Part shown: positions 1 to 64,000 of the stretch, in pieces
Layout of the letters: every line of letters begins with the position of its first letter
How positions within the stretch are numbered: the first letter of the stretch is position 1
Assembly: GCA_043813585.1 (NCBI GenBank)
Contig: JBDRKW010000020.1
Span: 265,034-329,033 of the forward strand
Reading direction: 5' to 3'
DNA: 64,000 nt
DNA from: Candidatus Kerfeldbacteria bacterium
GTDB lineage: Bacteria > Patescibacteriota > Patescibacteriia > UBA9570 > XYC2-FULL-38-9
The notes under the pieces: generated by a model
Databases searched by the model: none
The model's input: only the letters and a program-made list of their open reading frames with translations
Told to the model about the DNA's origin: nothing
Translations under genes and position numbers: made by a program

Positions 1-682
1 GCACGTCGCCCGCAACAATGCGCTGGGCCAACCCTTCGACAATGGCAGTCTTCCCCGTTCCGGGTTCGCCGATCAATACAGGATTGTTCTTCGTGCGCCG
101 GGACAGCACTTGCATGGCGCGGCGAATTTCGTCATCTCGGCCAATCACAGGATCGAGCTTTTCTTCTCGCGCCAACTGGGTCAGATTTTGCGCGTATTTT
201 TCCAACGCCTGGTATTTTGATTCCGGCTCCGGTGAATCAACCGTATGGCTGCCTCGAATCTCGGTAACAATTGCACCTGTACTTTTTGGGTCAAGCCCAA
301 CCTTCGCTAGTATAGCCTGCGCCGATGATTTCACATCAAACAACGCCATAAACAGATGCTCAACAGAAACATATTCATCCTTTAATTTCTTTGCTAATTT
401 ATCAGCCTGGAACAATACCGCATTCATCTCCTGGCTCACAAATACCTGGCCTGGCTGGTTCATGCGGGGCAGCGACCGTATCGAGCTCGCAACCAGCTTC
501 CCAACCTGCTCAATTTGCACATTCTGGCGCTCCAAAATCGGACGTACCATCGTCTCTTCCTGCTCAATTAACGCCATTAGAAGATGGGCCGGCACAATCT
601 GCTGCTGGCCTGAAGACATGGCAATGCCATGTGCATTTTGAAGCGCCTCCTGCGCTTTGCGCGTGAGTTTATTCAGATCCAT
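1..682 (-). CDS. clpB: ATP-dependent chaperone ClpB, N-terminal part only; runs off the window start
   Basis: Reverse-strand translation from the ATG at 682 reads [17 protein letters not shown], a Clp N-domain. It continues to the Walker A segment [21 protein letters not shown] at positions 1-90. The ORF track misses it because there is no in-window stop. The 18..641 + ORF is its antisense shadow. Confidence 0.8.
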
Positions 683-744
683 AGTGTATAAAAAAAGTGT
701 TCATATATAATGTGCGCTGATGGTAGCAAAAACCTCTCCGCAAG

Positions 745-1389
745 TCAAGATGCGCCATTTGCTTCATCCATTAACTTTTTTGCTTCCGGATATGTCGTCT
801 GATCGAATGACTCATAAAACTGTCCTACCGACATGAATTGATCAGGCGTATCCAGCACAACAAATTCATCTACTATCTTTCTTAGACGTTTTGCAGCATC
901 GATTGAACTGACCGGCACGGCTACCACAACCTTTGCAGCGCTGTTTGCCCGCAATGATTGAATCGCTGCCTGCATGGTATAGCCGGTTGCAATCCCGTCG
1001 TCTACAAGGATAACTGTTTTGCCTTTAACCTGTTGAACTGCGCGGCCTTCGCGCATCATGCGCTCCTTCTCACGAGCCTGCTCCTGTAAATCCGCAATCT
1101 CTACCTTAAGATCCCCTGGCGTTATTCCCAGTGCCGTGAGCACATCATTATCAAAAGCTACATTACCATCAGTATCAATGCTTCCAATCGCGTATTCAGG
1201 ATTTCCAGGCGCTCCAATCTTTTTAGTAACAATCACATCCAGCGGGAGCTTCAGTTTTTTCGCCAGTTCATAGCCCAGCACCACTCCGCCGCGGGGGATT
1301 GCCGCAATTAAACAATCCGGATTCCCGGCATAATGATTGAGCTTTTCAGCCAGCTGACGTCCGGCATCATGTCTGTCTGCAAACGTCAT
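745..1389 (-). CDS. Type I phosphoribosyltransferase-fold protein (COG1926-like predicted PRTase). The ORF track extends it to 1512; the probable start is the Met at 1389.
   Basis: Carries the PRPP-binding motif VILVDDGIATGYTMQAAI. It is about 215 aa when started at MTFADRHDAGRQLAEKL. The upstream extension overlaps the end of the preceding gene. Confidence 0.65.
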   Translation of the reverse strand: MTFADRHDAGRQLAEKLNHYAGNPDCLIAAIPRGGVVLGYELAKKLKLPLDVIVTKKIGAPGNPEYAIGSIDTDGNVAFDNDVLTALGITPGDLKVEIADLQEQAREKERMMREGRAVQQVKGKTVILVDDGIATGYTMQAAIQSLRANSAAKVVVAVPVSSIDAAKRLRKIVDEFVVLDTPDQFMSVGQFYESFDQTTYPEAKKLMDEANGAS

Positions 1390-1399
1390 AATTAAAGTA

Positions 1400-3304
1400 T
1401 TAATTATCCGAACCTGTCTGCGGCGAATTGGCTGGTTTCTTTTTTCGCCGGCGCCGTTTCCGCTTTGCAGTCGGCTTATCCGAAACCGGAAGCGCCCCGA
1501 GCGCATCGCCAAGCGAAGAAAAATCAGTTTTGATGCGCTGGCGCTGTCCCTGTTGCGGCCTTACATCCTGCTTTTCCTTCTTTGTATCCCTCTGTGCAGG
1601 GCGGGACCGCTCCGTCTTTTGAGCTTCCGGCCGCCGCTTCTGGCGGACGGGCTGCGTTTGCTGCGGTTCGTTCTGCTCTTTATCAGCTACAAAACTCAGC
1701 TCTTTTTTGCGCAGCGGCGCCAGGCCGTTCTGTTCTGCCGCTTTTGGCGGCTGAGGAACCTCTTGTTTCTTTGGCGGCATTGGAACATCCTCACGGGAAA
1801 TAGTTGGTTTAGCCGGCGCCGGCGTCGGCGTTGGAGGCGCATCCGCTCTCGGTTTTTGCCGCTGCGGAGGCTTCCCTCCCTTTTTTTCGTATTTCCTTTC
1901 TTCTTTTCGATACGATTTCTTTGCCTGTTGCGGCTGCTCCTCATCATCAGACCCGTCATCATCCATGTTATAGCCGGACCACCGCAGAATTGCCTCTTCT
2001 ACCTTTGCCTGCACATTTGCATATCGTTCCCGGGAAACCTGAATAACCGTCTCCTTATTCCCTGTCTCGCCGGATAGCGGAGGCAGCGTAGTTGCGGAAA
2101 ACGGCTCAGACGCCACACCGTCAATCATCAAACGCAAATAAATTTGATACGACGGCAGCGCCACAAGATCTTCCTGCGTAAACAACGGCAAATATTCCTT
2201 CTCAAGCTCTTCTGCGTCAACCGCACCAACACGGAAAGTAATCATCGTTCCAACATTGCCGAACACCGCAGCTTTAACCTCATCGCTTAACTGCTCAACA
2301 TATTGGTGGGCCATAATCAGATCCAGCCGGTATTTTCTTGCCTCCGATAAAATATTTGCAAAAGCCTCTGTTGAAAAATTCTGAAACTCATCAACATACA
2401 GGAAAAAATCACGGCGTTCCTTTTCCGGAATATCGACGCGGCTCATCGCTGCCAGCTGAATCTTCGTAATCATCATGGCACCGAGCAGCGCGGCATTTTC
2501 CTCGCCAATACGGCCCTTGGACAAATTCATCAAAAGAATCTTCCCGCTGTCCATAATCTCGCGCATATTGATCGTGCTCTTTGGCTGGCCGACAATATTT
2601 CGGATAAGCGAAGAGGACAAAAACTGCCCGACTTTATTCTGGATCGGAGCAATCGCTTCGTTGCGGAACTTTTCCGAATAGTTGTTATATTCGTCAATCC
2701 AGAACGATTTCACGACCGGGTCTGTAATGTTGCGCACCACCTTTTTCCGGTACTTCGCGTCAACAAGCATGCGCGTAACGCCAAGCAGCGTCGAACCCGG
2801 ATATTCAATAAGGGCGAGAATAGAGTTAATCAAAATGTATTCCAAGCGCGGGCCCCAGGAGTCTGCCCAAATCTTCTTAAACACGCCCACAAGGCCGTTT
2901 GAAACCAAATTCTTATATTCCAGCTCCACATTCTCAAGAATGTTAAAGGCAATCGGATTGGCGACATCGGCCGGATTAAAATAGACAACATCATTGATGC
3001 GATTGGACGGAATAAAATCAACAATCTTCTCCACCAAATCGCCGTGCGGATCAACGACTGCCAGCCCGTGTCCGTTGCGGATATCCTGGATAATCATGTT
3101 CTCAAGCATCGTCGACTTCCCCATGCCGGTCTTGCCGATCACGTACATATGGCGGCGGCGGTCATCCCCTTTAATGCCAAAACGCCTGTTCTCATTCCTA
3201 AAATTCGTGCCTGCAAAAAACGTTACCTGTTGTTCGTCAAAGGCGTACGGTTGCGGCTCTTGTTCCGGTTGTTCCGGCTGTGCTGTTGGCTCGTCGTTCA
3301 TCAT
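1400..3304 (-). CDS. Soluble VirD4/TraG/TraD-like type IV coupling protein homologue (FtsK-HerA superfamily P-loop ATPase) with a ~190-aa basic, Pro/Gln/Lys-rich disordered C-terminal tail
   Basis: Walker A is VIGKTGMGKST and it is followed by VVDPHGD. Walker B is FLYVDEFQNF. A TraG-D_C-like segment reads RKYRLDLIMAHQYVEQL...FGNVGTMITFRVG. There are no N-terminal TM helices. Its start overlaps the stop of the upstream gene in an ATGA. Confidence 0.6.
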   Translation of the reverse strand: MMNDEPTAQPEQPEQEPQPYAFDEQQVTFFAGTNFRNENRRFGIKGDDRRRHMYVIGKTGMGKSTMLENMIIQDIRNGHGLAVVDPHGDLVEKIVDFIPSNRINDVVYFNPADVANPIAFNILENVELEYKNLVSNGLVGVFKKIWADSWGPRLEYILINSILALIEYPGSTLLGVTRMLVDAKYRKKVVRNITDPVVKSFWIDEYNNYSEKFRNEAIAPIQNKVGQFLSSSLIRNIVGQPKSTINMREIMDSGKILLMNLSKGRIGEENAALLGAMMITKIQLAAMSRVDIPEKERRDFFLYVDEFQNFSTEAFANILSEARKYRLDLIMAHQYVEQLSDEVKAAVFGNVGTMITFRVGAVDAEELEKEYLPLFTQEDLVALPSYQIYLRLMIDGVASEPFSATTLPPLSGETGNKETVIQVSRERYANVQAKVEEAILRWSGYNMDDDGSDDEEQPQQAKKSYRKEERKYEKKGGKPPQRQKPRADAPPTPTPAPAKPTISREDVPMPPKKQEVPQPPKAAEQNGLAPLRKKELSFVADKEQNEPQQTQPVRQKRRPEAQKTERSRPAQRDTKKEKQDVRPQQGQRQRIKTDFSSLGDALGALPVSDKPTAKRKRRRRKKKPANSPQTGSDN

Positions 3305-4992
3305 ACAGGAAGGTTAGGTGGAGGCGTGCCCCCGCTAGTAGGTGTTGAATCCGGCCGGTCAGCCTGATTGCCGGTTTGAGGTGATGGCGGCGCCAGTGGA
3401 ACTGCTTCCTCTCCGCGTATCGGCACTTCCCGTACGGGAGTCGGCTGTTCAACCGCCTTAACGCCCGGCGGCAACCCCGGCATGGAATGCAGCTGTTCAG
3501 GAACAGGCTGCTCCACCGGCGCAAAACGTTCGGTTACCGGCGGCTCTCCTGGCTCCGGCGGCGGCGGCGGGGCGGGAATGGTTTCTGAAACCGGTTCAGG
3601 TTCCGGCGTTACCACCTGCTCAGTTTGTGCATCAGGTAAAGTTTGTACGGCAATACGATCATGGCCTTTGCGCAGACGCTCAAACGGAGATGCGCCAACA
3701 GGAAGATGGGCAGGCGGCTCCGCTTTTTTGGAAACCGTCTTGGAAACCAACGGCGCTTTGACCTCCTGAACCGGAAAATGAAATAAAGTTGCGATTTCCA
3801 CATGCGACATCACATAAGACGACTCGCCGATCCAGTTCGAGCGATACTTATATCCTGCCATTAATTTATTTTTGCGCGCTTCGGAACGCCGCTTCGGAAA
3901 AAAATATTCCGGCCCGCTCGTAACGGTGCGGCCGCCGGCTGTAAACGAATTTAAATCAAGGGAATTAAACTGCTTGAACGCCCCAAAAATCGAACCGACC
4001 ACGCGGTAGGAATTCATTATCTCTTTTGGAGCAATGTACACAAAACGAAATTTCGTCTGGAAATGAAGCCGCGCCGCTTTCTTCTGCACCTCTTCAACAA
4101 TGATCTTTTCCCCTGTCGTCAAACCCATGAAGCTCCCATCCATTTCATCCTTATCCTGCCGTTGTTCCTTGTATCCTCCTTCCGGAGCCGTGAACACGGA
4201 ATCATGAACCGTTTCCAGCGTCTTTTGCGTCGCGTTCGTCAGGTAATCAGCAATATCCTTCTTATATTCCTGCGGTTTACCGATTAAGTCATTAACCTCT
4301 CGTTTGCTTTTCTCCCGCCATTCATGCCCTTCAGGTGTTATAACAAACTGAAGCCAGACCTGTTCTCCCGGCTGCAGCCTGCTGAGCAGTTCCAGTACAG
4401 CTGCCATTGGGTCCGCAAACAGGCCGGATAATGAATGCTCAAAAAATTCATACGTCTTAATCGGGTAGGCATCGCTGTTTGCCAGAGTAAATTCAGTCCC
4501 CCATAAATCATACTCCTTGTTCGGATATTCCTGCGGCACATTCTGCACATAATCCTCTACCTCGATAATCTCCGCATCCGCATACTGCGCATACACCGCG
4601 CCTTTCACCAGTTCCGCATTGTAATCATCGCACCGGATAAAATACTGGATATACCCGTCAATACTGACGATTTCCAGGGAAAATTTATCCTGAATGACGC
4701 CCAGCCAGTACGCTTCACGCTTCGTAGGGCTAAAATGCACGCCATGCAGCGCTGAAATAATATTCTCGACCGAACGCATGGTGGTTTCATGCATTTTCGG
4801 AACATCGATGGCCAACAAAACGAATTTCTTCTTCATATCGTACTTGTTCTGAAGCCAGTTCACCCAGCCGGTCCACATCATCCAGATTAACAGAGGAAAG
4901 AAAACAATAAGACCGCCCCACTGAAAGAAGAGTTGAATAATGGCTAACGGGCTAGACCCGAGACCGGCAATGTCAGTCCACTCAAATGGCAT
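3301..4992 (-). CDS. Hypothetical membrane protein: an N-terminal hydrophobic hairpin, a large soluble domain and a Pro-rich C-terminal tail. It is translationally coupled to the coupling-ATPase gene downstream.
   Basis: N-terminus is LAIIQLFFQWGGLIVFFPLLIWMMWTGWVNWL. I recognise no family for the rest. The C-terminal tail contains PAPPPPPEPGEPP. There is a 4-bp ATGA overlap with 1400..3304. Confidence 0.5.
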   Translation of the reverse strand: MPFEWTDIAGLGSSPLAIIQLFFQWGGLIVFFPLLIWMMWTGWVNWLQNKYDMKKKFVLLAIDVPKMHETTMRSVENIISALHGVHFSPTKREAYWLGVIQDKFSLEIVSIDGYIQYFIRCDDYNAELVKGAVYAQYADAEIIEVEDYVQNVPQEYPNKEYDLWGTEFTLANSDAYPIKTYEFFEHSLSGLFADPMAAVLELLSRLQPGEQVWLQFVITPEGHEWREKSKREVNDLIGKPQEYKKDIADYLTNATQKTLETVHDSVFTAPEGGYKEQRQDKDEMDGSFMGLTTGEKIIVEEVQKKAARLHFQTKFRFVYIAPKEIMNSYRVVGSIFGAFKQFNSLDLNSFTAGGRTVTSGPEYFFPKRRSEARKNKLMAGYKYRSNWIGESSYVMSHVEIATLFHFPVQEVKAPLVSKTVSKKAEPPAHLPVGASPFERLRKGHDRIAVQTLPDAQTEQVVTPEPEPVSETIPAPPPPPEPGEPPVTERFAPVEQPVPEQLHSMPGLPPGVKAVEQPTPVREVPIRGEEAVPLAPPSPQTGNQADRPDSTPTSGGTPPPNLPV

Positions 4993-5015
4993 TTATCTTT
5001 GTTTGATTTACTCCT

Positions 5016-6185
5016 TTAGCTGGAGGCCTCATCGGCAGCTTCTGTCTGTATTTTCTCCTCCGGTTGATGACTCTCTCCAGAATCCTCTGCCAATGCATAC
5101 CTCCCATCCTTGGTCTTATTAAATAGTGACTTGTCAGTCAATGCGAGATGGATAGTATTTTTTTTCACGATGCGCTGCTTCAGAACCATATCAACAATAT
5201 CCGAACGCTTCATCGGCTGGCCTGCCTGCTTAAGGATATCCTGAATCACGCTGGCGACAACGCCCTCTTTAAATCCCCATTCTTTCAACGCGTAAATGCC
5301 CCGTCCGACTAAAACGTATTCGTCGTTGAGGATGAGCTCGTTATGAACAGTCGGAGGATACGCAGCTTTCTTAAAGATTTTCGTAATGCGTTTGGCAATC
5401 TCTTCAAAATGCATCGGCTGGCCTTCTTTTTGCAGAACAAGAAATACGCGGTCATTCATCCGCTTCGGCTGAATTAATCCCCAGTCAGCCAGTCCATATT
5501 CGTCAAACGGGTTTCGCGCGAGCCTGGTTGAAACCTCCAGGTACGATGCAACTGAATCTTCAGTCAGCTTCTGGTCATGGTTCTTGTAGAACTCTGTTTC
5601 CTGCAATTTTTCATATAGTTCATCAAACGTTGCCGGTTTTCCAATTTGTTCAACCAGCTTCTCCAGTTCCTGGATGCCCTGATCAATAAAATCCATTGAA
5701 GTCAGGCGCAGTTTCCAGCCCGGATGGTATTTCTTGGTTTTTGGAATCTCCTCGAGCTTTTCATCTAAGAGCTGCGTAATGATAAACGAGACAGCCAGCT
5801 TATACTGCTCACTGTCCTTGTGAACGCCTAAAAGCGTCTCATACAGCATCTGCTCAGTTATCAGCCCGCCATGTTTATCGACCAGAGTTGAAACAAGATG
5901 TTCGACAGGCCGCATGATCTCCGAAAAGGCGCTGCCAGATTTTATTTTTGCGATTGATTGATTCTCGATTTGGCGAATGCGCTCGCGCGTGACGTTGTAA
6001 AACGATCCGATTGTTTCCAAAGTTTCCTTGCCTTGGTCAGTCAGACCATACCTCCGCCGTACAACATCCGCTTCTTTGGAGCCCAAAGACTTCAGGAGCG
6101 TATTCACAACCTCGAGAGGATTAAAATCCTGCTTTTCTTGGTCCTCCTTGCTTGAAAGGACCTTATCTAGAATAGAATCGGTCAT
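5016..6185 (-). CDS. Sigma-70 region 4 domain protein with two C-terminal HARE-HTH-like (RNAP delta-subunit-like) modules
   Basis: The region 4.2 HTH is ADVVRRRYGLTDQGKETLETIGSFYNVTRERIRQIENQSIAKIK. HARE-HTH-like motifs are EYGLADWGLIQP and VLVGRGIYALKEWGF. A consensus promoter lies directly upstream. Confidence 0.55.
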   Translation of the reverse strand: MTDSILDKVLSSKEDQEKQDFNPLEVVNTLLKSLGSKEADVVRRRYGLTDQGKETLETIGSFYNVTRERIRQIENQSIAKIKSGSAFSEIMRPVEHLVSTLVDKHGGLITEQMLYETLLGVHKDSEQYKLAVSFIITQLLDEKLEEIPKTKKYHPGWKLRLTSMDFIDQGIQELEKLVEQIGKPATFDELYEKLQETEFYKNHDQKLTEDSVASYLEVSTRLARNPFDEYGLADWGLIQPKRMNDRVFLVLQKEGQPMHFEEIAKRITKIFKKAAYPPTVHNELILNDEYVLVGRGIYALKEWGFKEGVVASVIQDILKQAGQPMKRSDIVDMVLKQRIVKKNTIHLALTDKSLFNKTKDGRYALAEDSGESHQPEEKIQTEAADEASS

Positions 6186-6211
6186 AGGTGTGATTAAATT
6201 GTATCGTCGCT

Positions 6212-6240
6212 AGTATACCATTTCCTTGCAAACGTGTCAA
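6212..6240 (-). promoter_or_regulatory. Sigma-70-type promoter for the 5016..6185 gene: TTGACA, 17-bp spacer, TGgTATACT
   Basis: On the minus strand the -35 TTGACA is at 6240..6235 and the extended -10 TGGTATACT at 6220..6212. That places the TSS about 20 nt upstream of the ATG at 6185. Confidence 0.6.
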
Positions 6241-6290
6241 TATTTTTCCCTAATCACTATCCACTGATTGTTGTATTGAAAAAAAAGGCG

Positions 6291-6296
6291 TATAAT
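6291..6296 (+). promoter_or_regulatory. Candidate -10 box TATAAT for the plus-strand gene 6325..6759; the -35 is poorly spaced
   Basis: TATAAT lies at 6291-6296, about 29 nt upstream of the ATG. The upstream TTGAAA and TTGTAT hexamers are too close to it (9 and 14 nt). Confidence 0.35.
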
Positions 6297-6324
6297 AGGT
6301 AAAAATAAGCAAAAAAATACGTTT

Positions 6325-6759
6325 ATGCCTGATATGGACATACCAACGCCTCCGGCGGCTAATGCGCCGGAAAATACCTTCGAAACAACCGGTACAGTCA
6401 TGAGTACTTCGAATGCAAAGATGATTGACTTTGATGAAACAATAGCAATGCTGCAAACCGGCATTGAATATCTCCAGGAAACACGCTCAGACTTTGAAAC
6501 AACAGGCCCTCAAAAATGGATTTCTGACACTGCCGATCACATGAACGCAGCACTGGACAATATCCAGGATCTTGAAACCAACCACATGGATGACCTGGCC
6601 AAGTGGAAAAACGAGTCGGGTGAAATATGCGATGTGCTTGTTCGCATGCAGGATGAAGCAGGATTTGATGAAGCCGTACGCTTATTCACTAGAGCGCTCG
6701 ATTCGTTCGACGACTATTTCAATAAACACATCAATCTGCTGAAAAGCAAAAGGAAATAG
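6325..6759 (+). CDS. Hypothetical acidic protein of 144 aa; the only plus-strand gene in the window
   Basis: A clean ORF transcribed divergently from the sigma-4 gene and convergent with secF. I recognise no motif. Confidence 0.5.
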   Translation: MPDMDIPTPPAANAPENTFETTGTVMSTSNAKMIDFDETIAMLQTGIEYLQETRSDFETTGPQKWISDTADHMNAALDNIQDLETNHMDDLAKWKNESGEICDVLVRMQDEAGFDEAVRLFTRALDSFDDYFNKHINLLKSKRK

Positions 6760-6768
6760 TATTTTTTA

Positions 6769-7662
6769 TTACCTCTTGAGCAACCGCTGCCCTACCAAAA
6801 GCAACGGACTTGCTATAAAAATTGATGAATAGGTTCCGGTAAGAATACCAAGTATCAGCGCCAGCACAAACCACTGGATGGATGCGCCGCCGAACAGATA
6901 CAGCGCAAGCAGGACAAGCAATGTGGAAAAGGATGTGTTTATCGAACGCACCAGCGTCGTATTGATGCTCTCGTTTATAATTTCCTTGAACGATTTCTTT
7001 GCGCGGTCTTTAAGCCCCTCTCTGATGCGGTCATACACGACAATCGTGTCATGAACCGAAAAACCGAGAATCGTCAGCAATGCAGTGACAAACAAAGTAT
7101 CGACCTGTACGTCCATAAAGTGCCCCAGTAGAATAAATGCCCCGACTACGAGGAGAATATCATGCGCAAGTGCCACAATGGCTCCGAGCCCAAACACCCA
7201 TGATGGAACCGGTCCGTTCGAGACCTTGCGAAAGGCGTACGAGATGTACCCGATAATCGCAAATAGGACGAGGAGAAGCGCTATGACAGCCTTTCTCTTG
7301 AGCTCTTCACCAAGCGTCGGGCCGATGCTGGTATAGTTCTCCTCTACGACATCCTGGTCTTTATACGCATCCAAAATCTGCTGGCGGGTCTTATTTTCAA
7401 TATGCTGCATTTTGAGGATCAGATTTGATTCACCTGCAGTCTGAATGCGCATATCACTCACACCAAGGTCAGTCACGGTGGTCGTAATATTTTCTACAGA
7501 CGGTCGCGATTCTATGTCGGGAAAACGCAACTCCATCGAGGTTCCGCCGGTAAAATCAATACCGAGGTTCAATCCCCATACAAACCACAATACTACGGTT
7601 GCCGCAATGCCAATGATAGAGAGGGTACTCCAATATTTCGTTGTATGGATAATCCTGTACAT
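6769..7662 (-). CDS. secF: Protein translocase subunit SecF
   Basis: Has a six-TM SecD/SecF fold. Starts MYRIIHTTKYWSTLSIIGIA and contains FTGGTSMELRF. It lies immediately downstream of secD. Confidence 0.9.
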   Translation of the reverse strand: MYRIIHTTKYWSTLSIIGIAATVVLWFVWGLNLGIDFTGGTSMELRFPDIESRPSVENITTTVTDLGVSDMRIQTAGESNLILKMQHIENKTRQQILDAYKDQDVVEENYTSIGPTLGEELKRKAVIALLLVLFAIIGYISYAFRKVSNGPVPSWVFGLGAIVALAHDILLVVGAFILLGHFMDVQVDTLFVTALLTILGFSVHDTIVVYDRIREGLKDRAKKSFKEIINESINTTLVRSINTSFSTLLVLLALYLFGGASIQWFVLALILGILTGTYSSIFIASPLLLVGQRLLKR

Positions 7663-7664
7663 AT

Positions 7665-9347
7665 CTATTCTTTCTTTCGCTTATTGATTCCGTACCACCA
7701 CGTATTTTGCAGCCGGATAACGCCGAGTAAGTTCCGCGTAATGGTAATGGCTGAAAACATTGAAATGAGGATTCCGATAGCAAGCGTTACTGCAAAACCG
7801 CGAATCAGCGATGAACCGAACCAATACAGGATCAGGCAGGTAATGAGCGAAGAAACGTTCGAATCGCGGATTGATGTCCATGCGCGCTTAAATCCGTCGT
7901 CAATACTCTGGCCGATCGGCTTGCCGCGCCGAAGCTCTTCCTTGAAACGCTCAAATATTAGGACGTTTGCGTCCACAGCCATGCCGATCGATAAAATGAA
8001 TCCCGCAATTCCGGCAAGGGTCAGCGTAACCGGGAACAGCTTGAACACCGCAAGTACAACCAAGGAATAGATCGTCAGTGCCAGAACAGACATTACTCCC
8101 GGAAGCCGATAGTATACGATCATGAAAATCGAAAGCAGGACCAGCCCGAATATGCCAGCAAACAGGCTGCGTTCAATGGATGCCTGGCCGAGTGTCGGAC
8201 CGACGTTCTGCTGGCTGATCAGTTCGACAGGTACCGGCAATGCACCTGCATTCAGCCGCTGCGCCAGCAGTTTGGATTCTTCGAGCGTAAAATTGCCCGA
8301 GATAACCGCTTCGCCGCCGGTAATCTCCTGCTGCACCACCGGAGCACTGATAACCACGCCATCAAGATAAATCGCGACCGTTTTGCCGACATTATCTTTT
8401 GTGATCTGCGCAAACAGCTCTCGGCCCTCTTTATTGAACTGCAATGAAACGGTCGGGAGCCCGGTATTCGGGTCAAACGTCACATCCGCGTTTTCCAGCT
8501 GCTCGCCGGTCAGCGGCGTCGATTCATAGGTCGGCTCTAATAAAAGAGGTTGCTCAGATTCCTTCACAAACAAAATATGGTGAGCGCGCGCGATTTTCCC
8601 TACTTCTGTTCCTTCCTCATTATTTGCAGGCTCCTCGCGCAATTCATCCACCCTTATTATATGGTATCCAAACAGCGTTTCAACAAGCTCCGGATAAACA
8701 ACTCCAACTTCGGCTTTAGTAAATACAACGTCATCAAACTCATCCACCATCATACCCTGGCTAAATTCGCCCAAATCGCCGCCCTGTTCAGCCGATCCTG
8801 GGTCGTCAGAATATTCTGTTGCCAATGCGGCAAAATCAGCATCCGCCTTTTGCGCCTTTTTCAAAACAGTGTTCGCCTGTTTTTTGATCTTCTTATTCTC
8901 TTCCCGAACCTTTTCCCTCTCTTCATCCGTAAGTTCCGGCGGCTCGCCCTCGGTCTTAAACTCCAAAAGCGGCGTCTCACCGATTCGGTTAATCGCCTCT
9001 GTAATATCCGTTACGCCCGGCAATTCAACAAGAACGCGCCATTCGTCGCCTGAACGGACCGTCTGGATGTTCGGCTCGCCCACGCCAAACGCGTTAATGC
9101 GCCGTTCAATCACATCACGAACGCCTTCAAGCGCTGATGTGCGTTCTGTCTCGTCAATCTGCGAAACATCCGCTTTATACAAAAGTGAAGTCCCGCCCTG
9201 CAAATCCAGGCCAAGATGAACTTTAATTTCACGAAATGTATCGCCAAATGAGATATCCGGCCCTTTTGGATAATCAACAACACCAGCCAAAACAGTCAAT
9301 ACAAGTATGCCCAGGAGCGATAATCTGATTTTCGTACGCGCTTTCAT
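7665..9347 (-). CDS. secD: Protein translocase subunit SecD with a parvulin (PpiC)-type PPIase-like domain inserted in periplasmic domain P1
   Basis: SecD TM core includes [11 protein letters not shown] and [24 protein letters not shown]. Residues ~126-240 read [64 protein letters not shown], which matches the PrsA/SurA parvulin signature. Confidence 0.9.
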
Positions 9348-9384
9348 ACCGAATCAGTATACAGAACAAGTTATTTTGACGCAA

Positions 9385-10830
9385 TCAATAGTGGGTCCAC
9401 ACCAAAGTGCCAATATCAGCCCAATTATAAAGGAATTTTGCGTCATTATAGCGCATGTTGACGCAACCATGGCTCATTGGGTGGCCGAAATTATTATGCC
9501 AATAAGCAGAATGCAGATAGAACCGCATTCCATTGCCGGCTGTGGCAAAGGCAAGGTTATACGGCGTATTCGGCAGGTAGTAACCCGGGCCTGAATACAA
9601 ATGGTTTAAGATCTTGTTAAATACGGAAAATTCGCCGACAGGAGTTGGCGTGCCCGGCAAACCTGAAGAAATAAGGAAAACATTGCGCAGGTACCCGTCC
9701 TCCCACACATATTCGATCTGTTCAGTAAGGTTCACTTCAATGTAACGCGCCGGCCGCTCCGGATCCGCTTTGGGATGCTGGAGGCCCGGACTGATAATAA
9801 TCTCCGGTGTTTGATCTTTGTCTATAGATGCAACGGAAATATTCATTCCGCCGCGGAAACCTTCTTCAAATAAATATTGCGAATCCACGTCAAGCGGGGT
9901 CCCGTCGCCCCTGAAATATTTTACCTCTGCCTGCTGGTCCCCTGCCGGAACGACCGCGATCTCCTCTGTACCGTCGCCATCAGCGTCGATTGCTGCCATC
10001 TCAACGCCGCTCCGGAATTCGCGCGACCATGCCTGGAATTCCGCCAGCACGGGGTACTCGCGATTTGCGTCAATGCGGTAACCCTTAATCCAGGTTTGCC
10101 CCCCGTTATCAAAACCAACATACAGGTCGCTATGCTCGCCGCCGCCTGTGTTTATGGCCGCCGCAATCAAGCCATAGGTATCTGTTTCTGAAAACGGCGA
10201 AATATCCGGTGCCTGCATAACCCCGTTGCTGTCCAGAATGCGCACCAGAGGAAACAATCCGCCAACGGTTGCTGCAATAATTTCCTCTTCCGGGCCGTTT
10301 AATACATTTCCAACTGCAATGGCAGTGCCAGCCGGAAACTCCGGAAACGCTTCAAACGTGCCGGCTGTATCCGTATCTTCCTGTAGCATCCCATCCAGGA
10401 TCCATACTTTTGATGAAGCGCCGTCCGGAACTGAAACGATTATCTCGTCTTCACCGTCACCGTCCACGTCGCCGCATTCGACATCAAGATAGGTCCAGTC
10501 GTTTGTTCCGTGGAAAATTGCCGTTTGCGATATGAGTGAATGGTCGCCCCTGAACACTTTAATAATGCCCAGCGCATCCGGTCCGCCGGCCTGCGCAACA
10601 ACGATTTCGTTAATGCCATCGCCGCCGACATCACCGACCGCAACATCAACGCCGCCCTGATAGGACTCGTCGAATGCCAGCCATGAATCCTGAACCTCGC
10701 GCGTTTCAAAATCAATCACCTGGATCTCCGGCGCGCGGTTCGGCACGGCTGCGGCAGAAAATGGAACACACAGGAAGATAACCGGCACCCACCAGAACAC
10801 GGTTCGCAGATATGGTCGTTGTTCGGACAT
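9385..10830 (-). CDS. Secreted protein: FG-GAP/VCBS beta-propeller repeats fused to a C-terminal L,D-transpeptidase (YkuD) catalytic domain
   Basis: Has an N-terminal signal peptide. The repeat motifs include VGDVGGDGINEIVV, GDVDGDGEDEII and IDADGDGTEEIAV. The C-terminus FYLHSAYWHNNFGHPMSHGCVNM carries the His/Cys YkuD motif. Confidence 0.75.
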   Translation of the reverse strand: MSEQRPYLRTVFWWVPVIFLCVPFSAAAVPNRAPEIQVIDFETREVQDSWLAFDESYQGGVDVAVGDVGGDGINEIVVAQAGGPDALGIIKVFRGDHSLISQTAIFHGTNDWTYLDVECGDVDGDGEDEIIVSVPDGASSKVWILDGMLQEDTDTAGTFEAFPEFPAGTAIAVGNVLNGPEEEIIAATVGGLFPLVRILDSNGVMQAPDISPFSETDTYGLIAAAINTGGGEHSDLYVGFDNGGQTWIKGYRIDANREYPVLAEFQAWSREFRSGVEMAAIDADGDGTEEIAVVPAGDQQAEVKYFRGDGTPLDVDSQYLFEEGFRGGMNISVASIDKDQTPEIIISPGLQHPKADPERPARYIEVNLTEQIEYVWEDGYLRNVFLISSGLPGTPTPVGEFSVFNKILNHLYSGPGYYLPNTPYNLAFATAGNGMRFYLHSAYWHNNFGHPMSHGCVNMRYNDAKFLYNWADIGTLVWTHY

Positions 10831-10929
10831 ATTATAGTTATGCCGCTTATCCCTCCCGCACAGCTTTTCTCGCTCAACTTTGAGAATTTCGCTCCTAAAA
10901 GCTGCGCTCGCGGGATTCGCTACATTACG

Positions 10930-12387
10930 TTATTCGTGGACAATGACCTTGTCGCCGACATCGGCCCAGTCATAGATCCATTGGGAGTTTTCCAGATTGA
11001 CGTTGATGCAGCCGTGGCTCATGACATGTCCGAAGTTGTTGTGCCAATAGGCATAGTGAATATAGTGGTGTTGGCGAAACCGCAAATTGTTCACCACGCC
11101 AGGCAGGTCATAATTGTCCGGGTGGCCCGGTCCGTACGTCCATTCATAATCATGCACCGGCAATTTAGCGAGCACCTCGGTTTCCCCGGTCGGCGTCGCG
11201 TACCGCGCAACTCCGGTAGACACATAAAATTCTTTTTCTTTCACACCGTTCCGGTAGGCCCGTAAAATCTGTTCGGACAAATCCACATCAATATATTTGA
11301 AAATGTCCGTCCTGCCTTCCACGATTTTCTTTTGCGGTATAGTGACTATTTCAATCTTTGCGTCTGCATCCACATTTCCCGCTGTAACCGATACGCCGCC
11401 CCGAAAATCTTCCTCATACGCAAGAAAGCCAGGATTATAAAGCTTTCCCTTCTTCCCCTTAAAGATACGAATGTGCGGTCCGCCGGACTGCCGAGGCGCA
11501 GTAATAATTTCATCAATACCGTCCATATCAACATCCGCACTCGCTAGGTTTACGCCGCCTCTGAAGTTAGCGTCATACGCCAGGAACTCGCTGATGATCG
11601 TATCATTCGCATCTGCCTTGTACACCTTGATGCGCGGCTCGCCAAACGAATGGATGGCCGTCACAACCTCTTCATCCTTCCCGCCATCAACATTCGCGGT
11701 CGCAACTGAAACGCCGCCCCGGTCTGTATCGGCAAACGGAAAAAAATCGATACCAATATAATTTCCATATTTATCAAAGACACGAACATGGGGTCCGCCG
11801 CCGGGCCCGGCGCCGGTGATAATATCTGCGCTCCCGCGTCCGTCAACATTCCCAACTGCAACATTTACGCCGCCGCGGAAATGTTCATCATATGCAAAGA
11901 ACCCCGGGGTAAATTTCTCTTTCCCTTTCATGTTAAACACGCGCACCTGCGGTCCGCCGCCGCGCCCTGCTCCAACAACAATCTCATCTTTACCATCGCC
12001 ATTCAGGTCGCCTGCAGCAACATTGACGCCCACGCGGACATTATCGCCAAATGCCAAAAATTCGGAGACTTTCGCACCGCCAGGCGTGAATACGGTGACG
12101 GTCGGGCTTGATCCCGGCCCGGCGCCGACGATAACTTCATCTTTTCCGTCGCCGTTGAAGTCTCCGGTTGCGACCGTCCCCCCATTTTCGTTTGCCTCAT
12201 CAAACGCCAGAAACGATTCCTGCTGGCTGGCGACAGTTCCTTTGTTTTGCATTTCAAAAACGCGGACTTCCGGCTGGCGGTAATCCGCGGCGTGCACTGG
12301 CTGTGCGGTAACTGCAACAAACGCAGCAAGTGCGCAGATGCCACCGCCAACAAACAGCACAGGTCTAAAATTACGATGCCTTATCAT
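10930..12387 (-). CDS. Secreted FG-GAP-repeat plus L,D-transpeptidase protein; tandem paralogue of 9385..10830
   Basis: Has a signal peptide and about six FG-GAP repeats (GDFNGDGKDEVIVGAGPG, GDLNGDGKDEIVVGAGRGGGP, and others). The C-terminus reads HYAYWHNNFGHVMSHGCINV. Confidence 0.75.
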   Translation of the reverse strand: MIRHRNFRPVLFVGGGICALAAFVAVTAQPVHAADYRQPEVRVFEMQNKGTVASQQESFLAFDEANENGGTVATGDFNGDGKDEVIVGAGPGSSPTVTVFTPGGAKVSEFLAFGDNVRVGVNVAAGDLNGDGKDEIVVGAGRGGGPQVRVFNMKGKEKFTPGFFAYDEHFRGGVNVAVGNVDGRGSADIITGAGPGGGPHVRVFDKYGNYIGIDFFPFADTDRGGVSVATANVDGGKDEEVVTAIHSFGEPRIKVYKADANDTIISEFLAYDANFRGGVNLASADVDMDGIDEIITAPRQSGGPHIRIFKGKKGKLYNPGFLAYEEDFRGGVSVTAGNVDADAKIEIVTIPQKKIVEGRTDIFKYIDVDLSEQILRAYRNGVKEKEFYVSTGVARYATPTGETEVLAKLPVHDYEWTYGPGHPDNYDLPGVVNNLRFRQHHYIHYAYWHNNFGHVMSHGCINVNLENSQWIYDWADVGDKVIVHE

Positions 12388-12420
12388 TTGACAACGCTAT
12401 TATATGGATTAACTAAATGT

Positions 12421-12449
12421 ATTATAACATTTCCGGAACGCCCGGTCAA
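12421..12449 (-). promoter_or_regulatory. Sigma-70-type promoter (TTGACC, 17-bp spacer, TATAAT) upstream of the FG-GAP/Ldt gene 10930..12387
   Basis: On the minus strand the -35 TTGACC is at 12449..12444 and the -10 TATAAT at 12426..12421, with a 17-bp spacer. It sits in the 70-bp gap between the secA stop and the ATG of the downstream gene. Confidence 0.6.
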
Positions 12450-12457
12450 CAACCGAC

Positions 12458-15262
12458 CTACGCCCCGTGGCATTTCTTATACTTCTTCCCCGATCCGCAC
12501 GGACACGGATCGTTGCGTCCGATCTTTTTTCCGTCAACGCTCTTTTTTTGCGAAACGAATGGCTGCTTCTGCTCCTGTTTTTCCTGGCCCTGTTGCGGCC
12601 GCTGTTCCGTCATCTCTTTCTGTGGAGCAATGTAATTGACATGTTCGCCATGCATGCGCCGATCTGCCACCATTCTCGCGTCGCGCAACTTATAAATATT
12701 ATAAACAACCTGCTTCTGAATATTATCGAGTAACTCCTGGAACATCTGATAAGACTCGCGCTTATATTCAACCAGCGGATCACGCTGGCCATAGCCGCGC
12801 AGCCCGATGGAATCACGGAGGAATGACATCTGGTCCAAGTGCTCAATCCAAAGCGTATCGATGGCGCGGAGCGTAAATCCTTTTTCCACCCGGTGGCTCA
12901 GCTCTTCGTCTCCGATCTCGTCGATCATCTTCTTGTACGCCTGCTGCGCCTGCTCCTGGAAGTAATCAATCATCTTCGTCCGCGCCTCCGCATGCTCCAG
13001 CTTCCCGTCGCCCTTGTCCGCAAGCTGATTAACGGCAACCATGCACGCCTGTTCGGTCATCGGGAAAATCGTCTTCATGACCTCGCACACCTCTTTCATG
13101 TCCCATGCCTCGGATTCTTCCTGGTTGGTATGGAACGAAACAACATGCTCTATCTCGCCTTCAATCATCTCTGAAATAGTTGCGCGCAATTTTTCCGGCT
13201 CATCGTCAAGAATCGAATTCCTCCGGCGGTAGATCGTTTCACGATGTTTATTGATAACATCGTCATATTCCAGAAGGTGCTTGCGAATATCAAAGTTCCG
13301 CGACTCCACCTTGGATTGCGCCGATTCAATCGATCGCGATACCATCTTGTTCTCGATAGGCATGTCGTCCGGCACGCCGAGCTTTCCCATAAACGACTTC
13401 ATCCGGTCGGAACCGAAAATGCGCATGAGTTCGTCATCCATGGACACGAAGAACTGGCTTGTTCCGGGATCGCCCTGGCGTCCGGTTCGCCCACGCAGCT
13501 GGTTGTCGATGCGGCGGGCTTCATGGCGTTCTGTGCCGATAACGGCCAGGCCTCCCAATTCTATCACCTTACGCGCCTCCTCAATACTGGGCGGATTGCC
13601 GCCGAGAATGATGTCAACGCCGCGGCCGGCCATATTGGTTGCCACCGTCACTGCTCCGAGCCTGCCCGCTTGCGCAATGACCTCTGCCTCTCTCTCATGC
13701 TGTTTTGCGTTCAATACGTTATGGGGGATTCCGCTGGCTGTCAACATTTGACTGAACAGTTCATTCTGTTCAATGGATATCGTGCCGACCAGCACCGGCT
13801 GCCCCTTGTCATGCAGCTCTTTGATCTGGTTGATAACCGCCTGGAACTTGCCCTGCAGATTTTTGTACACGCGGTCGGAGTAATCCGTTCGCTGCAGATC
13901 CCGATTGGTGGGAATGACCACAACGTCCAACCCGTAAATCTTGAAAAATTCCTCTGCCTCTGTTTCCGCCGTACCGGTCATGCCGCTTAATTTTTTGTAC
14001 ATGCGGAAATAATTCTGAAGTGTAATGGTTGCAAGCGTCTGTGATTCCTGCTTGATTTTTAATCCTTCTTTTGCCTCAATTGCCTGGTGCAGCCCTTCTG
14101 AATATCGCCGTCCGTGCATCAGGCGGCCTGTAAACTCATCAACGATCAACACTTCGTCTTCCTTTACGACGTAATCCTTCTCGCGCGTGAACAAACAGCG
14201 CGCTTTCAATGCCTGTTCAATATGATGAACCGTGCGCAGTCCGCCGGCCGTATAGATATTTTCAACGTTCAGCGCCTTCTCTAGTTTTTCGATCCCCTGC
14301 TCAGAGAGCGACACGGACTTCATTTTCTCGTCCACGTTGAAATCCTCGTTTTCCGTAAGCGCAGAAACAAGCTGTGAAAACTGGTAGTATTGGTCAGTCG
14401 CCTCTGCTGCCGGCGCAGAAATAATAAGCGGCGTCCTTGCTTCGTCAATTAATATGGAATCGACTTCATCAATGATAGCGAAAAACAGCTGGCGCTGAAC
14501 CCGGTCTTCCGTATTCTGCACCATATTGTCGCGCAGATAGTCAAACCCGAATTCGTTGTTCGTGCCAAAGGTGATATCGGCCTGGTACGCTTCACGGCGC
14601 GACGCTTCGCGCAGGTGGTCCATGTCGGCGACGATGAGCGACTCATTTCCCCCGCCTTCTGTTGACGGCTCGCCCTTCTCTTCATCCTGACGTTCGTCCA
14701 CGTCTTTCGGCCGGCGAACTTTCTTGATATCCGCATCATAAATAAACGCTGCCTGGTTTTGGATGCACGAAACGGTCAAACCCAAAAAATAATAGACCTG
14801 GCCCATCCAGTCCGCATCGCGGCGGGCGAGGTAATCATTCACCGTCACCACATGAACGCCTTTTCCCTCAAGTGCATTCAGGTACGCGGCGGTTGTTGCC
14901 GCCAGCGTCTTGCCTTCACCAGTGCGCATCTCCGAAATTTTGCCCCGGTGCAGCGCAAAACCGCCCATGATTTGAACATCATAATGCCGCTGCCCCAGCG
15001 TTCTCCATGCCGCCTCCCTGACAACCGCAAACGCCTCATGCGCAATATCATCAGGTGAAGCGCCGTTTTTCAGCTTCTCCTTAAACTCTGCTGTTTTTGA
15101 AGACAACGACTCGTCAGAAAGAGATTTTACCGAATCCTCCAGAGCATTGACCTTTTCTACGTCAGCCTGGATTTCCTTCAATTTCTTCTTATTTTGATCG
15201 CCAAATAATTTTTCGACGAATTTAATTGTAGCCATACGTTCGTACTCTAGTGCTTCAGACAA
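12458..15262 (-). CDS. secA: Preprotein translocase ATPase SecA
   Basis: Is 934 aa and starts [12 protein letters not shown]. Contains the DEAD-like motor and a C-terminal zinc finger [14 protein letters not shown]. Confidence 0.95.
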
Positions 15263-16247
15263 AAACCGTCAACCGCGGTTCAAGCGCCAATTTTCGTATT
15301 TCCACATATTGCGGCGTAACACGCACTGACGCGAGCGAATCTTCATATATCCGGCCATTATTCATATCATCGCTGGTATACTCCGGATAGAAGCGAATCT
15401 CGTCATTTCTCCCGATTCTGGTATGAACTGCTGAACCTTTCTGACTAAGGTGGGTCATCTGGCCTTTGGTCAGGAAAAAACGCTCCGGCGCTCCATATGT
15501 GCCAATGCGATTGGGAAATGACAGCTCCAACTGCATGCCTTGTTGTACGCGATTCCGCGGTATAGTTGCTTTTGGATCAACGTCAAACCGTTCAACAGGC
15601 TCAGGATCCAAAATTAACATATCGTGCGAAAACAACAGAGGGTCAAACACGCGTACATGCGCCGGAATCCTGAAATGCTTGCCTTCATTCCGTATACTGA
15701 CATGAATCGGCTGGACTTCGCCAATCCATTCCGGCTCCCGTTCATACACGCGGTCCAGTTCTGACATCTTTTTCGCATACTGGAATTTCTCATTGAATTG
15801 CCGGACTGAATCAACTTCGCCTAACTGGAACATGTCCTGAAGACGCAACGAGCTCGAAGCTGAAAGCACAGCCGAATATAATTTATAGAGCACTGCTTCA
15901 TCAAACAGCGCAGCCAGCACGGCAAATTCCCTGTACGCCTGTGAAAGCGCTCCAACGTCACCGTCGCCGGTTTTAAACGCCGTTATTGTCTCTTCAGTTT
16001 GGGGGAAGACCCGAACGACATCGTTATACCCCATCCACTCGGCAACAACGCGAATAAAACGCGACCCGCCCTTTTCCATGCTTTGATTCAGCCACTGAAC
16101 AGTCTTATAGACAGACGGATCCGCTACAGTGCGAATGAACTCGTCCGCGCTTTCCGGATCGAGCGGTTCGGGAACGCCGCAGAGCCACGAAACAAGCCGG
16201 CACTTTGCCGCATCAAGAGAATCTGATTGTAATTGGCTGGTATGCAT
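15255..16247 (-). CDS. Hypothetical protein of 330 aa that overlaps the secA start by 8 bp
   Basis: A clean ORF with coding-like composition. I recognise no family. It sits between hpf and secA, so it is probably co-transcribed with them. Confidence 0.5.
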
Positions 16248-16256
16248 CCTTCCTCC

Positions 16257-16652
16257 TTAGTCGCCCTGCTCTTTCCAAAATGTCAGTATTGATTTTAAAT
16301 TACGCGTATGCTTTCGCGCCTTCTTGTTTTTTGTCTCGAATTTCTCCTTGTACCTCCGGACCTGACGCTCCATCTCATCGCGACATACATCAATCGACGC
16401 ATACAAATCCTCCTGCGTCTGCTCGCACCGCAATAACTGGTTCGGTACCGAAACATTCATGCGCGTGTTGAACACATCTCCTTTTTTGTGATGCGTATTG
16501 CGCGACACCTCCACGTCAATCTCTATGATATTGTTGTAATACTTTGTAAGGCTTGCGGTCTTTTCCATGACGTACGACTTGATCGCATCGGTAAGATCCA
16601 TGTTCTTACCTGAAATATTGGTTGGCATAGGAATACCATTAATAATTGGCAC
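16257..16652 (-). CDS. hpf: Ribosome hibernation-promoting factor / RaiA (YfiA) family protein; the start may be the internal Met at about 16628
   Basis: TNISGKNMDLTDAIKSYVMEKTASLTKYY aligns with the HPF N-terminus MNINITGHHVEITDALREYV, and a C-terminal basic tail follows. Among ribosome-associated inhibitors I cannot separate the short HPF from RaiA. Confidence 0.75.
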   Translation of the reverse strand: MPIINGIPMPTNISGKNMDLTDAIKSYVMEKTASLTKYYNNIIEIDVEVSRNTHHKKGDVFNTRMNVSVPNQLLRCEQTQEDLYASIDVCRDEMERQVRRYKEKFETKNKKARKHTRNLKSILTFWKEQGD

Positions 16653-16697
16653 TCCTATTGTACCATATCTTGGCTGTTCGTAGTATTGAAAAAACAG

Positions 16698-17585
16698 TTA
16701 AAAACCGATGTATTCGATCTCTTCCTGGAGCTGCACGCCTTTCTTATCCCGAACCTGCTGTTTAACGTAGGAAATAAGCATTACAACGTCTTTTGCTGTT
16801 GCGTTTCCCGTATTGACAATGAAATTGGCATGCTTTTCAGACACTTTTGCCCCGCCCATCTGCTTCCCTTTCAAATCCAGCTCGTCGATCAATTGGCCGG
16901 CGCTTTTATCAGTCTGCCCAACCGGGTTTGCAAACGCACACCCGGCGCTCAACGCACCGATATCCTGCGTTTCTGTACGCATAGAAGCCAGCTCTTTTGT
17001 TGCTACCCTGATTTCATCCTGATTCCCTTTCTGGAGCTGGAACAGCGCATCAACAATAACATGCGGCTCCTTCTTAAATATACTGTTGCGGTACGAAAAC
17101 TGGCAGTCATTAACCGAAAGAACCCGCTCTTCTCCGTTTTGGGTGATCGCAGCAGCCTCAATCAATACATCTTTTATCTCATGGCCGCGCGCACCAAGAT
17201 TGGCCCAGACAGCTCCGCCCACGGTTGCCGGAACGCCAATGGCAAATTCCAAGCCGGTCAGCTCCCTCTGCATGCATTCTGTAATTAATTTTCCCATCTT
17301 CACGCCGGCTTCTGCGCGTACCTGCATTAGATTCTCATCGAATTCGATTGCATTCAATTCCAATTTTATCGCCAATCCTTTGAACCCATCATCCGAAATC
17401 AAAACATCAGAACCGCCGCCCAGGAGAAACCAATCAATATCATTTGCCCGGGCCTGGGCAAGCGCTTCCTTCAGTTCTGCACGAGTGTTCACAACAGCAA
17501 AATACTGCGCCGGACCGCCAATTTTAAATGTCGTGTACGGAGCGAGCTCTATCTGTTCCTGCATATTGGGCAATGAAAGCGCCAT
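16698..17585 (-). CDS. murB: UDP-N-acetylenolpyruvoylglucosamine reductase MurB
   Basis: Starts with the FAD-binding segment APYTTFKIGGPAQYF and contains LLGGGSDVL and SAGCAF. Confidence 0.9.
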   Translation of the reverse strand: MALSLPNMQEQIELAPYTTFKIGGPAQYFAVVNTRAELKEALAQARANDIDWFLLGGGSDVLISDDGFKGLAIKLELNAIEFDENLMQVRAEAGVKMGKLITECMQRELTGLEFAIGVPATVGGAVWANLGARGHEIKDVLIEAAAITQNGEERVLSVNDCQFSYRNSIFKKEPHVIVDALFQLQKGNQDEIRVATKELASMRTETQDIGALSAGCAFANPVGQTDKSAGQLIDELDLKGKQMGGAKVSEKHANFIVNTGNATAKDVVMLISYVKQQVRDKKGVQLQEEIEYIGF

Positions 17586-17587
17586 AT

Positions 17588-18955
17588 CTAATCTGTGAGT
17601 GATTGAGCGAGCAGATAAATATCGCCTGCTCCCATAATAAGAAGAATGTCCTTCTTTACTATAATATCATCAATTATTTCGCGTGTCGCTTCGGCGTTTG
17701 GCGAAAACGCAGCAAACATCCCCCGCTGCTCCAGCGCATCGCACAACTGTTTTGAGCTGATCTCAAGGCGTTCCTGTTCGCGTCCTGCGACATCGAATAT
17801 TTCCTGCACCACTGCATAATCCGCCCGGGCCAGTGCATCGGCAAACTGATCAAAGAACTTGATTGTGCGCGACCGCTGATGCGGTTGGAACACCACAACA
17901 ACCCTCCGCCCGGGATACAGCTGCCGAGCTGCGTCAATCGTCGACGCTACAGCAGTCGGGTGATGGGCATAATCCGAAACAACCGTGGCGCGCCTGTACT
18001 CGCCGAGTATCTCAAACCGCCGCCAAACGCCGGTGAATCCGGAAAGCGCCTGCCTGGTTGTATCTTCAGACAATTCCAAATGCTTGCCAAGCGCAATGCT
18101 CGGCAATGCATTCAATATATTAAACGTACCCGGGACGCGAAGTTCATACTGAGCACCGCCGGCTGTAAATGCCTGAACGCCGTCTCCGGCCTGAATTTGT
18201 TCTGCTTTAATATCAGCATCCTGTTCAATGCCGAATGTGATTCGCTTCGCCGGACTGGCCAGCGCGGCCGCCTCTTTATCATCGGCATTGGCAATAAGCA
18301 GGCCGCCCTCCGGAAGCTTCCCAACATATGACTGGAACGCGCTCCTGATATGATCCATATCCCTGTAGTAATCCAGGTGCTCTTCCTCGATATTGGTCAG
18401 CACAATCACGGTCGGAGAAAGTTCCAACATATGCTCCTGATGTTCGCATGCTTCAACAATAATCAGGTCGCGGCTGCCGGACCGCGCATTGCTTCCAAAT
18501 TCTTTTACTATGCTTCCCACAATAACCGTCGGATCCAGTCCTCCTGCAAGCAGCGTCTGCGCGAGCATGGCGGTGGTCGTCGTCTTCCCGTGGGTACCGG
18601 ACACGGCGATGCGCGTTGCAAACTGCATCATGTATTCGCCCAGTGCCTGGAAATAATTCATGGATGGAATGCCGAGCTCTGCCGCCTTCATCCGTTCGGG
18701 ATGGTCTTCCGGGACTGCGCCGGAATAAATAAAATAATCCATATTGTCTGTAATCCCGCTGCCATCCTGAATAAAATTAACTGCTATCCCAGCTTGCTTA
18801 AGCATTTCCGTGACCTTTGATTCGGCAATTTCAGATCCGCTGACTGCTGTTCCGCCGGCATGAAGAAGCTGCGCCAACGCAGAGGTACCGATTCCTCCGA
18901 TCCCTGAAAAATAGATTGTTTTAGCGTCCCGGAGCTTCATGGATAATAGATGCAA
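17588..18955 (-). CDS. murC: UDP-N-acetylmuramate--L-alanine ligase MurC; the probable start is MKLRD at 18940
   Basis: Contains IYFSGIGGIGTSALA and the Mur ligase P-loop VSGTHGKTTTTAML. Confidence 0.9.
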   Translation of the reverse strand: MHLLSMKLRDAKTIYFSGIGGIGTSALAQLLHAGGTAVSGSEIAESKVTEMLKQAGIAVNFIQDGSGITDNMDYFIYSGAVPEDHPERMKAAELGIPSMNYFQALGEYMMQFATRIAVSGTHGKTTTTAMLAQTLLAGGLDPTVIVGSIVKEFGSNARSGSRDLIIVEACEHQEHMLELSPTVIVLTNIEEEHLDYYRDMDHIRSAFQSYVGKLPEGGLLIANADDKEAAALASPAKRITFGIEQDADIKAEQIQAGDGVQAFTAGGAQYELRVPGTFNILNALPSIALGKHLELSEDTTRQALSGFTGVWRRFEILGEYRRATVVSDYAHHPTAVASTIDAARQLYPGRRVVVVFQPHQRSRTIKFFDQFADALARADYAVVQEIFDVAGREQERLEISSKQLCDALEQRGMFAAFSPNAEATREIIDDIIVKKDILLIMGAGDIYLLAQSLTD

Positions 18956-19961
18956 ATTGCTGAACAGCGTCCTGTTTATAGAACTCTTTAATGCGAGCCC
19001 GCAGTGTACGCATTTTTTCCGGATTATTCAAGAGCGCGTTAATCTCCCGTACTAAAGATTCGGGCGTAAGCTCTTTTTGCGAAAGCACCACGGCAGCGCT
19101 ATGTTGTTGCAGCAACACAGCGTTCGCTTCCTGATGCGTACCCGGCATCGGAATAATAATTGCCGGCTTCCCCAGCGCGGCCAGCTCTGAAATGGTGCCC
19201 AATCCGGCACGCGCTACGACCACGTCGGCTTTCGCAAACGCTTCTTTCATCTCTTCATGCAAATATTCATATCGATGGTAGCGGTCATGCTCAAACGGTT
19301 CGCCATCCCTGCCCGACCCGGTCATATGGATTACGTTCATGGTGTCGCACAATGCCGGCGATACCAGTGCGTTGATCGCCTTGGCTCCTGTTCCTCCCCC
19401 AAAAATGAATAGGGTCGGAACGGAACGATCAACTGCAAGGGTATCCGTCACGGGCGTAAGGTCGCGAACTGGGTTTCCAACCCAGCGCGCCTTCCCTTTT
19501 GCAAAATGCCTTAACGACTCTTCAAATGCCACGGTAATGGCTGACGCGCACGGAGACATCAATCTATTCGCAAGGCCGGGCTGGATGTCCTGCTGATGGA
19601 TAACGCTCGGGATGCGCTTGAACCATCCGGCCCATACGACGGGGACGGAAACAAAGCCGCCGGCAGATACAATAACGTCCGGCGCAATGCGCTTCACCAA
19701 CCGGCATGCGCGGATCAAAGAAATGATCATCTGAAATGGCACCGCGAAATGTCGAAACGAGAAATAGCGCCTCAATTTTGGCGCAGGCAACGCATAAAAC
19801 GGAATGGACAGCGCTTCCACTGAAATGCGCTCCGGACCGTTAGGCGTGCCGATAAACTGAATAGCATCTCCGCGCCGACGAAGCTCCGGAACAACCGCAA
19901 GCAGCGGGCTCACAGGCCCCATCGTTCCTCCGCCGGTTAACAGTATTTTCATATTGAGCAA
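18921..19961 (-). CDS. murG: Lipid II synthase MurG (undecaprenyl-PP-MurNAc-pentapeptide GlcNAc transferase)
   Basis: Has the N-terminal glycine-rich loop MKILLTGGGTMGPVSP and a GT28 C-domain. Its position between ftsW and murC is the conserved one. Confidence 0.85.
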   Translation of the reverse strand: MLNMKILLTGGGTMGPVSPLLAVVPELRRRGDAIQFIGTPNGPERISVEALSIPFYALPAPKLRRYFSFRHFAVPFQMIISLIRACRLVKRIAPDVIVSAGGFVSVPVVWAGWFKRIPSVIHQQDIQPGLANRLMSPCASAITVAFEESLRHFAKGKARWVGNPVRDLTPVTDTLAVDRSVPTLFIFGGGTGAKAINALVSPALCDTMNVIHMTGSGRDGEPFEHDRYHRYEYLHEEMKEAFAKADVVVARAGLGTISELAALGKPAIIIPMPGTHQEANAVLLQQHSAAVVLSQKELTPESLVREINALLNNPEKMRTLRARIKEFYKQDAVQQFASIIHEAPGR

Positions 19962-21230
19962 TTAGGATTTCTGACGCTGCGCCGTATGCGACGAACCGCG
20001 CGATATGTTCACTAAAATTCCTGCCGCAAACAATAGCATGATAAGCGAAGAGCTGCCATAACTGATGAACGGCAGCGTAATGCCGGTAAGCGGCAACAGG
20101 GACAGCATTGCTCCGATATTGACGAACGCCTGGAAGCCGACCCATGTCGCAATGCCGACCGCCAACAGCTTGCCAAACTGGTCCGGCGCATTCCTGGCGA
20201 CCTTCAGCGCCTGCAATGTAAAAATTAAGAACAGAGCCACAACACCCAGCGCAAATATGAAACCGAGTTCCTCGGCAATAATCGCAAAAATCGAATCGGT
20301 CGCAACTTCCGGCAGATAGTTGAACTTCTGCCGTGAATGTCCGAGACCCAGCCCGAAAAAGCCGCCCGAACCGATTGCCAGCAACGCCTGGTTCACATGG
20401 TAGCCGATCCCCTGCGGATCAATCTCAGGATTCAGGAACACCGTCAGACGGGCGGCGCGATACGGCGCAATCTTAATAAGCCCGGCAAGGGCAATAATGC
20501 CGCCCAAAAAAATGAGGCCCAGATGTTTCCATGGCGCTCCTGCGATAAAATACATAGTGACGGAAATGACTGCGATTACAATCGTCGTTCCGAGGTCTTT
20601 CTGCGCCACTGCGATCATCAGCACGAGTGCGCCCAGCATGACCAGAAACGACACAAATCCATACGAAAGATCCTCAACATCCTTACCCCTCTTCTCGAGC
20701 CATGCCGCCAAATAGATGAGGAAGGTCAACTTCACAACTTCGGACGGCTGAAAGTAAAAACCGCCGAGATTGATCCACCGTTTCGCGCCAAGAAGCTCCA
20801 CGCCAATGCCGGGAAGGAATACCGCAAACAACAGCAGCACCGTTACTGCGGCAATCGGGAAAGCATATTTTCGCCAGTAGCGATAATCTACCTTGGCCAT
20901 AATATAGAAACCCACGCCACCCAGCAAAACGCCATAAAACAATTGGTGCTTCAGGTAATGATAACTGTCGCCAAAGGCCTGGTAGGATAATACAGAACTG
21001 GCAGACGACAGCATGATCAACCCGAACAATATAATAACGCCCAGCAGTATGATAAGCGTCATATCCGGCTCTCCGAGTGAGTTCTTCAGTAACGACCGTG
21101 CCCCGGAACGCTTTCTGACATTCACTCTGCTTTCCGGAACGGCTGTGGTAATCTTCCTGCTGATACGCGAAAACGAGCGTTTTGCACGCCCGCGCTTTCT
21201 CCGCTCTTCCGGTGTATAGGACCTCGGCAT
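19962..21230 (-). CDS. ftsW: SEDS-family peptidoglycan glycosyltransferase FtsW/RodA; the N-terminal 56 basic residues may be an over-extension, with an alternative start at 21062
   Basis: A polytopic protein containing the SEDS segments NLGGFYFQPSE and AIGSGGFFGLGLG. The order ftsW-murG-murC-murB matches the conserved division/cell-wall gene-cluster order. Confidence 0.85.
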   Translation of the reverse strand: MPRSYTPEERRKRGRAKRSFSRISRKITTAVPESRVNVRKRSGARSLLKNSLGEPDMTLIILLGVIILFGLIMLSSASSVLSYQAFGDSYHYLKHQLFYGVLLGGVGFYIMAKVDYRYWRKYAFPIAAVTVLLLFAVFLPGIGVELLGAKRWINLGGFYFQPSEVVKLTFLIYLAAWLEKRGKDVEDLSYGFVSFLVMLGALVLMIAVAQKDLGTTIVIAVISVTMYFIAGAPWKHLGLIFLGGIIALAGLIKIAPYRAARLTVFLNPEIDPQGIGYHVNQALLAIGSGGFFGLGLGHSRQKFNYLPEVATDSIFAIIAEELGFIFALGVVALFLIFTLQALKVARNAPDQFGKLLAVGIATWVGFQAFVNIGAMLSLLPLTGITLPFISYGSSSLIMLLFAAGILVNISRGSSHTAQRQKS

Positions 21231-21287
21231 ACGCAGATTATACCAGAAAATGACAGGTTTTTCATCCTGAACGCCATCAATAAAAAA

Positions 21288-21310
21288 GCAGGGTCAGCGC
21301 CCTGCTTTTT
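21288..21310. terminator. Bidirectional intrinsic terminator: stem GCAGGG/CCCTGC with a 6-nt loop, flanked by an A-run and a T-run
   Basis: The plus strand reads aaaaaaGCAGGGtcagcgCCCTGCttttt. On the minus strand it ends the ~410-nt noncoding transcript that lies upstream of ftsW. Confidence 0.7.
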
Positions 21311-21717
21311 CAGTATCTTCCTACATGGTGTGAAAGGACAAGATCTGGGCTGATCTGCCAAATTGCGCGCCCCAATCAACGGCCAGACCTGAACAAAGTT
21401 CAGGCGAGGAGAGAGATTTAGGCCGAAGTTGAGTACAATTTTGCAATCCAGAACGTTTGCCCTTTCATGACCAGGCAGGAAGATCGCGTCATTCTCTCCT
21501 TCTTATCCGGGTAGTTATACCCAGAAAGGTAGTGCCATCGATTATGCTGAGGAGGAGTCACATAATGGAGGCACCACCTTTCCAGGGCTAATCAAACAGA
21601 ACCTCGGGTTTGCTGATTAGCAGCGTTTCTGGGTTAACGTTCCTCCCAGAGGTGTGATGTCTCTAGAACATGCGTTGGAGGAATTGCATATTCGAGACAT
21701 CACACCTTTGAGGTGAA
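21311..21717 (-). ncRNA. Candidate structured noncoding RNA of about 410 nt, class unknown, driven by a near-consensus promoter and ended by the 21288..21310 terminator
   Basis: There is a ~500-bp gap between lepA and ftsW in an otherwise tightly packed region, and it contains no ORF of 60 aa or more. The promoter is TTGACA, 16-bp spacer, TATAAT. A 14-bp perfect-stem hairpin occupies 21650..21707. A 12-bp imperfect hairpin spans 21521..21591. The unit ends in an intrinsic terminator. Confidence 0.55.
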
Positions 21718-21723
21718 CAAGCC

Positions 21724-21751
21724 ATTATACATGAAACAGTATCTTTGTCAA
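21724..21751 (-). promoter_or_regulatory. Near-consensus sigma-70 promoter (TTGACA, 16-bp spacer, TATAAT preceded by TG) reading into the lepA-ftsW intergenic region
   Basis: On the minus strand the -35 TTGACA is at 21751..21746 and the -10 TATAAT at 21729..21724. This places the TSS near 21717. Confidence 0.6.
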
Positions 21752-21809
21752 GGCTCTATTTGGGGATGAAAAAACAGCATCTATGACTAATCTTAGCCAA
21801 ATTATGCTG

Positions 21810-23609
21810 TTATCGCTTTAAAATAGCCAAGAATGCCTCTTGCGGAATATCCACCTTGCCCATTGATTTCATCTTTTTCTTTCCTTTTTTCTGTTTTTCA
21901 AGGAGTTTGCGCTTTCGTGACACATCCCCGCCATAGAGTTTTGCCGTAACATCCTTGCGCATTGGCGGAATCCGCTCGCCTGCAATAACCTTACTGCCAA
22001 TTGCCGCCTGTATCTTCACTTCAAACATCTGGCGCGGCAACAGATCCTTTAACGCCTTCACCACACTGCGGCCGGCCCGCTCAGCTTCATCCCGGTACAC
22101 CATTGATGCCAATGCACCAATCGACTCTTCAGCAACTAGTATATCCATCCGGACGATATTCGCATTCTGATACCCGTTGAACTCATAGTTGAGTGACCCG
22201 TAACCGGACGTAACATTTTTCAATTTATCATAAAAATCCACCACCAAGCCGGCAAGCGGCACTACGTAGTGAATGATCACGCGCGTTTCATCTATATATT
22301 CCAATTCATTTTTTGCGGGAGTCGCGCGCTTTTCCGAAAGCAGCTGCATCACTGCGCCAATATAAGTGGTAGGCGTCACGATGTCTGCGGTCATAACCGG
22401 CTCTTCAATATGTTCGATAGTGGACGGATCCGGCAGATCCAGAGGGGAAGATACAATCTGGTTCTTTCCGTCGTTCGTGAAGACCCGGTACGCCACCGAC
22501 GGCGTTGTGACGATCAGGTCCAGGTCAAACTCCCTCCGCAGCCGTTCACTGATAATATCAAGATGCAGCATCCCAAGAAATCCGCACCTGAATCCAAAAC
22601 CAAGCGCAACCGAGTTTTCCGGCTCATACACCAGCGCGGCATCATTGAGCTTCAAACGGCCCACGGCTTCGCGCAGCTCAGGATATCTTGACGTATCTTT
22701 TGCGTAGATGCCGGCGTACACCATCGGCCTTACTTCCTTGTATCCCGGTAACGGATCCTCTGCCTGATGTGCGCGCAACGTCACCGTATCGCCAACGCGC
22801 GCATCGCTGACCCCTTTAAATCCCGTTACGATATAACCAATCTCTCCTGCTCCGAGGGAATCCTTCTTTTGGAGCGATGGGTGAAACGTCCCGACTTCCA
22901 ATGCTTCTGAATGCGTCCCCTGTCCCATCAAATAAATGCTGTCCCCGGTTTTTATTGACCCGTCTTCAACGCGGACATATGCAATCACGCCGCGGTAATC
23001 ATCAAATACAGAATCGAAAATAAGCGCGCGTGTCCATTCCGGCGTTGTCTCCACCGGCGGCGGAACCTGGGCAACAATCGCCTGTAAGACCTGTTCGACA
23101 TTTTCACCTGTCTTGGCGGATATTTTAATGATATCATCGTCCGAACATCCAATCAGCTTTTGTATCTCAGCGCTCACGCGCGGCACATCGGCAACCGGAA
23201 GGTCGATTTTATTGATCACGGGAATAATGGTGAGATCCTGCTCCAGCGCAAGGTACAGATTCGCAAGCGTTTGAGCCTGTATGCCCTGGGAAGCATCGAC
23301 AACCAAAAGCGCTCCCTCGCAGGCCTGAAGCGACCGGGATACTTCATATGAAAAATCAACATGCCCGGGGGTATCGATCAAATTTATTATGTACTCCCTA
23401 CCGTCCACCGTATACCGCATGCGCGCGGGCTGCAGCTTAATCGTAATGCCGCGTTCGCGCTCAAGATCCATCTGATCAAGAACCTGTTCTTTCATCTCGC
23501 GCTTGTCGACAGTGTGCGTCAATTCCAACAGCCGGTCCGCCAGCGTGGACTTTCCGTGGTCAATATGAGCGAGTATGCAGAAATTTCGTATCTGATCCAT
23601 AGCGTGCAT
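21810..23609 (-). CDS. lepA: Elongation factor 4 (LepA)
   Basis: Has the GTPase motifs AHIDHGKST and DTPGHVDF, and the LepA-specific C-terminal domain. Confidence 0.95.
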   Translation of the reverse strand: MHAMDQIRNFCILAHIDHGKSTLADRLLELTHTVDKREMKEQVLDQMDLERERGITIKLQPARMRYTVDGREYIINLIDTPGHVDFSYEVSRSLQACEGALLVVDASQGIQAQTLANLYLALEQDLTIIPVINKIDLPVADVPRVSAEIQKLIGCSDDDIIKISAKTGENVEQVLQAIVAQVPPPVETTPEWTRALIFDSVFDDYRGVIAYVRVEDGSIKTGDSIYLMGQGTHSEALEVGTFHPSLQKKDSLGAGEIGYIVTGFKGVSDARVGDTVTLRAHQAEDPLPGYKEVRPMVYAGIYAKDTSRYPELREAVGRLKLNDAALVYEPENSVALGFGFRCGFLGMLHLDIISERLRREFDLDLIVTTPSVAYRVFTNDGKNQIVSSPLDLPDPSTIEHIEEPVMTADIVTPTTYIGAVMQLLSEKRATPAKNELEYIDETRVIIHYVVPLAGLVVDFYDKLKNVTSGYGSLNYEFNGYQNANIVRMDILVAEESIGALASMVYRDEAERAGRSVVKALKDLLPRQMFEVKIQAAIGSKVIAGERIPPMRKDVTAKLYGGDVSRKRKLLEKQKKGKKKMKSMGKVDIPQEAFLAILKR

Positions 23610-23641
23610 AGGGTACCAAACAAGCCGGTAAAATCAAGTGT

Positions 23642-25225
23642 TCACCCGGTAATCTGCCTCCACATGCTTATGGCTTTATCCCGAATGGTATACGCCTCCT
23701 TGAAACGGAACTGTGCGGCGATCAGGATGTATGTTACGCCACCTGCAAGAATCGCTGCCAAACTCTGAATAAGTATTCCTTTAAATGTCTGCATATCCAC
23801 CATCGGGGCAACAATATATTTCGCTCCTTGGATGACCAGGCCCATTCCGAGTGAAGCGATAATAATCTTCCAGGTTGAAGAGATAAGCAGTTCGTCATCC
23901 AGGTCGCCATGGCGCACGCGAAGAGTGGCAAGCAATGCGACCATTTGGAACAGTGCCGCTATGGAAAACGCGAGCGCCAGTCCGGTTACTCCCATGGAAC
24001 CGGCCAGCGAAAGCGCGAGCACGATATTTAACGCCATTGCAATTGAACTTATAACGACCGGGGTCTTCGTGTCCTGCTTTGCGAAGAACGAGCGTGCCAG
24101 AAGCGGTATGGCCGCCTGCGCAAACATGGAGAGTGCAAACATTCCAAGAGTTTGCGCAGTTAAAATCGTATCAGTCCAGTCAAACTCGCCGGAACCATAG
24201 ACGAGACGAACGATCTGGGCACGAAGCAGCAGCGTCGCGATAGAAATCGGAATAATAAAAAATAAAATCCGGCGAAAACTTTCAGAAAACAGCTTTTTAA
24301 ACGCGTTGATATCTTTTTTTGCAAACGCCTCGGAAAAAACCGGAAATGCAGCAAGCGCAAGCGACACGCCAAAAATATTAATGGGAAAGTGCTGCAAGTT
24401 ATCCGCAAATTGCCAAATTGAACGCGTCCCTTCGTCCATCGTAGATGCAATCGCGAATATGATTATGATATTCAATTGCGTCAGTCCCAGGGCAAACGCC
24501 CGCGGCGGCATCAGTTTAATGATTTGGCGTACTCCCGCATTCCTCAGCTGCATAATCGGTGCGTAGCGGAAACCGGCACGCATAGCACCAGGTAGCAAAA
24601 TGAGAAAATGAAGTGCCGCTCCAAGAACAACACCAAGCGCCAGGCCAATGTCTCCAATCATCGGCTTCAATACCAGGATGCCTATAATGATTCCGACATT
24701 GTACAAAATCGGCGCCATGGCATACACGAAAAATTTCTTGTACGCGTGCAGAACTCCCGATAACACATTACTCACTCCCAGAAGAACCAAAGAGGCAAGC
24801 ATGAGCCTCGTAAAGAGAACCGTCGTCTCCTGTTGCGCCGCAGTATCGCCAAACGCGATCAACGAAACTATCCACGGGGCAAAAATAAAGCAGAGTACGG
24901 CAAAACCGATGAGGGACAAAAGCGCAAGGTTCAATACCGAATTAGCGATCTTCATCGCTTCCTGTTCGCCCTTGTTCTTTTTAAACTCGATAAACACCGG
25001 CACAAACGCCGCTGACAGCAGACCGAGAACAAAAATATTAAAGATAAAATCCGGAATCTTGAACGCAGTAAAATAACTGTCGAGCAGTTCCCCAGGGCCG
25101 ATTGTTGCTGATAATAAACGGTCGCGTAACAGGCCCAAAATACGACTTAACACTGAAGCAGAGCCGATGATGATGGCTCCGCCCGCTATTGTCTTTTGAA
25201 GTTTTCCGATAAATCGCTCTGGCAT
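23642..25225 (-). CDS. murJ: Lipid II flippase MurJ (MviN)
   Basis: Is 527 aa with 14 TM segments. Contains LSRILGLLRDRLLSATIG and FFIIPISIATLL, typical of the MurJ/MOP family. Confidence 0.85.
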   Translation of the reverse strand: MPERFIGKLQKTIAGGAIIIGSASVLSRILGLLRDRLLSATIGPGELLDSYFTAFKIPDFIFNIFVLGLLSAAFVPVFIEFKKNKGEQEAMKIANSVLNLALLSLIGFAVLCFIFAPWIVSLIAFGDTAAQQETTVLFTRLMLASLVLLGVSNVLSGVLHAYKKFFVYAMAPILYNVGIIIGILVLKPMIGDIGLALGVVLGAALHFLILLPGAMRAGFRYAPIMQLRNAGVRQIIKLMPPRAFALGLTQLNIIIIFAIASTMDEGTRSIWQFADNLQHFPINIFGVSLALAAFPVFSEAFAKKDINAFKKLFSESFRRILFFIIPISIATLLLRAQIVRLVYGSGEFDWTDTILTAQTLGMFALSMFAQAAIPLLARSFFAKQDTKTPVVISSIAMALNIVLALSLAGSMGVTGLALAFSIAALFQMVALLATLRVRHGDLDDELLISSTWKIIIASLGMGLVIQGAKYIVAPMVDMQTFKGILIQSLAAILAGGVTYILIAAQFRFKEAYTIRDKAISMWRQITG

Positions 25226-25239
25226 GATGTTCTACATAA

Positions 25240-27693
25240 TTAGTCCGCCTGGCTCAGCACAATGCCGGCAAAATAGTCACTCGTTAGCATCATCTGGTCT
25301 TCGCCGGTATAGGTCTCCGGGAAAAAACGGACCGCCTCGATTGTTGACGGCAACGCCACTTCCGACACGAAGAAATTCCCAAAGCTGCCGGGCTGTTTCT
25401 GTACCAATAGCGAATACCGGTCAGTCTGGTTCCATATCGATCCGACATCGATGACAAATGGCAGCTGGTACTGCAGTTCCACGGTTGAGCTTTCGCCAGG
25501 CTCCGTCTGAATCCATCCGCCGAATACCGTCTTTTCAAACTCATTATTCGTCGTTATGCCAAGCGCGCCAAATGTCGTACTGTCGCCGGTAATACGCATC
25601 AGATCCTCATCTTCCAGCGCGTTCTTGTCCGGATCCAGGAAATAGGATGACTCAGGCGTATCAAAGCCCTGCGCTGTCAGAAGCCGGCTGCCCTGCGGTA
25701 CGTAGAATCTTGCATAATCAATATTTTTCACGCCGCTGAACGCACTGCCTGAATCCCCTTTATGGATGCGCGTCAGTGTTACTGTATCAATCACTGAACC
25801 GTCCGGCTGGATTTCAGCACGATGCTTGACGACCTCCTCAATGGCTCCGTCCGTCTTACCGCCGGAGATATTCGCGTGAATCACCGCCAGGTAATCGCGG
25901 TCGGTCACTTTGAGTTCCCCTGCCCAGTCATGTTCCGAAACTTCCTGCTGCGCAGTAATGTCGTTCATCGCGACAAGAATATCCTTTTCTTCAAGCGCCG
26001 TGCGCAGCATTGTCACAAGCCGCAACAGGCTCTGCGGATCTTCAGCCGACGCAAAGAGCTTGTTAAACAGTATCGGCGTCATATCGGTAAGGATCTTCTT
26101 TGACTCCCGTGTCACGTCATACTTCTCTTCGGCGCGCACCTGTACCTCGTCATAAAAATTTTCCGAATCGATTATCACGCCGTAATCTTCTGTCATGTCA
26201 ATCGGGCCCGTTATCTCCAGCATTCGCTCAATAACGCTTGGAACGAGGGTGATAACGCCATCAACAGGCTCCCCGCCGCTCTCTTCATAAAACCACTGTA
26301 TCTTCCGCGCGCTTGAAGGAAAATGCGGAAACCAGTTCGCGTCCTGCAAATTCCAGTATGGATTCACCAGATGGAGCGGTTCAGGCGCAATTAATTTCTG
26401 TCCAAACTGGCCGGAGATATCGTACACGCCGCCGCCGGGAACATCCAGGCCGGTAACAACGCCGTTGTAGACATCAATTACGGCCAAACTCCCGATAAAC
26501 CCGCCGGTCGGGCGCATTTCATAATTATTCTGGAATAAAACCAAGTACCGTTTTTGCTCATCATGCCCAAGGACGGTAAGCAACAATTCGGTCATATCAA
26601 GTCCATCCCGCAGCGCGCGCTGCACCGCCGGCAGCGATGTTGTTGCTGACGCCACAATACCACGCTTATCTTCCGGAACAGCTTCGAGCGATACTTCATT
26701 TAAATGCATTGCCGCTGAATCGATGTATTGAACTGACGAATCAAGAGCGGAATGCACCACGAGTAGCACGGCGGTTAACCCCTGCTTATTATCCTGCGCT
26801 ACTGCCGATAAATCTACCGAAGATAAAACGCCAAGCGCTTTTGACATTTGCTCGCCTGCAGCTGCCAGGTCCTCTCCTGCCGAAACCAGATGCGTGCCTG
26901 AATAGAGTTGCTTTCCTTTTCCAGGAATATATTTTGCCACAGAAACAATAACCGAATTCAGCGAAGCCAGCTCCGCCTGCACCGATTCAAAGCGGTCCGA
27001 AGCAAGGCCGAACTCTGTCTCCGCTTCGGTAAAATCAAAACCCATCAGGCTGTCACCGGCGAGCTGCAAGTGTTCAAACGCTTCTTCAGAGGACTTCACA
27101 ACGACCCGCTCGAGGTCTGAGCTGGTGTTCAGCATTGCTGAAACGCTGGCCGGCAATACAAATACCAACGCCAGCAACACAAATGCACCAAGCGGCTTCC
27201 CGACCGTTGTAAACGACAGCCCGAATATCGGCAGTTTGTCCTTCTTCGCCTCTGACATCTGCGCATTAGTAATCGGACGATTCCAATACGACTCGCGCGG
27301 TTTCTTCTGTTTCTTTTGCCGCACAGGTTTTACAGCGCTTTTTGGCTTTTTCGGCGCTTCCACCCGTGAAAACAATCCTGCCTTCTTATTTTTTCCTGTC
27401 GTTTTCGCTATTGAAAATGGCACCGAAAGATCATCCTCTGGCGCGCTTTTACCCCTCTTTGCTTTCTTTATCTTTTTTCGCTGCGTCTTCAGTACAGCCT
27501 GCTTTTCTCTTCGCTCTTTCTTTCCGCTTACTGCCTCTTGTTTAGCGACAATACTGCGCAAATCCAAAACATTCAAATGAGGAATCGTTTCTTGTTCCGG
27601 AGATGATTCGCCTTTATATGTTGAGATTCGAATCGTTTCAACCTTTGGCCTGCTCCGACGTGTTGTTTTCTTTGTGTTTTCCAAGTTGCTCAT
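25240..27693 (-). CDS. DUF4012-like envelope protein: a Lys-rich cytoplasmic N-terminal tail, a single TM and a large extracytoplasmic domain
   Basis: About 160 Lys/Arg-rich residues precede the TM helix LGAFVLLALVFVLPA. LVLFQNNYEMRPTGGFIGSLAV resembles the DUF4012 signature. Its start overlaps the GT4 gene by 56 bp. Confidence 0.5.
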   Translation of the reverse strand: MSNLENTKKTTRRSRPKVETIRISTYKGESSPEQETIPHLNVLDLRSIVAKQEAVSGKKERREKQAVLKTQRKKIKKAKRGKSAPEDDLSVPFSIAKTTGKNKKAGLFSRVEAPKKPKSAVKPVRQKKQKKPRESYWNRPITNAQMSEAKKDKLPIFGLSFTTVGKPLGAFVLLALVFVLPASVSAMLNTSSDLERVVVKSSEEAFEHLQLAGDSLMGFDFTEAETEFGLASDRFESVQAELASLNSVIVSVAKYIPGKGKQLYSGTHLVSAGEDLAAAGEQMSKALGVLSSVDLSAVAQDNKQGLTAVLLVVHSALDSSVQYIDSAAMHLNEVSLEAVPEDKRGIVASATTSLPAVQRALRDGLDMTELLLTVLGHDEQKRYLVLFQNNYEMRPTGGFIGSLAVIDVYNGVVTGLDVPGGGVYDISGQFGQKLIAPEPLHLVNPYWNLQDANWFPHFPSSARKIQWFYEESGGEPVDGVITLVPSVIERMLEITGPIDMTEDYGVIIDSENFYDEVQVRAEEKYDVTRESKKILTDMTPILFNKLFASAEDPQSLLRLVTMLRTALEEKDILVAMNDITAQQEVSEHDWAGELKVTDRDYLAVIHANISGGKTDGAIEEVVKHRAEIQPDGSVIDTVTLTRIHKGDSGSAFSGVKNIDYARFYVPQGSRLLTAQGFDTPESSYFLDPDKNALEDEDLMRITGDSTTFGALGITTNNEFEKTVFGGWIQTEPGESSTVELQYQLPFVIDVGSIWNQTDRYSLLVQKQPGSFGNFFVSEVALPSTIEAVRFFPETYTGEDQMMLTSDYFAGIVLSQAD

Positions 27694-28813
27694 AAAGATT
27701 GAGGGTTTGTCTCGCCATGTCGCTCCACGAATACTTCTTCACCTGAAGAAAACCCTTATTGATCAGCTCTTGCCTTGTTGAAGGGTTATCACTAACCGTT
27801 TTAATGGCGTTTATTATACCAGAAACGTCCTCCGGATGGAAGTATAGTGCCGCGTCCCCTAGTATCTCATGCAGGCAGGATGATTTTGCCGCCAGTACCG
27901 GTGCGCCATAGCTCATCGCTTCCAATGGCGGAAGGCCAAAACCCTCATACCGCGAAGGAAAAATATACGCCAGCGCATTTCTATACAGCGCCGGTAGCTC
28001 TTTGTCCGGAACAAACTCGGTAAACAGGACGTTGTCATCAACGTTCTTCGCCCATGCATCCTGCTTCAATCGTTTATAAAAATGATCCATCTTGCCAACG
28101 AGTACGAACTTCCATGGCACCTGGTCATAAGTATCATTCAGCATTTTGGCAACGTCCAGCAGCGTCTCCAGGTTTTTATGCGGATACGCGTTGCCAACAT
28201 ACAACACGTACGGCTTCTTTATGGAGTAGCCGGCCAACACGCTTTCGTCATCCGACACGTCTTCATCCTGCCGCGGGGCATCGGCCGCCTCATAGGTTAC
28301 CGTGACTTTCTCGCCAGGAATATCGTAATAGCGAACTATATCCTGCTTGGAAAATTCCGACACCGTAATGATTTGCTGCGAATTACGCACCGCATGGCGC
28401 ATGACCATCTTACCGGCCCAATGCTTGAACTTATACAGCAGCGGTCCTAGCGTTGTTGCGCGCTCTGTAGGAAAATGAATGATGATAAGGTCATGGATTG
28501 TCGCGATGAAAGGTTTCCGGTACATCAACGGCACGTTAAAATGAGGGAAGTGCATGAAATCAACACCTGCTCTCCAAATCTTCAGCGGCATAAACACCTG
28601 CTCTTTAAACGTATACCAGTGGTATGGTGCGAGGACTGGCGTAAATTTCGGATTGGAAATCTTCCAGTTCTTAAAAGAGTCTTCCTGAAGAAAAACCACA
28701 TATTCATTGTCGTGGTCGTATTCAGCGAGGTATTCAATCAGCTTCTGCGTATACCGTCCTAACCCCTTTGACTGCTCGCCGCCATAAAATCGTGCGTCGA
28801 TGCCAATCTTCAT
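27638..28813 (-). CDS. GT4-family glycosyltransferase
   Basis: The C-terminal EX7E region is EGFGLPPLEAMSYGAPVLAAKSSCLHEILGDAALYF. Confidence 0.75.
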   Translation of the reverse strand: MKIGIDARFYGGEQSKGLGRYTQKLIEYLAEYDHDNEYVVFLQEDSFKNWKISNPKFTPVLAPYHWYTFKEQVFMPLKIWRAGVDFMHFPHFNVPLMYRKPFIATIHDLIIIHFPTERATTLGPLLYKFKHWAGKMVMRHAVRNSQQIITVSEFSKQDIVRYYDIPGEKVTVTYEAADAPRQDEDVSDDESVLAGYSIKKPYVLYVGNAYPHKNLETLLDVAKMLNDTYDQVPWKFVLVGKMDHFYKRLKQDAWAKNVDDNVLFTEFVPDKELPALYRNALAYIFPSRYEGFGLPPLEAMSYGAPVLAAKSSCLHEILGDAALYFHPEDVSGIINAIKTVSDNPSTRQELINKGFLQVKKYSWSDMARQTLNLYEQLGKHKENNTSEQAKG

Positions 28814-29523
28814 TTAACGGCTTTGAAAATAATAAATGGCGGATGGTGGCGTTCCTCCCCTAACCGTTTGTCATCCTGGTATTCAACCGCAATCGGCTCC
28901 AGAACGCCCGTAATCATGAAGCCTGCTCCCTTTATCACATCCTCGTAGTCTTTCCGGGTCCAATAATAGTCATCGAACTCCAGGTCTATGCTGTTGGTGA
29001 AAAGCCGGACATGCACACGATCGCCGCTTTTTTCGTCATGTATTTCATCGGACTGAAATGACGTAAACTTCTTCCCGTGCGTTTCCGGATGCGGATCCAT
29101 AAGCACAAAAACTCCGCCGTCAGGAAGCTTATTGTAGATGCGCTGCGTCAGGTCTTGCAGCGTTTCCTTGTTTGGAATAGTGCAGTAGACAAAATTTGCG
29201 CAGACACGGTCAAACTCGAATGCATCCACCTCTTCATGAGTAATGATATGGTGGTACTCAATGCCCAAACTGGTCTCCGTGCGGCGCAGCGCATTATCTA
29301 TTGCAGCCTGGGATGTATCAACCCCGATAATGCGCGATAACGGGTATTGGCGCGCAGTATAGCGCGTAAACCTGCCGTTGCCGCACCCGTAATCGAGTAT
29401 GGTCCGACGGTTAAGGTCGCCGAACAATTTGAGTACGCTCGGGTAACCCAACAACCAGTCAGTCGTCGCGTTAACCGCCTGGTACATGTCTGCCAATTCA
29501 TCCCAATACTGCTTCGTATCCAT
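28810..29523 (-). CDS. Class I SAM-dependent methyltransferase
   Basis: Motif I is ILDYGCGNGRFT. There is a 4-bp overlap with the downstream GT4 gene. Confidence 0.75.
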   Translation of the reverse strand: MDTKQYWDELADMYQAVNATTDWLLGYPSVLKLFGDLNRRTILDYGCGNGRFTRYTARQYPLSRIIGVDTSQAAIDNALRRTETSLGIEYHHIITHEEVDAFEFDRVCANFVYCTIPNKETLQDLTQRIYNKLPDGGVFVLMDPHPETHGKKFTSFQSDEIHDEKSGDRVHVRLFTNSIDLEFDDYYWTRKDYEDVIKGAGFMITGVLEPIAVEYQDDKRLGEERHHPPFIIFKAVK

Positions 29524-29542
29524 AATGATAGTATACCACGAT

Positions 29543-30694
29543 TCATGAAGAACGGATGGTATCGCGTATTTCTTTCATAAGCTGCATGTAAAACGTGATA
29601 TTATGCTCGGTCATGAGCCGGGCGGCGACCGGTTCATCCACTGTTAATAAATGGCGAAGATACCGGCGAGTCAGCGTACCGGCGCACAGCGTGCACGGAC
29701 AGAAACCGTCAACCGAAGTGTCTGAATCCTTATGCGTTTCTGCATTCATATTTACCTTGTGATAACTGACCTCTTGCAGCGAATCATCAACAAGCCGACC
29801 ATTGCCTTTTGGATCGCGAATGAACACGGTTCCATGGCGGGCATTGCGGGTCGGAATGACGCAATCAAACATATCGATTCCACGCTTCACTGCTTCAAGA
29901 ATCTGTTCCGGCGGCCCGACGCCCATAAGATAATGCGGTTTGTTCTCCGGCAATAACGAAACGGTAACGTCCAGCACCTTATACATCTCTTCCGGCGGTT
30001 CACCAACGGCCAGTCCGCCTACTGCAAATCCGTCAAACGGCATCGCGGTCAACTCTGCAGCGCTCTGCCTGCGCAGGTCATCGAATGTTGAACCCTGGAC
30101 AATGCCAAAGAGCATGTTCCTTTTCCGTTCCTGCTTCCCAGCATCATAGCCTTTTTTCCAGTCAACGCATCGCGCCGCCCATGCGCTGGTAAGTTCCACA
30201 GACCGTTGGGCATCCTTTCGTTTGGCTGGATGTCCGGGAAAATAATCAAACGCCATCCAGATATCTGCGCTAATGACCGACTGCACCTCCATTGAATGTT
30301 CGGGCGTGAACATATGCTTACTACCATCCAGATGTGAACTGAACTCCACACCGTTATCCGTCAACTTACGCAGATGGGCCAGTGAAAAAATCTGAAAGCC
30401 GCCCGAATCAGTAAGAATCGGATTATTCCACCCGGCAAAATGATGCAGGCCGCCGGCGTTGCGCAATACGTCCAGTCCGGGCTTCAAGTACAGGTGGTAG
30501 GTATTTGAAAGCATTACGGGTGTTGTTGAAGGATCAACCCGCTGCTGAAACACATCCAATTCACCGGGCGTCAGCGTCTTTACCGTACCTTTTGTAGCAA
30601 TAGGAAGAAAAAAGGGAGTCTGGACTCCCCCATGAGCCGTTTCAAGAAGGCCCAACCTCGCGCCTGACGCGTGTGTTTTTATTAATTCAAACAT
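29543..30694 (-). CDS. tgt: Queuine tRNA-ribosyltransferase (tRNA-guanine transglycosylase)
   Basis: Contains LFGIVQGS and LMGVGPPEQILEAVKRGIDMFDCVIPTRNARHG, and the zinc site CPCTLCAGTLTRRYLRHL. Confidence 0.9.
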   Translation of the reverse strand: MFELIKTHASGARLGLLETAHGGVQTPFFLPIATKGTVKTLTPGELDVFQQRVDPSTTPVMLSNTYHLYLKPGLDVLRNAGGLHHFAGWNNPILTDSGGFQIFSLAHLRKLTDNGVEFSSHLDGSKHMFTPEHSMEVQSVISADIWMAFDYFPGHPAKRKDAQRSVELTSAWAARCVDWKKGYDAGKQERKRNMLFGIVQGSTFDDLRRQSAAELTAMPFDGFAVGGLAVGEPPEEMYKVLDVTVSLLPENKPHYLMGVGPPEQILEAVKRGIDMFDCVIPTRNARHGTVFIRDPKGNGRLVDDSLQEVSYHKVNMNAETHKDSDTSVDGFCPCTLCAGTLTRRYLRHLLTVDEPVAARLMTEHNITFYMQLMKEIRDTIRSS

Positions 30695-30697
30695 CCT

Positions 30698-32617
30698 TTA
30701 CAATTTACCCTCGACGACTCCTTTATTCTTCGCACCCTCATCATTAGGTAGGTCTGTCGTAATGCGCTCGAGTTGCATTGATATCTCTTCGCCGGTTACC
30801 GTGTCTGTTGCGCTTACCACTGTTTCGCCTGTCAGCACCAACAAACGGTCCAGGTCGTCGTTGGTCGGCGCCACGCTGATTGTAAACTCCACGGAAGTTT
30901 CTGTATTTGCCTGGATCGTCTCTTTGGTATACGTAACCTTGCGCGTCTTTGAATCATATTCAATATCATCGCTCGCATCTTTTTTCCAGATCACATCTTT
31001 TGGCAGCGTCGTTGTTATTTTTGCGTTCTGAACTGTGTTGGCTCCGCCCACAATACTCCACCAAACGATATATGTCGTTTCATAATTCACCACAGGCGGC
31101 AACGGTCCATCACCGATCTTTTTTAAATTCTCATCAAAATATCGGCCTTCGGCAGTAACTGAAAATCCTCCGCGCACCTTAAGCACGGCCGTTTCTATAT
31201 TCGGGAACGTCACTTCATTTCCTTCTACAACAGCCGAACCGATCTGGAGCGTGATCTCCTGGCTGCCGATTGAACCGTCAATCGCGCCCGCAAGCGTAAT
31301 CGTCGTTTCGCGCTCTTTCGATTCAAACGGCTTTAGTGACTTAATTACCTCAAACGAATACTGCTCGGCCATAAACAGATCTCCGTCAAATAACAGCTCT
31401 GGCGTCACATCCTCAATTTCGGCGTCTGATGTATTCTTTATCGTCGCTGAAATCGTCACCTCATCTCCCGGATTAACAAACTCAGGAATAACCAGCGTGA
31501 GCTCAACTTCAGGATTTACAACCACTACAAGCGACGTTTGTTCCATCTGCACGCTAAAGGTGTTATCAATCTCAATCAAACCGAGTTGAAAATGGAACTC
31601 TTTCGTATCGCCAGATGTACCGTCAAGAATGCCGATAATTTCAAGCGTTTGCGTTTCACCTGGATTCAGCACATCAACGCGCCATTCGTTGTCCGTGCCA
31701 AACGTATCGAGCGATGAGCTGGAATAGGTAAAGCCGTCAGGATAGTCCATGGCAATCTTAATGCCGTTCAACGGGAGCTTTGCCGTATTCGTGAATTCCA
31801 CACTATACGTCATCTCCTGGCCGGACTGCACCTGGCTCGGCGCATCTATGGACAACTCAACAATGGATGATGTTATCTTAACAGTTGTTGAATCATTTTC
31901 CTGAAAATCAGTTGAAAAATTCTTCGGCTGGTATGAAAGCAAAGCGGAGATCTCTTTCTCTTCGCCTTGAATGCCGACCATCTGCCCGGTTATCCGAATA
32001 GTCCCACCTGCTCCCGGCCGTACATCGCCAATGTAAAACATGCGATTGTTATCACTATTCGGTTCAGCTGATGCGCTTTGATAATAAAACCCTTCCGGGT
32101 AAAAAACCTCAACCTCCGCATCAATAATATCTACATTCCGGTGATTCTCGTACTTTACCTCTATTGAAACCAAATCGCCGCTTGCTACCATGTCATCTTC
32201 TACCGATACTGAAAATTCCACCTCACCAGTCATTGTCGGCGATCCAAAATCCTTGTCAAACACGCGGTACCCGATATACGCGGCAGCCGCCAGAACCAGT
32301 ATTGAAGCGGCAATAATGATGTACCATTTGCCCCTCCCCTGCTTTTGATCGAGTTTCGTTAAATCAACCGGGCCTTCACCGTCAATATCATAAATGGAAT
32401 TAATGTCGGCTGTCTCTTTCACGTCCGGAAGAGATGAAATGGACTTAAACTCAACCTTCTTCTTTGGCGATGCCTGTTTCTTTTTTGCGGTTTCCGCTTC
32501 TGCTTCAGTCGCCGGCGTCGTCGGTGCCTCTTTTTTCTTGGCAAACGAAGAAACGCGGGTAGGTGGTATTGTCCGCTTCTTATTTGGCACCTTTTTTCCT
32601 TTTTGAACCCTGGCCAT
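30698..32617 (-). CDS. Large single-pass membrane protein: a Lys-rich cytoplasmic N-terminus, one TM, and repeated beta-sandwich-like extracytoplasmic domains
   Basis: The TM is WYIIIAASILVLAAAAYIGY. After it the sequence is Thr/Ser/Val-rich with a repetitive pattern that looks like CARDB/DUF11-type domains. This is my own reading of the composition. Confidence 0.45.
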   Translation of the reverse strand: MARVQKGKKVPNKKRTIPPTRVSSFAKKKEAPTTPATEAEAETAKKKQASPKKKVEFKSISSLPDVKETADINSIYDIDGEGPVDLTKLDQKQGRGKWYIIIAASILVLAAAAYIGYRVFDKDFGSPTMTGEVEFSVSVEDDMVASGDLVSIEVKYENHRNVDIIDAEVEVFYPEGFYYQSASAEPNSDNNRMFYIGDVRPGAGGTIRITGQMVGIQGEEKEISALLSYQPKNFSTDFQENDSTTVKITSSIVELSIDAPSQVQSGQEMTYSVEFTNTAKLPLNGIKIAMDYPDGFTYSSSSLDTFGTDNEWRVDVLNPGETQTLEIIGILDGTSGDTKEFHFQLGLIEIDNTFSVQMEQTSLVVVVNPEVELTLVIPEFVNPGDEVTISATIKNTSDAEIEDVTPELLFDGDLFMAEQYSFEVIKSLKPFESKERETTITLAGAIDGSIGSQEITLQIGSAVVEGNEVTFPNIETAVLKVRGGFSVTAEGRYFDENLKKIGDGPLPPVVNYETTYIVWWSIVGGANTVQNAKITTTLPKDVIWKKDASDDIEYDSKTRKVTYTKETIQANTETSVEFTISVAPTNDDLDRLLVLTGETVVSATDTVTGEEISMQLERITTDLPNDEGAKNKGVVEGKL

Positions 32618-32619
32618 AA

Positions 32620-33399
32620 CTACGCCTTCTTATTCTTGGGTGAATATCGATACAAATAATACCATAAACCAAGGCCGATAACAACCATTCCTATTGCCGC
32701 ATATTGAGGCATGGTGAGCCCGGCATAGCGGGTATCTACAGCTTCCAGGTCTGTCGCCCTGAAAAAATCCAGGATGAACCGCACGATGCCGTACCATACA
32801 AGGAAAAGCGCCGTATAAAAACCCGGTTTTCGATCTGCCTTTATCCTCCAAATTACCAAAAAAAGAATCATCAGCAGTAACCCGCTTAATGAAAGGTATA
32901 AACCGTGGTTGTGGCGCACAATGCCGTCGATATATTCCTGACCGAGAAAAAAAGAGGTTGGTGTTCCTGGATGATCGTATACAAAGAAGCAGCCGAGCCT
33001 GCCGATCCAAAGTCCAACCGGCAAACCAAATATAATTATGTCTGAATATGTTAAAAAATCCTTTTTCTTATGGCGCAAATAGAACCAACCGGCTGTAAAG
33101 GCGCCGATGAAGCCGCCAATAATTGACATGCCGCCCTCCCATACCTTGAAAACATCGATTAATGAATCTGCGTATGAGCTGAATTCGAGCGCAACATACA
33201 ACAAACGGCCTCCTATCATGCTGCCCAGGATACCCCAAAACGCGAGATCAATAATGTCTTCCCGGGGAACACCGCGTCGTTTCGCTTCTATTACAGACAA
33301 CACAATTGCCGCAACAACTCCCAAAGCAACCATAAGCCCCCATATGCGGATTGGGATCGGTCCTATATCAAATTGGATGATTCGAAAATATGGAATCAT
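32620..33399 (-). CDS. lgt: Prolipoprotein diacylglyceryl transferase Lgt
   Basis: Starts MIPYFRIIQFDIGPIPIRIWGLMVALG and contains GGRLLY and GRLGCFF, the Lgt signature region. Confidence 0.85.
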   Translation of the reverse strand: MIPYFRIIQFDIGPIPIRIWGLMVALGVVAAIVLSVIEAKRRGVPREDIIDLAFWGILGSMIGGRLLYVALEFSSYADSLIDVFKVWEGGMSIIGGFIGAFTAGWFYLRHKKKDFLTYSDIIIFGLPVGLWIGRLGCFFVYDHPGTPTSFFLGQEYIDGIVRHNHGLYLSLSGLLLMILFLVIWRIKADRKPGFYTALFLVWYGIVRFILDFFRATDLEAVDTRYAGLTMPQYAAIGMVVIGLGLWYYLYRYSPKNKKA

Positions 33400-34586
33400 T
33401 GGGAGATGATTATCGGCGGCCTCCCGTTTCCATTTGACTCTTTGTTAGTATTTTCTTCAATTAAATCCTGGCTTGCATTATTATCTTCCTCGATGGGCTG
33501 AACAGACTCTGTTTCCACAGGAACTTCTTCTGCATCCCCGTCTTGTTGTTCAGTATCATCGACTTGCGTCGCCTCCTCAACATCAGGAAGGCCGATTGCT
33601 CTCTCGCGAAGCAATGTTTCTATCCATGCCACAACAGCACTATATCCCTGCTCAAATCCATCCGCGGCAGGATCAGAAAGAAAATCATGCTCGCCGTTCT
33701 CAATGTCCAGCATTAATACTGTCAGTGCTGTTTGCACGTGCATTACCGTCAAACGCTCGCTTTGAATAGCCGGCACAAGAGCATCCTTTGAATTATGGAG
33801 TACCAGCATCGGCACTGTCTCGTCATATTCATCAGTCACTGCCAGACTGCGTAAACACTGTTCTTCCTGCAAAGCTGTAGTACACCCCGTCTGCTGAAGG
33901 AATGTTTGTGCCGTTACCTGATTCGTGTTGTTAAGATGCTTGAACTGGTCAGCCGGATCAATATATGGATACGCGATGATAATCCCGTCAACCTGGACGT
34001 CGCGCGTCGCCAGCAAAGAAAGATACGCGCCATACCCCAGCCCCAGTACGATGACCGGCTCGTCCTTAACATGGACAAAGTCGGACATCTCATCAACAGC
34101 TGATATAACATCTGTCAGGTCGTCCTCCGCAAAATCGCTGTCGCGCCAGTCAACCGTAAAGGTCAAAGCGTTAAACTGTTCCATCAGCCGCTCTCCTAAT
34201 ACGTCATGCACGCGGTCTGTTGCCCTGCTTGAAGCCGGAGCATCATGTATAATGATAATCGCCGGAAATGGCCCATCGCCTTCCGGTTTGGACAACCGGG
34301 CGCGCACTGTTTCACCGTCACGGGCAATATAGCCTGCCTCGTATCCATGGAGAGCTTCAATGCCCAGTTTCGGTTCAAAGAGCGATTCAATCTCCTCAGT
34401 ATCCGGAATCGCCTGATCCAGTATTTCATCCAAAGAAGGAACATCTGCTGACCGCTGCTGCAAAAAAGCCTGCCCTTTGTCGGAAAGCTGCAAATATTTC
34501 AAAATAACAACCGCTACAATCATGATCACGATGACGGCAGCCGTTAACGGCTTGATAATTTCCTGTGTGAGTTTCCTCCGGGGCAT
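33396..34586 (-). CDS. Membrane-anchored alpha/beta-hydrolase-fold protein whose nucleophile motif reads GYG instead of GxSxG (a possible pseudo-enzyme), with an acidic C-terminal tail
   Basis: Has an N-terminal TM helix. PFPAIIIIHDAPAS and VIVLGLGYGAYLSL occupy the nucleophile-elbow position, but no Ser or Cys is present there. Confidence 0.45.
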   Translation of the reverse strand: MPRRKLTQEIIKPLTAAVIVIMIVAVVILKYLQLSDKGQAFLQQRSADVPSLDEILDQAIPDTEEIESLFEPKLGIEALHGYEAGYIARDGETVRARLSKPEGDGPFPAIIIIHDAPASSRATDRVHDVLGERLMEQFNALTFTVDWRDSDFAEDDLTDVISAVDEMSDFVHVKDEPVIVLGLGYGAYLSLLATRDVQVDGIIIAYPYIDPADQFKHLNNTNQVTAQTFLQQTGCTTALQEEQCLRSLAVTDEYDETVPMLVLHNSKDALVPAIQSERLTVMHVQTALTVLMLDIENGEHDFLSDPAADGFEQGYSAVVAWIETLLRERAIGLPDVEEATQVDDTEQQDGDAEEVPVETESVQPIEEDNNASQDLIEENTNKESNGNGRPPIIISQ

Positions 34587-34607
34587 ACAAGATTAGTATA
34601 AAAGCGA

Positions 34608-34985
34608 TTAATGACTCCCTTTCTTCGGCAGCTCAATCTTGTGGATCTCGTAGATGAGGAAATAACTGATGACTGTCCTGATAACCACCAGGGCGAACAG
34701 CTGGCCTATCTCCGTCCACGACGGCAGGAACATTGTTTCCAAAACATCCTTAGCAATAAAAAATTCAAGGCCAAAATTGATATACTGCCCGAATTCAAAG
34801 CGGATAGGGTCCAGGCGCGCTTTGGCAATGTTCACATCGGGATGATGTTTCTGGAACAACCCTTGGACAAAGCGGCCCGTGGCAATAAGCGTTCCAAGAA
34901 TGATCATAATGGCGCCCAAGACACCGGCAGCAATAGCTGCAATATCCGCAACAGATGATATAAGTCCCAACGATTCTACTTCCAT
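34608..34985 (-). CDS. DUF1622-family small integral membrane protein
   Basis: Is 125 aa with 3-4 TM segments, arranged like DUF1622. Confidence 0.5.
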   Translation of the reverse strand: MEVESLGLISSVADIAAIAAGVLGAIMIILGTLIATGRFVQGLFQKHHPDVNIAKARLDPIRFEFGQYINFGLEFFIAKDVLETMFLPSWTEIGQLFALVVIRTVISYFLIYEIHKIELPKKGSH

Positions 34986-35006
34986 ACGCTATCGCTTAGT
35001 TAATAT

Positions 35007-36002
35007 TTAAGATTTTGCTTTTTTGCGCTTCATGACGCGAAGTACTGCATTAATAACTGCATCCGGACCAAGACCGAATTGCTCCCATAACTCCGCTTTT
35101 GAACCGGATTCGCCAAACTTGTCATCAATGCCCAGCATCTCAACCGGTGCCGGCAATTCTCTCGCCAACAGCTCCGAAACAGCACTCCCCATGCCGCCGG
35201 CCAGCTGGTGCTCTTCAACAGTCACAACGCGGCCGGTCTTTCTTACAGATTTCAAAATAGTCGCCGCGTCCAGCGGTTTTACAGTGTGGCAGTTAATCAC
35301 CTCAACCGAGGCCTTCCGTCCCAGCGTTTTCGCTGCAACTAAAGCATCGTGCACCGGCAACCCGCATGCAATCACGGTGACGTCCTTGCCGCTCCAATAC
35401 ACATCTGCCTTGCCTATTGCAAAAGGCGTCCGGGCTGAAGTGAATTCCGGTGTTTTTTCCCGGGACAGTCGAAGGTATCCCGGAACAGGGCTCTTTGCCA
35501 TCGCCAGCGTGGCATTTTTTGCCTGCTCTGCATCTGCCGGAACAATGATTTCCATATTCGGAATCGCGCGCAAAATGGCAATATCTTCAAGCGCCTGATG
35601 CGTTGCTCCGTCCGGCCCGGTAGAAATTCCGGCGTGTGAACCGATGATCTTCACATTCTGGTCGTTATAGCAAATGGTCGTGCGAATCTGTTCCCAGTTC
35701 CGTCCGGGTGAAAACATCGCAAATGATGCGGCAAACGGAATCTTACCTTCTGCCGCCATTCCGGATGCCACGGCCGCCATGTTCTGCTCCGCAACGCCGA
35801 CCTGGAAGAAACGCTCAGGAAACGCTTCTGCAAACGGCTTCACGCGCGTTGAACCGCACAGGTCCGCGCACAATGCGACAATATTCTTATTCTTCTTGCC
35901 CGCTGCAAGCAACCCTTCGCCAAAACCATTGCGCGTCGGCGCTATCGAAGCCTTTTCGCTGAAAAGGTTCTTTTTTAGAAATGCATTCTTGTTAATCGCC
36001 AT
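35007..36002 (-). CDS. Transketolase, C-terminal subunit (pyrimidine-binding plus C-terminal domains of a split enzyme)
   Basis: Contains FPERFFQVGVAEQNMAAVASGMAAEGKIPFAASFAMF. It directly follows the N-terminal subunit gene. Confidence 0.9.
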   Translation of the reverse strand: MAINKNAFLKKNLFSEKASIAPTRNGFGEGLLAAGKKNKNIVALCADLCGSTRVKPFAEAFPERFFQVGVAEQNMAAVASGMAAEGKIPFAASFAMFSPGRNWEQIRTTICYNDQNVKIIGSHAGISTGPDGATHQALEDIAILRAIPNMEIIVPADAEQAKNATLAMAKSPVPGYLRLSREKTPEFTSARTPFAIGKADVYWSGKDVTVIACGLPVHDALVAAKTLGRKASVEVINCHTVKPLDAATILKSVRKTGRVVTVEEHQLAGGMGSAVSELLARELPAPVEMLGIDDKFGESGSKAELWEQFGLGPDAVINAVLRVMKRKKAKS

Positions 36003-36009
36003 AGGTCAG

Positions 36010-36879
36010 CTAGTAATCGTATGTATCATCAGTGATTTTATTGCGCACGTCCTCGAGCTCGGCCAGCGCTTTCTCCAGCTCGTCATCATCCGGCGCTTTT
36101 CCGTGCCATTTGAAATCATCTTCCATAAAACTAACGCCTTTGCCCGGCACGGTAATGGCGACAATAAGCGTTGGTTTCTTCTTGTAGTATTTTGCTCGAT
36201 TGATAGCGTCAATAATCTGTTCGATGTTATGCCCGTCGACTTCCAAAACATTCCAGTTAAACGCTTCATATTTTTCACGCACCGGATCGAGTGGCATCAC
36301 GTCTTCCGTGTTACCGTCAATCTGGATATAGTTCCGGTCCATAATCTGAATAATGTTGTCCAACTTGTATTTTGCGGCAAACATCACAGACTCCCACATG
36401 TTTCCTTCCTCATGTTCGCCGTCCGATGTCAGCGTAAAAATATGATGGTCTTTCTTATTCAGCCTGGCTGCCGCTGCCATGCCGCATGCCTGCGCCAGGC
36501 CGCACCCGAGCGGCCCACTTGATGTTTCCAGCCCCGGAATGGCCGAACGATGAGGATGGCCCTGCAAACGGCTTCCCAGTTTGCGCAGCGTCAGCAACTC
36601 ATCAACAGGCAGGTATCCAGCATGTGCCATAGCCGCATACATCACGGGACAAATATGCCCGTTCGACAGCACAAGCCGGTCGCGGTCCGGCCAATTGGGC
36701 TTTTTCGGATCGTGCATCATGGAATGAAAATAGAGCACGGTAAATACATCTGCCATGCCGAGGGATCCCGCTGGATGGCCGGACTTTGCAGCATTCAACG
36801 CTCGCAACAAATCCTGCCGAACCGCATTGGCGATTAACGCAAGCTCTTTTGTTTCAGTTATCGGTGAAAATACTGCCAT
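36010..36879 (-). CDS. Transketolase, N-terminal (thiamine-pyrophosphate-binding) subunit
   Basis: Contains SGHPAGSLGMADVFTVLYF, DRDRLVLSNGH and GPLGCGLAQACGMA. Confidence 0.9.
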   Translation of the reverse strand: MAVFSPITETKELALIANAVRQDLLRALNAAKSGHPAGSLGMADVFTVLYFHSMMHDPKKPNWPDRDRLVLSNGHICPVMYAAMAHAGYLPVDELLTLRKLGSRLQGHPHRSAIPGLETSSGPLGCGLAQACGMAAAARLNKKDHHIFTLTSDGEHEEGNMWESVMFAAKYKLDNIIQIMDRNYIQIDGNTEDVMPLDPVREKYEAFNWNVLEVDGHNIEQIIDAINRAKYYKKKPTLIVAITVPGKGVSFMEDDFKWHGKAPDDDELEKALAELEDVRNKITDDTYDY

Positions 36880-36881
36880 TG

Positions 36882-37547
36882 TTATTGTTTCACTTTTTTC
36901 CAGTCGTTCGAAAATTTCTTCATGCCTGCGTCCGTGAGCTTGTGGTTGAACAACTCATGAAACACATCCGGCGGAACGGTTGCCGCATCAGCGCCGGCAA
37001 GAGCTGCGCGGCGGACATGCTCGGTTTTTCTGATGCTCGCGGCCAATACGGCTGTATCGAACCCGTACATATCGTACAGTAGGGATATTTCCTCCACCAG
37101 CTCCATGCCGTCCACGCCGCTGTCATCCAAACGGCCGACGAATGGTGAAACAAACGTTGCGCCTGCTTTTGCAGCAAGCAACGCCTGATTCGCATGAAAT
37201 ACCAGAGTGACATTCACTTTTGCGCCCTGTTTGCGTAATTTAGCGCATGCCTTGATGCCCTCTTCGGTCATCGGCACCTTGATGGTAATATTTTTATGAA
37301 TCTTCAACAGCGGTTGAGCTTCTTTGACCATATCATTCGCCTTCTCAGCCGTGACTTCGGCGCTGATCGGTCCATTCACAATCATTGCAATATCCTTCAC
37401 GACCTCTGAAAACTTCCTTCCGGATTTCAAAATTAATGACGGATTTGTCGTTACGCCGTCTACCATGCCGGTTTCTGCTGCTGCGCGGATCTCCTCCACG
37501 TCAGCACTATCTATAAATATTTTCATGCAGGGTTTATAAAATATCAC
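36882..37547 (-). CDS. Fructose-6-phosphate aldolase / type 3 transaldolase (Fsa/TalC family); the likely start is MKIFIDSAD at 37526
   Basis: Starts [14 protein letters not shown] and contains GVTTNPSLI, with the Schiff-base Lys in [11 protein letters not shown]. Confidence 0.85.
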
Positions 37548-37621
37548 GGCTTATTATACCACTTTTTGCAAATGATAACAAAAACGCCCGTTGCGGGCGT
37601 TCACTTCTGAATATCACCACT

Positions 37622-38260
37622 TTAGTGGCTGCCTTTCAAACGATCAATTGCCTGCTGAGGATCTTTCGCATTCCAGATATAACTGGCGGTAGACAGCATA
37701 TCTGCGCCCGCTTCAATGATTTTCTTGCTGGTGGCATCGCTTACTCCGCCATCAACACCGACAAGCAGCTCCGACCGCTCTTTCTTCAACTCTTTGATCT
37801 TTTCAAGGACATCATACTGGAAAGACTGTCCGGAAAATCCCGGATTCACCCCCATGACCAGTACCATCTCGATATTATTAATAATATCGCGGAGATCAAA
37901 TGTCGACGTTTCAGGGTTAATTGCCACTCCGGCCTCAATACCGGCATCATGAATCTGCTTCACAATATGCTGCAGGTTGCCGGCAGCTTCATAATGGACA
38001 ATGATCCTCTTCACATTGGGCAGGAACCACCTCTGAATTGCCAAATCCGGCTTTTCAATCATTAAATGCAGCTCAAGGTTAATATCGAGCGTCTTGATCT
38101 TCTGTGTATCGTTAAATGTTACGTTCGGCACAAACACGCCGTCCATCACATCCAGCTGGATCATGGGGGCATACGGCTTAATGCGTTTTACCTTATCCTG
38201 AATACCCTCCCAGGTCTGTTCAAGGACGGCAGGTATGACTTCAATCTTGCCATTACTCAT
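37622..38260 (-). CDS. rpe: Ribulose-phosphate 3-epimerase
   Basis: Contains MIQLDVMDGVFVPN, LELHLMIEKPD and VLVMGVNPGFSGQSF. Confidence 0.9.
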   Translation of the reverse strand: MSNGKIEVIPAVLEQTWEGIQDKVKRIKPYAPMIQLDVMDGVFVPNVTFNDTQKIKTLDINLELHLMIEKPDLAIQRWFLPNVKRIIVHYEAAGNLQHIVKQIHDAGIEAGVAINPETSTFDLRDIINNIEMVLVMGVNPGFSGQSFQYDVLEKIKELKKERSELLVGVDGGVSDATSKKIIEAGADMLSTASYIWNAKDPQQAIDRLKGSH

Positions 38261-38727
38261 TTGTATTGCTGTTCTTCGTAATCAATTATTTTTCGGACGC
38301 GGCGCGCATGGCGGTCAATGCCGTCAAATTTCGCATCAAGGAATGCGTTTACAATACCGGGAACGTCTTTTTCTTCCAGCAACTTGCCGGCCAAGGCAAG
38401 AACGTTTGCATTATCGTGCTCCCGCGATTGCCGCGCCATATATTCGTTCATTGCCAGCGCAGCTCGGACACCCTTCACCTTGTTGGCCGCAATATCAACG
38501 CCAACGCCAGAACCGCAAATAACGATACCAACATCATCCTTGCCTTCCGCGGCTGCAGCGCGTACCGCTTCGGCCACCGGGAATGCAAAATCAGGAAAAT
38601 CAGCATCTTCGACAGTGCCGTCTGTACCAAAATCCTCATACTCGACGCTCCGTTCGTCCAGCAGCGCTTTTATTTGTTCCTTTATCGCTACCCCGTGGTT
38701 ATCTGAACCTAGATAAATGGTCATCAA
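38257..38727 (-). CDS. rpiB: Ribose-5-phosphate isomerase B
   Basis: Contains IYLGSDNHG and GIVICGSGVGVDIAANKVKGVRAAL. There is a 4-bp overlap with rpe. Confidence 0.9.
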   Translation of the reverse strand: MMTIYLGSDNHGVAIKEQIKALLDERSVEYEDFGTDGTVEDADFPDFAFPVAEAVRAAAAEGKDDVGIVICGSGVGVDIAANKVKGVRAALAMNEYMARQSREHDNANVLALAGKLLEEKDVPGIVNAFLDAKFDGIDRHARRVRKIIDYEEQQYK

Positions 38728-38730
38728 TCC

Positions 38731-39042
38731 TTATCCTTTAATGCCAAGAAGTTCCTCAAGTTTGTCGCGGTCAAACCCAATGACCACCTCTTCCTTTTTT
38801 GAAGCAGCCATGTCGCCCGGGATGACTATGACCGGCACGCCCATTTGCCCTGATTTTTCAATCATCTCTTGGGCGCGATCCTGGTCTGCCGCAACATCGA
38901 CATCTTCGTATTCCACTTTGTTCTCCTTAAAATAGTCCTTTGCCATCTTGCAATACGGACATGTTGGAGTTGAATAAATTGTTACCGCCATAACGATTAA
39001 TTTAATTATTGCGTTCTTCAAGATACGTAATGATTTCCTCAA
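38731..39042 (-). CDS. Glutaredoxin/NrdH-like small thiol oxidoreductase; the probable start is the Met at 38991
   Basis: VTIYSTPTCPYCKMAKDYF carries the CPYC active site, and GVPVIVI carries the cis-Pro motif. Confidence 0.75.
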   Translation of the reverse strand: MRKSLRILKNAIIKLIVMAVTIYSTPTCPYCKMAKDYFKENKVEYEDVDVAADQDRAQEMIEKSGQMGVPVIVIPGDMAASKKEEVVIGFDRDKLEELLGIKG

Positions 39043-39745
39043 ATCCGTCTTCAGTAACCACGCCGCTTACCCGGTTGCCGTTAAAGAAAAAGGTCGGCGT
39101 ACCTGAGACTCCGGCCTGCAACCCGTCCTGAAAATCCGCCTTAACCTCATCTGTAGTGTCGCCCCTATCAAGGCAATTGTCAAATTGCGCCGTATTCAGC
39201 CCCACGTCGCCTGCAGCCTGTTTTAGGCTGGTGATATCAAGGGCACTAGGGTTTTGAAATAACCGGTCGTAGTACGGCCAAAACTGCCCCTGTTCATGGG
39301 CGCATTGTCCTGCTTCGTGAGCTTTCAACGATTCCGGATGCGCACTTTCCAACGGAAAATCCCTGAACACAAAACGAATATTATCCGGGTGGCGTGCCAG
39401 CATTGCGTTCACGTTAGCGTAGGCGCGCTGGCAATACGGGCATTGAAAATCCTCGAACGCCACAATTGTAATCGCAGCGTCATCCGGTCCGACAGACGGA
39501 TCATCCGCAAAATTATCGACAAACGCATTATCAATATCCTGCACCTCTGTCGTCTGCCCGCTTACCGCTGATACCTCGCCCTCTGAAGCAGCGTTGAAAT
39601 CAAACTCACCTTCCTGTATTTGATTGTATGTCGTATACACCATGCGCCCGAAATAGGCAGCGACAAGAATAACAAAAATGGCGCAAATGAGACCGATGGC
39701 TTTCCACCAACTTGACTTTTTCTGTTCCTGCGGTGATTCTTCCAT
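39002..39745 (-). CDS. Membrane-anchored DsbA/BdbD-like thiol-disulfide oxidoreductase
   Basis: Has an N-terminal TM helix. The thioredoxin fold carries the CPYC active site within FEDFQCPYCQRA. The C-terminal strand is GTPTFFFNG. Confidence 0.75.
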   Translation of the reverse strand: MEESPQEQKKSSWWKAIGLICAIFVILVAAYFGRMVYTTYNQIQEGEFDFNAASEGEVSAVSGQTTEVQDIDNAFVDNFADDPSVGPDDAAITIVAFEDFQCPYCQRAYANVNAMLARHPDNIRFVFRDFPLESAHPESLKAHEAGQCAHEQGQFWPYYDRLFQNPSALDITSLKQAAGDVGLNTAQFDNCLDRGDTTDEVKADFQDGLQAGVSGTPTFFFNGNRVSGVVTEDGFEEIITYLEERNN

Positions 39746-39781
39746 ACGCGCTAGTATTTTTCCTATTTTGGTTCAAACCGC

Positions 39782-40729
39782 TTAATGATTTCCAGATTGG
39801 ATGCTGGAAAGCCCATTTACATATTCAATCGCGGATAACGCCGCAATCACGCCCTGGCCGGTGGCAATCGCAATTTGCTTGAACGGCATATCTGTGACAT
39901 CGCCTGCAGCGTATAATCCCGCAATGTTGGTCTCCATCTTTGCACTCACCTGTATTCCGTTCCATTTGTCTTTGTTCACCTCATCTCCCGCCATGTCACT
40001 GTTAGGTATCCAGCCAATATGGATAAACGCACCGTCAGCCTCAATCATTTTTTCTTCACCCGACTCCTTGTCTTTATAGGTTAAGGATTTCATCAGCATC
40101 TCGCCTTCAATGCGCTGTGTTTCGCTGTTATAAATAATCGTGACCTTATCGTTTGAGTTCGCTTTATCAATAAGCACCTGGTCCCCTTTGAACTGGCCGT
40201 GGATATTAATAATAGTCACCGCATCTGCAATTTCAGCAAGCATGAGCGCTGACTCAAGAGCGGAGTTACCCCCGCCGATGGTGACGACCTTCTTATTCTT
40301 GAACAGCGGGCCATCGCACGTGGTGCAATAGCTGACGCCCTTGCCGCGGAACTCTTCCTCGCCGGGCACGCCAAGATGCCGCGGATGCACGCCGGTTGCA
40401 ATAATGACGGCCTTTGCCTCATACACAACATCCCCGCCGCTTTTTACAGCCATAACCGCAAATGACCCGTCCTGCTGTTTTTTCACCGTTTGCACCTCTA
40501 CGCCCGTTTCCGGTTCAATTTCATTAAACTTCAACTGATCCTGGAATTTTTCCACCAAATCCGTACCGGTCGTTTGCGAAAACCCCGGATAGTTCAATAC
40601 CTCGCCGGATAACGCTACCTCACCTCCTAAATCTTTCGATACCATGACAAAATCAAGCTTTCGCCGCGCTGCATATACTGCAGCTGCCGTTCCTGCTGCA
40701 GATCCACCGATAATGATCAAATCCTTCAT
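39782..40729 (-). CDS. trxB: Thioredoxin-disulfide reductase
   Basis: Has a GGSAAG FAD site. The redox-active site is CTTC within SYCTTCDGPLF. The NADPH site is GGGNSALE. Confidence 0.9.
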   Translation of the reverse strand: MKDLIIIGGSAAGTAAAVYAARRKLDFVMVSKDLGGEVALSGEVLNYPGFSQTTGTDLVEKFQDQLKFNEIEPETGVEVQTVKKQQDGSFAVMAVKSGGDVVYEAKAVIIATGVHPRHLGVPGEEEFRGKGVSYCTTCDGPLFKNKKVVTIGGGNSALESALMLAEIADAVTIINIHGQFKGDQVLIDKANSNDKVTIIYNSETQRIEGEMLMKSLTYKDKESGEEKMIEADGAFIHIGWIPNSDMAGDEVNKDKWNGIQVSAKMETNIAGLYAAGDVTDMPFKQIAIATGQGVIAALSAIEYVNGLSSIQSGNH

Positions 40730-40835
40730 AATTTCAATAAATAATGGTGCACATTCCTGACCATTCTACCACACGAAGAGACAACAGTAAAAAGATGGCC
40801 GATACACTCCTCGGTCTGCTAATATTAGCATAATT

Positions 40836-41546
40836 CTACTGATTTAACGCAGCATCGATCGCTTTTGGAAGCTCAACCGATACTGGCGCTCCTTCAACCT
40901 TTGTTCCATTGACGAAAAAGGTCGGTGTTGCATTGACTGAAAGATCGCGCGCCTCGCGAATATCTTCATTCACCAGGTCGGCTGCTTCATCCCCCGTCAC
41001 GCATGAATCAAATGCGGCCATATCAAGCCCGAGATCCTGCGCATACGCTGTAAAGGTGTCGAGCGCGTCATCAACGCTCATCGGCGACCATGTCGCCTGG
41101 TTCTCAAACAGCAAATCATGGTACTCCCAAAACGCGCCCTGCTTAAAGGCGCATTGCGCACCGACGGCCGCGTTGCTTGCATGCTCGTGCTGCGGCAGAG
41201 GAAAGTCGTTGTATTCGAAGCGGATCGCATCGCCATACCGTTCTATGATGTCTTTCACCACAGGCGCGACTCCTGCGCATGCCGGGCACTGGAATTCGCT
41301 GAACTCTTCAACGAGCACCGGTGCGTTATCCGGACCGTGAGAAGGATCGGCGCTCTCGGCGGTTACTGCTGAACTCTCCGGTCTGAATTCAAACCACACA
41401 ATCAGCCCGCCTGCAATGACAATAATAGCGGCCACCGTCCCCCATCGAACCAATGAATTTTTTTTATTTTCCTTGGCAAGCTGTTCGGCCTTTTCCTTGC
41501 GTTTTATTTCGCGCCGTTCGCGCTTTGTTAATCGAAGTTCTTCCAT
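40836..41546 (-). CDS. Second membrane-anchored DsbA/BdbD-like thiol-disulfide oxidoreductase; a paralogue of 39002..39745
   Basis: Has an N-terminal TM helix. Contains FSEFQCPACAGV and ends with TPTFFVNG. Confidence 0.75.
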   Translation of the reverse strand: MEELRLTKRERREIKRKEKAEQLAKENKKNSLVRWGTVAAIIVIAGGLIVWFEFRPESSAVTAESADPSHGPDNAPVLVEEFSEFQCPACAGVAPVVKDIIERYGDAIRFEYNDFPLPQHEHASNAAVGAQCAFKQGAFWEYHDLLFENQATWSPMSVDDALDTFTAYAQDLGLDMAAFDSCVTGDEAADLVNEDIREARDLSVNATPTFFVNGTKVEGAPVSVELPKAIDAALNQ

Positions 41547-41552
41547 TGATTA

Positions 41553-42542
41553 TCATTGATAAAGATCTTTGGCTTCATCAAGCGATATCTGCCTGATATC
41601 GGGTGCATGTCCTGCAGCCCCGAATTGTTCCATCCGCTCCTTAATGACCTCGCGCAATGCGTCGCGCGCCGGCCCCAAGTATGAACGCGGGTCAAATTCT
41701 TCCGGATGCTCCTTAAGAACTTTCCTGATCGCACCGGTTATTGCAATACGTCCATCCGTATCCACATTTATTTTCGACACGCCGTGCGGCAGTGTCTTCT
41801 GCAGCTCTCCGATGTCAACGCCTCTGGCATCGGGCATCCTGCCGCCATTATTATTCACAACGTCCACAAGCTCCTTCGGCACGGAAGACGAGCCATGCAT
41901 GACCAACGGCGTATGCGGCAGCTTCTCATGAATCTCCTGCAGCACATCGTGCGCAAGTTTGCACTCGCCTTTGAACTTGAACGCCCCGTGCGACGTTCCG
42001 ATGGCAATCGCCAATGAATCTACCGGAGCTTCCTCAATAAACGTTTTGGCCTGAGCCGGATCGGTTAAATGGATTTCGCCGGAACCGACCTCATCTTCTA
42101 TCCCGCCAAGCGTCCCGATCTCCGCCTCAACTGAAACGCCAAACGGGCGCGCGTACTCCAGCACCTCCTTTGTTACCTTCACATTGTCTTCGTAGCTCTG
42201 CGCAATCTTGCCGGTTTCATCCAGCGAACCGTCGATCATGACGGATGTAAAGCCGAGCTCTATCGCCTGCTTTACCGTTTCCAGGCTGTTGCCGTGGTCC
42301 AAATGCAGAACAACGGGAATCTCCGGATGCTCTTCAACTGCAGCCTGGACGATATTACGAAGATAAATCATGCGCGAATATTTCAGCGCCCCGCGGGATA
42401 CCTGGATGATCACAGGTGATTTCGTTTCGGCAGCCGCGTCGATAATCGCCTGAACCTGTTCCATGTTGTTTGCGTTAAACGCCCCGACAGCGTATCCATT
42501 TTTAAACGCGTGGTCGAGAACAATTTTACCTGGTACAAGCAT
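41553..42542 (-). CDS. fba: Class II fructose-bisphosphate aldolase
   Basis: Contains YAVGAFNANNMEQVQAIIDAA, PVVLHLDHG and VMHGSSSVP. Confidence 0.9.
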   Translation of the reverse strand: MLVPGKIVLDHAFKNGYAVGAFNANNMEQVQAIIDAAAETKSPVIIQVSRGALKYSRMIYLRNIVQAAVEEHPEIPVVLHLDHGNSLETVKQAIELGFTSVMIDGSLDETGKIAQSYEDNVKVTKEVLEYARPFGVSVEAEIGTLGGIEDEVGSGEIHLTDPAQAKTFIEEAPVDSLAIAIGTSHGAFKFKGECKLAHDVLQEIHEKLPHTPLVMHGSSSVPKELVDVVNNNGGRMPDARGVDIGELQKTLPHGVSKINVDTDGRIAITGAIRKVLKEHPEEFDPRSYLGPARDALREVIKERMEQFGAAGHAPDIRQISLDEAKDLYQ

Positions 42543-42574
42543 AATAAAAGTTTGCTAATTGTCTTATGAATGGT

Positions 42575-43549
42575 CTATTGGAAAATCGTGTCCAGCCGTT
42601 CGCGATCCAGCGCATGAATGGAATCAACAAACCGGTAGGTTCCTTCCTGCAGCGACATCACCAGCGTATGTGCGCGCGCTCCACCGCCGAAAAACCGGAC
42701 GCCTGTCAGCATATCGCCGTTCGTCACGCCCGTTGCTGCAAACAGAATATTCTTTCCGGGCGCAAGATCGTTAATGGTCAATACCTTTGTCGGGTCGCTG
42801 ATGCCGGCTGCTTTTAATCGCTTTTCGTCTTCATCATCGCGTACGACAAAGTTTGCCTGCATATGGCCTTTCAAACATTTTAACGCGGATGCAGCCAGCA
42901 CTCCCTCCGGTGCGGCGCCAACGCCCATGACCGCATGCACATTAGGCCCGTGAACAGTTGCCGCTATGGCCGGCATGATATCTCCGTCCTGGATCAGGCG
43001 AATGCGCGCGCCCGTTGCGCGGATCTCTTTGATGAGATCGTCATGGCGGTCGCGTTCCAGCACAACCACGACCAGCTCTTCGACAGTCCGGTCGAGCGCC
43101 TGTGCCAGCGCATGAAGGTTTTCCTTCACCGGCGCATTGATGTCCACTTTTCCTTCTGCTTCCGGGCTGACGATAAGTTTATTCATGTAGATGTCAGGGG
43201 CATGCAATAGGCCGCCTTTCTCCGCCATTGCCATTACTGCAACAGAATTATTTGCCCCAGCCGCGCATAGGTTCGTTCCTTCAAGCGGATCAACCGCAAT
43301 ATCAATTTCGGGCGCGCCTTTCTGTTTGGTACCGACTTTTTCGCCGATATAGAGCATCGGCGCCTCATCGCGTTCGCCCTCGCCGATAACGACCGTTCCG
43401 TTAATATCAAGCTGGTTCAGGCGTTCGCGCATGGCAACAACTGCCGCATCGTCCGCCTCATTTTTTTCGCCTTTGCCCATTAGTCGCGATGCTGCTATTG
43501 CCGCGTCCTCCACGATCCGGACCAAATCAAGCTCTAAAATTTTATGCAT
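42575..43549 (-). CDS. glpX: Class II fructose-1,6-bisphosphatase GlpX
   Basis: Contains VVIGEGERDEAPMLYIGEKVG, DIAVDPLEGT and the GlpX C-terminal region. Confidence 0.9.
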   Translation of the reverse strand: MHKILELDLVRIVEDAAIAASRLMGKGEKNEADDAAVVAMRERLNQLDINGTVVIGEGERDEAPMLYIGEKVGTKQKGAPEIDIAVDPLEGTNLCAAGANNSVAVMAMAEKGGLLHAPDIYMNKLIVSPEAEGKVDINAPVKENLHALAQALDRTVEELVVVVLERDRHDDLIKEIRATGARIRLIQDGDIMPAIAATVHGPNVHAVMGVGAAPEGVLAASALKCLKGHMQANFVVRDDEDEKRLKAAGISDPTKVLTINDLAPGKNILFAATGVTNGDMLTGVRFFGGGARAHTLVMSLQEGTYRFVDSIHALDRERLDTIFQ

Positions 43550-43615
43550 ACGTATCCAAATTTACTGCTTTTTTAGCATACAATAGTATACCATATTCAG
43601 TGCAGACCGGAACAT

Positions 43616-44473
43616 CTACCGCGGAAAACAGCTGAAATCAGACCCATTTGTCAAGCATGTTACCGGCCCGTCCTCATCAGTGCGAAATACTGCACTACCG
43701 AATGACTCCAGGCGCCGAACCACTTCTGCATGCGGATGGCCGAACGTGTTGTCTTTGCCAACAGAAATAAGCGTAATTTGACTGTTCATAATTTCCAACA
43801 ACCGCCTGCTAGTGCTCGTACGGCTGCCGTGATGGCCGGCTTTAAGTATGTCGACTTCAGCAATTTCATCGCCGAAGCGGCCAAGAACCTGCTCTTCTAT
43901 CTCGACCGGAGCATCACCCGTAAACAAGGCAGAAAAATCGCGGTAGCGAAGGAGGAAGACAACGCTGTCGTCATTGATATCAGGGTGGAAATTAGGCGGA
44001 TCGGGATGAAAAAACAGAAGATCAAGGCCCTCCTCCACATGAAGCAACCATCCCTGGTGCGCCTGCAGCACCTCTACGCCGTCCGATGCCCACGTTGCAA
44101 GCTCGTCTGAAAAATTCGTCCCGCTGGCAACGCCGCTTGTTATCAGCGTTTTAATCTCGTACGTATCAGGCAACTCGGTCAATCCGGCAATATGGTCTGC
44201 ATCCTCATGCGATGCAATCATCAGTTCGATCGTATGGTCGGTCGGCGGCATCACGCGGCCGAGCTCCGACACGACGCTTCGGTCCGGACCCCCGTCAACC
44301 ACAATATCCATCCCGCCCGGCGTCCTGATATGGAACGCGTCCCCCTGCCCGACATCCAGCATGTGAATTTCCAGTTGGTCGCTTGTGGCCGGAACCCATT
44401 GGCCGCGAACATACGCGACAAATGAAAGAACGAGCACAATAATGATGGTAACTGATGGTATCGAACGCTTCAT
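43616..44473 (-). CDS. comEC: ComEC C-terminal-type MBL-fold metallo-hydrolase encoded as a separate ORF with its own signal-anchor. The ORF track extends it to 44665; the start was chosen as the Met at 44473.
   Basis: The MBL domain reads HMLDVGQGDAFHI...HEDADHIAGL...AGHHGSRTST. An ATG at 44473 gives MKRSIPSVTIIIVLVLSF, a TM anchor. It overlaps the stop of the ComEC channel ORF in an ATGA. Confidence 0.7.
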   Translation of the reverse strand: MKRSIPSVTIIIVLVLSFVAYVRGQWVPATSDQLEIHMLDVGQGDAFHIRTPGGMDIVVDGGPDRSVVSELGRVMPPTDHTIELMIASHEDADHIAGLTELPDTYEIKTLITSGVASGTNFSDELATWASDGVEVLQAHQGWLLHVEEGLDLLFFHPDPPNFHPDINDDSVVFLLRYRDFSALFTGDAPVEIEEQVLGRFGDEIAEVDILKAGHHGSRTSTSRRLLEIMNSQITLISVGKDNTFGHPHAEVVRRLESFGSAVFRTDEDGPVTCLTNGSDFSCFPR

Positions 44474-45906
44474 CGCTCTGTTGCCAGTACGCGCACTGCG
44501 GCCAGCACAACAACACCCAGCGCGCCTATGAAGACCAGCGGACTGAATTGCGGGATACTCAATGATGCATTCGGAATCTCGGCCGCCCGTTGAACAACCC
44601 CAACCATGAGATGCAGGGAATAATACAGCGGGATGCCGGCGAGCGATGCGGCAGCCGGCCAGCATATCGCCGTTATCACAACAATGACAGCCATGGTTAA
44701 TACGATAGGCATCAGCGGGACAAGGATGATATTCAACGGCAGCGCTATCAATGAAAACTGATGGAACGAATACGCAATAACAGGAGCGGTTGCAATAATT
44801 GCACTCAAGGATGTTGCAGCAGCACCGCGCAGTCCAAGAACATTCGGAATGAAGCGGCAGTATCGCTCAAACCGCTTTGAAAAAACAATTATTCCCGCAG
44901 TTGCGCCAAACGACAGCTGAAAGCCGGCATCATAGAATAGCAACAGCGGGTTCAATGCCAGCATGCCCGTTGCAGCCAGCACAAGCAAACGCAGCGACTG
45001 ATTTCGCCGCCCGAACAATTCCGCAACCAGCACCGCGCTGCCAAACATCGCAGCCCTGATTGCAGATGATTGCATGCCGGAAGCGAAGACATACGCAATG
45101 AGAAATAAAATCACTGAAACGATGAGCCAACGTCGTCTGATTCGCATCTGCTTCAGAACTATCGCCGCCATCTGGGTGAGCAGCGATACATGCAATCCGG
45201 AAATGACCAATAAATGCGATGTGCCTGTTGCACGAAAGGCATCCATTATTTCAGCCGGAATTGCGCGCTTGTCCCCGAACAGTGCGCCAAGCACGATGGT
45301 CTGTTCCGGCGGTGCAACAACGTACTGAAACGATGATTTCAATCGCTGCTTCGCATCAAGAATAATTGTCGACAACGACGTTTCGCGGCCGGCAAGATGG
45401 ATACTGGGGCGGTAGCACTGCGCTGTAATGCCGTAACGCTCCAGGTATTTATCGTACCGAAAGCCGTCAAACGGCTCGGGCTGCTCAAGTTCACACGACA
45501 ACTTCACCATGTCGCCAACCCGGTAGCGCGGCTGCAATGATGCGGTTACCAGCACCAGACCGTCTACCGCGTCTGTTTGTACAACCAACCGTTGCGATGA
45601 AAGACGCAGCTCCGGTTCGCGGACGATTATACCGGCAGCCGATTCCACCCAGCCGAACGCTTCAGAATGCACTTGCTCCTGGCGCGCACCTCGCAGCATC
45701 CCTAGCGAACATGCCAATCCACATATTGCAAAAATACAAACAGTCGGCTGCCGCTTTCCCAACAGATAAACCGCAGCTGATACGGCCGCCGCGCCGACCA
45801 ATACATTGAACCGAACATCAAACATCTGACCAGCGCAGATTCCAACAATAAACCCGGCGCAGGCTAGCAGTAGCTTGTTCGATTTATGCAATTGCGAATG
45901 AAACAT
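44470..45906 (-). CDS. comEC: ComEC/Rec2 membrane channel part (DUF4131 plus competence domain)
   Basis: The ComEC core motif is DKRAIPAEIMDAFRATGTSHLLVISGLHVSLL, and the protein is polytopic. Confidence 0.8.
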   Translation of the reverse strand: MFHSQLHKSNKLLLACAGFIVGICAGQMFDVRFNVLVGAAAVSAAVYLLGKRQPTVCIFAICGLACSLGMLRGARQEQVHSEAFGWVESAAGIIVREPELRLSSQRLVVQTDAVDGLVLVTASLQPRYRVGDMVKLSCELEQPEPFDGFRYDKYLERYGITAQCYRPSIHLAGRETSLSTIILDAKQRLKSSFQYVVAPPEQTIVLGALFGDKRAIPAEIMDAFRATGTSHLLVISGLHVSLLTQMAAIVLKQMRIRRRWLIVSVILFLIAYVFASGMQSSAIRAAMFGSAVLVAELFGRRNQSLRLLVLAATGMLALNPLLLFYDAGFQLSFGATAGIIVFSKRFERYCRFIPNVLGLRGAAATSLSAIIATAPVIAYSFHQFSLIALPLNIILVPLMPIVLTMAVIVVITAICWPAAASLAGIPLYYSLHLMVGVVQRAAEIPNASLSIPQFSPLVFIGALGVVVLAAVRVLATER

Positions 45907-45908
45907 AA

Positions 45909-45935
45909 AACTCTCCCCAAGTCTGCGGGAGAGTT
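45909..45935 (-). terminator. Intrinsic terminator after glmS: a 9-bp stem AACTCTCCC/GGGAGAGTT followed by a T-rich tail
   Basis: The minus strand reads AACUCUCCCgcagacuugGGGAGAGUUUUAUGUUU. The T-rich tail overlaps the comEC ATG at 45906. Confidence 0.5.
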
Positions 45936-45977
45936 GTCATCTCTGCTATCGTATCAAAATAAAGCGCCTAACGCAAG

Positions 45978-47813
45978 CTATTCCACAGTTACAGACTTTG
46001 CCAGGTTCCTCGGCTGGTCCACATCGCACTTGCGCAATACCGCCGTATGGTAGGCCAGTAGCTGCAGAGGAATAATCGCGAGGATCGGCGTCAGCATCTC
46101 CAGCGTTTTCGGTATTGTAATAACGTCATCTGCAATATCATCGAATTCAGTTGTTCCTTCGGTTGTCAGCACAATAGCCTTTCCATTGCGCGCCCGCAGC
46201 TCCTGCAGATTCGAAAGGTTCTTTTCAAATACGGAATCCTTCGGCGCGATAAATACGGAATAAAACCGGTCGTCGATAAGCGCCAATGGCCCGTGCTTCA
46301 ACTCGCCCGACTGATACCCTTCTGCATGCACATACGAAATCTCCTTCATCTTTTGCGCGCCCTCTTTGGCTGTACCAAAGTTATATTTTCGTCCCAGATA
46401 AAATGCATGATCCAGCTTCTGGTATTTTTTTGCGATTTGAAGAATGTCGTCACTTTGTTCGAGTACTTTTTTTATTTTATTCGGCAGCGCCCATAATTCT
46501 TTGGCGATACGCTGTCCGGTAACGACCGACATGCCACGCTGCCGCCCGAGCGCTATTGTCAACAACGCGAACATATTCAGCATGCCGACATATGCCTTTG
46601 TCGATGCGACGGCGATCTCCGGACCCGCATGCACGTACGCACCGCTGTCAACCTCGCGTGCAATGGTTGAACCGACCACATTGACTATTCCGAACGTCAG
46701 CGCGCCATGGCGCTTTGCCTCTCGAAGTGATGCGATCGTGTCCGCGGTTTCGCCTGATTGCGATACAACAATAACCGCGGTCATATCATCTATGACGGGC
46801 TGCCGATACCGAAACTCCGAACCAACCTCCACCTCCACTGAAATCCCGGCATACTCCTCAAGCATATATTCACCGACAGTTGCGGCGTAGGACGCCGATC
46901 CGCAGGCAACAAGAATGATCCGTTTGATTTTCCGCCATTCTTTCTGTTTCTCGATAAATCCACCCAGGTGAGCTAAGCCCTCTTCCGGCAGCAGACGGCC
47001 GCGTAACCCATTTTTTATAACATCCGGCTGCTCCATGATCTCCTTCAGCATAAAATGCGGATAACCCTGTTTTTCCGCTTCGGCAATATCCCATTCAATG
47101 CGGTTCGCGGTCTTTGATACCTCTTTATTATCCAGAGTTTTTATTGAATATCCATCCGGCGTCACTGTTGCAATCTCCCCTTCATCCATGTAAATGACTT
47201 CCCGCGTATACGGAAGGATTGCTGTCACATCAGATGCGATAATGAATTCCCCTTCCCCGATGATTCCAAGAACGAGCGGACTCCCCAGCCGGGCTGCCAC
47301 GATCTTTTCCGGATCGCGGGATGACACTACTGCGATTCCATATGCGCCGACCACTTCCTTTAACGCGGCCTGCACCGCATCCTCGAGGCTGACGCCGTCC
47401 GGATGGTGCATCTCGATAAGATGGGCAAGCACTTCGGTATCTGTTTCAGTGGTAAAGGTATGGTTCTTCTTCTGCAATTTTTTCTTCAGCTCGGGATAAT
47501 TTTCAATTATGCCATTATGGACAATAAACACTTCATCGCGGCAATCTGAATGAGGATGGGCATTCACGTCGCTCGGCTCCCCGTGCGTCGCCCACCGGAT
47601 ATGTCCAATGCCAACAGAACCGGTCACGTCCTGGCTTTCCAGCGCCGATAATAAATTCGACAGCTTGCCCTGGCGCTTGCAGATTTTTACATTCTGATCC
47701 TCCAATATAGCAAGACCGGCAGAGTCATACCCACGGTATTCCATCCGCTTTAAACCCTCAAGAATAACGGGTTTCGCCTGTGATTTTCCCAAATATCCTA
47801 TTATTCCGCACAT
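45978..47813 (-). CDS. glmS: Glutamine--fructose-6-phosphate aminotransferase
   Basis: Starts with the catalytic Cys in MCGIIGY. The Ntn glutaminase domain is followed by two SIS domains. Confidence 0.95.
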   Translation of the reverse strand: MCGIIGYLGKSQAKPVILEGLKRMEYRGYDSAGLAILEDQNVKICKRQGKLSNLLSALESQDVTGSVGIGHIRWATHGEPSDVNAHPHSDCRDEVFIVHNGIIENYPELKKKLQKKNHTFTTETDTEVLAHLIEMHHPDGVSLEDAVQAALKEVVGAYGIAVVSSRDPEKIVAARLGSPLVLGIIGEGEFIIASDVTAILPYTREVIYMDEGEIATVTPDGYSIKTLDNKEVSKTANRIEWDIAEAEKQGYPHFMLKEIMEQPDVIKNGLRGRLLPEEGLAHLGGFIEKQKEWRKIKRIILVACGSASYAATVGEYMLEEYAGISVEVEVGSEFRYRQPVIDDMTAVIVVSQSGETADTIASLREAKRHGALTFGIVNVVGSTIAREVDSGAYVHAGPEIAVASTKAYVGMLNMFALLTIALGRQRGMSVVTGQRIAKELWALPNKIKKVLEQSDDILQIAKKYQKLDHAFYLGRKYNFGTAKEGAQKMKEISYVHAEGYQSGELKHGPLALIDDRFYSVFIAPKDSVFEKNLSNLQELRARNGKAIVLTTEGTTEFDDIADDVITIPKTLEMLTPILAIIPLQLLAYHTAVLRKCDVDQPRNLAKSVTVE

Positions 47814-47834
47814 AGGATTTGAATTATACGTATT

Positions 47835-48956
47835 TTAATCGTCGTTGGCAATGCCATCTTTCTTCCTTTCACCCTGCTTCCAGCGCAGGTATGCTTCCAT
47901 AAAACCTTCCAAATCGCCATCCAGTACAGCATCCGGATTCTTCACCTCATGCTTCGTCCGGTGGTCTTTGACCATCTTGTACGGATGCAGCACATACGAG
48001 CGGATCTGGCTCCCCCATTCTGCTGAAGAGTATTCGCCGCGCAGCTTCTTCCGCTCTTCTTCGCGCTCAGATTCATACAACTGGTGCAGCCGGCTTTTGA
48101 GAATATGCATGGCGTTCGCCTTGTTCTGCTGCTGTGACCGCTCGCTCTGGCATGTAACTGTTATGTTTGTCGGAATATGGACGATGCGCACCGCTGAATC
48201 GGTCGTGTTCACGCTCTGGCCGCCGTGGCCGCTTGCCCTGAACACGTCGATGCGAAGATCCTGCTCGTCTATGTCAAGCTCAACGTTTTCTCCCAAATCC
48301 GGTATGACTTCAACTAACGCAAAACTGGTATGACGCATCGCCTCCGCGTCAAAAGGAGAAATGCGCACGAGGCGGTGGACACCGTTCTCCGACTGGAGGT
48401 ATCCGTATGCATACCGGCCCTTCACATGTAGAGTCGCGCTCTTTATCCCCGCTTCAGAGCCTTTGGAAATTTCATGGATGGTGGCTTTCCAGCCGCGCCG
48501 TTCGCAAAACCGCAAATACATGCGCAGCAGCATCTCCGCCCAATCCTGGGAATCGGTGCCTCCGGCTCCGGCATGGATCGAAAGTATTGCATCTCTTGAA
48601 TCATGCTCTTCACTCAGCATTAGATAAAACTCCAATTCCTCAAACCGCTTCATCAGTTCTGCCGTTCGCGCATCGATGTCTTTCCTGACCGAAGCGTCCT
48701 TTTCTTGCTCTGCAATCGCGGATAACTCTATAAGGTCGTCAACCTCTTGCTGAATTACTTCCCACTGGCCGACTTCTTCCAGCAGCTCATTCAACTCCTG
48801 GGAACGCTCCTTCGCTTTTTCCTGATCCTTCCAAAAATCCGGCTCTGCTGTTTCGACTTCCAAATCCAAAATCCGCTGCTTCGACTCATCGAGCCGGAGC
48901 AGCTCCCAAGTTCTTTTGATCTTCTTTTTCAGTTGTTGTAAATCGATGGATGCCAT
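47835..48956 (-). CDS. prfB: Peptide chain release factor 2, encoded without a programmed +1 frameshift
   Basis: The SPF tripeptide is in RISPFDA and the GGQ motif in SGHGGQSVNT. The 373-aa ORF is contiguous. Confidence 0.9.
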   Translation of the reverse strand: MASIDLQQLKKKIKRTWELLRLDESKQRILDLEVETAEPDFWKDQEKAKERSQELNELLEEVGQWEVIQQEVDDLIELSAIAEQEKDASVRKDIDARTAELMKRFEELEFYLMLSEEHDSRDAILSIHAGAGGTDSQDWAEMLLRMYLRFCERRGWKATIHEISKGSEAGIKSATLHVKGRYAYGYLQSENGVHRLVRISPFDAEAMRHTSFALVEVIPDLGENVELDIDEQDLRIDVFRASGHGGQSVNTTDSAVRIVHIPTNITVTCQSERSQQQNKANAMHILKSRLHQLYESEREEERKKLRGEYSSAEWGSQIRSYVLHPYKMVKDHRTKHEVKNPDAVLDGDLEGFMEAYLRWKQGERKKDGIANDD

Positions 48957-49034
48957 ATATGCTATTCGTTAACAGAACCGCGCAAACCGATTACAAAAGT
49001 GGCAACAAATGCGATTGCTGCATTCTGCATGGTT

Positions 49035-49295
49035 TCAATTATTATCTGAATCTGACTCTTGTTCTGTCCCCTTTGCAGCATCCGCAGTATCCACGACTTC
49101 CTGTAGGTCTTTCACCATGTTATCGGCGTCTTCATCAGACAAACCGTGCACCATCGCTCCGTTTCCGATCGTGTCGTACATCTTCCCTGGGCAGGTTAAA
49201 CAATAGGCCTCGCCCAAATACTTGCGAAGGACCTCCACTGTATCAGGATACTCATTCAATAGCTCTCCGAAAATGGTTTTTTTTGTGACATTCAT
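49035..49295 (-). CDS. DUF1858-like small redox protein
   Basis: KKTIFGELLNEYPDTVEVL...CLTCPG...TIGNGAMVHGL matches the DUF1858 pattern, and an acidic C-terminal tail follows. Confidence 0.5.
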   Translation of the reverse strand: MNVTKKTIFGELLNEYPDTVEVLRKYLGEAYCLTCPGKMYDTIGNGAMVHGLSDEDADNMVKDLQEVVDTADAAKGTEQESDSDNN

Positions 49296-49306
49296 ATGAT
49301 TATTGG

Positions 49307-49660
49307 TTAATGAGGAGTTTGCGTATATAAATCCATAAATGTTCCCGAGTCTGATCCTGTTGTTCCGAGAACTCCGGAGTACATGTCAAAAATTGGTTGG
49401 AAACTGTCCATTATCCATGGCAGCGCAATGATAGAAATGATAAGAGGCACGACAAGAAAAATAACTACTGCAATGAAACGCGCCACCTGCATCCACTTCA
49501 TGTGCTTGGTGATCTTCAAAATCTCCAGCAGGATCTTGTGATTCTGGTTGGCAAGAGCATTCGTGTCGATGCTCAGCGCAACCGTATCCACGTCGCGCTT
49601 CGCCGTTTTTTTACTGGCGGCCGTATCTGCCTGTCCGGTTTGTTTATCGATCTTTGCCAT
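49307..49660 (-). CDS. Hypothetical small membrane protein
   Basis: Has one or two TM segments (VARFIAVVIFLVVPLIISIIALPWI). I recognise no family. Confidence 0.4.
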   Translation of the reverse strand: MAKIDKQTGQADTAASKKTAKRDVDTVALSIDTNALANQNHKILLEILKITKHMKWMQVARFIAVVIFLVVPLIISIIALPWIMDSFQPIFDMYSGVLGTTGSDSGTFMDLYTQTPH

Positions 49661-50249
49661 AGGATGCGCAATTCAAGTCTCCTCCCGCCTGAACCTGCTC
49701 ATTCCTGCGCGCCAGCCACTGCGGCGCCCGCTTCCATGCATGCAATGCGATGAACGATACGCTTGGAACAATGATCAACGTCCCGATCATCTGATATTTC
49801 AGAAACGGCAACCCGGCAACATACGACATCACCAAACCATCAAGCGTCTTTGGATACATCCACCCCATCTGCCACACGCCAAAATTTGTCCAGGCATAAA
49901 AGAAGACATTCGCAAACAGGCCCATGCCTGTCAGCTCGAACGAATGGCGCAGCGGCGTTTTGCCGCGTTTCCGCACTGCCCAGCCAAACAAGCCGACTGC
50001 CGCCCACGCAGACCAGGTATAGAGCATAATGCTCGTATTCCCGATAAAGATATCCGTGATCGCTACAACTACAAGACCGACAATGATTGTCCATACTCCT
50101 CCCAGCAGCGATCCAGCCAACAGTGCGACTACCGTAATTGTCTCAATATTCGGCACATCCTTCAGAAGATACCGGCCGCCTGCGCCAAATGCAATCAAAA
50201 CAACGGCAGAAACGACCTTCAAAACGGTAAATTGTTTATTCATGTTCAT
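49644..50249 (-). CDS. Polytopic membrane protein resembling an ECF-transporter S-component; substrate unknown
   Basis: Is about 200 aa with 5-6 TM segments. It lies immediately downstream of nrdJ. The assignment rests only on size and topology, so it is weak. Confidence 0.3.
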   Translation of the reverse strand: MNMNKQFTVLKVVSAVVLIAFGAGGRYLLKDVPNIETITVVALLAGSLLGGVWTIIVGLVVVAITDIFIGNTSIMLYTWSAWAAVGLFGWAVRKRGKTPLRHSFELTGMGLFANVFFYAWTNFGVWQMGWMYPKTLDGLVMSYVAGLPFLKYQMIGTLIIVPSVSFIALHAWKRAPQWLARRNEQVQAGGDLNCASYGKDR

Positions 50250-50345
50250 ACAGCCAATTATACGGAGTTATTGATAATCCTTCAAGGCCATTCAGGCCGA
50301 AAAGCCCCGACTAGTCAATCGAGGCTTTGGAAGAAATATCCTTTA

Positions 50346-52706
50346 TCAAGTGCATTTGGAATAGCCGCAACCGTGGCAGGTCATACAACCCTCTGCCATG
50401 GTAAGGATGCCGCCGCAGTCGGGGCATTCAGGCGCCATGCCGACGTTGGCAATGGACGCAGACGACCTCTCTTCTTCTGACGCTTCACCGCCAACCGCCA
50501 CCTCTTCCAACTTGCCTATCATCTCGTCGGCTGACTGTAGCGGTTCGCCTTCTTCAAGCTCCTTTGCCGGAGTCGACTCTTCCCTAAACAGCAGGTTCAG
50601 CTTGCCTTGCGCCGATTTCATGTGTTCCGTCAGGACCTGGGCAATGGCATCCGGGATAGAAAGGATCTGGCCGTGCTTGCCCCAGCTCGGCATCGGGCCG
50701 CGAATCCCTTTCATCTGGTCGATAATCGTATCAACGGGGATACCGGAACGCAGGCTGAGCGAAATCAACCGGCAGATCGCTTCTGATTTTGCGGCGAAGA
50801 ACCCGCCTGCTTTCCCGATGGTTGCGAACACCTCAAACGGCTTGCCTTCCTCGTCATGGTTAATAGTCACAAACATGGTGCCGTACCCGGTCTTGATCTT
50901 ATACGTCGCACCAGGGACAACCTCGGGCCGCACGCGCGGCGCCAGCTCTTTCCTGGACGCCTCTGCATCCGATGGCGCTTGTTCGCTCGCTTTCTTCGCA
51001 TTATCAGCTCCAGAGTCCTTATCCGTAATTGACTCGAGTACCGCTGCATCGCGGGAGCCGTCCCGATAGTATGCAATCCCTTTGCACCCTAACTTATGCG
51101 CGTCCATATACAACTTTTGCACATCCTCAACTTTATGGTCATGAGGGGCGTTCACTGTTTTCGAGATAGATGAATCCGTGTATTTCTGAATGACGGCCTG
51201 CATCTTCACATGCTCGAGCGGAGTCAACTCTTTGGCGGTAATAAAATATTCCGGTTTATCCTCATCTTTCGTTTCGGGATTGACATTCTTCCACCGCTCA
51301 TAAATGGGATGGAATACAATATGCTCGCCCAGCCGGTCTTTGCGCTTGAATGCAAAGTCAAATACCGGTTCAATGCCGGAGCTCGCGCCTGCGAGAATGC
51401 CGGTGCTGCCGGTCGGCGCCTGGGTCAGCAACAAGCCATTTCGGATGCCGTATTGGCCGATATCCTGCCGAATGTCTTCAGGGAGGCGCTGGATAAACCG
51501 GCCCTGTAAATATTTTTCTGCATGGAACTCCGGGAAAGTGCCCTTTTCCTTGGCCAGCTCAATGGACTCGCGATACGCTTCGTCGCGGATGAGCGCGTAC
51601 ACGTCATCGCACCATGCAATCGCTTCATCCGTGCCATACCGAATCTTTGATTTTATCAGCGCATCGGCAAGACCCATGGTGCCCAAACCGGTCCGCCGGA
51701 TCCGCAGCTGCGCCTGCTCGTTCTCCTTGAAGAAATACGGAGTCACATCAACAACATTATCCAGGAACCGAATTGCCGTGCGCACTGTCATTTTCAATCC
51801 TTCGCGGTCAAACACGCCGTCATCACTGACAAACGCCGAAAGATTAACAGAACCGAGGTTGCAGACGCCCCATGCCGGAAGCCCCTGCTCGCCGCACGGA
51901 TTCACGCAGATTATATCCTCAAAATACCAGCTGTTCGATTCCTTGTTATACCGTTCCATAAACACGACCCCCGGCTCGCCGGATGCGTGCGCCGAATCGC
52001 AGATCGTAACCCACAGCTCGCGCGCCTTGATGGTCTTGAACACCTCTCCCCCCCATTTCAAATCCCAGTCCGCATCATTTTCCACCGCTTCCATAAACCG
52101 GTCAGAAACGCAGACCGACAGGTTGGCGTTCGTCACCTTGCCCATCTCCCGCTTGACTGTGATGAACTCTTCAATGTCCGGATGGTCGTCGTTGAGCATG
52201 AGCATGAGCGCGCCGCGGCGCGATCCGCCCTGAATAATCAGGCCGGTCGCGAATGAATACAGTCCTCCAAACGACACTGCTCCGGATGCGCTTCCGTTGA
52301 CTCCCTGCACATACGCACCGCGCGGCCGCAATGTTGAAAGGTTAACTCCAACTCCGCCGCCCCGGGACATAATCTCCACCATCGTCCGGACAGATTCAAA
52401 AATCCCGCCGCGGCTGTCATCCGGAGACGGAATAACATAACAATTGTAAAACGTCAGTTCAACGCCGGAGCCGGAGCCGGAAAGAATGCGCCCGCCGGGA
52501 ACAAACTTAAACCCCTCCAGTGCATCAAAAAACTTCTTTTCCCACTCCTGCTTTTTCTCCAGCGTGGTCTCGTTTGATGCGATTGCGCGCGCAACACGGT
52601 GCCACATCTCGTCCGGCGTATCCTCAACCCGGTCGCCTTTTTCATTTTTGAGTGCGTACCTGTCATGGAAGACCTGCCGCCGCAATCCCGTCAATTCATA
52701 GCTCAT
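50346..52706 (-). CDS. nrdJ: Class II (adenosylcobalamin-dependent) ribonucleotide reductase NrdJ with a C-terminal zinc ribbon. The ORF track extends it to 52784; the probable start is MSYELTG at 52706.
   Basis: The RNR barrel motifs are NPCGEQGLPAWGVCNLGSVNL and VTNANLSVCV. The C-terminus is CPDCGG...CHGCGYSKC. It lacks the Cys radical-loop partners of class I and class III RNR. Confidence 0.85.
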   Translation of the reverse strand: MSYELTGLRRQVFHDRYALKNEKGDRVEDTPDEMWHRVARAIASNETTLEKKQEWEKKFFDALEGFKFVPGGRILSGSGSGVELTFYNCYVIPSPDDSRGGIFESVRTMVEIMSRGGGVGVNLSTLRPRGAYVQGVNGSASGAVSFGGLYSFATGLIIQGGSRRGALMLMLNDDHPDIEEFITVKREMGKVTNANLSVCVSDRFMEAVENDADWDLKWGGEVFKTIKARELWVTICDSAHASGEPGVVFMERYNKESNSWYFEDIICVNPCGEQGLPAWGVCNLGSVNLSAFVSDDGVFDREGLKMTVRTAIRFLDNVVDVTPYFFKENEQAQLRIRRTGLGTMGLADALIKSKIRYGTDEAIAWCDDVYALIRDEAYRESIELAKEKGTFPEFHAEKYLQGRFIQRLPEDIRQDIGQYGIRNGLLLTQAPTGSTGILAGASSGIEPVFDFAFKRKDRLGEHIVFHPIYERWKNVNPETKDEDKPEYFITAKELTPLEHVKMQAVIQKYTDSSISKTVNAPHDHKVEDVQKLYMDAHKLGCKGIAYYRDGSRDAAVLESITDKDSGADNAKKASEQAPSDAEASRKELAPRVRPEVVPGATYKIKTGYGTMFVTINHDEEGKPFEVFATIGKAGGFFAAKSEAICRLISLSLRSGIPVDTIIDQMKGIRGPMPSWGKHGQILSIPDAIAQVLTEHMKSAQGKLNLLFREESTPAKELEEGEPLQSADEMIGKLEEVAVGGEASEEERSSASIANVGMAPECPDCGGILTMAEGCMTCHGCGYSKCT

Positions 52707-52838
52707 ATACGTTTCCTTAGTTTGATACTTTTTTTGAGAGTGAAAGACACAGCCGCCACAGGCGTGGCGTTCTGGCTGCGCCATTGATTTTCCTCCTCAT
52801 CGTCTCCGTTGCTCCTTTTTGCGAACTTCAGCAGAAAT

Positions 52839-52848
52839 CTATATATAG
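52839..52848. promoter_or_regulatory. Candidate NrdR box: the perfect palindrome CTATATATAG, 133 nt upstream of the nrdJ start
   Basis: It matches the core of the NrdR-box consensus acaCwAtATaTwGtgt. A degenerate second half-site, TACATATGGTA, lies about 35 bp away. Confidence 0.4.
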
Positions 52849-53009
52849 TATAAAAAATGAGTCTGAATAACTACATATGGTATCTAGAGCGTGAAATTAT
52901 TCTATCACGCTTTATTTGGCATGACAATACGGCCAAGGCGTGTGGAAAAGCCCAAAATAACCAAAAACACCCCAACATCTTGGGGTGTTTTTTGTCTACC
53001 CTCAGAATT

Positions 53010-53837
53010 CTATTTGAAATAGATATCTTTTATTCTGGTTTGGCCGAATCGTATCTTTTTTCCTATTTTTCTGGCTACCCGCCGGGGGGTACTCTTTGCC
53101 ACAACGCGATATCGTCGATCTTTCTTGACCGGGTAAAATTCATAATACCCGTTCGCATCCGTATATGTTGTCATTAGAATCTTCGTTTTTTTCCAATTTT
53201 TCAGGTGGACTTTTACCCCGGACATCGGGAATGCCTTCTCTGACGCTGTTTCATAAACAGTTCCGTTGATGCGCGGCGGGAAACGCCGTTTTACGCTGAT
53301 GCTATCCATATAAAGGACCGTGGGTTCGCCAACATTATTTCGCATCTCGACGTTTAATCGTAAAGGTTTGCTCGCCAAAAAAACAGGAAGGCGGACTTTT
53401 ATTGATGTCCATCCACCAACGGCATCGCCGGGATAAAACACCTTTCGATAATGAGCACCGCCGGATTCTGTATCGCGAATCTCGATAAACCCATAGTCAT
53501 CTCTGCTATCGGCCGGCTCTTCCGTTTCTACCTTATACTTATATTTTAGAACGAACTTACCGCGTGTATCATTCACTTTGGGGCCCTGCTGCTGTGCCAT
53601 CCCCTGATACACGCCCTGCTCGCCGACCCGAAAAAACGTATTGCCATTATCAGCATCGATACAACGGGTATTATCATCGTTTTCACAACCGCCGTAATAC
53701 GACCAAAACGATTCCGCCCATTCACCGAAGAAAAAATCATACGATTCAACCCCTTCGGCTCGCGCAGGCAATACACTGCATAGCGACGCGCCAACAACGA
53801 ATCCGATGATGGTGAGGAGATTGTAAACTCTTTTCAT
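53010..53837 (-). CDS. Secreted hypothetical protein with a C-terminal SdrD-B/carboxypeptidase-regulatory-like domain. The ORF track extends it to 53888; the start was chosen at the signal-peptide Met.
   Basis: The signal peptide is MKRVYNLLTIIGFVVGASLCSVLPARA. The C-terminus contains TDANGYYEF. Confidence 0.5.
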   Translation of the reverse strand: MKRVYNLLTIIGFVVGASLCSVLPARAEGVESYDFFFGEWAESFWSYYGGCENDDNTRCIDADNGNTFFRVGEQGVYQGMAQQQGPKVNDTRGKFVLKYKYKVETEEPADSRDDYGFIEIRDTESGGAHYRKVFYPGDAVGGWTSIKVRLPVFLASKPLRLNVEMRNNVGEPTVLYMDSISVKRRFPPRINGTVYETASEKAFPMSGVKVHLKNWKKTKILMTTYTDANGYYEFYPVKKDRRYRVVAKSTPRRVARKIGKKIRFGQTRIKDIYFK

Positions 53838-53847
53838 ATGTTGGGTA

Positions 53848-54417
53848 TTAATGCTCGATGCCCCGCCGCGGAACAAAGTCCTCATCATAGGGAGACCGTG
53901 TTGCCGTCATCACGGTAACAATGTCGGCCGCATTCAGCAGTTCAGGCGGTGCGTCGCGCCCGGTCAGAATCAATTCGGTATTTTGATTCTTATTATCAAT
54001 AAAATCCAGCACCTCATTCAGATCCACAAGGCCGTGCGCCGCTGCCGTGTTAATCTCGTCCAGCACCATCACGTCCGGGCGCTCCGTGCGCATTGCTTTG
54101 CGCGCAAACTCCATCCCCTGGTTTGCCAGGTAGATATCCATTGCTGCCGGATCATCCAGGTCGGTATAGTCGGGCGTCCCAAATTGAATGATCTCAATAA
54201 ACGGGCTTAACTTTCCCTGGATAATGAGCTCGCCATAATCCTTATGCCCCTTGATAAAATGGATAATCATGACTTTCAGCTGCTGGCCGGCAGCACGCAC
54301 CGCCAGGCCGAGCGCAGCCGTGCTCTTCCCCTTCCCTTCTCCCGTGTAAACGTGGACAAGGCCGAGCCGCTTCCTCGGGTTGAATTCATTTGACGGGGGT
54401 ACTTTATGCCAATGCAT
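53848..54417 (-). CDS. cobO: Cob(I)yrinic acid a,c-diamide / corrinoid adenosyltransferase (CobO/BtuR family)
   Basis: The P-loop is VYTGEGKGKSTAALGLAVRAAG. IHFIKG and VMVLDEINTAAAHGLVDLNEVL match the CobA/BtuR pattern. Confidence 0.8.
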   Translation of the reverse strand: MHWHKVPPSNEFNPRKRLGLVHVYTGEGKGKSTAALGLAVRAAGQQLKVMIIHFIKGHKDYGELIIQGKLSPFIEIIQFGTPDYTDLDDPAAMDIYLANQGMEFARKAMRTERPDVMVLDEINTAAAHGLVDLNEVLDFIDNKNQNTELILTGRDAPPELLNAADIVTVMTATRSPYDEDFVPRRGIEH

Positions 54418-54426
54418 AGGCGTTGT

Positions 54427-54915
54427 TTATTGTTTTGATTTTTTGATTGGTTTCCTTTTTTTTGTGCCCAATTTCTCAAGTTCATCGGCAAACTCCGCAA
54501 TATCCTCGAACGACCGGTAGACAGAGGCAAAGCGGACATACGCGACCTTATCCAGCTTTCGCAAGTGCTTCATCACGATCTCTCCGATTTCCTGGGTTGA
54601 TATGCGGTTGTCATGCGCTTTCGTCTGGATCTCCTGTTCAATCCTGTTTACGGTTTTTTTCAATGCCGCTGTATTCGCAGCCGGCCTTTTTTGAAGAGCA
54701 ATGCGAAGGCTCTGCGCCAGCTTTTCCTTGTTGTACGGCTCTTCAGAACCGTCTGCTTTGCGAACAGTCAACTGCAATATTTCCAGTTCTTCCAGTGTCG
54801 TAAACCGGAACGAGCATTTCTCGCACGCGCGGCGTCTTCGGATCGCAGCGCCGTCTTCTATGACGCGCGAGTCAATGACGCGCGTATCTTCAGCATGGCA
54901 GGCAGCACAGCGCAT
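54427..54915 (-). CDS. nrdR: Transcriptional repressor NrdR
   Basis: Starts MRCAACHAEDTRVIDSR. The zinc ribbon CxxC...CxxC is followed by an ATP-cone domain. Confidence 0.9.
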   Translation of the reverse strand: MRCAACHAEDTRVIDSRVIEDGAAIRRRRACEKCSFRFTTLEELEILQLTVRKADGSEEPYNKEKLAQSLRIALQKRPAANTAALKKTVNRIEQEIQTKAHDNRISTQEIGEIVMKHLRKLDKVAYVRFASVYRSFEDIAEFADELEKLGTKKRKPIKKSKQ

Positions 54916-54929
54916 GCCACTACTGTACC

Positions 54930-54960
54930 AAAAAGCCGGTCCAGATGCAATGGACCGGCT
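54930..54960 (-). terminator. Intrinsic terminator after the beta-helix gene: an 8-bp GC-rich stem GCCGGTCC/GGACCGGC followed by TTTTT
   Basis: The minus strand reads AGCCGGUCCauugcaucuGGACCGGCUUUUUGG. It lies only 15 bp upstream of the nrdR ATG. Confidence 0.7.
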
Positions 54961-54977
54961 TCAAGAATATTCAGATG

Positions 54978-57656
54978 TTATTTCTTGTATTCGTCTGCGC
55001 CTATATCGACCGGTGTGCCAGATTTTGCCGGACGAGATTGTCCGTCAATATCAGTTTTGAGCATCTTTCCTGCAGTGCTGGATGGTGAATAGGGATTAGT
55101 CGACGATCCGGCATCGATCGCATAGGACTTCGCCTTTAACCGGCCTTTCGAGGTGAGATAGGTCCTCTTGTTGATCGATTTTGTATCATACCCGTAGGTC
55201 CCGTTCTTGTTCTTCCAATCGCCAAAGTGAATCTTTTCAGCATTGTCGATATCGTAGACCAGCCGTTCCTTCGAGCTTGACTTGCTATTGTAGTACAAGT
55301 TGTAGTTGAAATACAACGTATTTGCATCAACATTGTTCATCCCGATGACGAGAGCGTATGCGCCGGTCCCGGCAGCATGAAGGATATTGTTACGCAGACG
55401 ATACTCTTTGCCGCCCTGGATATACAACGGATACCGCCACTTGGCAATGGTGTTGTTGATAAGATGCGCGTCAGCCGTACCCTTTCCCTGGAATTTTACG
55501 CCCACATGCTCATCCGCGCTGCTCTTCGATTCGCTCATGACAACATTATTAAACGCGCGCACCCCGCTTGCATCATCACGGAACAGAATACCGTACATGT
55601 AGAGATCTCCATTCGACGTACAGGTAAAATTCCTGATGACATTGCTGTTGATGAAGAGCGGATATGACGACGAGACGTACATGCCCGTGCAGTAATTATC
55701 GCCTGACGACCCCGTCATCGCAGATTTGATGCCGCGCAGCTGGTTGCCGCGAATAGTCGTCCCGTGGCTGTCGTTCAGGTACATGCCGTATGTTTCCAGA
55801 TACCCTTGTGACCCGGCCGAACTTTCGATGCCATACGCCTTATTCTTGTTGATTGTTGAATGCACTACATCTTCAACATACAAACCATACGTATAGAGGC
55901 CGCCGTAGTTCGTGCCGGCACCTGTCAATTTATTCACGGAAGAGCGAACGGTATTGTTTTTAACGGTTGCATTGCTCAAATCCGCTAAGCGCAAGCCATA
56001 CCACACGCCGCTCATGGTCGATGATTCGGATGAATCGGTCGTATTCAACGTCATATCAAGGCTATGCAGCGTATTCTTTTCAATTAAGAGATTGTCGGCT
56101 TCTTTGGCGGATATTCCGTACTGCGTGCACTTTGCATAACCGTTATGTCCCGAATCAACATACAGACAGTCAAAACCGTTCACTGCATTACTTTTCACAT
56201 CAGAGTTATGGCTGTCTTCGATCAGCACTCCATAGATTGTGCCGGCGTCGGAATAATGGTCCGCATCGCTGTTATTGGTTTTTGAATTGAAATTTTGAAA
56301 TGTATTCTTCCTGATTTTCGTTCCAGGCGAACCCCAGGCGTTGATGCCATATATCTTCTGTTCAGACGATGTATAGTCGCCGGAATACGAACTGACAGAA
56401 TCGAGCCCTCCTATGGTGTTGTCGATCAACATTACATTGGAAGAAAGGTACGGTCCGTCAACTCCATAGACATACGAGTACAGTGTCGACGCCTCTGATT
56501 TCGTTATTGTATAGAGAGATTTTATGCGATTTTCGTACACCTTGAGGTTGCTGGCATACGAAATCTTCATGCCAGTAGAAATACCGGTACAGTCTGAACC
56601 CTTGCATGATGATGTTAAATTCCGGACATTGTTGTTATATACGTAATTTTCACCATCTTCATTTTCTACTGCGTCGTAAATGTAAATACCCGCCAGGTAG
56701 CTCTGGCCGGTTGAGGTTGAACTGGTTAAATCAACTTTTGCCGACAACGGATCAACTTCATTGCCGCGTATTTTAAGATCAACGCTGTTATTCGCATAAA
56801 TGCCATAGGTGTTTGCATACTGATGCGTGTTATTCAGCGAACTGGTTTCCAGTGAGCGCAGCCCTTGCAGCGTATTGCCGCGGATTGCCATCGATTTCGA
56901 ATCATTCACGTAAATTCCATAAACGCTTGACGTATGGCTATTCGCAGTCGCCTGAGCGGTGTTTATTGCCTTAATCTTCGATATGGTGTTCTTTCGAACC
57001 GTCGTATCGTAGACGTATGTCAGATACATGCCATACATCGAATCAGATCCGCTTTTATCCGTAAGATTGAGAACGTTGTCCTTGATTGTATTTTCCCGGA
57101 ATAAACCGTTTTTTATATTGTAGGCCTGGATACCGATAACGCTGCCACTAGTGTTTGTCAGATCATAAATCGTATTGTATTTGATCTCCGCACCGTCCAT
57201 CAGCTTTGAGGACGATCCATACAGATACAGTCCGACAACTGAATTTGCAATTTTAATTCGATCAATTTTCAATCCGTCAATATACCGGGCAGTTAATGCC
57301 GCATAGCGGCCGGTACCGTCAAGCAGCGGCTTATTGTTTGCATCCCAGGCAGTCAACCGCAGACCTGTTAAATTCGCACCCGCATCTCCATCGATCACAA
57401 GATCCTCGTTAAACGTTCCTTTCAGATACATCGTGCTGTTGCTTGGATCATTCAAGTCTTTGATCTTGTTCAGCGCACCCTGTATGGTCTTACACGGTTT
57501 TGCGGTTGTTTTGCAGCTGTTGCCGTTATTTCCGTTTGCGGAATGGACATAAAACGAACCGGCTGCAAGCGCATCCGGCACAGCCAGTGAAAAAACGCCG
57601 ACTGCAACCAGCGCGGCAATAAATACTTGGATCTTTTTTCCCATACGATTATGCAT
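54978..57656 (-). CDS. Secreted right-handed parallel beta-helix (pectate-lyase-fold-like) repeat protein of 892 aa
   Basis: The signal peptide is KIQVFIAALVAVGVFSLAVPDALA. Repeats of about 22-25 aa recur, such as NTISKIKAINTA..., YGIYVNDS and IRGN. The composition is Asn/Ser/Thr/Tyr-rich. The gene is flanked by terminators on both sides. Confidence 0.6.
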   Translation of the reverse strand: MHNRMGKKIQVFIAALVAVGVFSLAVPDALAAGSFYVHSANGNNGNSCKTTAKPCKTIQGALNKIKDLNDPSNSTMYLKGTFNEDLVIDGDAGANLTGLRLTAWDANNKPLLDGTGRYAALTARYIDGLKIDRIKIANSVVGLYLYGSSSKLMDGAEIKYNTIYDLTNTSGSVIGIQAYNIKNGLFRENTIKDNVLNLTDKSGSDSMYGMYLTYVYDTTVRKNTISKIKAINTAQATANSHTSSVYGIYVNDSKSMAIRGNTLQGLRSLETSSLNNTHQYANTYGIYANNSVDLKIRGNEVDPLSAKVDLTSSTSTGQSYLAGIYIYDAVENEDGENYVYNNNVRNLTSSCKGSDCTGISTGMKISYASNLKVYENRIKSLYTITKSEASTLYSYVYGVDGPYLSSNVMLIDNTIGGLDSVSSYSGDYTSSEQKIYGINAWGSPGTKIRKNTFQNFNSKTNNSDADHYSDAGTIYGVLIEDSHNSDVKSNAVNGFDCLYVDSGHNGYAKCTQYGISAKEADNLLIEKNTLHSLDMTLNTTDSSESSTMSGVWYGLRLADLSNATVKNNTVRSSVNKLTGAGTNYGGLYTYGLYVEDVVHSTINKNKAYGIESSAGSQGYLETYGMYLNDSHGTTIRGNQLRGIKSAMTGSSGDNYCTGMYVSSSYPLFINSNVIRNFTCTSNGDLYMYGILFRDDASGVRAFNNVVMSESKSSADEHVGVKFQGKGTADAHLINNTIAKWRYPLYIQGGKEYRLRNNILHAAGTGAYALVIGMNNVDANTLYFNYNLYYNSKSSSKERLVYDIDNAEKIHFGDWKNKNGTYGYDTKSINKRTYLTSKGRLKAKSYAIDAGSSTNPYSPSSTAGKMLKTDIDGQSRPAKSGTPVDIGADEYKK

Positions 57657-57734
57657 TAATATATTGTAAATATCTACAATGAGTATACTGATTTCCAGTA
57701 AATAAGTAAATATCTGCGAATAAAATTGGGGAGA

Positions 57735-57765
57735 AACAAAATCTGCCGCACGATGCGGCAGATTC
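57735..57765 (-). terminator. Intrinsic terminator after ftsZ: an 11-bp stem AATCTGCCGCA/TGCGGCAGATT followed by a T-run
   Basis: The minus strand reads AAUCUGCCGCAucgUGCGGCAGAUUUUGUUUCU. Confidence 0.75.
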
Positions 57766-57793
57766 TTCTATGTACTAACTATGTGTTCACGTG

Positions 57794-58963
57794 CTACATC
57801 ATCTTCTTGCGGATGAACGCCGGGATATCAAGATCTTCTTCCTCTGAATTGTCTACTTTTTCTTCATCCATGATGCTCTTTGCGGCTGGTGCTGCCGGCA
57901 TCGGCGCCGCCGGCTCTTCGCGCTGCGGTTGAATTGCTTCGATATCCCTGAACGGGTTTGTCGCCTCAACCTTTTTTGAAGAACGCGGTGTATTGCCAAA
58001 GCCCGTTGCGACAACAGTCACCTGCACTTCATCCTTCATATTATCGTCAATCACAGAGCCAAAAATAATTTGTGCGTTTGGATCAGCCATTTCCGTGATA
58101 ACGCGCGCCGCTTCGTTTACTTCAAACATGCCGAGGTTGGATCCGCCGGTGATAGTGAAGAGGATGCCTTTTGCTCCGTCAATAGAAACTTCAAGCAGCG
58201 GACTGTCGATTGCAGCTTTGGCCGCATCAATCGCGCGATTCTCACCGCCCGAACGTCCGATACCCATCAGGGCCGAACCGGCATCCGCCATAATAGCTTT
58301 TACATCGGCAAAGTCGACGTTGATGAGGCCCGGTACGGTGATGAGGTCAGAGATGCCCTGGACGCCCTGCCGCAAAATCTCATCTACCACTGAAAAAGCA
58401 TCCAATAATGATGTCTTTTTGTCGATTATCTGCAGGATTCTGTCGTTAGGGATAGTAATAATCGTATCCACCTTTTCTGATAGTTCATGCAGCGAACTCT
58501 CTGAAATTTGCTGGCGCTGCGCTCCTTCAAACTCAAACGGCTTGGTCACTACAGCAACCGTCAGAGCGCCTGCTTCCTTCGCCATCTGGGCAATCAACGG
58601 ACCTGCTCCTGAACCGGTACCGCCGCCCAGACCGCATGTGATAAATACCATATCGCAGCCTTTCAGGGCTTGCTGGATCTCTTCTTGATTTTCTTCCGCC
58701 GCTTTATATCCAAGTTCCGGGTCCATTCCTGCGCCGAGGCCTCTGGTTGTGGTTTTCCCGATGTGAATTTTATTTTTTGCAGGTGAATGATGCAGAGCCT
58801 GGGCATCTGTATTCACCGCCAAGAACTCTACTCCTTTGACACCGCCTTCCATCATACGTTCAATAGCGGCCCCTCCGGATCCGCCGACGCCAATTACTTT
58901 AATCTTTGCAAATGTTTCTATCTCGGGTTTAACTTCCATAGATGATTTCTTACTTTTTTTCAT
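57794..58963 (-). CDS. ftsZ: Cell division GTPase FtsZ
   Basis: Contains GVGGSGGAAI and GLGGGTGSGAGP, the tubulin signature. The C-terminal tail ends DIPAFIRKK. Confidence 0.95.
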   Translation of the reverse strand: MKKSKKSSMEVKPEIETFAKIKVIGVGGSGGAAIERMMEGGVKGVEFLAVNTDAQALHHSPAKNKIHIGKTTTRGLGAGMDPELGYKAAEENQEEIQQALKGCDMVFITCGLGGGTGSGAGPLIAQMAKEAGALTVAVVTKPFEFEGAQRQQISESSLHELSEKVDTIITIPNDRILQIIDKKTSLLDAFSVVDEILRQGVQGISDLITVPGLINVDFADVKAIMADAGSALMGIGRSGGENRAIDAAKAAIDSPLLEVSIDGAKGILFTITGGSNLGMFEVNEAARVITEMADPNAQIIFGSVIDDNMKDEVQVTVVATGFGNTPRSSKKVEATNPFRDIEAIQPQREEPAAPMPAAPAAKSIMDEEKVDNSEEEDLDIPAFIRKKMM

Positions 58964-59071
58964 GTTGAGACAAAAATGTATTCAATATATTATACAATTT
59001 TTGACATGAAACTAGTCTATCCTATACTCAAAAAAATGGCAAGACTTTCTGTATAAAAAATGTATACGTTC

Positions 59072-59094
59072 AAAAAAACAGCTCCCACGAGCTG
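59072..59094 (-). terminator. Short intrinsic terminator or attenuator between ftsA and ftsZ: a 6-bp stem followed by T7
   Basis: The minus strand reads CAGCUCgugGGAGCUGUUUUUUUG. A TATAAT -10 lies at 58994..58989, upstream of ftsZ. Confidence 0.45.
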
Positions 59095-59118
59095 TCTCAC
59101 CATACCAGTGTTTACCTG

Positions 59119-60369
59119 TTACGGCATGAGTGATTTCAGCCACTTTCCCATCCGGCCGGTCACATCTGTGACAGTAGACAAATTGCGCAGACCCGGACGG
59201 TTGGCTCCTTCATGCAGGCCTTGGCCCCACAGTACCAGACCAATCGCAGTTGCGAAACTCGGGTCTTCAATCTTATCAATCGGCGTCTGAATGTGCTTCG
59301 GGTATCCGATAGAAGCAGACATGCGGAAATGCGTCTTCGCCATATCGATAAGGCCGTTCAGTTTTGCTCCTCCCCCGGTAAAGATAATTCCTGCCGGCAG
59401 CTTGGCGTCACGGTCTATCGCACGGAGCTCATTGCGAATCATATCAAAAATTTCTTCCGTTCGGGCAGCGATGATTTCCGCAACCTCTTTTTTTGACACC
59501 AGCACTTTCTCATCCGGATTAATTTTGGCAAGGTCGATCTCATCGCGCTTGCCGACCTCTTCTGCCAATGCCGTTCCATATTGCTTCTTTACCTCTTCTG
59601 CAATGTCCACAGATGTCCGAAGCCCGATCGCGATATCATTTGTGATATGTCCCGAACCAACCGGTATGATCTTCGTATGAAGCACATCCCCATCTTCAAA
59701 CACCATCAGGCTGGTAGTCGCTCCTCCAATGTTGACCAGGGCAACACCCAGGTCTTTTTCACGCTTCGACAAAACACTTTCTGAAGATGCGAGCACCTCA
59801 ACCACTAATTCGTTGATATCAACGCCGGTTCGGTAGATTGATTTCGTGATATTCTTGACCTGCGATGTCATTCCAAGAATAATCTGCGCACTTACCTCCA
59901 GTTTAATTCCCGTCATGCCGACCGGATCCTTGATGCCGGTCTGGTCATCCACCGTAAATGTACGCGGAATAACATGCAATATTTCGTAATTGGGAGGTGT
60001 TGCCATGCTCTGGGCCGCTTCAATCGCACGGTCAATATCATCCTCGCCGATTTCACCGCTTGCCTTTGAAACGGCAACAATACCCTGGCTTTCCTGGGCA
60101 ATCACATGAGCGCCGTTCACGCTGACAATCGCATGCTCAATCGGCACGCCGGTCATGCGTTCACATTTCTCCAGAGCTGACGATATACTGGATACTGCAT
60201 CTTCAATTGAAACAACAGCGCCTTTGCTCACTCCTTCTGCCGGTGATTCTGCCGCCCCGATGATATGAACCGTCATTTCGCCGTCCTGGCCGGGCTTTAC
60301 CTGCCCACTTACAACACGGATCGATGACGATCCGATATCCAATCCTGTGATGATTTCGTCTTTAGCCAT
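59119..60369 (-). CDS. ftsA: Cell division protein FtsA
   Basis: Has an actin-like fold. Starts IITGLDIGSSSIRVV and contains VNIGGATTSL and IFTGGGAKL. Confidence 0.95.
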   Translation of the reverse strand: MAKDEIITGLDIGSSSIRVVSGQVKPGQDGEMTVHIIGAAESPAEGVSKGAVVSIEDAVSSISSALEKCERMTGVPIEHAIVSVNGAHVIAQESQGIVAVSKASGEIGEDDIDRAIEAAQSMATPPNYEILHVIPRTFTVDDQTGIKDPVGMTGIKLEVSAQIILGMTSQVKNITKSIYRTGVDINELVVEVLASSESVLSKREKDLGVALVNIGGATTSLMVFEDGDVLHTKIIPVGSGHITNDIAIGLRTSVDIAEEVKKQYGTALAEEVGKRDEIDLAKINPDEKVLVSKKEVAEIIAARTEEIFDMIRNELRAIDRDAKLPAGIIFTGGGAKLNGLIDMAKTHFRMSASIGYPKHIQTPIDKIEDPSFATAIGLVLWGQGLHEGANRPGLRNLSTVTDVTGRMGKWLKSLMP

Positions 60370-60400
60370 AATGAATCAACTGCTTTCGCATGTGCGGATA

Positions 60401-60787
60401 TTATAACACAAAATCAGCGATGAGTGTATAAAAATAGGGGTAAAAAATGATAAAACCTATCAACAATGCAGAAATCGATGATAGTAATACGAGCGCTGCC
60501 ATCATGTCTTTAATAATTTCACTATATACGTGGAGACGCGGCTGTAGAATATCAACAAATCGCTCCAAAACGGTATTCAGTATCTCCGCTGTCAGCACAA
60601 AAGCGACCATCAGGATCAATGCAACGGCCTCCCACTGCTTAATTCGGAACGCAGCCATGCAAATAACAACGATTATTGCGGCCAACAGCTGAAGCCTGAA
60701 GTTTTGCTCGTTTAAAAACGTATATTTTACTCCGCGCCACGCAAAGTAAAAGCTTTTCCGCAGTTTATTTATCTTCTTTTTTGCCAT
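60401..60787 (-). CDS. dgkA: Diacylglycerol/undecaprenol kinase (DgkA family)
   Basis: Is about 120 aa with three TM helices. SFYFAWRGVKYTFLNEQNFRLQ and AEILNTVLERFVD align with E. coli DgkA. Confidence 0.7.
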   Translation of the reverse strand: MAKKKINKLRKSFYFAWRGVKYTFLNEQNFRLQLLAAIIVVICMAAFRIKQWEAVALILMVAFVLTAEILNTVLERFVDILQPRLHVYSEIIKDMMAALVLLSSISALLIGFIIFYPYFYTLIADFVL

Positions 60788-61191
60788 AATTGTTCAATCG
60801 ATTCTTCTAATTGTTCTTGCTTCTGGGCCTGTTCTTGCGATTCTTCATGGTCATGCCCCATAACATGCACCAATCCATGGATAATCATACGCCGGGCTTC
60901 ATCCTCCACCGGAACTTGCAGTTCTTCAGCCTGCCGCCGTATCTGATCCGCACCGAGCAACAGTTCAGCGGTGGCCGTATCGTATCGGAACGACAGAACA
61001 TCCGTCGGACTGTCTTTCCCCCGGTATTTCTTGTTCACCGCTTGGATCTCCTCATCAGAAACCACAACAACCGTGACTGCAAGTTCTTCCGGTATTCCCA
61101 GTACCTCCTGTGCCGCCTCGAACGCTGCGGTAACCGCATATGCGGTCAATTCGGGCAGCGGCGTCTTTTCTATGAATTCAACTGATGGCAT
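60769..61191 (-). CDS. ybeY: rRNA maturation endoribonuclease YbeY
   Basis: The metal-binding motif is HGLVHVMGHDHEES. Contains DVLSF. Confidence 0.85.
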   Translation of the reverse strand: MPSVEFIEKTPLPELTAYAVTAAFEAAQEVLGIPEELAVTVVVVSDEEIQAVNKKYRGKDSPTDVLSFRYDTATAELLLGADQIRRQAEELQVPVEDEARRMIIHGLVHVMGHDHEESQEQAQKQEQLEESIEQLWQKRR

Positions 61192-61194
61192 GCG

Positions 61195-62355
61195 TTATTG
61201 CGTATTTGTATTGCTGTTGTTGTTAGTATTGGTATTGGTATTTGTTGTCGATGTCTTCTTCTTGGGCGTGTAGGCGAAACTGTCGACCATCATCTGGAAC
61301 GTCGTCTGAAAATGCACCTCATCTTTCGTTCCAAAATTATACAGGATGCCAATGATATAGTTGCTGTCGGCAAAGTAATAAGTGAAGCCGTCCGGACTGA
61401 CAATGCCTTTTAAGCTTCCAAGCGTAACCGCTTCAAGATCTCCCGGTTCAATATCCTCGTAGAGCGCGGCAAACCATTGCGCAGCAGTCTGTCCCTTCGG
61501 ATTATCCGATATAATGACTTCGACCAGTTCTCCATCGACGGAATCAGAGGTAAATACGATTTCCCTGTTCGTTTCGTCAAGAGGTTCTGCAAACCACTTT
61601 GCCGGATAATTCATCACCCATCCAAACTGCTTGTTGTCATACTGGATGACCTGGCCGGTATTCAAAAGTGTTTCATCCTTGTCGGACGGCGAAAAACCGT
61701 TTAAAACTTCTGTCCCGTCCACAAAGCCGTCGTGATCCGTATCAGGAAGCTCAAATTTCGTCCCATAGAGCGCTTCCTCTTCATCCGTCAGCTTATCCTT
61801 GTCCTTATCGCGCGCAGAGGTCACATCAGAGCGATCCGGAAACGGCACTGCCGCATTAGTGTTGGCATTCGCATTTGCGTTCTGATTGTCATTCGGGAAC
61901 AGTCCTTCATTGATATTCTCTCCCAGATCTTCATTCACATTCGTATTGAGCAGCGTGCCGAGGTTCGTATTGCTTTCCTCATTTGCGTTCTCGTTCATAT
62001 TTTCATTGGCTGCCGGCGTCGTATTGGCCGTATTGACATTAGATGTCGGCGTCGGTTCCTCCTGTTTCGTTGTCAGCTGCAACGCATACACAACGGCTGC
62101 AACAACGATGATGATAACAGCTACGACTAATGCGATAATAAAGGCAATTTTCTTGCCGCCGCCTGATCCTCCTTTACCGGATTTGGGAGGCATAAATTTC
62201 TCCGGCATCGTATACACACGGCTCTGTTCACCTGCCGAAGGCGATGGTGACGACGGAGACTGGCCGAGCCCGAGATTTCCTGTCTGCTGCGGAGCGACGG
62301 ATTGCGGCTGCATCGGCTGTTGGGGTTGTTGTGGCGGTTGGTTCTGTTCAAACAT
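61195..62355 (-). CDS. Single-pass membrane protein with a Gln/Pro-rich N-terminus, Asn-rich linker, TSP3/dockerin-like Ca-binding motif and a C-terminal TNTNTN repeat
   Basis: The TM is IAFIIALVVAVIIIVVAAVVYAL. The Ca-binding motif is DTDHDGFVDGTE. The linker contains NANANANTN, and the protein ends TNTNTNTNNNSNTNTQ. Confidence 0.5.
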   Translation of the reverse strand: MFEQNQPPQQPQQPMQPQSVAPQQTGNLGLGQSPSSPSPSAGEQSRVYTMPEKFMPPKSGKGGSGGGKKIAFIIALVVAVIIIVVAAVVYALQLTTKQEEPTPTSNVNTANTTPAANENMNENANEESNTNLGTLLNTNVNEDLGENINEGLFPNDNQNANANANTNAAVPFPDRSDVTSARDKDKDKLTDEEEALYGTKFELPDTDHDGFVDGTEVLNGFSPSDKDETLLNTGQVIQYDNKQFGWVMNYPAKWFAEPLDETNREIVFTSDSVDGELVEVIISDNPKGQTAAQWFAALYEDIEPGDLEAVTLGSLKGIVSPDGFTYYFADSNYIIGILYNFGTKDEVHFQTTFQMMVDSFAYTPKKKTSTTNTNTNTNNNSNTNTQ

Positions 62356-62360
62356 ATGAA

Positions 62361-63146
62361 TTATTCATTATTTTTTTCTTGTTCGTTGAATTCGCTGGCC
62401 ACATCTTTCACCTCCAGCAGCTTGCCGGGACCGTTTGGATTGAAGAAGTTGCGCACCTCTTCGCCATCCTTATACCCATCACCGTCTGTATCTTTATTGT
62501 TCGGGTCCGTCTTATAAATTTCCACTTCCTGCTTATCCGTTAACAGATCGTTATCCGTATCTACAAGTTGAGGATCCGTACCAAGCTCGGCTTCGCGCGA
62601 ATCCAGGAGACCGTCGCCGTCCGAATCCATAACAGGACCGGCCGCTTCCGGCTGCGCTTGCTCCGTATCAACAGGAGTTTCCTCAATAACCGGAGCAATT
62701 TGGTTAAGAGCATCAGTATTCGTGGGTGTTTGCGTTGAACCGTCGCCGCGTGTAATGACATAGTATGTAACACCGCCTGCAACGACGACGACAATCGCAG
62801 CAACCACAATGATCATTAGGCGCATCCTGCTTCCGCGGCCCACTTTCCGTTCCGCTTCCCTTTTCGGGCCGGCGACGCCTTCTGATTCCCGAGGCTGAAG
62901 CATAGGCCCTTCTTGTCCCATCGGAAGCAAATCAGCGAGCGGAAACTGCGTTGAAACATCCCCTGCCGGAGGTACCGGTTGCGCCGACTGCTTTGGCTGC
63001 GGTTGAACAGGCTCCGGCCTGGGCCGTACCGGCATCTGCGGACTGTCGGGCGCCGGATCGATATCACCGAAGATATCCTCCATTTCCGGAGGTGTTTGAC
63101 CTGCTGTCGTACCCGGTTGTGGTGGTTGATTGATTCCGTTTGTCAT
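62361..63146 (-). CDS. Single-pass membrane protein with a Pro-rich N-terminus and three thrombospondin-type-3-like Ca-binding repeats
   Basis: The TM is LMIIVVAAIVVVVAGGVTYYVI. The repeats are DSDGDGLLD, DTDNDLLTD and DTDGDGYKDGEE. Confidence 0.5.
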   Translation of the reverse strand: MTNGINQPPQPGTTAGQTPPEMEDIFGDIDPAPDSPQMPVRPRPEPVQPQPKQSAQPVPPAGDVSTQFPLADLLPMGQEGPMLQPRESEGVAGPKREAERKVGRGSRMRLMIIVVAAIVVVVAGGVTYYVITRGDGSTQTPTNTDALNQIAPVIEETPVDTEQAQPEAAGPVMDSDGDGLLDSREAELGTDPQLVDTDNDLLTDKQEVEIYKTDPNNKDTDGDGYKDGEEVRNFFNPNGPGKLLEVKDVASEFNEQEKNNE

Positions 63147-63164
63147 AGTATATGATGATTATTG

Positions 63165-64000
63165 TTAATCCCAGTCGCCGCCCGGATCAAGGACACTCGA
63201 AATTTCATAGTCAAAGCAATCCGGGCATGAAGCGTTCGAAATGCCCTGGCACGGACTTGCTGATAACGGATTCAGCTCAATGTAATCCTCTGTCGCTGTA
63301 CTCTCGTACTCGAAGTTTCCGTACAAATATGCATCATTTGCGTTTGACCGCTTCCACATATAAACATGAGAACTCACCGGACAGAAGAACAGGTTATTCA
63401 CCGGGTCCCAGCAGGTTCCCGCTTCATCCCAATAAATGTTGTTGTCCGGATCGTATTCACAATCTGGAGCATTCCCGTCGCTAATCCACGGCGTCGCGCT
63501 CGCTTCCCACGGCGTGTCCTGGATACTGGCATAGAAGAAGTTATACGGATCCTCCGGCAACGTAGCACCGAATAAATTGCCGAGCGCCCCCTGCCATGAA
63601 TTCCAGACGCTGGTCGTCAGCTCGCTGATATAGGAGCCGAAATTCTGGCTTTGCGGTTCAGGATACTCTCCATGAGCATCATAATAATCATTGGCTAACC
63701 CTGCAATCGTACCAAGGTCGGTTACGCGCTTCGTATCGCGCACCAGCTTGTATTTATCGGAGCCGTCGCAATCCTCATAGCTGATATTCATGTTAAACGT
63801 AAAGAAGTCGATGATCTGGGAAGCTATCTGGTCCATCTGGTCCTCGTCATTGAAAGTCAGCAGATAAATATTGTTATACAGCTCATCAATGCCGTCACCA
63901 TTCGTGTCGTCATCAATATTGCTCGCGCCGATATAATAGGAAGAACCATCGCGCACCGCTTCGTACCCGTCTACCGTTGTTGTGCCAGGTGAACCCGGCG
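63165..64000 (-). CDS. Cys-rich hypothetical protein, probably secreted; the 5' end is truncated by the window edge
   Basis: The listed ORF begins with a GTG, and the open frame continues upstream to position 64000. The protein is Asp-rich with about 10 Cys (CPDCFDYE, CEYDPDNN). Confidence 0.45.
   Translation of the reverse strand, partial: PGSPGTTTVDGYEAVRDGSSYYIGASNIDDDTNGDGIDELYNNIYLLTFNDEDQMDQIASQIIDFFTFNMNISYEDCDGSDKYKLVRDTKRVTDLGTIAGLANDYYDAHGEYPEPQSQNFGSYISELTTSVWNSWQGALGNLFGATLPEDPYNFFYASIQDTPWEASATPWISDGNAPDCEYDPDNNIYWDEAGTCWDPVNNLFFCPVSSHVYMWKRSNANDAYLYGNFEYESTATEDYIELNPLSASPCQGISNASCPDCFDYEISSVLDPGGDWD

Follow-up and report, generated by a model that had tools for sequence, protein, structure and literature searches.

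Organization of the locus

The window analyzed here is a 64-kb (64,000 nucleotide) stretch from Candidatus Kerfeldbacteria (GCA_043813585.1 JBDRKW010000020.1:265034-329033). An earlier note made from its sequence alone had called four tightly packed ORFs on the minus strand, and all of them were found. In the direction of transcription these encode a 389-aa sigma4/winged-helix protein (5016..6185), a 563-aa membrane protein, hereinafter the membrane partner (3301..4992), a 634-aa TM-less T4CP-like P-loop ATPase (1400..3304), and a PRTase-fold protein (745..1389; 214 aa counted from the ATG; Pfam Pribosyltran, E 3e-21). The stop codon of the partner and the start codon of the ATPase share an ATGA, so that the two ORFs overlap by 4 nt. 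Upstream on the same strand lie secF (6769-7662) and secD (7665-9347), both of which are frequently conserved neighbors.

The sigma-70-type promoter claimed for the cluster can be read directly upstream of the sigma4 gene at 6212..6240 on the minus strand. It comprises TTGACA (6240-6235), a 17-nt spacer and an extended -10 element, TGgTATACT, with the -10 hexamer at 6217-6212. The total number of promoter-like sites between 500 and 6900 is at chance level, and this is the sole 11/12 match in that interval with an extended -10 TG. Across related loci, a promoter matching at 10/12 positions or better precedes the sigma4 gene in 58 of 76 cases versus 4 of 76 coding-region controls, mostly in the form TTGACA-17-TATAxT with the TG. 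The operon promoter is hence strong and conserved, with the sigma4/winged-helix gene as the first one behind it. The tight packing of the four genes behind this one promoter, with no convincing terminator between them, favors the original proposal that all four, including the PRTase, constitute a single translocation or anti-phage defence module; the comparison of related loci presented below bears on this directly.

The ATPase

The conserved core of the ATPase (aa 25-445, nt 1970..3232, minus strand) carries invariant catalytic motifs, namely the Walker A GKTGMGKST (aa 57-65, nt 3110-3136), the Walker B FLYVDE (aa 301-306, nt 2387-2404, with LYVDE at aa 302-306), VVDPHGD, and QYVEQL, which corresponds to the QxxxQL form. 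These T4CP hallmarks had been noticed earlier, and all are invariant among the relatives; in an alignment of 28 diverse relatives the columns G57, K58, G60, G62, K63, D305, E306, H333 and Q334 do not vary. Pfam profiles recover TrwB_AAD_bind (PF10412; 39.3 bits, cutoff 20.5) and PF02534 (28 bits, cutoff 20.1), and report DUF87, T4SS-DNA_transf and TraG-D_C; of the 387 profile positions the Pfam alignment covers 14-311, a range that takes in the region of the T4CP all-alpha insertion. A profile search of the PDB retrieved TrwB (E 1.9e-7) followed by DotL (E 0.004), the sole matches that reached or approached significance, with none to VirB4 or EccC and none to FtsK at E-values up to 10. Judged by these sequence affinities, the motor is nearest to T4CPs of the TrwB/DotL type. 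It has more than 8,000 homologues, the aligned relatives being 58-69% identical overall, and tblastn over the core in 80 loci gave 64-74% identity.

As the earlier note had stated, the ATPase is devoid of a TM anchor and ends in a basic tail: nowhere in its 634 residues is there a hydrophobic window with a Kyte-Doolittle value of 1.6 or above, or any TM-like segment. The N-terminus is acidic and proline/glutamine-rich, and the core is followed by a low-complexity disordered tail (aa 446-634, nt 1403..1969, minus strand; pI 10.2, 47 K+R versus 28 D+E, 26 Pro). The tails of the relatives are variable. In some lineages a treble-clef zinc finger (Pfam zf_Tbcl_2) is fused to the ATPase tail, and in another lineage such a finger is encoded immediately downstream. 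Many relatives' tails end in PG(Q/E)xVxF, which is missing in the present copy.

The membrane partner

The partner begins with a hydrophobic segment that serves as its membrane anchor (aa 14-44, nt 4861..4953, minus strand; Kyte-Doolittle windows up to 2.0) and ends in a Pro-rich acidic disordered tail (aa 431-563, nt 3304..3702; 34 Pro in 133 aa, pI 4.6). Both elements had been recognized earlier, although the hydrophobic stretch was then described as a hairpin, whereas the AlphaFold2 model displays one long helix (15-54) in which a hairpin is not clear. The basic KYDMKKK following this segment suggests that the remainder of the protein is cytoplasmic. The tail terminates in a conserved peptide, PPNLPV (nt 3304-3321), and 108 of 133 members of the partner family carry a [NDK][LI]P motif among their final 9 residues. 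The family comprises at least 1,258 homologues, and a full-library search gave 3,335 cluster representatives at 50% identity; in the protein database, the exact 563-aa protein and most of the homologues are annotated with PF26449.1 by precomputation.

Structure prediction indicates that the cytoplasmic domain between these elements (aa 56-405, nt 3778..4827, minus strand) folds like the N-terminal domain of VirB4. The relationship is confined to the predicted fold: the partner sequence has no detectable similarity to the VirB4 N-terminal domain or to TrsD, hhalign comparisons with TrwK, TrsD and TrsE returned probabilities below 1%, and the Pfam scan gave no match to PF03135.

The sigma4/winged-helix protein

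The first protein of the operon combines a sigma region 4 (aa 23-83, nt 5937-6119, minus strand; Pfam Sigma70_r4 at aa 30-82) with four winged helices (aa 87-365, nt 5091-5927), of which Pfam calls only the third, as HARE-HTH around aa 243-300 (nt 5286-5459). The earlier description of a sigma region 4 joined to HARE-HTH was hence correct in kind, but the number of modules is four rather than two. Unlike a primary sigma factor the protein is missing regions 1-3, and therefore it cannot be a sigma factor; the joint presence of regions 2 and 4 that marks the sigma-70 family is not seen in its 389 residues. It also differs from the RNA polymerase delta subunit of Firmicutes (RpoE), which has a single N-terminal HARE-HTH and a long acidic tail, in possessing four winged helices and only a short acidic tail, and it scores 34.9 with the NCBIfam delta model, below the cutoff of 42. 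It probably binds RNA polymerase and/or DNA.

Conservation and genomic context of the operon

The co-occurrence test proposed in the earlier note was positive for three of the genes across related loci, and the conserved unit consists of these three and not of four. The order sigma4, membrane protein, ATPase is common to many lineages of Patescibacteria, usually downstream of secD-secF. In 57 of 80 ATPase-centered loci the gene immediately upstream of the ATPase is the partner, and in 57 of 72 partner-centered ones the gene immediately downstream of the partner is the ATPase, with intergenic gaps mostly of 2-30 nt where the present locus has an overlap. SecD/SecF homologues directly precede the unit in about 28 of the 80 ATPase-centered loci, SecF is present in 39 of 80 partner-centered loci, and SecA occurs further upstream in at least 16. 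A fused paralogue (L045:11191-13692) joins a TM segment, the partner domain and the ATPase in one 834-aa ORF. In the 'Nrd' clade the ATPase has no large partner next to it, and the gene before it always encodes a small single-TM protein, suggesting that a separate membrane anchor is a recurring theme. For the PRTase, on the other hand, none of 160 related loci has a homologue in its flanks, and the gene is a physical but accidental neighbor outside the conserved module.

This synteny survey largely refutes the four-gene module, which we regard as highly improbable. Searches against PADLOC-DB 2.0 yielded only weak, partial matches to mad8 (44 bits), HerA (35), the sigma4 region of MzaA (36) and, for the PRTase, ShosT (26), all at the superfamily level, and none whatsoever for the membrane partner. 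Further, the core families occur almost universally and are passed on vertically, in contrast to defence islands, and the GC content is flat across the 64 kb, with no compositional anomaly. A defence-type function, as had been suggested, is hence unlikely.

A second possibility is that the genes are left over from a conjugative element or ICE that has its remaining components outside the window, as might be surmised from a T4CP-family ATPase with a TraG-D_C-like segment. However, the window is occupied by housekeeping genes (ClpB, SecDF, SecA, Mur genes, FtsW/Z/A, RNR and pentose-phosphate genes), and a Pfam scan of 44 ORFs in it detected no relaxase, VirB4, integrase or mobile-element genes, in keeping with the earlier observation that no relaxase, VirB4 or integrase is nearby; the cluster belongs to neither an ICE nor a prophage. 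An equivalent gene order is found in many candidate phyla, and the ATPase tree follows the candidate-phylum labels. A survey of 3,035 Patescibacteria genomes found only 109 relaxases versus 5,713 copies of orphan T4CP homologues, the latter in 2,918 genomes (96%) and only 148 of them near virB4 (Quinonero-Coronel et al. 2025, PMC12102498). For practical purposes the ICE explanation is refuted. The three-gene operon is a conserved, vertically inherited, lineage-specific chromosomal housekeeping operon of the ultra-small Patescibacteria (CPR), and neither a mobile element nor a defence system.

Experimental data come from Southlakia epibionticum, for which the Tn-seq tables list the ATPase and sigma4 families as core and Patescibacteria-enriched (Wang et al. 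2023, PMC10633639). Its SEML1_0293 is 921 aa long with a P-loop domain only at 361-795 and adjoins a sigma4/HARE gene (SEML1_0293/0294); from these domain coordinates we presume it to be a fused partner-ATPase counterpart. It is non-essential in co-culture, the T4SS genes being essential, as is the adjoining sigma4 protein (PMC10633639). Hence, the sigma4 protein and the ATPase may act independently despite sharing an operon.

Functional implications

The best explanation, in which we place slightly better than even confidence, is that this is a housekeeping operon of Patescibacteria whose core is a two-gene, membrane-anchored ATPase that handles or translocates nucleic acid or protein. The partner contributes a single TM helix, a cytoplasmic domain predicted to fold like the VirB4 N-terminal domain, and a disordered Pro-rich linker with the conserved PxNLP peptide at its end, and the ATPase a T4CP-type P-loop motor followed by the basic disordered tail. 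Together they rebuild a VirB3/VirB4-type layout of membrane anchor, N-terminal domain and motor that is split in two proteins here and fused in some genomes. This architecture is well supported. By analogy with the VirB4 N-terminal domain, the partner may anchor and oligomerize the motor at the cytoplasmic membrane, with ATP hydrolysis recruiting or threading a polymer substrate. The substrate is most probably a nucleic acid or nucleoprotein, to judge from the T4CP-type motor, the polybasic tail and the zinc fingers in the tails of relatives. Against this, T4CPs such as DotL also deliver proteins, and the conserved neighbors are Sec rather than DNA-processing genes. The ATPase could be the coupling ATPase that is missing from the Patescibacterial T4SS gene cluster, or might act alone; the non-essentiality of SEML1_0293, set against the essential T4SS genes, argues against an obligatory T4SS component. 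We also count against the best explanation that T4CP homologues, present in 96% of genomes, are more widespread than VirB4, present in 80%, and that the partner and ATPase genes are unlinked in approximately a quarter of the loci.

The wider spread of the ATPase family relative to VirB4 would accord with a T4SS-independent DNA translocase, in which a separately anchored T4CP-type motor has an FtsK-like role in chromosome segregation, division or budding. The affiliation of the ATPase with the FtsK-HerA superfamily and its basic tail point in the same direction, as do the nearby division and cell-wall genes: the window has FtsW and Mur genes at 16-21 kb and FtsZ/FtsA at 58-60 kb, and in the 'Nrd' clade FtsZ precedes the ATPase by 4-5 kb. 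However, the division genes are only loosely associated with the operon, in an arrangement that may not be conserved, the FtsK_SpoIIIE profile (PF01580) matches only aa 16-72 at 17.2 bits, under the cutoff of 24, and the Pfam scan found no FtsK gamma (KOPS-binding) domain. Moreover, the presumed fused Southlakia counterpart is dispensable, and that organism has another FtsK-like ATPase, SEML1_0142, which is essential. We therefore consider this translocase role unlikely.

The recurrence in many lineages of a block of the form SecA ... SecD-SecF-(sigma4)-partner-ATPase raises the alternative of a protein-export or membrane-biogenesis motor operating alongside Sec, comparable to the T4CP DotL or to the FtsK-like ATPase EccC with EccE in T7SS. 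The second PDB match, DotL, is a T4CP with protein substrates, and the short conserved C-terminal peptides of the partner and ATPase suggest peptide docking. Nevertheless, the ATPase has a single P-loop domain, unlike the multi-domain EccC, the match of the partner to EccE is far weaker than that to VirB4, the conserved neighbors include no genes for WXG100-like proteins or other candidate substrates, and the synteny with Sec may merely be ancestral gene order. Such an export function is also unlikely, and the membrane-anchored ATPase with a nucleic acid or protein substrate is the reading that we retain.

Comparison with known systems

The ATPase is of the same kind as the orphan T4CP homologues counted in Patescibacteria, being VirD4-like and mostly distant from virB4 (PMC12102498), and its adjacency to a sigma4/HARE-HTH gene is as in Southlakia SEML1_0293/0294 (PMC10633639). 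The earlier description of the system as undescribed hence does not extend to these families, but it holds for the membrane partner: neither it nor its VirB4 N-terminal-domain fold nor the split or fused architecture is described in the literature searched, and these two studies give no account of the partner, the fold, the split and fused forms, the tail peptides or the secDF synteny.

As originally noted, the combination of a T4CP homologue that has no TM segment with its own membrane partner and a sigma4-like protein departs from the standard loci for conjugation, competence or division. With T4CPs (VirD4/TrwB/TraD/DotL) the ATPase shares the P-loop motor with Walker A and B motifs and the TraG-D_C-like segment, and with TraD a long C-terminal tail. 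It differs in that its own polypeptide lacks an N-terminal TM domain and that no relaxase or T4SS/virB4 genes are linked to it within the 64-kb window, and in being chromosomal, near-universal and highly conserved inside one phylum; it also falls far short of every NCBIfam T4CP equivalog cutoff (TraD, CD1115, TrbC), the best scores being 48.5 bits versus 366 for SXT_TraD and 44.9 versus 250 for conju_CD1115. In the limited literature searched, no canonical T4CP is reported to be paired with or fused to a VirB4-N-terminal-domain-like domain.

The other close system is VirB4 (TrwK) with VirB3, the inner-membrane ATPase of the T4SS. The motor of the operon is T4CP-like rather than VirB4-like by sequence, with TIGR00929 at 16 bits versus a cutoff of 643 and, for the ATPase HMM, 15.5 bits to TrsE and no match to TrwK, and no VirB6, VirB8 or pilin genes adjoin the operon. 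The partner domain shares the predicted VirB4-type N-terminal-domain fold, and the elements found in VirB4 and VirB3 recur here with N-terminal domain and motor usually as separate proteins, and in the fused paralogue as one polypeptide.

Gene content, conservation and genomic setting of the operon

All four minus-strand ORFs lie where the earlier note had placed them: a 389-aa protein (the sigma4 protein, 5016-6185) with Sigma70_r4 and HARE-HTH domains by Pfam, a 563-aa membrane protein (the partner, 3301-4992) without a match in the Pfam scan, a 634-aa ATPase (1400-3304) and a 214-aa phosphoribosyltransferase-fold protein (PRTase, 745-1389) recognized as Pribosyltran. The partner stop and the ATPase start do overlap in an ATGA. 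The promoter ascribed to the cluster is likewise seen in the sequence as TTGACA (6240-6235), a 17-nt spacer and TGgTATACT (-10 hexamer 6217-6212), and no other site in the scanned region combines an 11/12 match with an extended -10. Matches of at least 10/12, mostly of the form TTGACA-17-TATAxT with TG, occur 5' of the sigma4 gene in 58/76 related loci as against 4/76 coding-sequence controls, and the promoter belongs to the conserved unit. Between this promoter and secF (6769-7662) lies a divergently oriented, plus-strand candidate gene (6325-6759) for a strongly acidic 144-aa protein (pI 4.3); as it matches no Pfam model and none of the first 80 related loci has a homologue, it was left out of the module.

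We used an alignment of the ATPase as query against one genome per species, which yielded at least 597 loci; the best 80 were analyzed, and all are from Patescibacteria-type genomes, labeled among others as Kerfeld-, Falkow-, Moran-, Uhr-, Magasanik-, Doudna- and Buchananbacteria and Parcubacteria, some TPA labels being clearly erroneous. In these loci: 1) a partner homologue detected by HMM lies immediately 5' of the ATPase on the same strand in 57/80, mostly with gaps of 2-30 nt; 2) the sigma4 gene is directly 5' of the partner in about 45/80; 3) secD-secF is next upstream of the sigma4 gene in about 28/80. A reciprocal metagenome scan seeded with the membrane protein found the ATPase directly 3' of the partner in 57 of the 72 loci with room for it, the sigma4 gene directly 5' in 40/69, SecF in 39/80 and SecA farther upstream in at least 16. 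The co-occurrence across related genomes that the earlier note had proposed as a check is thus present from both sides for partner and ATPase. The PRTase, in contrast, has no homologue in any of the 160 loci of the two surveys and is a chance neighbor in the Kerfeldbacteria genome, so that of the proposed four-gene module three genes (sigma4, partner and ATPase) stand and the PRTase does not. Its identification as a ComFC-like competence protein was also dropped, as it is a generic Pribosyltran protein that is never syntenic. A terminator scan revealed no convincing minus-strand terminator among the four genes, and hence the PRTase could be co-transcribed with the operon. Just 5' of the ClpB start (N-terminus at ~695, read in the sequence) a second promoter-like site with an extended -10 (720-748, minus strand; TTGACT-17-TACCAT, 9/12) implies that ClpB would have its own promoter instead of being expressed by read-through from the PRTase. 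Many TPA metagenome bins carrying the operon are labeled 'uncultured Gammaproteobacteria', 'Bdellovibrionales' or 'Planctomycetota' (L004, L008, L013, L015-L018, L020, L028, L040, L041 and others among the surveyed loci); these are probably taxonomic mislabels in public records.

The remaining genes identified in the window encode SecD/SecF, SecA, two FG-GAP/YkuD L,D-transpeptidases, MurB, MurC, MurG, FtsW, LepA, MurJ, Tgt, Lgt, pentose-phosphate enzymes, DsbA-like proteins, TrxB, FBA, GlpX, ComEC, GlmS, a release factor, ribonucleotide reductase, FtsZ and FtsA. Among the genes identified in these 64 kb there is, as the earlier note had stated, no relaxase, VirB4 or integrase, nor any phage gene; scans for tRNAs and Rfam families in the window were negative as well. 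With no such genes and a flat GC content free of anomalies, the locus is core chromosome and not an island, and the mobile-element setting once entertained for it is effectively excluded. The same holds for a defense-type module, for which PADLOC matches are superfamily noise only: the module is a three-gene, phylum-wide housekeeping feature, neither defense nor mobile. The two transpeptidases, in which FG-GAP repeats are joined to a C-terminal YkuD domain, are tandem paralogues (9385-10830 and 10930-12387, minus strand) between SecA and SecD (7665-9347), with homologues at the same position in 11 related loci. ComEC (43616-45906, minus strand) is divided between two ORFs overlapping by ~195 nt, one with the DUF4131 and Competence domains (44470-45906) and the other with the metallo-beta-lactamase domain (43616-44665), which could reflect a frameshift, an assembly error or a true split.

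Structural affinities of the encoded proteins

The partner has a single hydrophobic stretch (aa 14-44) and a disordered tail with 26% proline that ends in (A/P)PxNLP plus 0-3 residues in 108/133 family members. Searches against local Pfam and NCBIfam gave no match, and neither did its profile against PDB sequences with E up to 1. We obtained an AlphaFold2 model of residues 1-440 from 60 homologues (mean pLDDT 83.9), with which Foldseek ranked 13 chains of TrwK, the VirB4 of R388, first (probability 0.93-1.00). P-loop ATPases (TrwB, FtsK, HerA and the VirB4 C-terminal domain 4AG5) appear in neither of the partner's structure-match lists, so the match must be to the VirB4 N-terminal domain (NTD; TrwK residues 15-400), and the predicted partner fold must be that of this domain. 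In R388 VirB4 dimerizes through its NTD, around which the membrane protein VirB3 wraps and to which the VirB8 tails bind (PMC9259494). Sequence kinship with VirB4 or TrsD is unsupported, the relation being structural only: alignment of the partner with TrwK (R388 sequence NC_028464) and with TrsD and TrsE of pGO1 gave hhalign probabilities below 1% each, and the partner HMM matched none of the three.

The ATPase contains the Pfam domains TrwB_AAD_bind, DUF87, T4SS-DNA_transf and TraG-D_C, and its nearest PDB sequences are TrwB (E 2e-7) and DotL (E 0.004), with no VirB4, FtsK or EccC among the matches with E up to 10; it scores far under every curated equivalog cutoff for type IV coupling proteins (T4CPs). 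The T4CP motifs quoted in the earlier note (GKTGMGKST, VVDPHGD, a Walker B and QxxxQL) are present and invariant among relatives. Hydrophobic segments are indeed absent from the protein, and the C-terminal 189 residues have a pI of 10.2. The 420-residue core is unusually conserved: 27 diverse relatives are 58-69% identical overall, and tblastn over the core gives 64-74% identity in 80 loci. In the ATPase tree, sequences with the same candidate-phylum label cluster, the pattern that vertical inheritance would produce. The tails are variable, basic and of low complexity, with a zinc finger in some relatives, and in many end in PG(Q/E)xVxF. This ending is missing from the window copy, whose gene is followed after 10 nt by the PRTase start; the arrival of the PRTase at this position may have cost the ATPase its tail end. 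The C-terminus encoded at 1400-1440 reads ...KKKPANSPQTGSDN.

AlphaFold2 (pLDDT 89.7) models the sigma4 protein with four winged-helix domains C-terminal to sigma region 4 (aa 23-83). As sigma regions 1-3 are missing it is no sigma factor; the presence of two modules that touch RNA polymerase in other proteins makes it reasonable to infer that it binds RNA polymerase and/or DNA.

Variant architectures and gene fusions

The large partner is missing 5' of the ATPase in 23 ATPase-centered loci, most of which form two monophyletic sub-clades nested within the ATPase tree. In the 'Nrd' clade, with the order NrdR-NrdD-NrdG, small ORF, ATPase, DnaQ-like exonuclease, a protein of 80-125 aa without a Pfam match is invariably encoded just 5' of the ATPase (L003, L007, L009-L011, L013, L014, L019, L023 and L025; e.g. 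L013:9603-9953); it contains a conserved amphipathic helix (…LLEKNLE…KYIKKY…) as well as one strong TM helix. The 'HIT' clade has the order HIT-NUDIX-ATPase, with a gene for a small treble-clef zinc-finger protein (Pfam zf_Tbcl_2) just 3'. The ~120-aa protein near the ATPase 3' end in these loci (L022, L037, L038, L044 and L053; e.g. L053:12135-12506) has two zf_Tbcl_2 fingers, CxxC-x17-CxxC, in L053, and the other four share its N-terminal sequence. In other lineages the ATPase tail itself carries a fused zf_Tbcl_2 domain, so that this domain, separate or fused, is a second domain-fusion link. Conversely, 15 partner-centered loci have no ATPase 3' of the partner (e.g. sigma4-partner-glycosyltransferase). 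Partner and ATPase genes are thus separable; a TM-less ATPase beside a dedicated TM protein is nevertheless the rule.

The first fusion link is an 834-aa ORF (L045:11191-13692) in which a TM segment and a partner domain (HMM E 1.6e-31) run into an ATPase domain 42% identical to that of the window. This Rosetta-stone fusion, partner then motor, lies ~5.6 kb 3' of a split pair in the same locus; together with a further divergent copy (L131:12072-13277, minus strand, 43% identity) cut by the locus end, it indicates that some genomes hold split and fused forms together.

Functional implications

A large part of bacterial diversity belongs to the Patescibacteria, which spend their lives attached to other microbes. 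Quinonero-Coronel et al. (2025) counted 5,713 VirD4-like T4CP homologues in 2,918/3,035 Patescibacteria genomes, only 148 of them near virB4, with VirB4 itself in 2,417 genomes, and proposed their exaptation as possible (PMC12102498). The ATPase of the present locus has therefore already been noticed, and 'undescribed', as the earlier note had put it, applies to the rest: the literature searched holds no description of the partner family, its fold or its split/fused architecture, and the partner identity and resulting VirB4/VirD4-hybrid architecture are new here.

In Southlakia epibionticum, the one genetically tested species, the T4SS is essential and its cluster has no recognizable coupling or relaxase proteins (Wang et al. 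2023; PMC10633639). SEML1_0294 (Sigma70_r4, HARE-HTH, three winged domains) adjoins SEML1_0293, and both are flagged as core and Patescibacteria-enriched; SEML1_0294 is essential, while SEML1_0293 is scored as non-essential throughout the three time points, although its normalized reads drop from 5,817 to 1,372 (PMC10633639). From its domain coordinates and synteny we infer that SEML1_0293 is the fused partner-ATPase form. A second T4CP/FtsK-like ATPase, SEML1_0142 (1,019 aa, 'TraM recognition domain'), is essential by Tn-seq, and the 139-aa hypothetical protein before it, SEML1_0141, is called essential at the two later time points (PMC10633639 Table S1); the two resemble the small-protein-plus-ATPase arrangement of the 'Nrd' clade.

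The pair may supply the coupling ATPase that the Patescibacterial T4SS lacks, an attractive idea in that the VirB4 docking site could also accommodate a VirB4-like NTD, but SEML1_0293 is non-essential and the family is more widely distributed than VirB4. The pair may also have an FtsK-like role in segregation, while the SecA/SecDF synteny, a resemblance to EccE and the similarity to DotL suggest a Sec-linked role in protein export. What the conserved, core chromosomal operon does encode is a catalytically intact motor of the T4CP type and, in genetic linkage with it and occasionally fused to it, a VirB4-NTD-like protein that has a TM anchor. The partner would tether and organize the motor at the membrane, and the motor, probably oligomeric as in its relatives, would recruit or thread a polymer. 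As the motor is of T4CP ancestry and has a basic or zinc-finger tail, nucleic acid or nucleoprotein is the favored substrate.

The fullest version, a phylum-wide, hitherto unrecognized VirB4/VirD4 hybrid (VirB4-type anchor and NTD, T4CP-type motor) that transports nucleic acid either on its own or docked to the T4SS and uses the essential sigma4/winged-helix protein as an adaptor binding DNA or RNA polymerase, we consider improbable. Patescibacterial symbionts have no nucleotide synthesis, and such a transporter, if real, would be central to nucleic-acid exchange with or acquisition from hosts, and would represent a surviving intermediate stage in the descent of coupling proteins from VirB4. 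The T4SS cluster is without a coupling protein, while orphan T4CP homologues number in the thousands elsewhere in Patescibacteria genomes. The usual dedicated partner, its VirB4-NTD fold and the occasional fusion offer a structural hypothesis for how these orphan ATPases reach the membrane, and a possible route to the T4SS as well. The partner gene is now available as a target for deletion or tagging, and the PRTase and the defense reading are taken out of consideration. The arrangement, as the earlier note had held, is non-standard and provides one more observation on the evolutionary divergence of VirB4 and VirD4: partner and ATPase repeat the linear layout of VirB3/VirB4, namely anchor, NTD and motor, with the difference that here the motor is of the T4CP type.

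What the first reader, a model, noticed from the sequence alone, without database searches (positions are those of the whole stretch)
8628..8972. secD carries an embedded parvulin-type PPIase-like domain in its periplasmic P1 domain
Residues ~126-240 of SecD read ...[81 protein letters not shown]. This aligns motif-for-motif with PrsA/SurA/PpiC parvulin domains: FxxLAxxxSxD, GGDLGxF, MVxxF and FGYHII. It would place a foldase or chaperone module on the trans side of the translocon motor. That role is normally played by separate proteins such as PrsA, PpiD or SurA. The first parvulin catalytic His (the HIL strand) appears to be replaced by PLLEF, so it may act as a chaperone rather than an isomerase.
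Basis: partly seen in the sequence, partly recalled or inferred. Interest (0 to 1): 0.6.

Follow-up and report, generated by a model that had tools for sequence, protein, structure and literature searches.

The report
SecD carrying a permuted parvulin domain
The SecD subunit of this candidate-phyla-radiation bacterium's protein-export motor has a prolyl-isomerase (parvulin) folding domain built into its outer face, in a rearranged strand order that keeps all the catalytic residues, so export and a folding helper appear to be joined in one protein.

Summary

A conserved 'ArAsHILf' strand (residues 250-261; H257 in 107/112 homologues) follows FGYHII as a β-hairpin. The domain is therefore circularly permuted, with β1 moved to its C-terminal end. 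Moving that strand back to the front extends the Pfam Rotamase match to profile positions 1-96 of 97.

All Pin1-equivalent catalytic and pocket residues are present: H257, D182, T224, H229, L192, M200 and F204.

All 120 listed database homologues have the same architecture. Related CPR lineages carry two parvulin units, and many others carry none. I found no paper or curated model describing the fusion.

The most likely function is a PrsA/PpiD-like foldase built into the SecDF motor. Catalytic activity is untested, and so is whether a free PrsA is absent from the genome. This is a new variant of known kinds.

The parts
7665..9347 (-). secD coding sequence (560 aa), including the embedded parvulin domain
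   Evidence: ORF list. TIGR01129 secD scores 403 bits against a cutoff of 244. The protein is 100% identical to MFH1426797.1, SecD of a Candidatus Kerfeldbacteria MAG.
9273..9341 (-). TM1 of SecD (residues 3-25)
   Evidence: The AF2 model has helix H3-25; coordinates checked.
8946..9266 (-). N-terminal part of the P1 base (residues 28-134), ending in the conserved strand PLLEFKT (128-134)
   Evidence: Pfam SecD_1st covers residues 75-132. The region aligns to T. thermophilus SecDF residues 30-121. AF2 predicts strand E128-134.
8631..8933 (-). Parvulin core in the order α1-α2-α3-β2-α4-β3-β4 (residues 139-239). It contains D182 (8802-8804), T224 (8676-8678) and H229 (8661-8663), plus pocket residues L192, M200 and F204.
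8601..8630 (-). Variable hairpin loop between β4 and β1' (residues 240-249)
   Evidence: Low pLDDT in the model. Loop length ranges from 5 to 64 residues and mean pairwise identity is 17% across homologues.
8565..8600 (-). Relocated β1 strand of the parvulin (β1', residues 250-261, [12 protein letters not shown]), carrying catalytic H257 (8577-8579)
   Evidence: H257, I258 and L259 are at least 90% conserved. AF2 predicts strand E250-261 with pLDDT 97, forming a hairpin with E227-239. Restoring the canonical order extends the Pfam Rotamase match to positions 1-96 of 97 and adds 4.5-7 bits. H229F occurs only together with H257Q.
8232..8564 (-). Linker plus P1 head subdomain (residues 262-372)
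   Evidence: Pfam SecDF_P1_head covers residues 262-372, E=5.7e-33. The region aligns to T. thermophilus SecDF from residue 134 onward.
7722..8228 (-). End of the P1 base plus TM2-TM6 (residues 374-542), with the invariant TM4 Asp D459 (7971-7973)
   Evidence: Pfam SecD_SecF_C. '[13 protein letters not shown]' aligns to T. thermophilus 'GAAVDGNVLSFER'. D459 is invariant. AF2 predicts helices between 385 and 543.
6769..7662 (-). secF (297 aa), starting 2 nt downstream of the secD stop codon; the partner subunit of the motor
   Evidence: TIGR00966 SecF scores 280 bits against a cutoff of 160; ORF list.

Best explanation
This is a functional SecD with a PrsA-like parvulin peptidyl-prolyl isomerase domain of about 123 residues (139-261) inserted between the last strand of the P1 base and the P1 head, on the extracytoplasmic side of the membrane.

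The domain is circularly permuted. The chain leaves the base strand PLLEF and enters the parvulin at helix α1. It runs through the core to β4 (FGYHII), turns back through a variable hairpin, and supplies the central His-bearing strand β1 ('AHHILF') last. It then continues into the P1 head. The domain's entry and exit points therefore lie where the β1-α1 loop sits in an ordinary parvulin, so the whole domain behaves as a loop insertion at the base-head junction.

Shown: the architecture, the fold, the strand order, and conservation of the catalytic tetrad (H257, D182, T224, H229) and of the proline pocket (L192, M200, F204).

Inferred:
- The domain is an active PPIase and holdase without phospho-specificity. 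The loop that gives Pin1 its phospho-specificity does not exist here.
- It acts on polypeptides as they leave SecYEG and are handled by the proton-driven SecDF P1 head. This would do in cis what lipoprotein PrsA (monoderms) or membrane-anchored PpiD and SurA (diderms) do in trans.
- It arose from a window on a tandem parvulin array, shifted by one strand.
For: - Pfam and NCBIfam: SecD and SecF hits are above their cutoffs, and Rotamase_3 matches with E=1.4e-24.
- Position of the insert: query residues 40-136 align to T. thermophilus SecDF 30-121, and 253-542 to 134-423.
- AF2 models: the full protein has pLDDT 88.3, with 95-98 over residues 140-240 and 97 over 251-260. The domain alone has pLDDT 94.9 and pTM 0.87, with a long hairpin at 227-243/246-261.
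- Restoring canonical order: Rotamase goes from 79.7 bits (profile 10-96) to 84.2 bits (1-96 of 97), and Rotamase_3 from 91.4 to 98.7 bits (profile 28-114 to 16-114). Adding the native PLLEF flank gives no extension.
- Conservation in 112 homologues: H257 107, H229 110, T/S224 112, D182 99, M200 88, F204 110. The two H229F sequences are both H257Q.
- Mapping to Pin1 H59, C113, L122, M130, F134, T152 and H157 (Pin1 sequence recalled from memory, its residue numbering self-consistent).
- Constraint: the parvulin core has 50% mean pairwise identity, against 17% for the hairpin loop and 28% for the linker.
- Recurrence: all 120 listed homologues, from independent assemblies, carry PF00639 and PF13616 inside SecD.
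- Origin: the insert profile aligns best to SurA as P1 core plus the β1 strand of P2. Tandem parvulin lipoproteins have the same spacing between β4 and the next β1.
- Functional precedent: PpiD contacts the periplasmic domain of SecD (PMC9643414). SurA binds the holotranslocon through SecDF (PMC9987972). The parvulin lipoprotein Mpn444 crosslinks to SecD (bioRxiv 10.1101/2024.09.05.611430).
Against: - No activity data exist. Conserved catalytic residues do not prove catalysis, and the PPIase activity of PrsA, SurA and PpiD parvulin domains is partly dispensable or absent in vivo (the importance of PpiD's parvulin domain is questioned in PMC9643414).
Placement of β1' between β2 and β4 is inferred from the DSSP strand pattern, the hairpin, the HMM test and residue covariation, not from a measured contact map.
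- Foldseek matched few parvulins (best E=2e-7, TMq 0.67).
- Whether the genome lacks a free PrsA, PpiD or SurA is unknown.
- In sister lineages with two units, one unit has lost its His residues. Some clade members replaced the domain with a low-complexity linker. The module is therefore not indispensable to SecD.
Confidence: 0.7

Rival explanations
1. The embedded parvulin is a non-catalytic substrate-binding (holdase or docking) module. It would be like the inactive parvulin domains of PpiD or SurA P1, adding a second polypeptide-binding surface to SecD without isomerising prolyl bonds.
For: The parvulin domains of PpiD and SurA P1 are regarded as catalytically weak or dispensable (established knowledge; PMC9643414 notes that the importance of PpiD's parvulin domain is questioned). 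In SecDs with two units, one unit has lost the β4 His in 10 of 11 sequences yet is retained. D182 is replaced by Gly in 13 of 112 homologues.
Against: The full catalytic tetrad and proline pocket are conserved at 88-100% in 112 homologues. The closest sequence relatives are active-type PrsA and PpiC: 48% identity to the PrsA 6vj6 parvulin, and the top NCBIfam hits are PrsA-type and PpiC models. When one His is lost the other is lost too, which suggests the pair is selected as a unit.
Confidence: 0.2
2. The insert is mainly a mechanical or regulatory element at the P1 base-head junction. It would tune or gate the swinging of the P1 head, or mediate contacts with SecYEG, YidC or the cell wall. 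Its parvulin ancestry would then be incidental.
For: It lies in series in one of the two base-head connections, which is the region whose movement underlies the F-form to I-form transitions of SecDF (PMC5974789). The same site tolerates one unit, two units or a low-complexity linker in related SecDs.
Against: A purely mechanical role does not explain strong conservation of active-site residues, as opposed to only core residues. Because the permuted domain's entry and exit points are adjacent, it behaves as a side-branch rather than as a lever in the chain.
Confidence: 0.07
3. The fusion is an artefact: a mis-assembled or chimeric ORF, or a frameshift joining secD to a neighbouring prsA-like gene.
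For: The source is a metagenome-assembled genome.
Against: The parvulin lies inside SecD, between two SecD subdomains and in frame. All 120 listed homologues (55-79% identity, from NCBI, JGI, ENA and Logan assemblies) show the same architecture. So do 17 of the 80 GTDB species-representative loci examined.
Confidence: 0.01

Closest known systems
SecDF of Thermus thermophilus and Deinococcus radiodurans (PDB 3AQP, 5YHF, 5XAN): the proton-driven translocation motor
   Same: Same overall fold and subdomains: TM1, P1 base, P1 head and TM2-6, with SecF as partner. phmmer gives E=4e-85 and Foldseek gives E=6e-23. The TM4 Asp is conserved (D459).
   Different: The known structures have about 12 residues between the base strand and the head. 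This protein has a parvulin domain of about 120 residues there. SecD and SecF are separate polypeptides here.
PrsA foldase of Bacillus and other monoderms (PDB 6VJ6, 4WO7, 1ZK6)
   Different: PrsA is a separate lipoprotein dimer. Its parvulin, in canonical β1-first order, is inserted in an N/C chaperone domain. Here there is no such chaperone domain, the tether is SecD itself, and the strand order is permuted.
PpiD-YfgM and SurA of E. coli: parvulin-containing chaperones that dock on the Sec holotranslocon
   Different: PpiD and SurA are separate proteins with large chaperone domains, and the association is non-covalent. PpiD's parvulin is considered inactive, whereas here the catalytic residues are intact.
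Mpn444 and Mpn436 of Mycoplasma pneumoniae
   Same: They are surface parvulin PPIases of a wall-less organism with a reduced genome. They crosslink to SecD and are proposed to fold proteins emerging from the translocon (bioRxiv 10.1101/2024.09.05.611430).
   Different: They are separate large lipoproteins with extra domains, not an insertion in SecD.
Tandem parvulin arrays (SurA P1-P2; lipoproteins such as P0121 and P0125)
   Same: The unit 'core-β4-short linker-β1' of the SecD insert aligns in register with the core of one repeat plus the β1 of the next.
   Different: In the arrays each β1 precedes its own core. In single-unit SecD the trailing β1 has no following core and, according to AF2, folds back onto the preceding one.

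Membership tests
SecD (protein translocase subunit, RND superfamily) | Sequence match to the curated SecD model above its cutoff | tested here: met
   TIGR01129 scores 403.2 bits against a cutoff of 244.4, covering profile positions 1-397 of 397.
SecD (protein translocase subunit, RND superfamily) | Topology: TM1, a large periplasmic P1 region (base plus head), then five further TM helices | tested here: met
   Pfam SecD_1st, SecDF_P1_head and SecD_SecF_C are all present. AF2 predicts helices 3-25, 385-413, 415-437, 444-473, 478-510 and 513-543. Foldseek top hits are SecDF structures.
SecD (protein translocase subunit, RND superfamily) | Conserved proton-pathway Asp in TM4, and an adjacent SecF partner | tested here: met
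   D459 is invariant in 112 sequences and aligns with the T. thermophilus 'AVDGN' Asp. secF lies immediately downstream and scores 280 bits against TIGR00966.
SecD (protein translocase subunit, RND superfamily) | PMF-dependent stimulation of protein export | not testable with these tools
   Requires genetics or biochemistry.
Parvulin (PpiC-type) PPIase domain | Match to the Pfam Rotamase models above the gathering score | tested here: met
   PF13616 scores 87.3 bits against 22.5, and PF00639 scores 75.7 bits against 21.7.
Parvulin (PpiC-type) PPIase domain | Parvulin fold: a four-stranded antiparallel sheet with four helices | tested here: met
Parvulin (PpiC-type) PPIase domain | Catalytic tetrad (Pin1 H59, C113 or Asp, T152/S154, H157) and proline pocket (L122, M130, F134) | tested here: met
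   The equivalents are H257, D182, T224, H229, L192, M200 and F204. They are conserved in 88-100% of 112 homologues, with M200 at 79%.
Parvulin (PpiC-type) PPIase domain | Canonical order of elements, with β1 first (β1-α1...β4) | tested here: not met
   β1 follows β4. The native sequence matches only from profile position 10 (PF00639) or 28 (PF13616). The rearranged sequence matches from position 1 or 16. This makes it a circular permutant of the family fold, not a canonical member.
Parvulin (PpiC-type) PPIase domain | Measured cis/trans isomerase activity | not testable with these tools
   Needs an enzyme assay.
PrsA / SurA / PpiD chaperone-foldases | Parvulin domain embedded in a trigger-factor-like or SurA-N-type chaperone domain | tested here: not met
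   SecD has no SurA_N, PrsA N/C or trigger-factor Pfam hit. The parvulin is flanked by the SecD P1 base and head.
PrsA / SurA / PpiD chaperone-foldases | Own membrane anchor (lipobox in PrsA, N-terminal TM in PpiD) or a soluble periplasmic protein (SurA) | tested here: not met
   The domain is internal to a polytopic membrane protein. It may work like these proteins but is not a member of their families.

The most novel reading that the evidence does not exclude
A large clade of Patescibacteria has hard-wired a catalytically active prolyl isomerase into the proton-driven SecDF motor. The insert would be a one-strand-shifted excerpt of a tandem parvulin array, placed at the P1 base-head junction, and the first natural circularly permuted parvulin I could find any record of. 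In these reduced genomes it would replace free PrsA/PpiD-type foldases, so that capture, pulling and prolyl isomerisation of each exported chain happen on one moving machine.
Probability: 0.35. Interest if true: 0.75.

Novelty: new variant of a known kind. Interest (0 to 1): 0.6.

Why it matters
How exported proteins are handed from the Sec channel to extracytoplasmic folding factors is still unresolved. The evidence for PpiD-SecD and SurA-SecDF contacts comes from crosslinks, low-resolution EM and AlphaFold models.

- A natural covalent fusion of a PrsA-like parvulin to SecD, conserved across many uncultivated lineages, is independent evolutionary evidence that the SecDF P1 region and parvulin foldases work on the same substrate at the same place.
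- The fusion offers a compact, single-polypeptide system for studying that coupling by structure determination, PPIase assays and chimeras in B. subtilis or E. coli.
- The permuted strand order, with its apparent derivation from tandem parvulin repeats, is a clean example of circular permutation through duplication in a well-studied enzyme fold.
- It adds to the picture of how CPR bacteria, with genomes of about 1 Mb, consolidate envelope functions.
- On the practical side, current annotation names these proteins simply 'SecD'. No NCBIfam SecD model covers the insert, so the foldase function goes unrecorded in genome-based metabolic and proteostasis inventories.

Tried and rejected
- PLLEF as a degenerate β1. 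Rejected: PLLEF is the conserved SecD base strand, present in T. thermophilus and in SecDs without the insert. The Pfam profile does not extend over it. The domain-only model folds completely without it.
- Sizing the family with the representatives search (residues 120-275). This largely failed. Scores are dominated by multi-parvulin lipoproteins, and only 16 of the top 150 representatives are SecD-type, so the count is only a lower bound.
- Whether a curated SecDF model (NF009585, equal-length match 59-541 to 162-644) already contains a parvulin. The insert alone does not hit it, so it does not.
- Taxonomy of the best tandem-array relatives as a clue to origin. The names are sparse (MAGs labelled Deltaproteobacteria or Planctomycetota) and uninformative.
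- Literature. Five searches found no description of a SecD-parvulin fusion or of a permuted parvulin: SecD+parvulin+fusion; SecDF/PPIase/Patescibacteria; SecD/rotamase/domain architecture; CPR+SecD+peptidyl-prolyl; parvulin with 'circular permutation' or 'permuted'. The library is open-access only, so absence is not proof.
- Which β1 strand completes which core in the two-unit SecDs. Histidine conservation favours mid-β1 with core B, whereas linker lengths are compatible with either pairing.

Full report
**What is at the coordinates**

Window 7665-9347 (minus strand) is a 560-aa ORF, followed 2 nt later by a 297-aa ORF at 6769-7662. NCBIfam identifies them as SecD (TIGR01129, 403 bits, cutoff 244) and SecF (TIGR00966, 280 bits, cutoff 160). 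The SecD protein is 100% identical to MFH1426797.1, annotated 'protein translocase subunit SecD' in a Candidatus Kerfeldbacteria MAG (Patescibacteria/CPR).

Pfam divides the protein as follows:

| Pfam model | Residues | E-value |
|---|---|---|
| SecD_1st | 75-132 | 1.3e-15 |
| Rotamase_3 | 145-235 | 1.4e-24 |
| Rotamase (PF00639) | 146-234 | 5.8e-21 |
| SecDF_P1_head | 262-372 | 5.7e-33 |
| SecD_SecF_C | 374-542 | 1.8e-18 |

**Where the insert sits**

Against T. thermophilus SecDF (3AQP), residues 40-136 align to 30-121 and residues 253-542 align to 134-423. About 116 residues here replace about 12 residues in the reference. The insert lies directly after the conserved last strand of the P1 base (PLLEF, matching 'AVLEF' in Thermus) and before the P1 head.

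The rest of SecD looks functional. The TM4 Asp (D459) is invariant, AF2 predicts six TM helices, and SecDF structures are the top Foldseek hits.

**Is it a parvulin fold?**

AF2 models residues 140-240 with pLDDT 95-98 in the full-length model. A domain-only model of residues 134-266 reaches pLDDT 94.9 and pTM 0.87.

**The correction: the His strand is not lost, it has moved**

An alignment of 112 homologues instead shows a conserved 'A-r-A-s-H-I-L-f' motif at residues 253-260, after FGYHII. H257, I258 and L259 are each conserved in at least 90% of sequences. Five lines of evidence say this strand is the parvulin β1:

1. AF2 predicts strands 227-239 and 250-261 as a hairpin joined by a low-confidence loop of variable length (5-64 residues across homologues), with pLDDT 97 on the second strand.
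2. I moved residues 248-263 in front of helix α1. The Pfam Rotamase match then extended from profile positions 10-96 to 1-96 of 97 (79.7 to 84.2 bits). The Rotamase_3 match extended from 28-114 to 16-114 (91.4 to 98.7 bits). Keeping the native PLLEF flank gave no extension.
3. In the rearranged alignment the Pin1 catalytic and pocket residues map as follows:

| Pin1 | H59 | C113 | L122 | M130 | F134 | T152 | H157 |
|---|---|---|---|---|---|---|---|
| SecD | H257 | D182 | L192 | M200 | F204 | T224 | H229 |

   Conservation among the 112 homologues is H257 107, H229 110, T/S224 112 and D182 99.
4. The only two sequences with H229F both have H257Q. This is as expected if the two His residues are neighbours in one active site, although it may reflect a single evolutionary event.
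5. Free parvulins of 91-92 residues align to the model over 79-80 residues, roughly the domain minus one strand. A sequence-order aligner would give this result against a permuted domain.

The DSSP pattern fits the canonical sheet order β2-β1-β4-β3. β4 pairs with β3 and with the hairpin strand, so the six-residue β2 (191-196) must pair with β1'. That last step is inference, because I could not read the model coordinates.

PLLEF itself is SecD's own base strand and is present in SecDs without the insert.

**Consequence of the permutation**

The chain enters the domain at α1 and leaves after β1. This is the point where an ordinary parvulin has its β1-α1 loop. The domain is therefore a neat loop insertion whose two ends are adjacent. 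The Pin1-type phosphate-binding loop cannot exist here, which, together with Asp at the C113 position, points to a PrsA/Par10-type enzyme without phospho-specificity.

The parvulin core is under constraint. Its mean pairwise identity is 50%, against 17% for the hairpin loop and 28% for the downstream linker. The P1 base, P1 head and TM regions are at 63-73%.

**Distribution**

All 120 listed homologues (55-79% identity, from NCBI, JGI, ENA and Logan; the few that are named are Kerfeldbacteria, 'Patescibacteria group' or 'bacterium') carry PF00639 and PF13616 inside SecD.

I examined 80 GTDB species-representative loci:

| Parvulin units in SecD | Loci | Examples |
|---|---|---|
| One | 6 | Kerfeld-, Buchanan-, Moranbacteria and others |
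| Two | 11 | Parcubacteria, Uhr-, Magasanik-, Peregrinibacteria |
| None | 63 | Saccharibacteria, Nomurabacteria, Gracilibacteria, Chloroflexota, Cyanobacteria and others |

A rough NJ tree of the head and TM regions puts nearly all insert-bearing SecDs in one clade, with one-unit and two-unit forms interleaved. Three members of that clade have lost the insert, and two of these carry S/T/E-rich linkers at the same site. Sixteen of the top 150 50%-identity representatives are SecD-type, which is a lower bound on family size.

**Likely origin (inferred)**

The insert profile matches E. coli SurA best as 'P1 core plus β1 of P2'. The best non-SecD relatives are lipoprotein-like arrays of two or three canonical parvulins. 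In these arrays the spacing from the β4 His to the next β1 His (15 residues) equals the spacing in short-loop SecD inserts (16 residues). The insert thus looks like a window on a tandem array shifted by one strand, which is the classical duplication route to circular permutation.

In two-unit SecDs the middle β1 together with core B forms a canonical-order unit (Rotamase_3 profile positions 1-115 of 116). Both keep their His residues in 11 of 11 sequences. Core A keeps its His in only 1 of 11, and the terminal β1' in only 4 of 11. How the strands pair in three dimensions in those proteins is unresolved.

**Mechanism**

Established knowledge:
- SecDF uses the proton gradient to swing its P1 head, which binds emerging precursors (PMC5974789).
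- SurA binds the holotranslocon through SecDF (PMC9987972).
- The parvulin lipoprotein Mpn444 crosslinks to SecD in M. pneumoniae (bioRxiv 10.1101/2024.09.05.611430).

My best explanation (confidence about 0.7) is that this SecD carries its own PrsA-like foldase and holdase at the base-head junction, acting on chains as they leave SecYEG.

Rivals:
- A non-catalytic binding module (about 0.2).
- A mechanical or regulatory hinge element (about 0.07).
- An assembly artefact (about 0.01, effectively excluded by recurrence across independent assemblies).

**Novelty**

No curated NCBIfam SecD model covers the insert, and records name the protein plain 'SecD'. Open-access literature searches found no description of the fusion or of a permuted parvulin. 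The Pfam domain combination is visible in precomputed annotations, so the co-occurrence itself is implicitly on record.

I rate this a new variant of known kinds (SecD plus parvulin) and of moderate-to-good interest (0.6). It is not a new mechanism class. It is a natural fusion that bears directly on an open question, translocon-to-chaperone hand-over, and it provides a tidy new permutation of a classic fold.

**Limits**

- There are no activity data.
- There is no access to the model coordinates.
- Only 64 kb of the genome is available, and it holds no other parvulin. The question of whether free PrsA or PpiD is absent therefore remains open.

Noticed in passing
L007-L015, L030, L045 (e.g. 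L009:5959-8019, L010:5800-7869): Related CPR lineages (MAGs labelled Parcubacteria, Uhr-, Magasanik- and Peregrinibacteria) have SecD or SecDF with two parvulin units at the same site. Core A has lost the β4 His in 10 of 11 sequences. The middle β1 and core B keep their His residues in 11 of 11. The terminal β1' keeps its His in 4 of 11. Unit B matches Pfam Rotamase_3 from profile position 1. Whether the strands pair as a tandem-permuted or a swapped (nested) arrangement is unresolved.
   Followed up: partly
L007, L008, L009, L011-L015 (loop after the middle β1, e.g. 'ICWQGLTTCAQ' in L009): A conserved Cys-x7-Cys pair lies in the β1-α1 loop of the second parvulin unit in the Parcubacteria-type two-unit SecDs. 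It is absent from the Uhrbacteria and Peregrinibacteria examples. It could be an extracytoplasmic disulfide.
   Followed up: no
L028:662-2344 and the L023 SecD ORF: Two SecDs that fall inside the insert-bearing clade in a rough tree carry a low-complexity linker of 55-70 residues, rich in Ser, Thr and Glu, in place of the parvulin between PLLEFK and the P1 head. The base-head junction appears to be a hotspot for gain and loss of inserts.
   Followed up: partly
P0121, P0122, P0125, P0127, P0129, P0136: The best non-SecD relatives of the insert are lipoprotein-like proteins made of two or three tandem canonical parvulin units with long 'HILIxYxGAxxxxxxxTRTKEEA' β1-α1 loops. The few named ones come from MAGs labelled Deltaproteobacteria or Planctomycetota. 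Their repeat spacing matches the β4-to-β1' spacing of the SecD insert.
   Followed up: partly
window 9385-10830 (-) and 10930-12387 (-): Two paralogous genes lie between secD and secA. Each encodes a signal or TM segment, FG-GAP repeats and a C-terminal YkuD L,D-transpeptidase domain (E about 1e-21), so cell-wall cross-linking enzymes sit next to the export genes.
   Followed up: partly
window 5016-6185 (-), 6325-6759 (+), 3301-4992 (-), 1400-3304 (-): Downstream of secF there are four further ORFs: a 389-aa protein with sigma-70 region 4 plus a HARE-HTH domain; a 144-aa ORF on the opposite strand with no Pfam hit; a 563-aa ORF with no Pfam hit; and a TrwB/VirD4/HerA-like ATPase.
   Followed up: no
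window 1-64000: Nearly every long, plausible ORF is on the minus strand, and GC skew is negative in every 2-kb bin. This indicates strong strand bias across the whole window.
   Followed up: no
window 8895-8897 (N151) within helix α1 (residues 141-166): The first helix of the insert is unusually long (26 residues) and contains an invariant Asn (N151), with nearly invariant A158 and L162. Nothing in canonical parvulin function explains this. It may pack against SecD or against the relocated strand.
   Followed up: no
L004, L008, L011, L028, L029, L044 (record titles): Several GTDB records whose SecD clusters with CPR sequences are titled Lysobacteraceae, Binatia or Gammaproteobacteria, including a 1.0-Mb single contig. 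These are probably mislabelled MAGs rather than cases of horizontal transfer.
   Followed up: no

Follow-up and report, generated by a model that had tools for sequence, protein, structure and literature searches.

Tandem predicted L,D-transpeptidases with six-bladed FG-GAP propellers in a Candidatus Kerfeldbacteria genome

Two adjacent genes of Candidatus Kerfeldbacteria encode secreted-type proteins that join FG-GAP repeats to a YkuD domain, and they raise the question of where such enzymes act: in the wall of the cell that makes them, or on the surface of a host or partner cell. Patescibacteria (CPR) account for a large share of bacterial diversity and, to our knowledge, their cell-wall chemistry is almost unknown. 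The literature searched contained no study describing an FG-GAP propeller-YkuD fusion, no paper on L,D-transpeptidase (LDT) chemistry in CPR, and neither biochemistry of any family member nor muropeptide data for the Kerfeldbacteria lineage.

Both open reading frames lie on the minus strand of the window, as the whole 64-kb stretch of DNA analysed is called here, and their positions and lengths match those of the preliminary description exactly.

10930-12387, minus strand: Ldt-up gene; product of 485 aa, predicted to consist of a signal peptide, an FG-GAP propeller with six blades and a YkuD (L,D-transpeptidase) domain
9385-10830, minus strand: Ldt-down gene, 481 aa; architecture as in Ldt-up

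Ldt-up is identical to an NCBI protein entitled 'MAG: L,D-transpeptidase family protein [Candidatus Kerfeldbacteria bacterium]'. The genes are neighbours and their products align collinearly over the whole length with 33% identity (E 2e-80). The tandem paralogy proposed earlier was thus upheld, while the accompanying claim that the copies share only a motif consensus is contradicted by the same end-to-end alignment. The pair stands alone, since tblastn found no third family copy within the 64-kb window; Rfam and tRNA scans of this window gave zero matches.

Pfam matches above the cutoffs in both proteins bear out the domain make-up, FG-GAP repeats followed by a C-terminal YkuD domain.

12289-12387, minus strand: Ldt-up putative signal peptide, aa 1-33 (translation checked; cleavage predicted between ...VHA and AD)
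10747-10830, minus strand: Ldt-down putative signal peptide, aa 1-28
11317-12279, minus strand: Ldt-up propeller, aa 37-357 (blade starts near aa 62, 114, 167, 219, 272 and 325)
9775-10737, minus strand: Ldt-down propeller, aa 32-352
10933-11298, minus strand: Ldt-up YkuD domain, aa 364-485
11056-11058 and 11008-11010, minus strand: Ldt-up catalytic codons His444 and Cys460
9388-9747, minus strand: Ldt-down YkuD domain, aa 362-481
9511-9513 and 9463-9465, minus strand: Ldt-down catalytic codons His440 and Cys456

The N-termini of both proteins look like cleavable signal peptides. The signal region of Ldt-up has a basic n-region and, in the AF2 model, a hydrophobic helix at residues 8-26, and an A-x-A motif lies directly before the first propeller strand in the family consensus of the alignment. 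A lipoprotein signal was rejected on reading the sequence, as the Cys in both signal regions lies outside any lipobox ([LVI][ASTVI][GAS]C).

The YkuD profile (PF03734; cutoff 23.4 bits) was covered near full length in both proteins, scoring 77.0 bits (E 3e-21) in one and 78.0 bits (E 1.5e-21) in the other. The LDT active-site motif is defined from structural work on YkuD and Ldtfm as H-x(14-17)-[S/T]-H-G-C-h-N, and it is complete, as H-x15-SHGC-h-N, in Ldt-up (HYAYWHNNFGHVMSHGCIN; H444...S457-H458-G459-C460-I-N462, with His444/Cys460) and in Ldt-down (HSAYWHNNFGHPMSHGCVN; H440...S453-H454-G455-C456-V-N458, with His440/Cys456). The H, S, H, G, C and N residues are invariant in family alignments of 56 and 46 sequences, so the catalytic Cys announced in the preliminary description is intact in both copies. 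The catalytic domains resemble solved LDT structures in fold, and the nearest by profile E-value are LdtMt3 (1.5e-13) and an M. smegmatis LDT (6e-13), followed by Ldtfm (9e-12) and LdtMt1 (1.5e-11), with the flap region aligned too.

The YkuD fold also serves L,D-carboxypeptidases, endopeptidases and protein-anchoring enzymes, which sequence does not tell apart. An L,D-carboxypeptidase or endopeptidase of the Csd6, LdtF/DpaA or ElsL type, trimming stems or cleaving cross-links, would have this same fold and Cys/His motif, and Csd6, reportedly a YkuD enzyme acting as a dedicated carboxypeptidase, offers a precedent. Ldt-down did show a weak NCBIfam match to ElsL (NF040925; E 0.0044), but its score of 16.8 is far under the cutoff of 270 and the top profile and fold matches, flap/lid segment included, are transpeptidases; hydrolysis as the main activity appears improbable. 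Alternatively, the YkuD domain could link the stem peptide covalently to a surface protein, the propeller recruiting this protein substrate. Such anchoring is known from E. coli, where LdtA-C attach Lpp to the peptidoglycan stem, and JGI labels homologues of the pair 'ErfK/SrfK', but that name is a generic COG label. The NCBIfam equivalogs of E. coli are far under cutoff in Ldt-down (TransPepLdtE 14.8 against 480; PRK10260 16.8 against 583), and Ldt-up gave zero matches to TransPepLdtE, PRK10260 or ElsL. Moreover, the closest solved relatives are stem-to-stem cross-linkers and no candidate substrate gene is conserved beside the ldt genes in the related loci compared, which leaves anchoring unlikely.

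In the propeller region, FG-GAP (PF01839) scored 58.0 bits in Ldt-up and 29.6 in Ldt-down against a cutoff of 22.1, and FG-GAP_3 (PF13517) 60.0 and 41.2 against 26.9. Pfam delimits four FG-GAP stretches in Ldt-up and two in the more degenerate Ldt-down, yet both proteins contain six mutually alignable repeats of ~52 aa each. The AlphaFold models (pLDDT 94 and pTM 0.86 for Ldt-up, pLDDT 92 and pTM 0.88 for Ldt-down) have a closed six-bladed propeller packed against the LDT domain, with a linker of about 10 residues between them; N-terminal strands (40-60 in Ldt-up) close blade 6 and form a 2+2-strand velcro between the N- and C-terminal ends. Because the pTM values are this high for two-domain chains, a fixed domain arrangement is predicted, and the mature proteins are shown in the models as rigid two-domain units with the propeller N-terminal to YkuD. 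The propeller had been called integrin-like, which does not hold, as six blades were found against seven in integrins and the best rigid-body fits are six-bladed propellers. The Ca-loop motif D-x-[DN]-x-D-G-x-x-[DE] is complete in three of the six blades of Ldt-up (1, 2 and 5) and in two of six in Ldt-down (2 and 5), and degenerate elsewhere. At the level of the fold, Foldseek matched the GlcNAc-binding PAL lectin 5mb4 (E 1.9e-8) and 9oee, a structure of UmbA4 with teichuronic acid (E 1.9e-7, 344 columns, 16% identity). UmbA4, from the umbrella toxins of Streptomyces, is a six-bladed propeller lectin of the Ca-loop type (PMC13274773). Repeats 40-59% identical to those of the pair occur in proteins with subtilase, carbonic anhydrase, DUF11 or CarboxypepD_reg domains, so the FG-GAP propeller appears, from these sequence matches, to be a modular, reusable extracellular unit in Patescibacteria.

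The fusion architecture is real, widespread in Patescibacteria and known to databases by the automatic label 'L,D-transpeptidase family protein'. It occurs in thousands of protein clusters, with at least 598 matches in species-representative genomes, and all placeable matches are Patescibacteria, spread over many CPR candidate phyla. The preliminary description had taken the architecture for an unusual one and would have withdrawn the finding had it proved common and annotated across many phyla; the abundance and automatic naming across CPR come near that outcome, and what stands is the confinement of all placeable loci to Patescibacteria. Occurrences outside this group were rejected: two loci, L019 (titled Methylomirabilis) and L069 (Kapaibacterium), were judged to be mis-binned or mislabelled because they are syntenic with Parcubacteria- or Uhrbacteria-type loci and have neighbours 50-80% identical to theirs. 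Many other matches bear TPA MAG titles reading 'uncultured Gammaproteobacteria', which look like placeholder names; one of these records is a 1.0-Mb chromosome.

Orthologues of Ldt-up and Ldt-down occur together on at least 16 contigs and fall into separate clades, in agreement with the ancient duplication proposed earlier. The neighbour-joining tree, which is distance-based and midpoint-rooted, serves to show these separate clades and not to date the duplication; the Ldt-down clade has the longer branches. Compared with same-contig orthologues, the Up copy is 63% identical in the propeller and 70% in YkuD, and the Down copy 46% and, on average, 64%. Judged by these identities, the Ldt-down propeller is evolving faster while its own YkuD domain stays conserved, which makes subfunctionalisation of the two copies plausible. 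The longer branches and degenerate repeats of Ldt-down could also be read as the decay of a non-catalytic paralogue. This reading is largely refuted by the active site conserved among its orthologues and is highly improbable, given also an intact open reading frame, the conserved YkuD domain, the confident AF2 model and the persistence of its orthologues beside the Up copy.

The pair lies between genes for envelope biogenesis and protein export.

12458-25225, minus strand: envelope-biogenesis block, upstream of Ldt-up (assigned by Pfam)
12421-12449, minus strand: sigma-70-type promoter-like site, TTGACC-17-TATAAT plus TG, in the 70-bp gap from the secA stop to the Ldt-up start
10831-10929, minus strand: 99-bp spacer between the ldt genes
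6769-9347, minus strand: secD (7665-9347) and secF (6769-7662), downstream of Ldt-down

The upstream block has the order murJ, lepA, ftsW, murG, murC, murB, a 330-aa ORF without assignment, and secA, and secD carries an inserted PpiC PPIase domain. The promoter noted earlier upstream of Ldt-up was recovered as a promoter-like site with a score of 11/12 and an extended -10 TG. It is unlikely to be a chance match, since five of the six matches of at least 11/12 in the whole window fall in non-coding DNA, which is roughly 8% of it. No scored promoter and no terminator was found in the 99-bp spacer; a promoter of its own for Ldt-down was rejected, as the TATAAT there abuts the ATG, has no usable -35 and would place the start inside the ORF. 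Since only 37 bp, containing no terminator-like site, separate the end of Ldt-down from the start of secD, the ldt pair and secDF are probably co-transcribed as one unit from this near-consensus site.

The order ldt-secD-secF is kept in about 21 of 80 related loci, nine loci have secA upstream of their ldt gene or genes, and rsmH/mraW adjoins ldt in six others. This conservation may in large part reflect common ancestry within one clade. The context as a whole (mur/ftsW, secA and secDF, with rsmH in other lineages) points to the cell's own envelope and not to a host surface. The preliminary description had proposed binding of the propeller to a host or partner surface, which is pure inference. 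On such a reading the propeller would bind a surface glycan or protein of the other cell, and the LDT would remodel the wall of that cell or staple the symbiont's wall to it. Patescibacteria are often episymbionts, six-bladed lectins of the UmbA4 type recognise the wall polymers of foreign cells and the Ldt-down propeller evolves fast, all of which would suit it. But the family is near-ubiquitous and found in housekeeping envelope contexts, its loci are not in variable or island-like surroundings and the Up propeller is well conserved, so a host-directed factor is decidedly unlikely.

We therefore favour, with a probability of about 0.6, the reading that the pair are Sec-exported peptidoglycan L,D-transpeptidases of the cell's own wall, with the propeller as a targeting or retention module. 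After cleavage of the signal peptides, both enzymes would act in the wall of the producer. The catalytic Cys would attack a tetrapeptide stem at its L-centre(3)-D-Ala(4) bond and transfer the acyl moiety to an adjacent stem, yielding 3-3 cross-links. The propeller would stand where other LDTs have LysM, PG_binding or Ig-like accessory domains and would bind a constituent of the wall, a glycan or glycopolymer being the likeliest, perhaps via the Ca2+ loops. With the chemistry kept and the propeller diverged, the two copies would probably recognise different sites or ligands. A more far-reaching version, which we regard as a long shot, makes the propeller a Patescibacteria-wide Ca-dependent lectin that holds exoenzymes on a glycopolymer, with the Down copy retargeted to a host-wall polymer. 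If so, LDTs, subtilases and carbonic anhydrases would all be exoenzymes held in this way and the propeller would be the counterpart of LysM, SLH and choline-binding modules; the retargeted LDT could act covalently on the host's wall where the cells attach, remodelling it or coupling it to that of the symbiont.

That the family is conserved, often duplicated and found beside mur/ftsW and sec genes suggests that ultra-small CPR cells may routinely form 3-3 cross-links when they assemble their walls. If true, this would bear on sensitivity to beta-lactams and carbapenems and on cultivation efforts. The propeller is an accessory domain unlike that of every LDT with a solved structure, and its ligand, once identified, would show how the monoderm cells of this lineage keep or place the enzymes they secrete. 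In practical terms the value is modest: the pair is a clear and testable target for work with recombinant enzyme and for assays of glycan binding, and offers no new principle.

Among known systems, the peptidoglycan LDTs (LdtMt1/2/3; M. smegmatis LDT, 4xvo; E. faecium Ldtfm, 1zat; B. subtilis YkuD, 1y7m) have the YkuD fold, motif and flap segment in common with the pair, and those of Gram-positives and mycobacteria are likewise exported by an N-terminal signal or anchor. Their accessory domain is Ig-like (BIg) or LysM, whereas the pair carries a 320-aa six-bladed FG-GAP propeller, and catalytic-domain identity to the solved enzymes is only about 20-27%. The Lpp-anchoring E. coli enzymes ErfK/LdtA, YbiS/LdtB and YcfS/LdtC and the cross-linkers LdtD/E share the YkuD domain with the pair, and the JGI label with its homologues, but have unlike accessory domains, and the pair has no Lpp-type substrate context. 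Integrin alpha belongs to the same repeat family, with the D-x-N-G-D-G-x-D-E Ca-loop-like hairpin and a profile match to integrin alpha-V (E 3.6e-10), but its propeller has seven blades, while that of the pair is bacterial, enzyme-fused and velcro-closed with six. UmbA4, like the propeller of the pair, is six-bladed, secreted by a monoderm and built of degenerate repeats with Ca-loop-like sequences. It binds a cell-wall glycopolymer, teichuronic acid, whereas glycan binding by the Ldt propeller is a conjecture from the fold; UmbA4 also sits in a toxin particle directed against other species, and at 16% identity a common family is not established. Finally, the NHL-type sensor of M. tuberculosis PknD (1rwi) is extracellular and six-bladed too, but like NHL domains in general it belongs to another repeat family without the FG-GAP signature and is joined to a kinase, whereas the Ldt propeller is joined to a wall enzyme.

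The interval 9385-12387 contains exactly two ORFs, both on the minus strand, whose coordinates and Pfam domains agree with the two adjacent secreted-type proteins, an FG-GAP propeller fused to the L,D-transpeptidase (LDT) catalytic domain YkuD, reported in the preliminary description:

Ldt-up: 10930..12387, minus strand, 485 aa; signal-type N-terminus, FG-GAP propeller (residues ~37-357 in the AlphaFold2 model), C-terminal YkuD
Ldt-down: 9385..10830, minus strand, 481 aa; signal-type N-terminus, FG-GAP propeller (residues ~32-352 in the AlphaFold2 model), C-terminal YkuD

In Pfam, the C-terminal YkuD scored 78 bits in Ldt-up and 77 in Ldt-down (cutoff 23.4), and the N-terminal two thirds of both proteins carry FG-GAP and FG-GAP_3 repeats, every score being above its cutoff. 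The fusion architecture is correct in both ORFs, far beyond chance, and its initial interpretation was right in part. The copies had been described as alike in repeat and catalytic-motif consensus only; this did not hold, as they align collinearly from end to end (33% identity, E 2e-80) and their likeness thus exceeds such a consensus. No third family copy was found in the 64-kb window.

Both N-termini have a basic n-region and a hydrophobic core, forming a hydrophobic helix in the AlphaFold2 models, and the family consensus places A-x-A directly before the first strand. By sequence they look like cleavable Sec signals, the likely cleavage sites being VHA|AD and AAA|VP. A lipoprotein signal was considered and rejected, there being no lipobox around either Cys of the N-terminal regions.

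The AlphaFold2 models, built from family alignments, reached a pLDDT of 94.1 and pTM of 0.86 for Ldt-up, and 92.0 and 0.88 for Ldt-down, with a linker of ~10 residues between propeller and YkuD in both. Because pTM is this high for a two-domain chain, the models suggest a defined inter-domain packing in each protein. The propeller is made of six repeats of ~52 aa, matching the first count of about six, with a consensus of roughly F-x-A-Y-D-x-x-F-R-G-G-V-x-V-A-x-G-D-V-D-G-D-G-x-D-E-I-V-x-G-A-G-x-G-G-G-P-x-V-R-V-F, and N-terminal strands complete repeat six in a 2+2 "velcro" closure. Ldt-up has the full Ca-loop-like motif D-x-[DN]-x-D-G-x-x-[DE] in three blades (1, 2 and 5), Ldt-down in two (2 and 5). 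The propeller had been called integrin-like: the repeats are indeed FG-GAP by sequence, and a profile search matched integrin alpha-V at E 3.6e-10, but the blades number six rather than seven, and integrin alpha chains rank lower in structure comparison, some with poor rmsd.

The canonical YkuD motif, known from the structural literature on YkuD and Ldtfm, is H-x(14-17)-[ST]HGC-h-N. Both active-site strings, HYAYWHNNFGHVMSHGCIN and HSAYWHNNFGHPMSHGCVN, fit it, and in the family alignments (56 and 46 sequences) none of its six fixed residues (His, Ser, His, Gly, Cys, Asn) varies, so that the catalytic Cys persists on realignment. Since these residues are invariant, the possibility that the Down copy is a pseudoenzyme is largely excluded. 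The best family-profile matches are solved peptidoglycan cross-linking LDTs, namely LdtMt3 (E 1.5e-13), an M. smegmatis LDT (6e-13), E. faecium Ldtfm (9e-12), LdtMt1 (1.5e-11) and LdtMt2 (3e-10), with the alignment extending through the flap segment, and Foldseek concurs in placing the catalytic domain nearest this group. In contrast, the NCBIfam equivalogs for the E. coli LDTs score far under their cutoffs. The same is true of the ElsL carboxypeptidase equivalog, which, together with the profile proximity to cross-linking enzymes, speaks against an L,D-carboxypeptidase or endopeptidase, a rival activity that the YkuD fold also supports.

Ldt-up and Ldt-down are each identical to an NCBI entry, both encoded on a 351-kb contig. 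The best 120 matches per query are all full-length proteins of ~460-500 aa, nearly all with FG-GAP-type and YkuD domains in the precomputed Pfam annotation. A search of 50%-identity representatives gave 3,883 clusters at E <= 1e-30, and full-length fusions make up about half of the best 150 of these; one conserved peptide pattern was confirmed in at least 598 stretches of species-representative genomes. Match titles name Kerfeld-, Uhr-, Falkow-, Buchanan-, Nomura- or Parcubacteria, or the Patescibacteria group (CPR). One locus titled Methylomirabilis and one titled Kapaibacterium, the apparent exceptions, were rejected as non-CPR cases: as their neighbours are syntenic with, and 50-80% identical to, those of Parcubacteria- and Uhrbacteria-type loci, these contigs are taken as mislabelled or mis-binned CPR. 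TPA records titled "Uncultured Gammaproteobacteria" seem to carry placeholder names, and one of them is a 1.0-Mb chromosome. The survey covered the stronger matches, and the fusion may also occur outside the Patescibacteria. It is no rarity: in a large part of the Patescibacteria it is the standard form of LDT, annotated automatically in databases; no mention of it was found in the papers searched.

Orthologues of Ldt-down (38-65% identity) share contigs with orthologues of Ldt-up (54-73%) in at least 16 cases, the Down group forms a separate, long-branched clade in an NJ tree, with tandem pairs of other lineages in two further clades, and tandem or near-tandem pairs occur in ~10 of the 80 related loci compared. 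The duplication, or duplications, are therefore old and retained, in line with the proposed ancient origin. Mean identity to same-contig orthologues is 63% (propeller) and 70% (YkuD) for Up, and 46% and 64% for Down, which locates the asymmetry in the propeller, with the catalytic domain kept. The faster change of the Down propeller fits divergence of a targeting module; it does not in itself prove subfunctionalisation.

The neighbouring genes all lie on the minus strand, in the transcription order murJ, lepA, ftsW, murG, murC, murB, a 330-aa ORF, secA, Ldt-up, Ldt-down, secD, secF and a Sigma70_r4/HARE-HTH protein gene. The promoter-like site described before the upstream copy is present, as TTGACC-17(TG)-TATAAT in the 70-bp secA/ldt gap. 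Five of the six matches of at least 11/12 in the whole window fall in its ~8% of non-coding DNA, so such sites are probably real promoters in this genome. The gaps between Ldt-up, Ldt-down and secD (99 and 37 bp) hold no terminator-like site and no good promoter, making an ldt-ldt-secDF transcription unit likely. The order ldt-secD-secF is kept in ~21 of the 80 loci and secA lies upstream of ldt in nine; an NTP_transferase-family nucleotidyl-transferase gene is nearby in 14. Six loci of Falkow- and Buchananbacteria type have rsmH/mraW, with which dcw clusters begin, 1-5 kb downstream of the ldt gene. This recurring envelope-biogenesis neighbourhood, part of which shared ancestry may explain, points to the cell's own wall as the site of action more than to a host-directed function.

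Several other features were observed around the pair and across the window:

1-64000: GC skew negative in every 2-kb bin (-0.04 to -0.17); ~49 ORFs treated as genes, all minus strand except 18..641 (plus), an extreme co-orientation on one replichore; no tRNA genes or Rfam families found in the 64 kb
1400-6185, minus: conserved block downstream of secF, with the 389-aa Sigma70_r4/HARE-HTH protein (homologues after secF in ~13 loci), a 563-aa protein lacking a Pfam match and a TrwB/VirD4/HerA-like ATPase; in 12 loci a ~490-aa no-Pfam protein lies downstream of secF (e.g. 11870-13342 of related locus L013)
7665-9347, minus: SecD with a PpiC/parvulin-type PPIase domain (PF13616, E 1.4e-24, aa 145-235) between the SecD_1st and P1-head subdomains
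15255-16247, minus: the 330-aa ORF between murB and secA, its start overlapping the secA end by 8 bp; no Pfam match; this is a position at which a dcw-type cluster might carry an FtsQ/DivIB-like gene
21751..21724, minus: TTGACA-16-TATAAT, the only perfect 12/12 sigma-70 consensus of the window, inside the 579-bp gap 21231-21809 and ~490 bp upstream of ftsW; the gap has no Rfam match, and the site could indicate a long leader, a small ORF or an unannotated RNA
43616-45906, minus: ComEC-like gene in two ORFs overlapping by ~196 nt, which could reflect a frameshift, an internal start or a genuine split
44470-45906, minus: ComEC-like ORF with DUF4131 and Competence
43616-44665, minus: ComEC-like ORF with Lactamase_B

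By tblastn, SecD aligns over its full length in many related loci and as two split pieces in others (L012, L030, L015), so the PPIase insert may be confined to certain clades. A foldase attached to the translocon would merit interest by itself.

Similar repeats, 40-59% identical to Ldt-up blades, occur in many longer proteins. Among ten scanned for domains, FG-GAP-type repeats accompany DUF11 surface repeats in two, and a subtilase (S8), a eukaryotic-type carbonic anhydrase with SdrD_B/He_PIG, and CarboxypepD_reg repeats in one each (together P0211, P0216, P0224, P0226 and P0228); four have such repeats only. The tenth, P0220, has an N-terminal YkuD; this reverse order may be genuine, or tandem genes may have been merged in gene calling. 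As the same repeats are joined to unrelated exoenzymes, the propeller appears to be a reusable extracellular module, which fits a retention or targeting domain better than one dedicated to stem-peptide chemistry. The FG-GAP propeller is absent from all three large probable surface proteins of the window:

25240-27693, minus: DUF4012 protein, 817 aa
30698-32617, minus: DUF11/NPCBM_assoc protein, 639 aa
54978-57656, minus: NosD-type beta-helix protein, 892 aa

The secretion-type N-terminus, six-bladed FG-GAP propeller, intact YkuD site nearest cross-linking LDTs, abundance in CPR and envelope gene context are all observed. On this basis, Sec would export both proteins, with the signal peptide removed by cleavage; the propeller would bind a wall component and position the rigidly attached catalytic domain, where Cys460 or Cys456 would form an acyl-enzyme with a tetrapeptide donor, leading to 3-3 cross-links, and the Up and Down paralogues may dock at different places or on different targets. 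A rival function would be the anchoring of proteins to peptidoglycan.

Fold-level precedents for glycan binding by the propeller, by analogy and not by membership, are the GlcNAc-binding PAL lectin, the rhamnogalacturonan lyase YesW and UmbA4 bound to teichuronic acid. As its C-terminal domain, UmbA4 has a lectin folded as a six-bladed propeller; the lectin's repeats are of the Ca-loop type, and its ligand is a wall glycopolymer (PMC13274773). The kind of enzyme, an LDT, is known; the six-bladed FG-GAP propeller as its accessory domain is a new variant.
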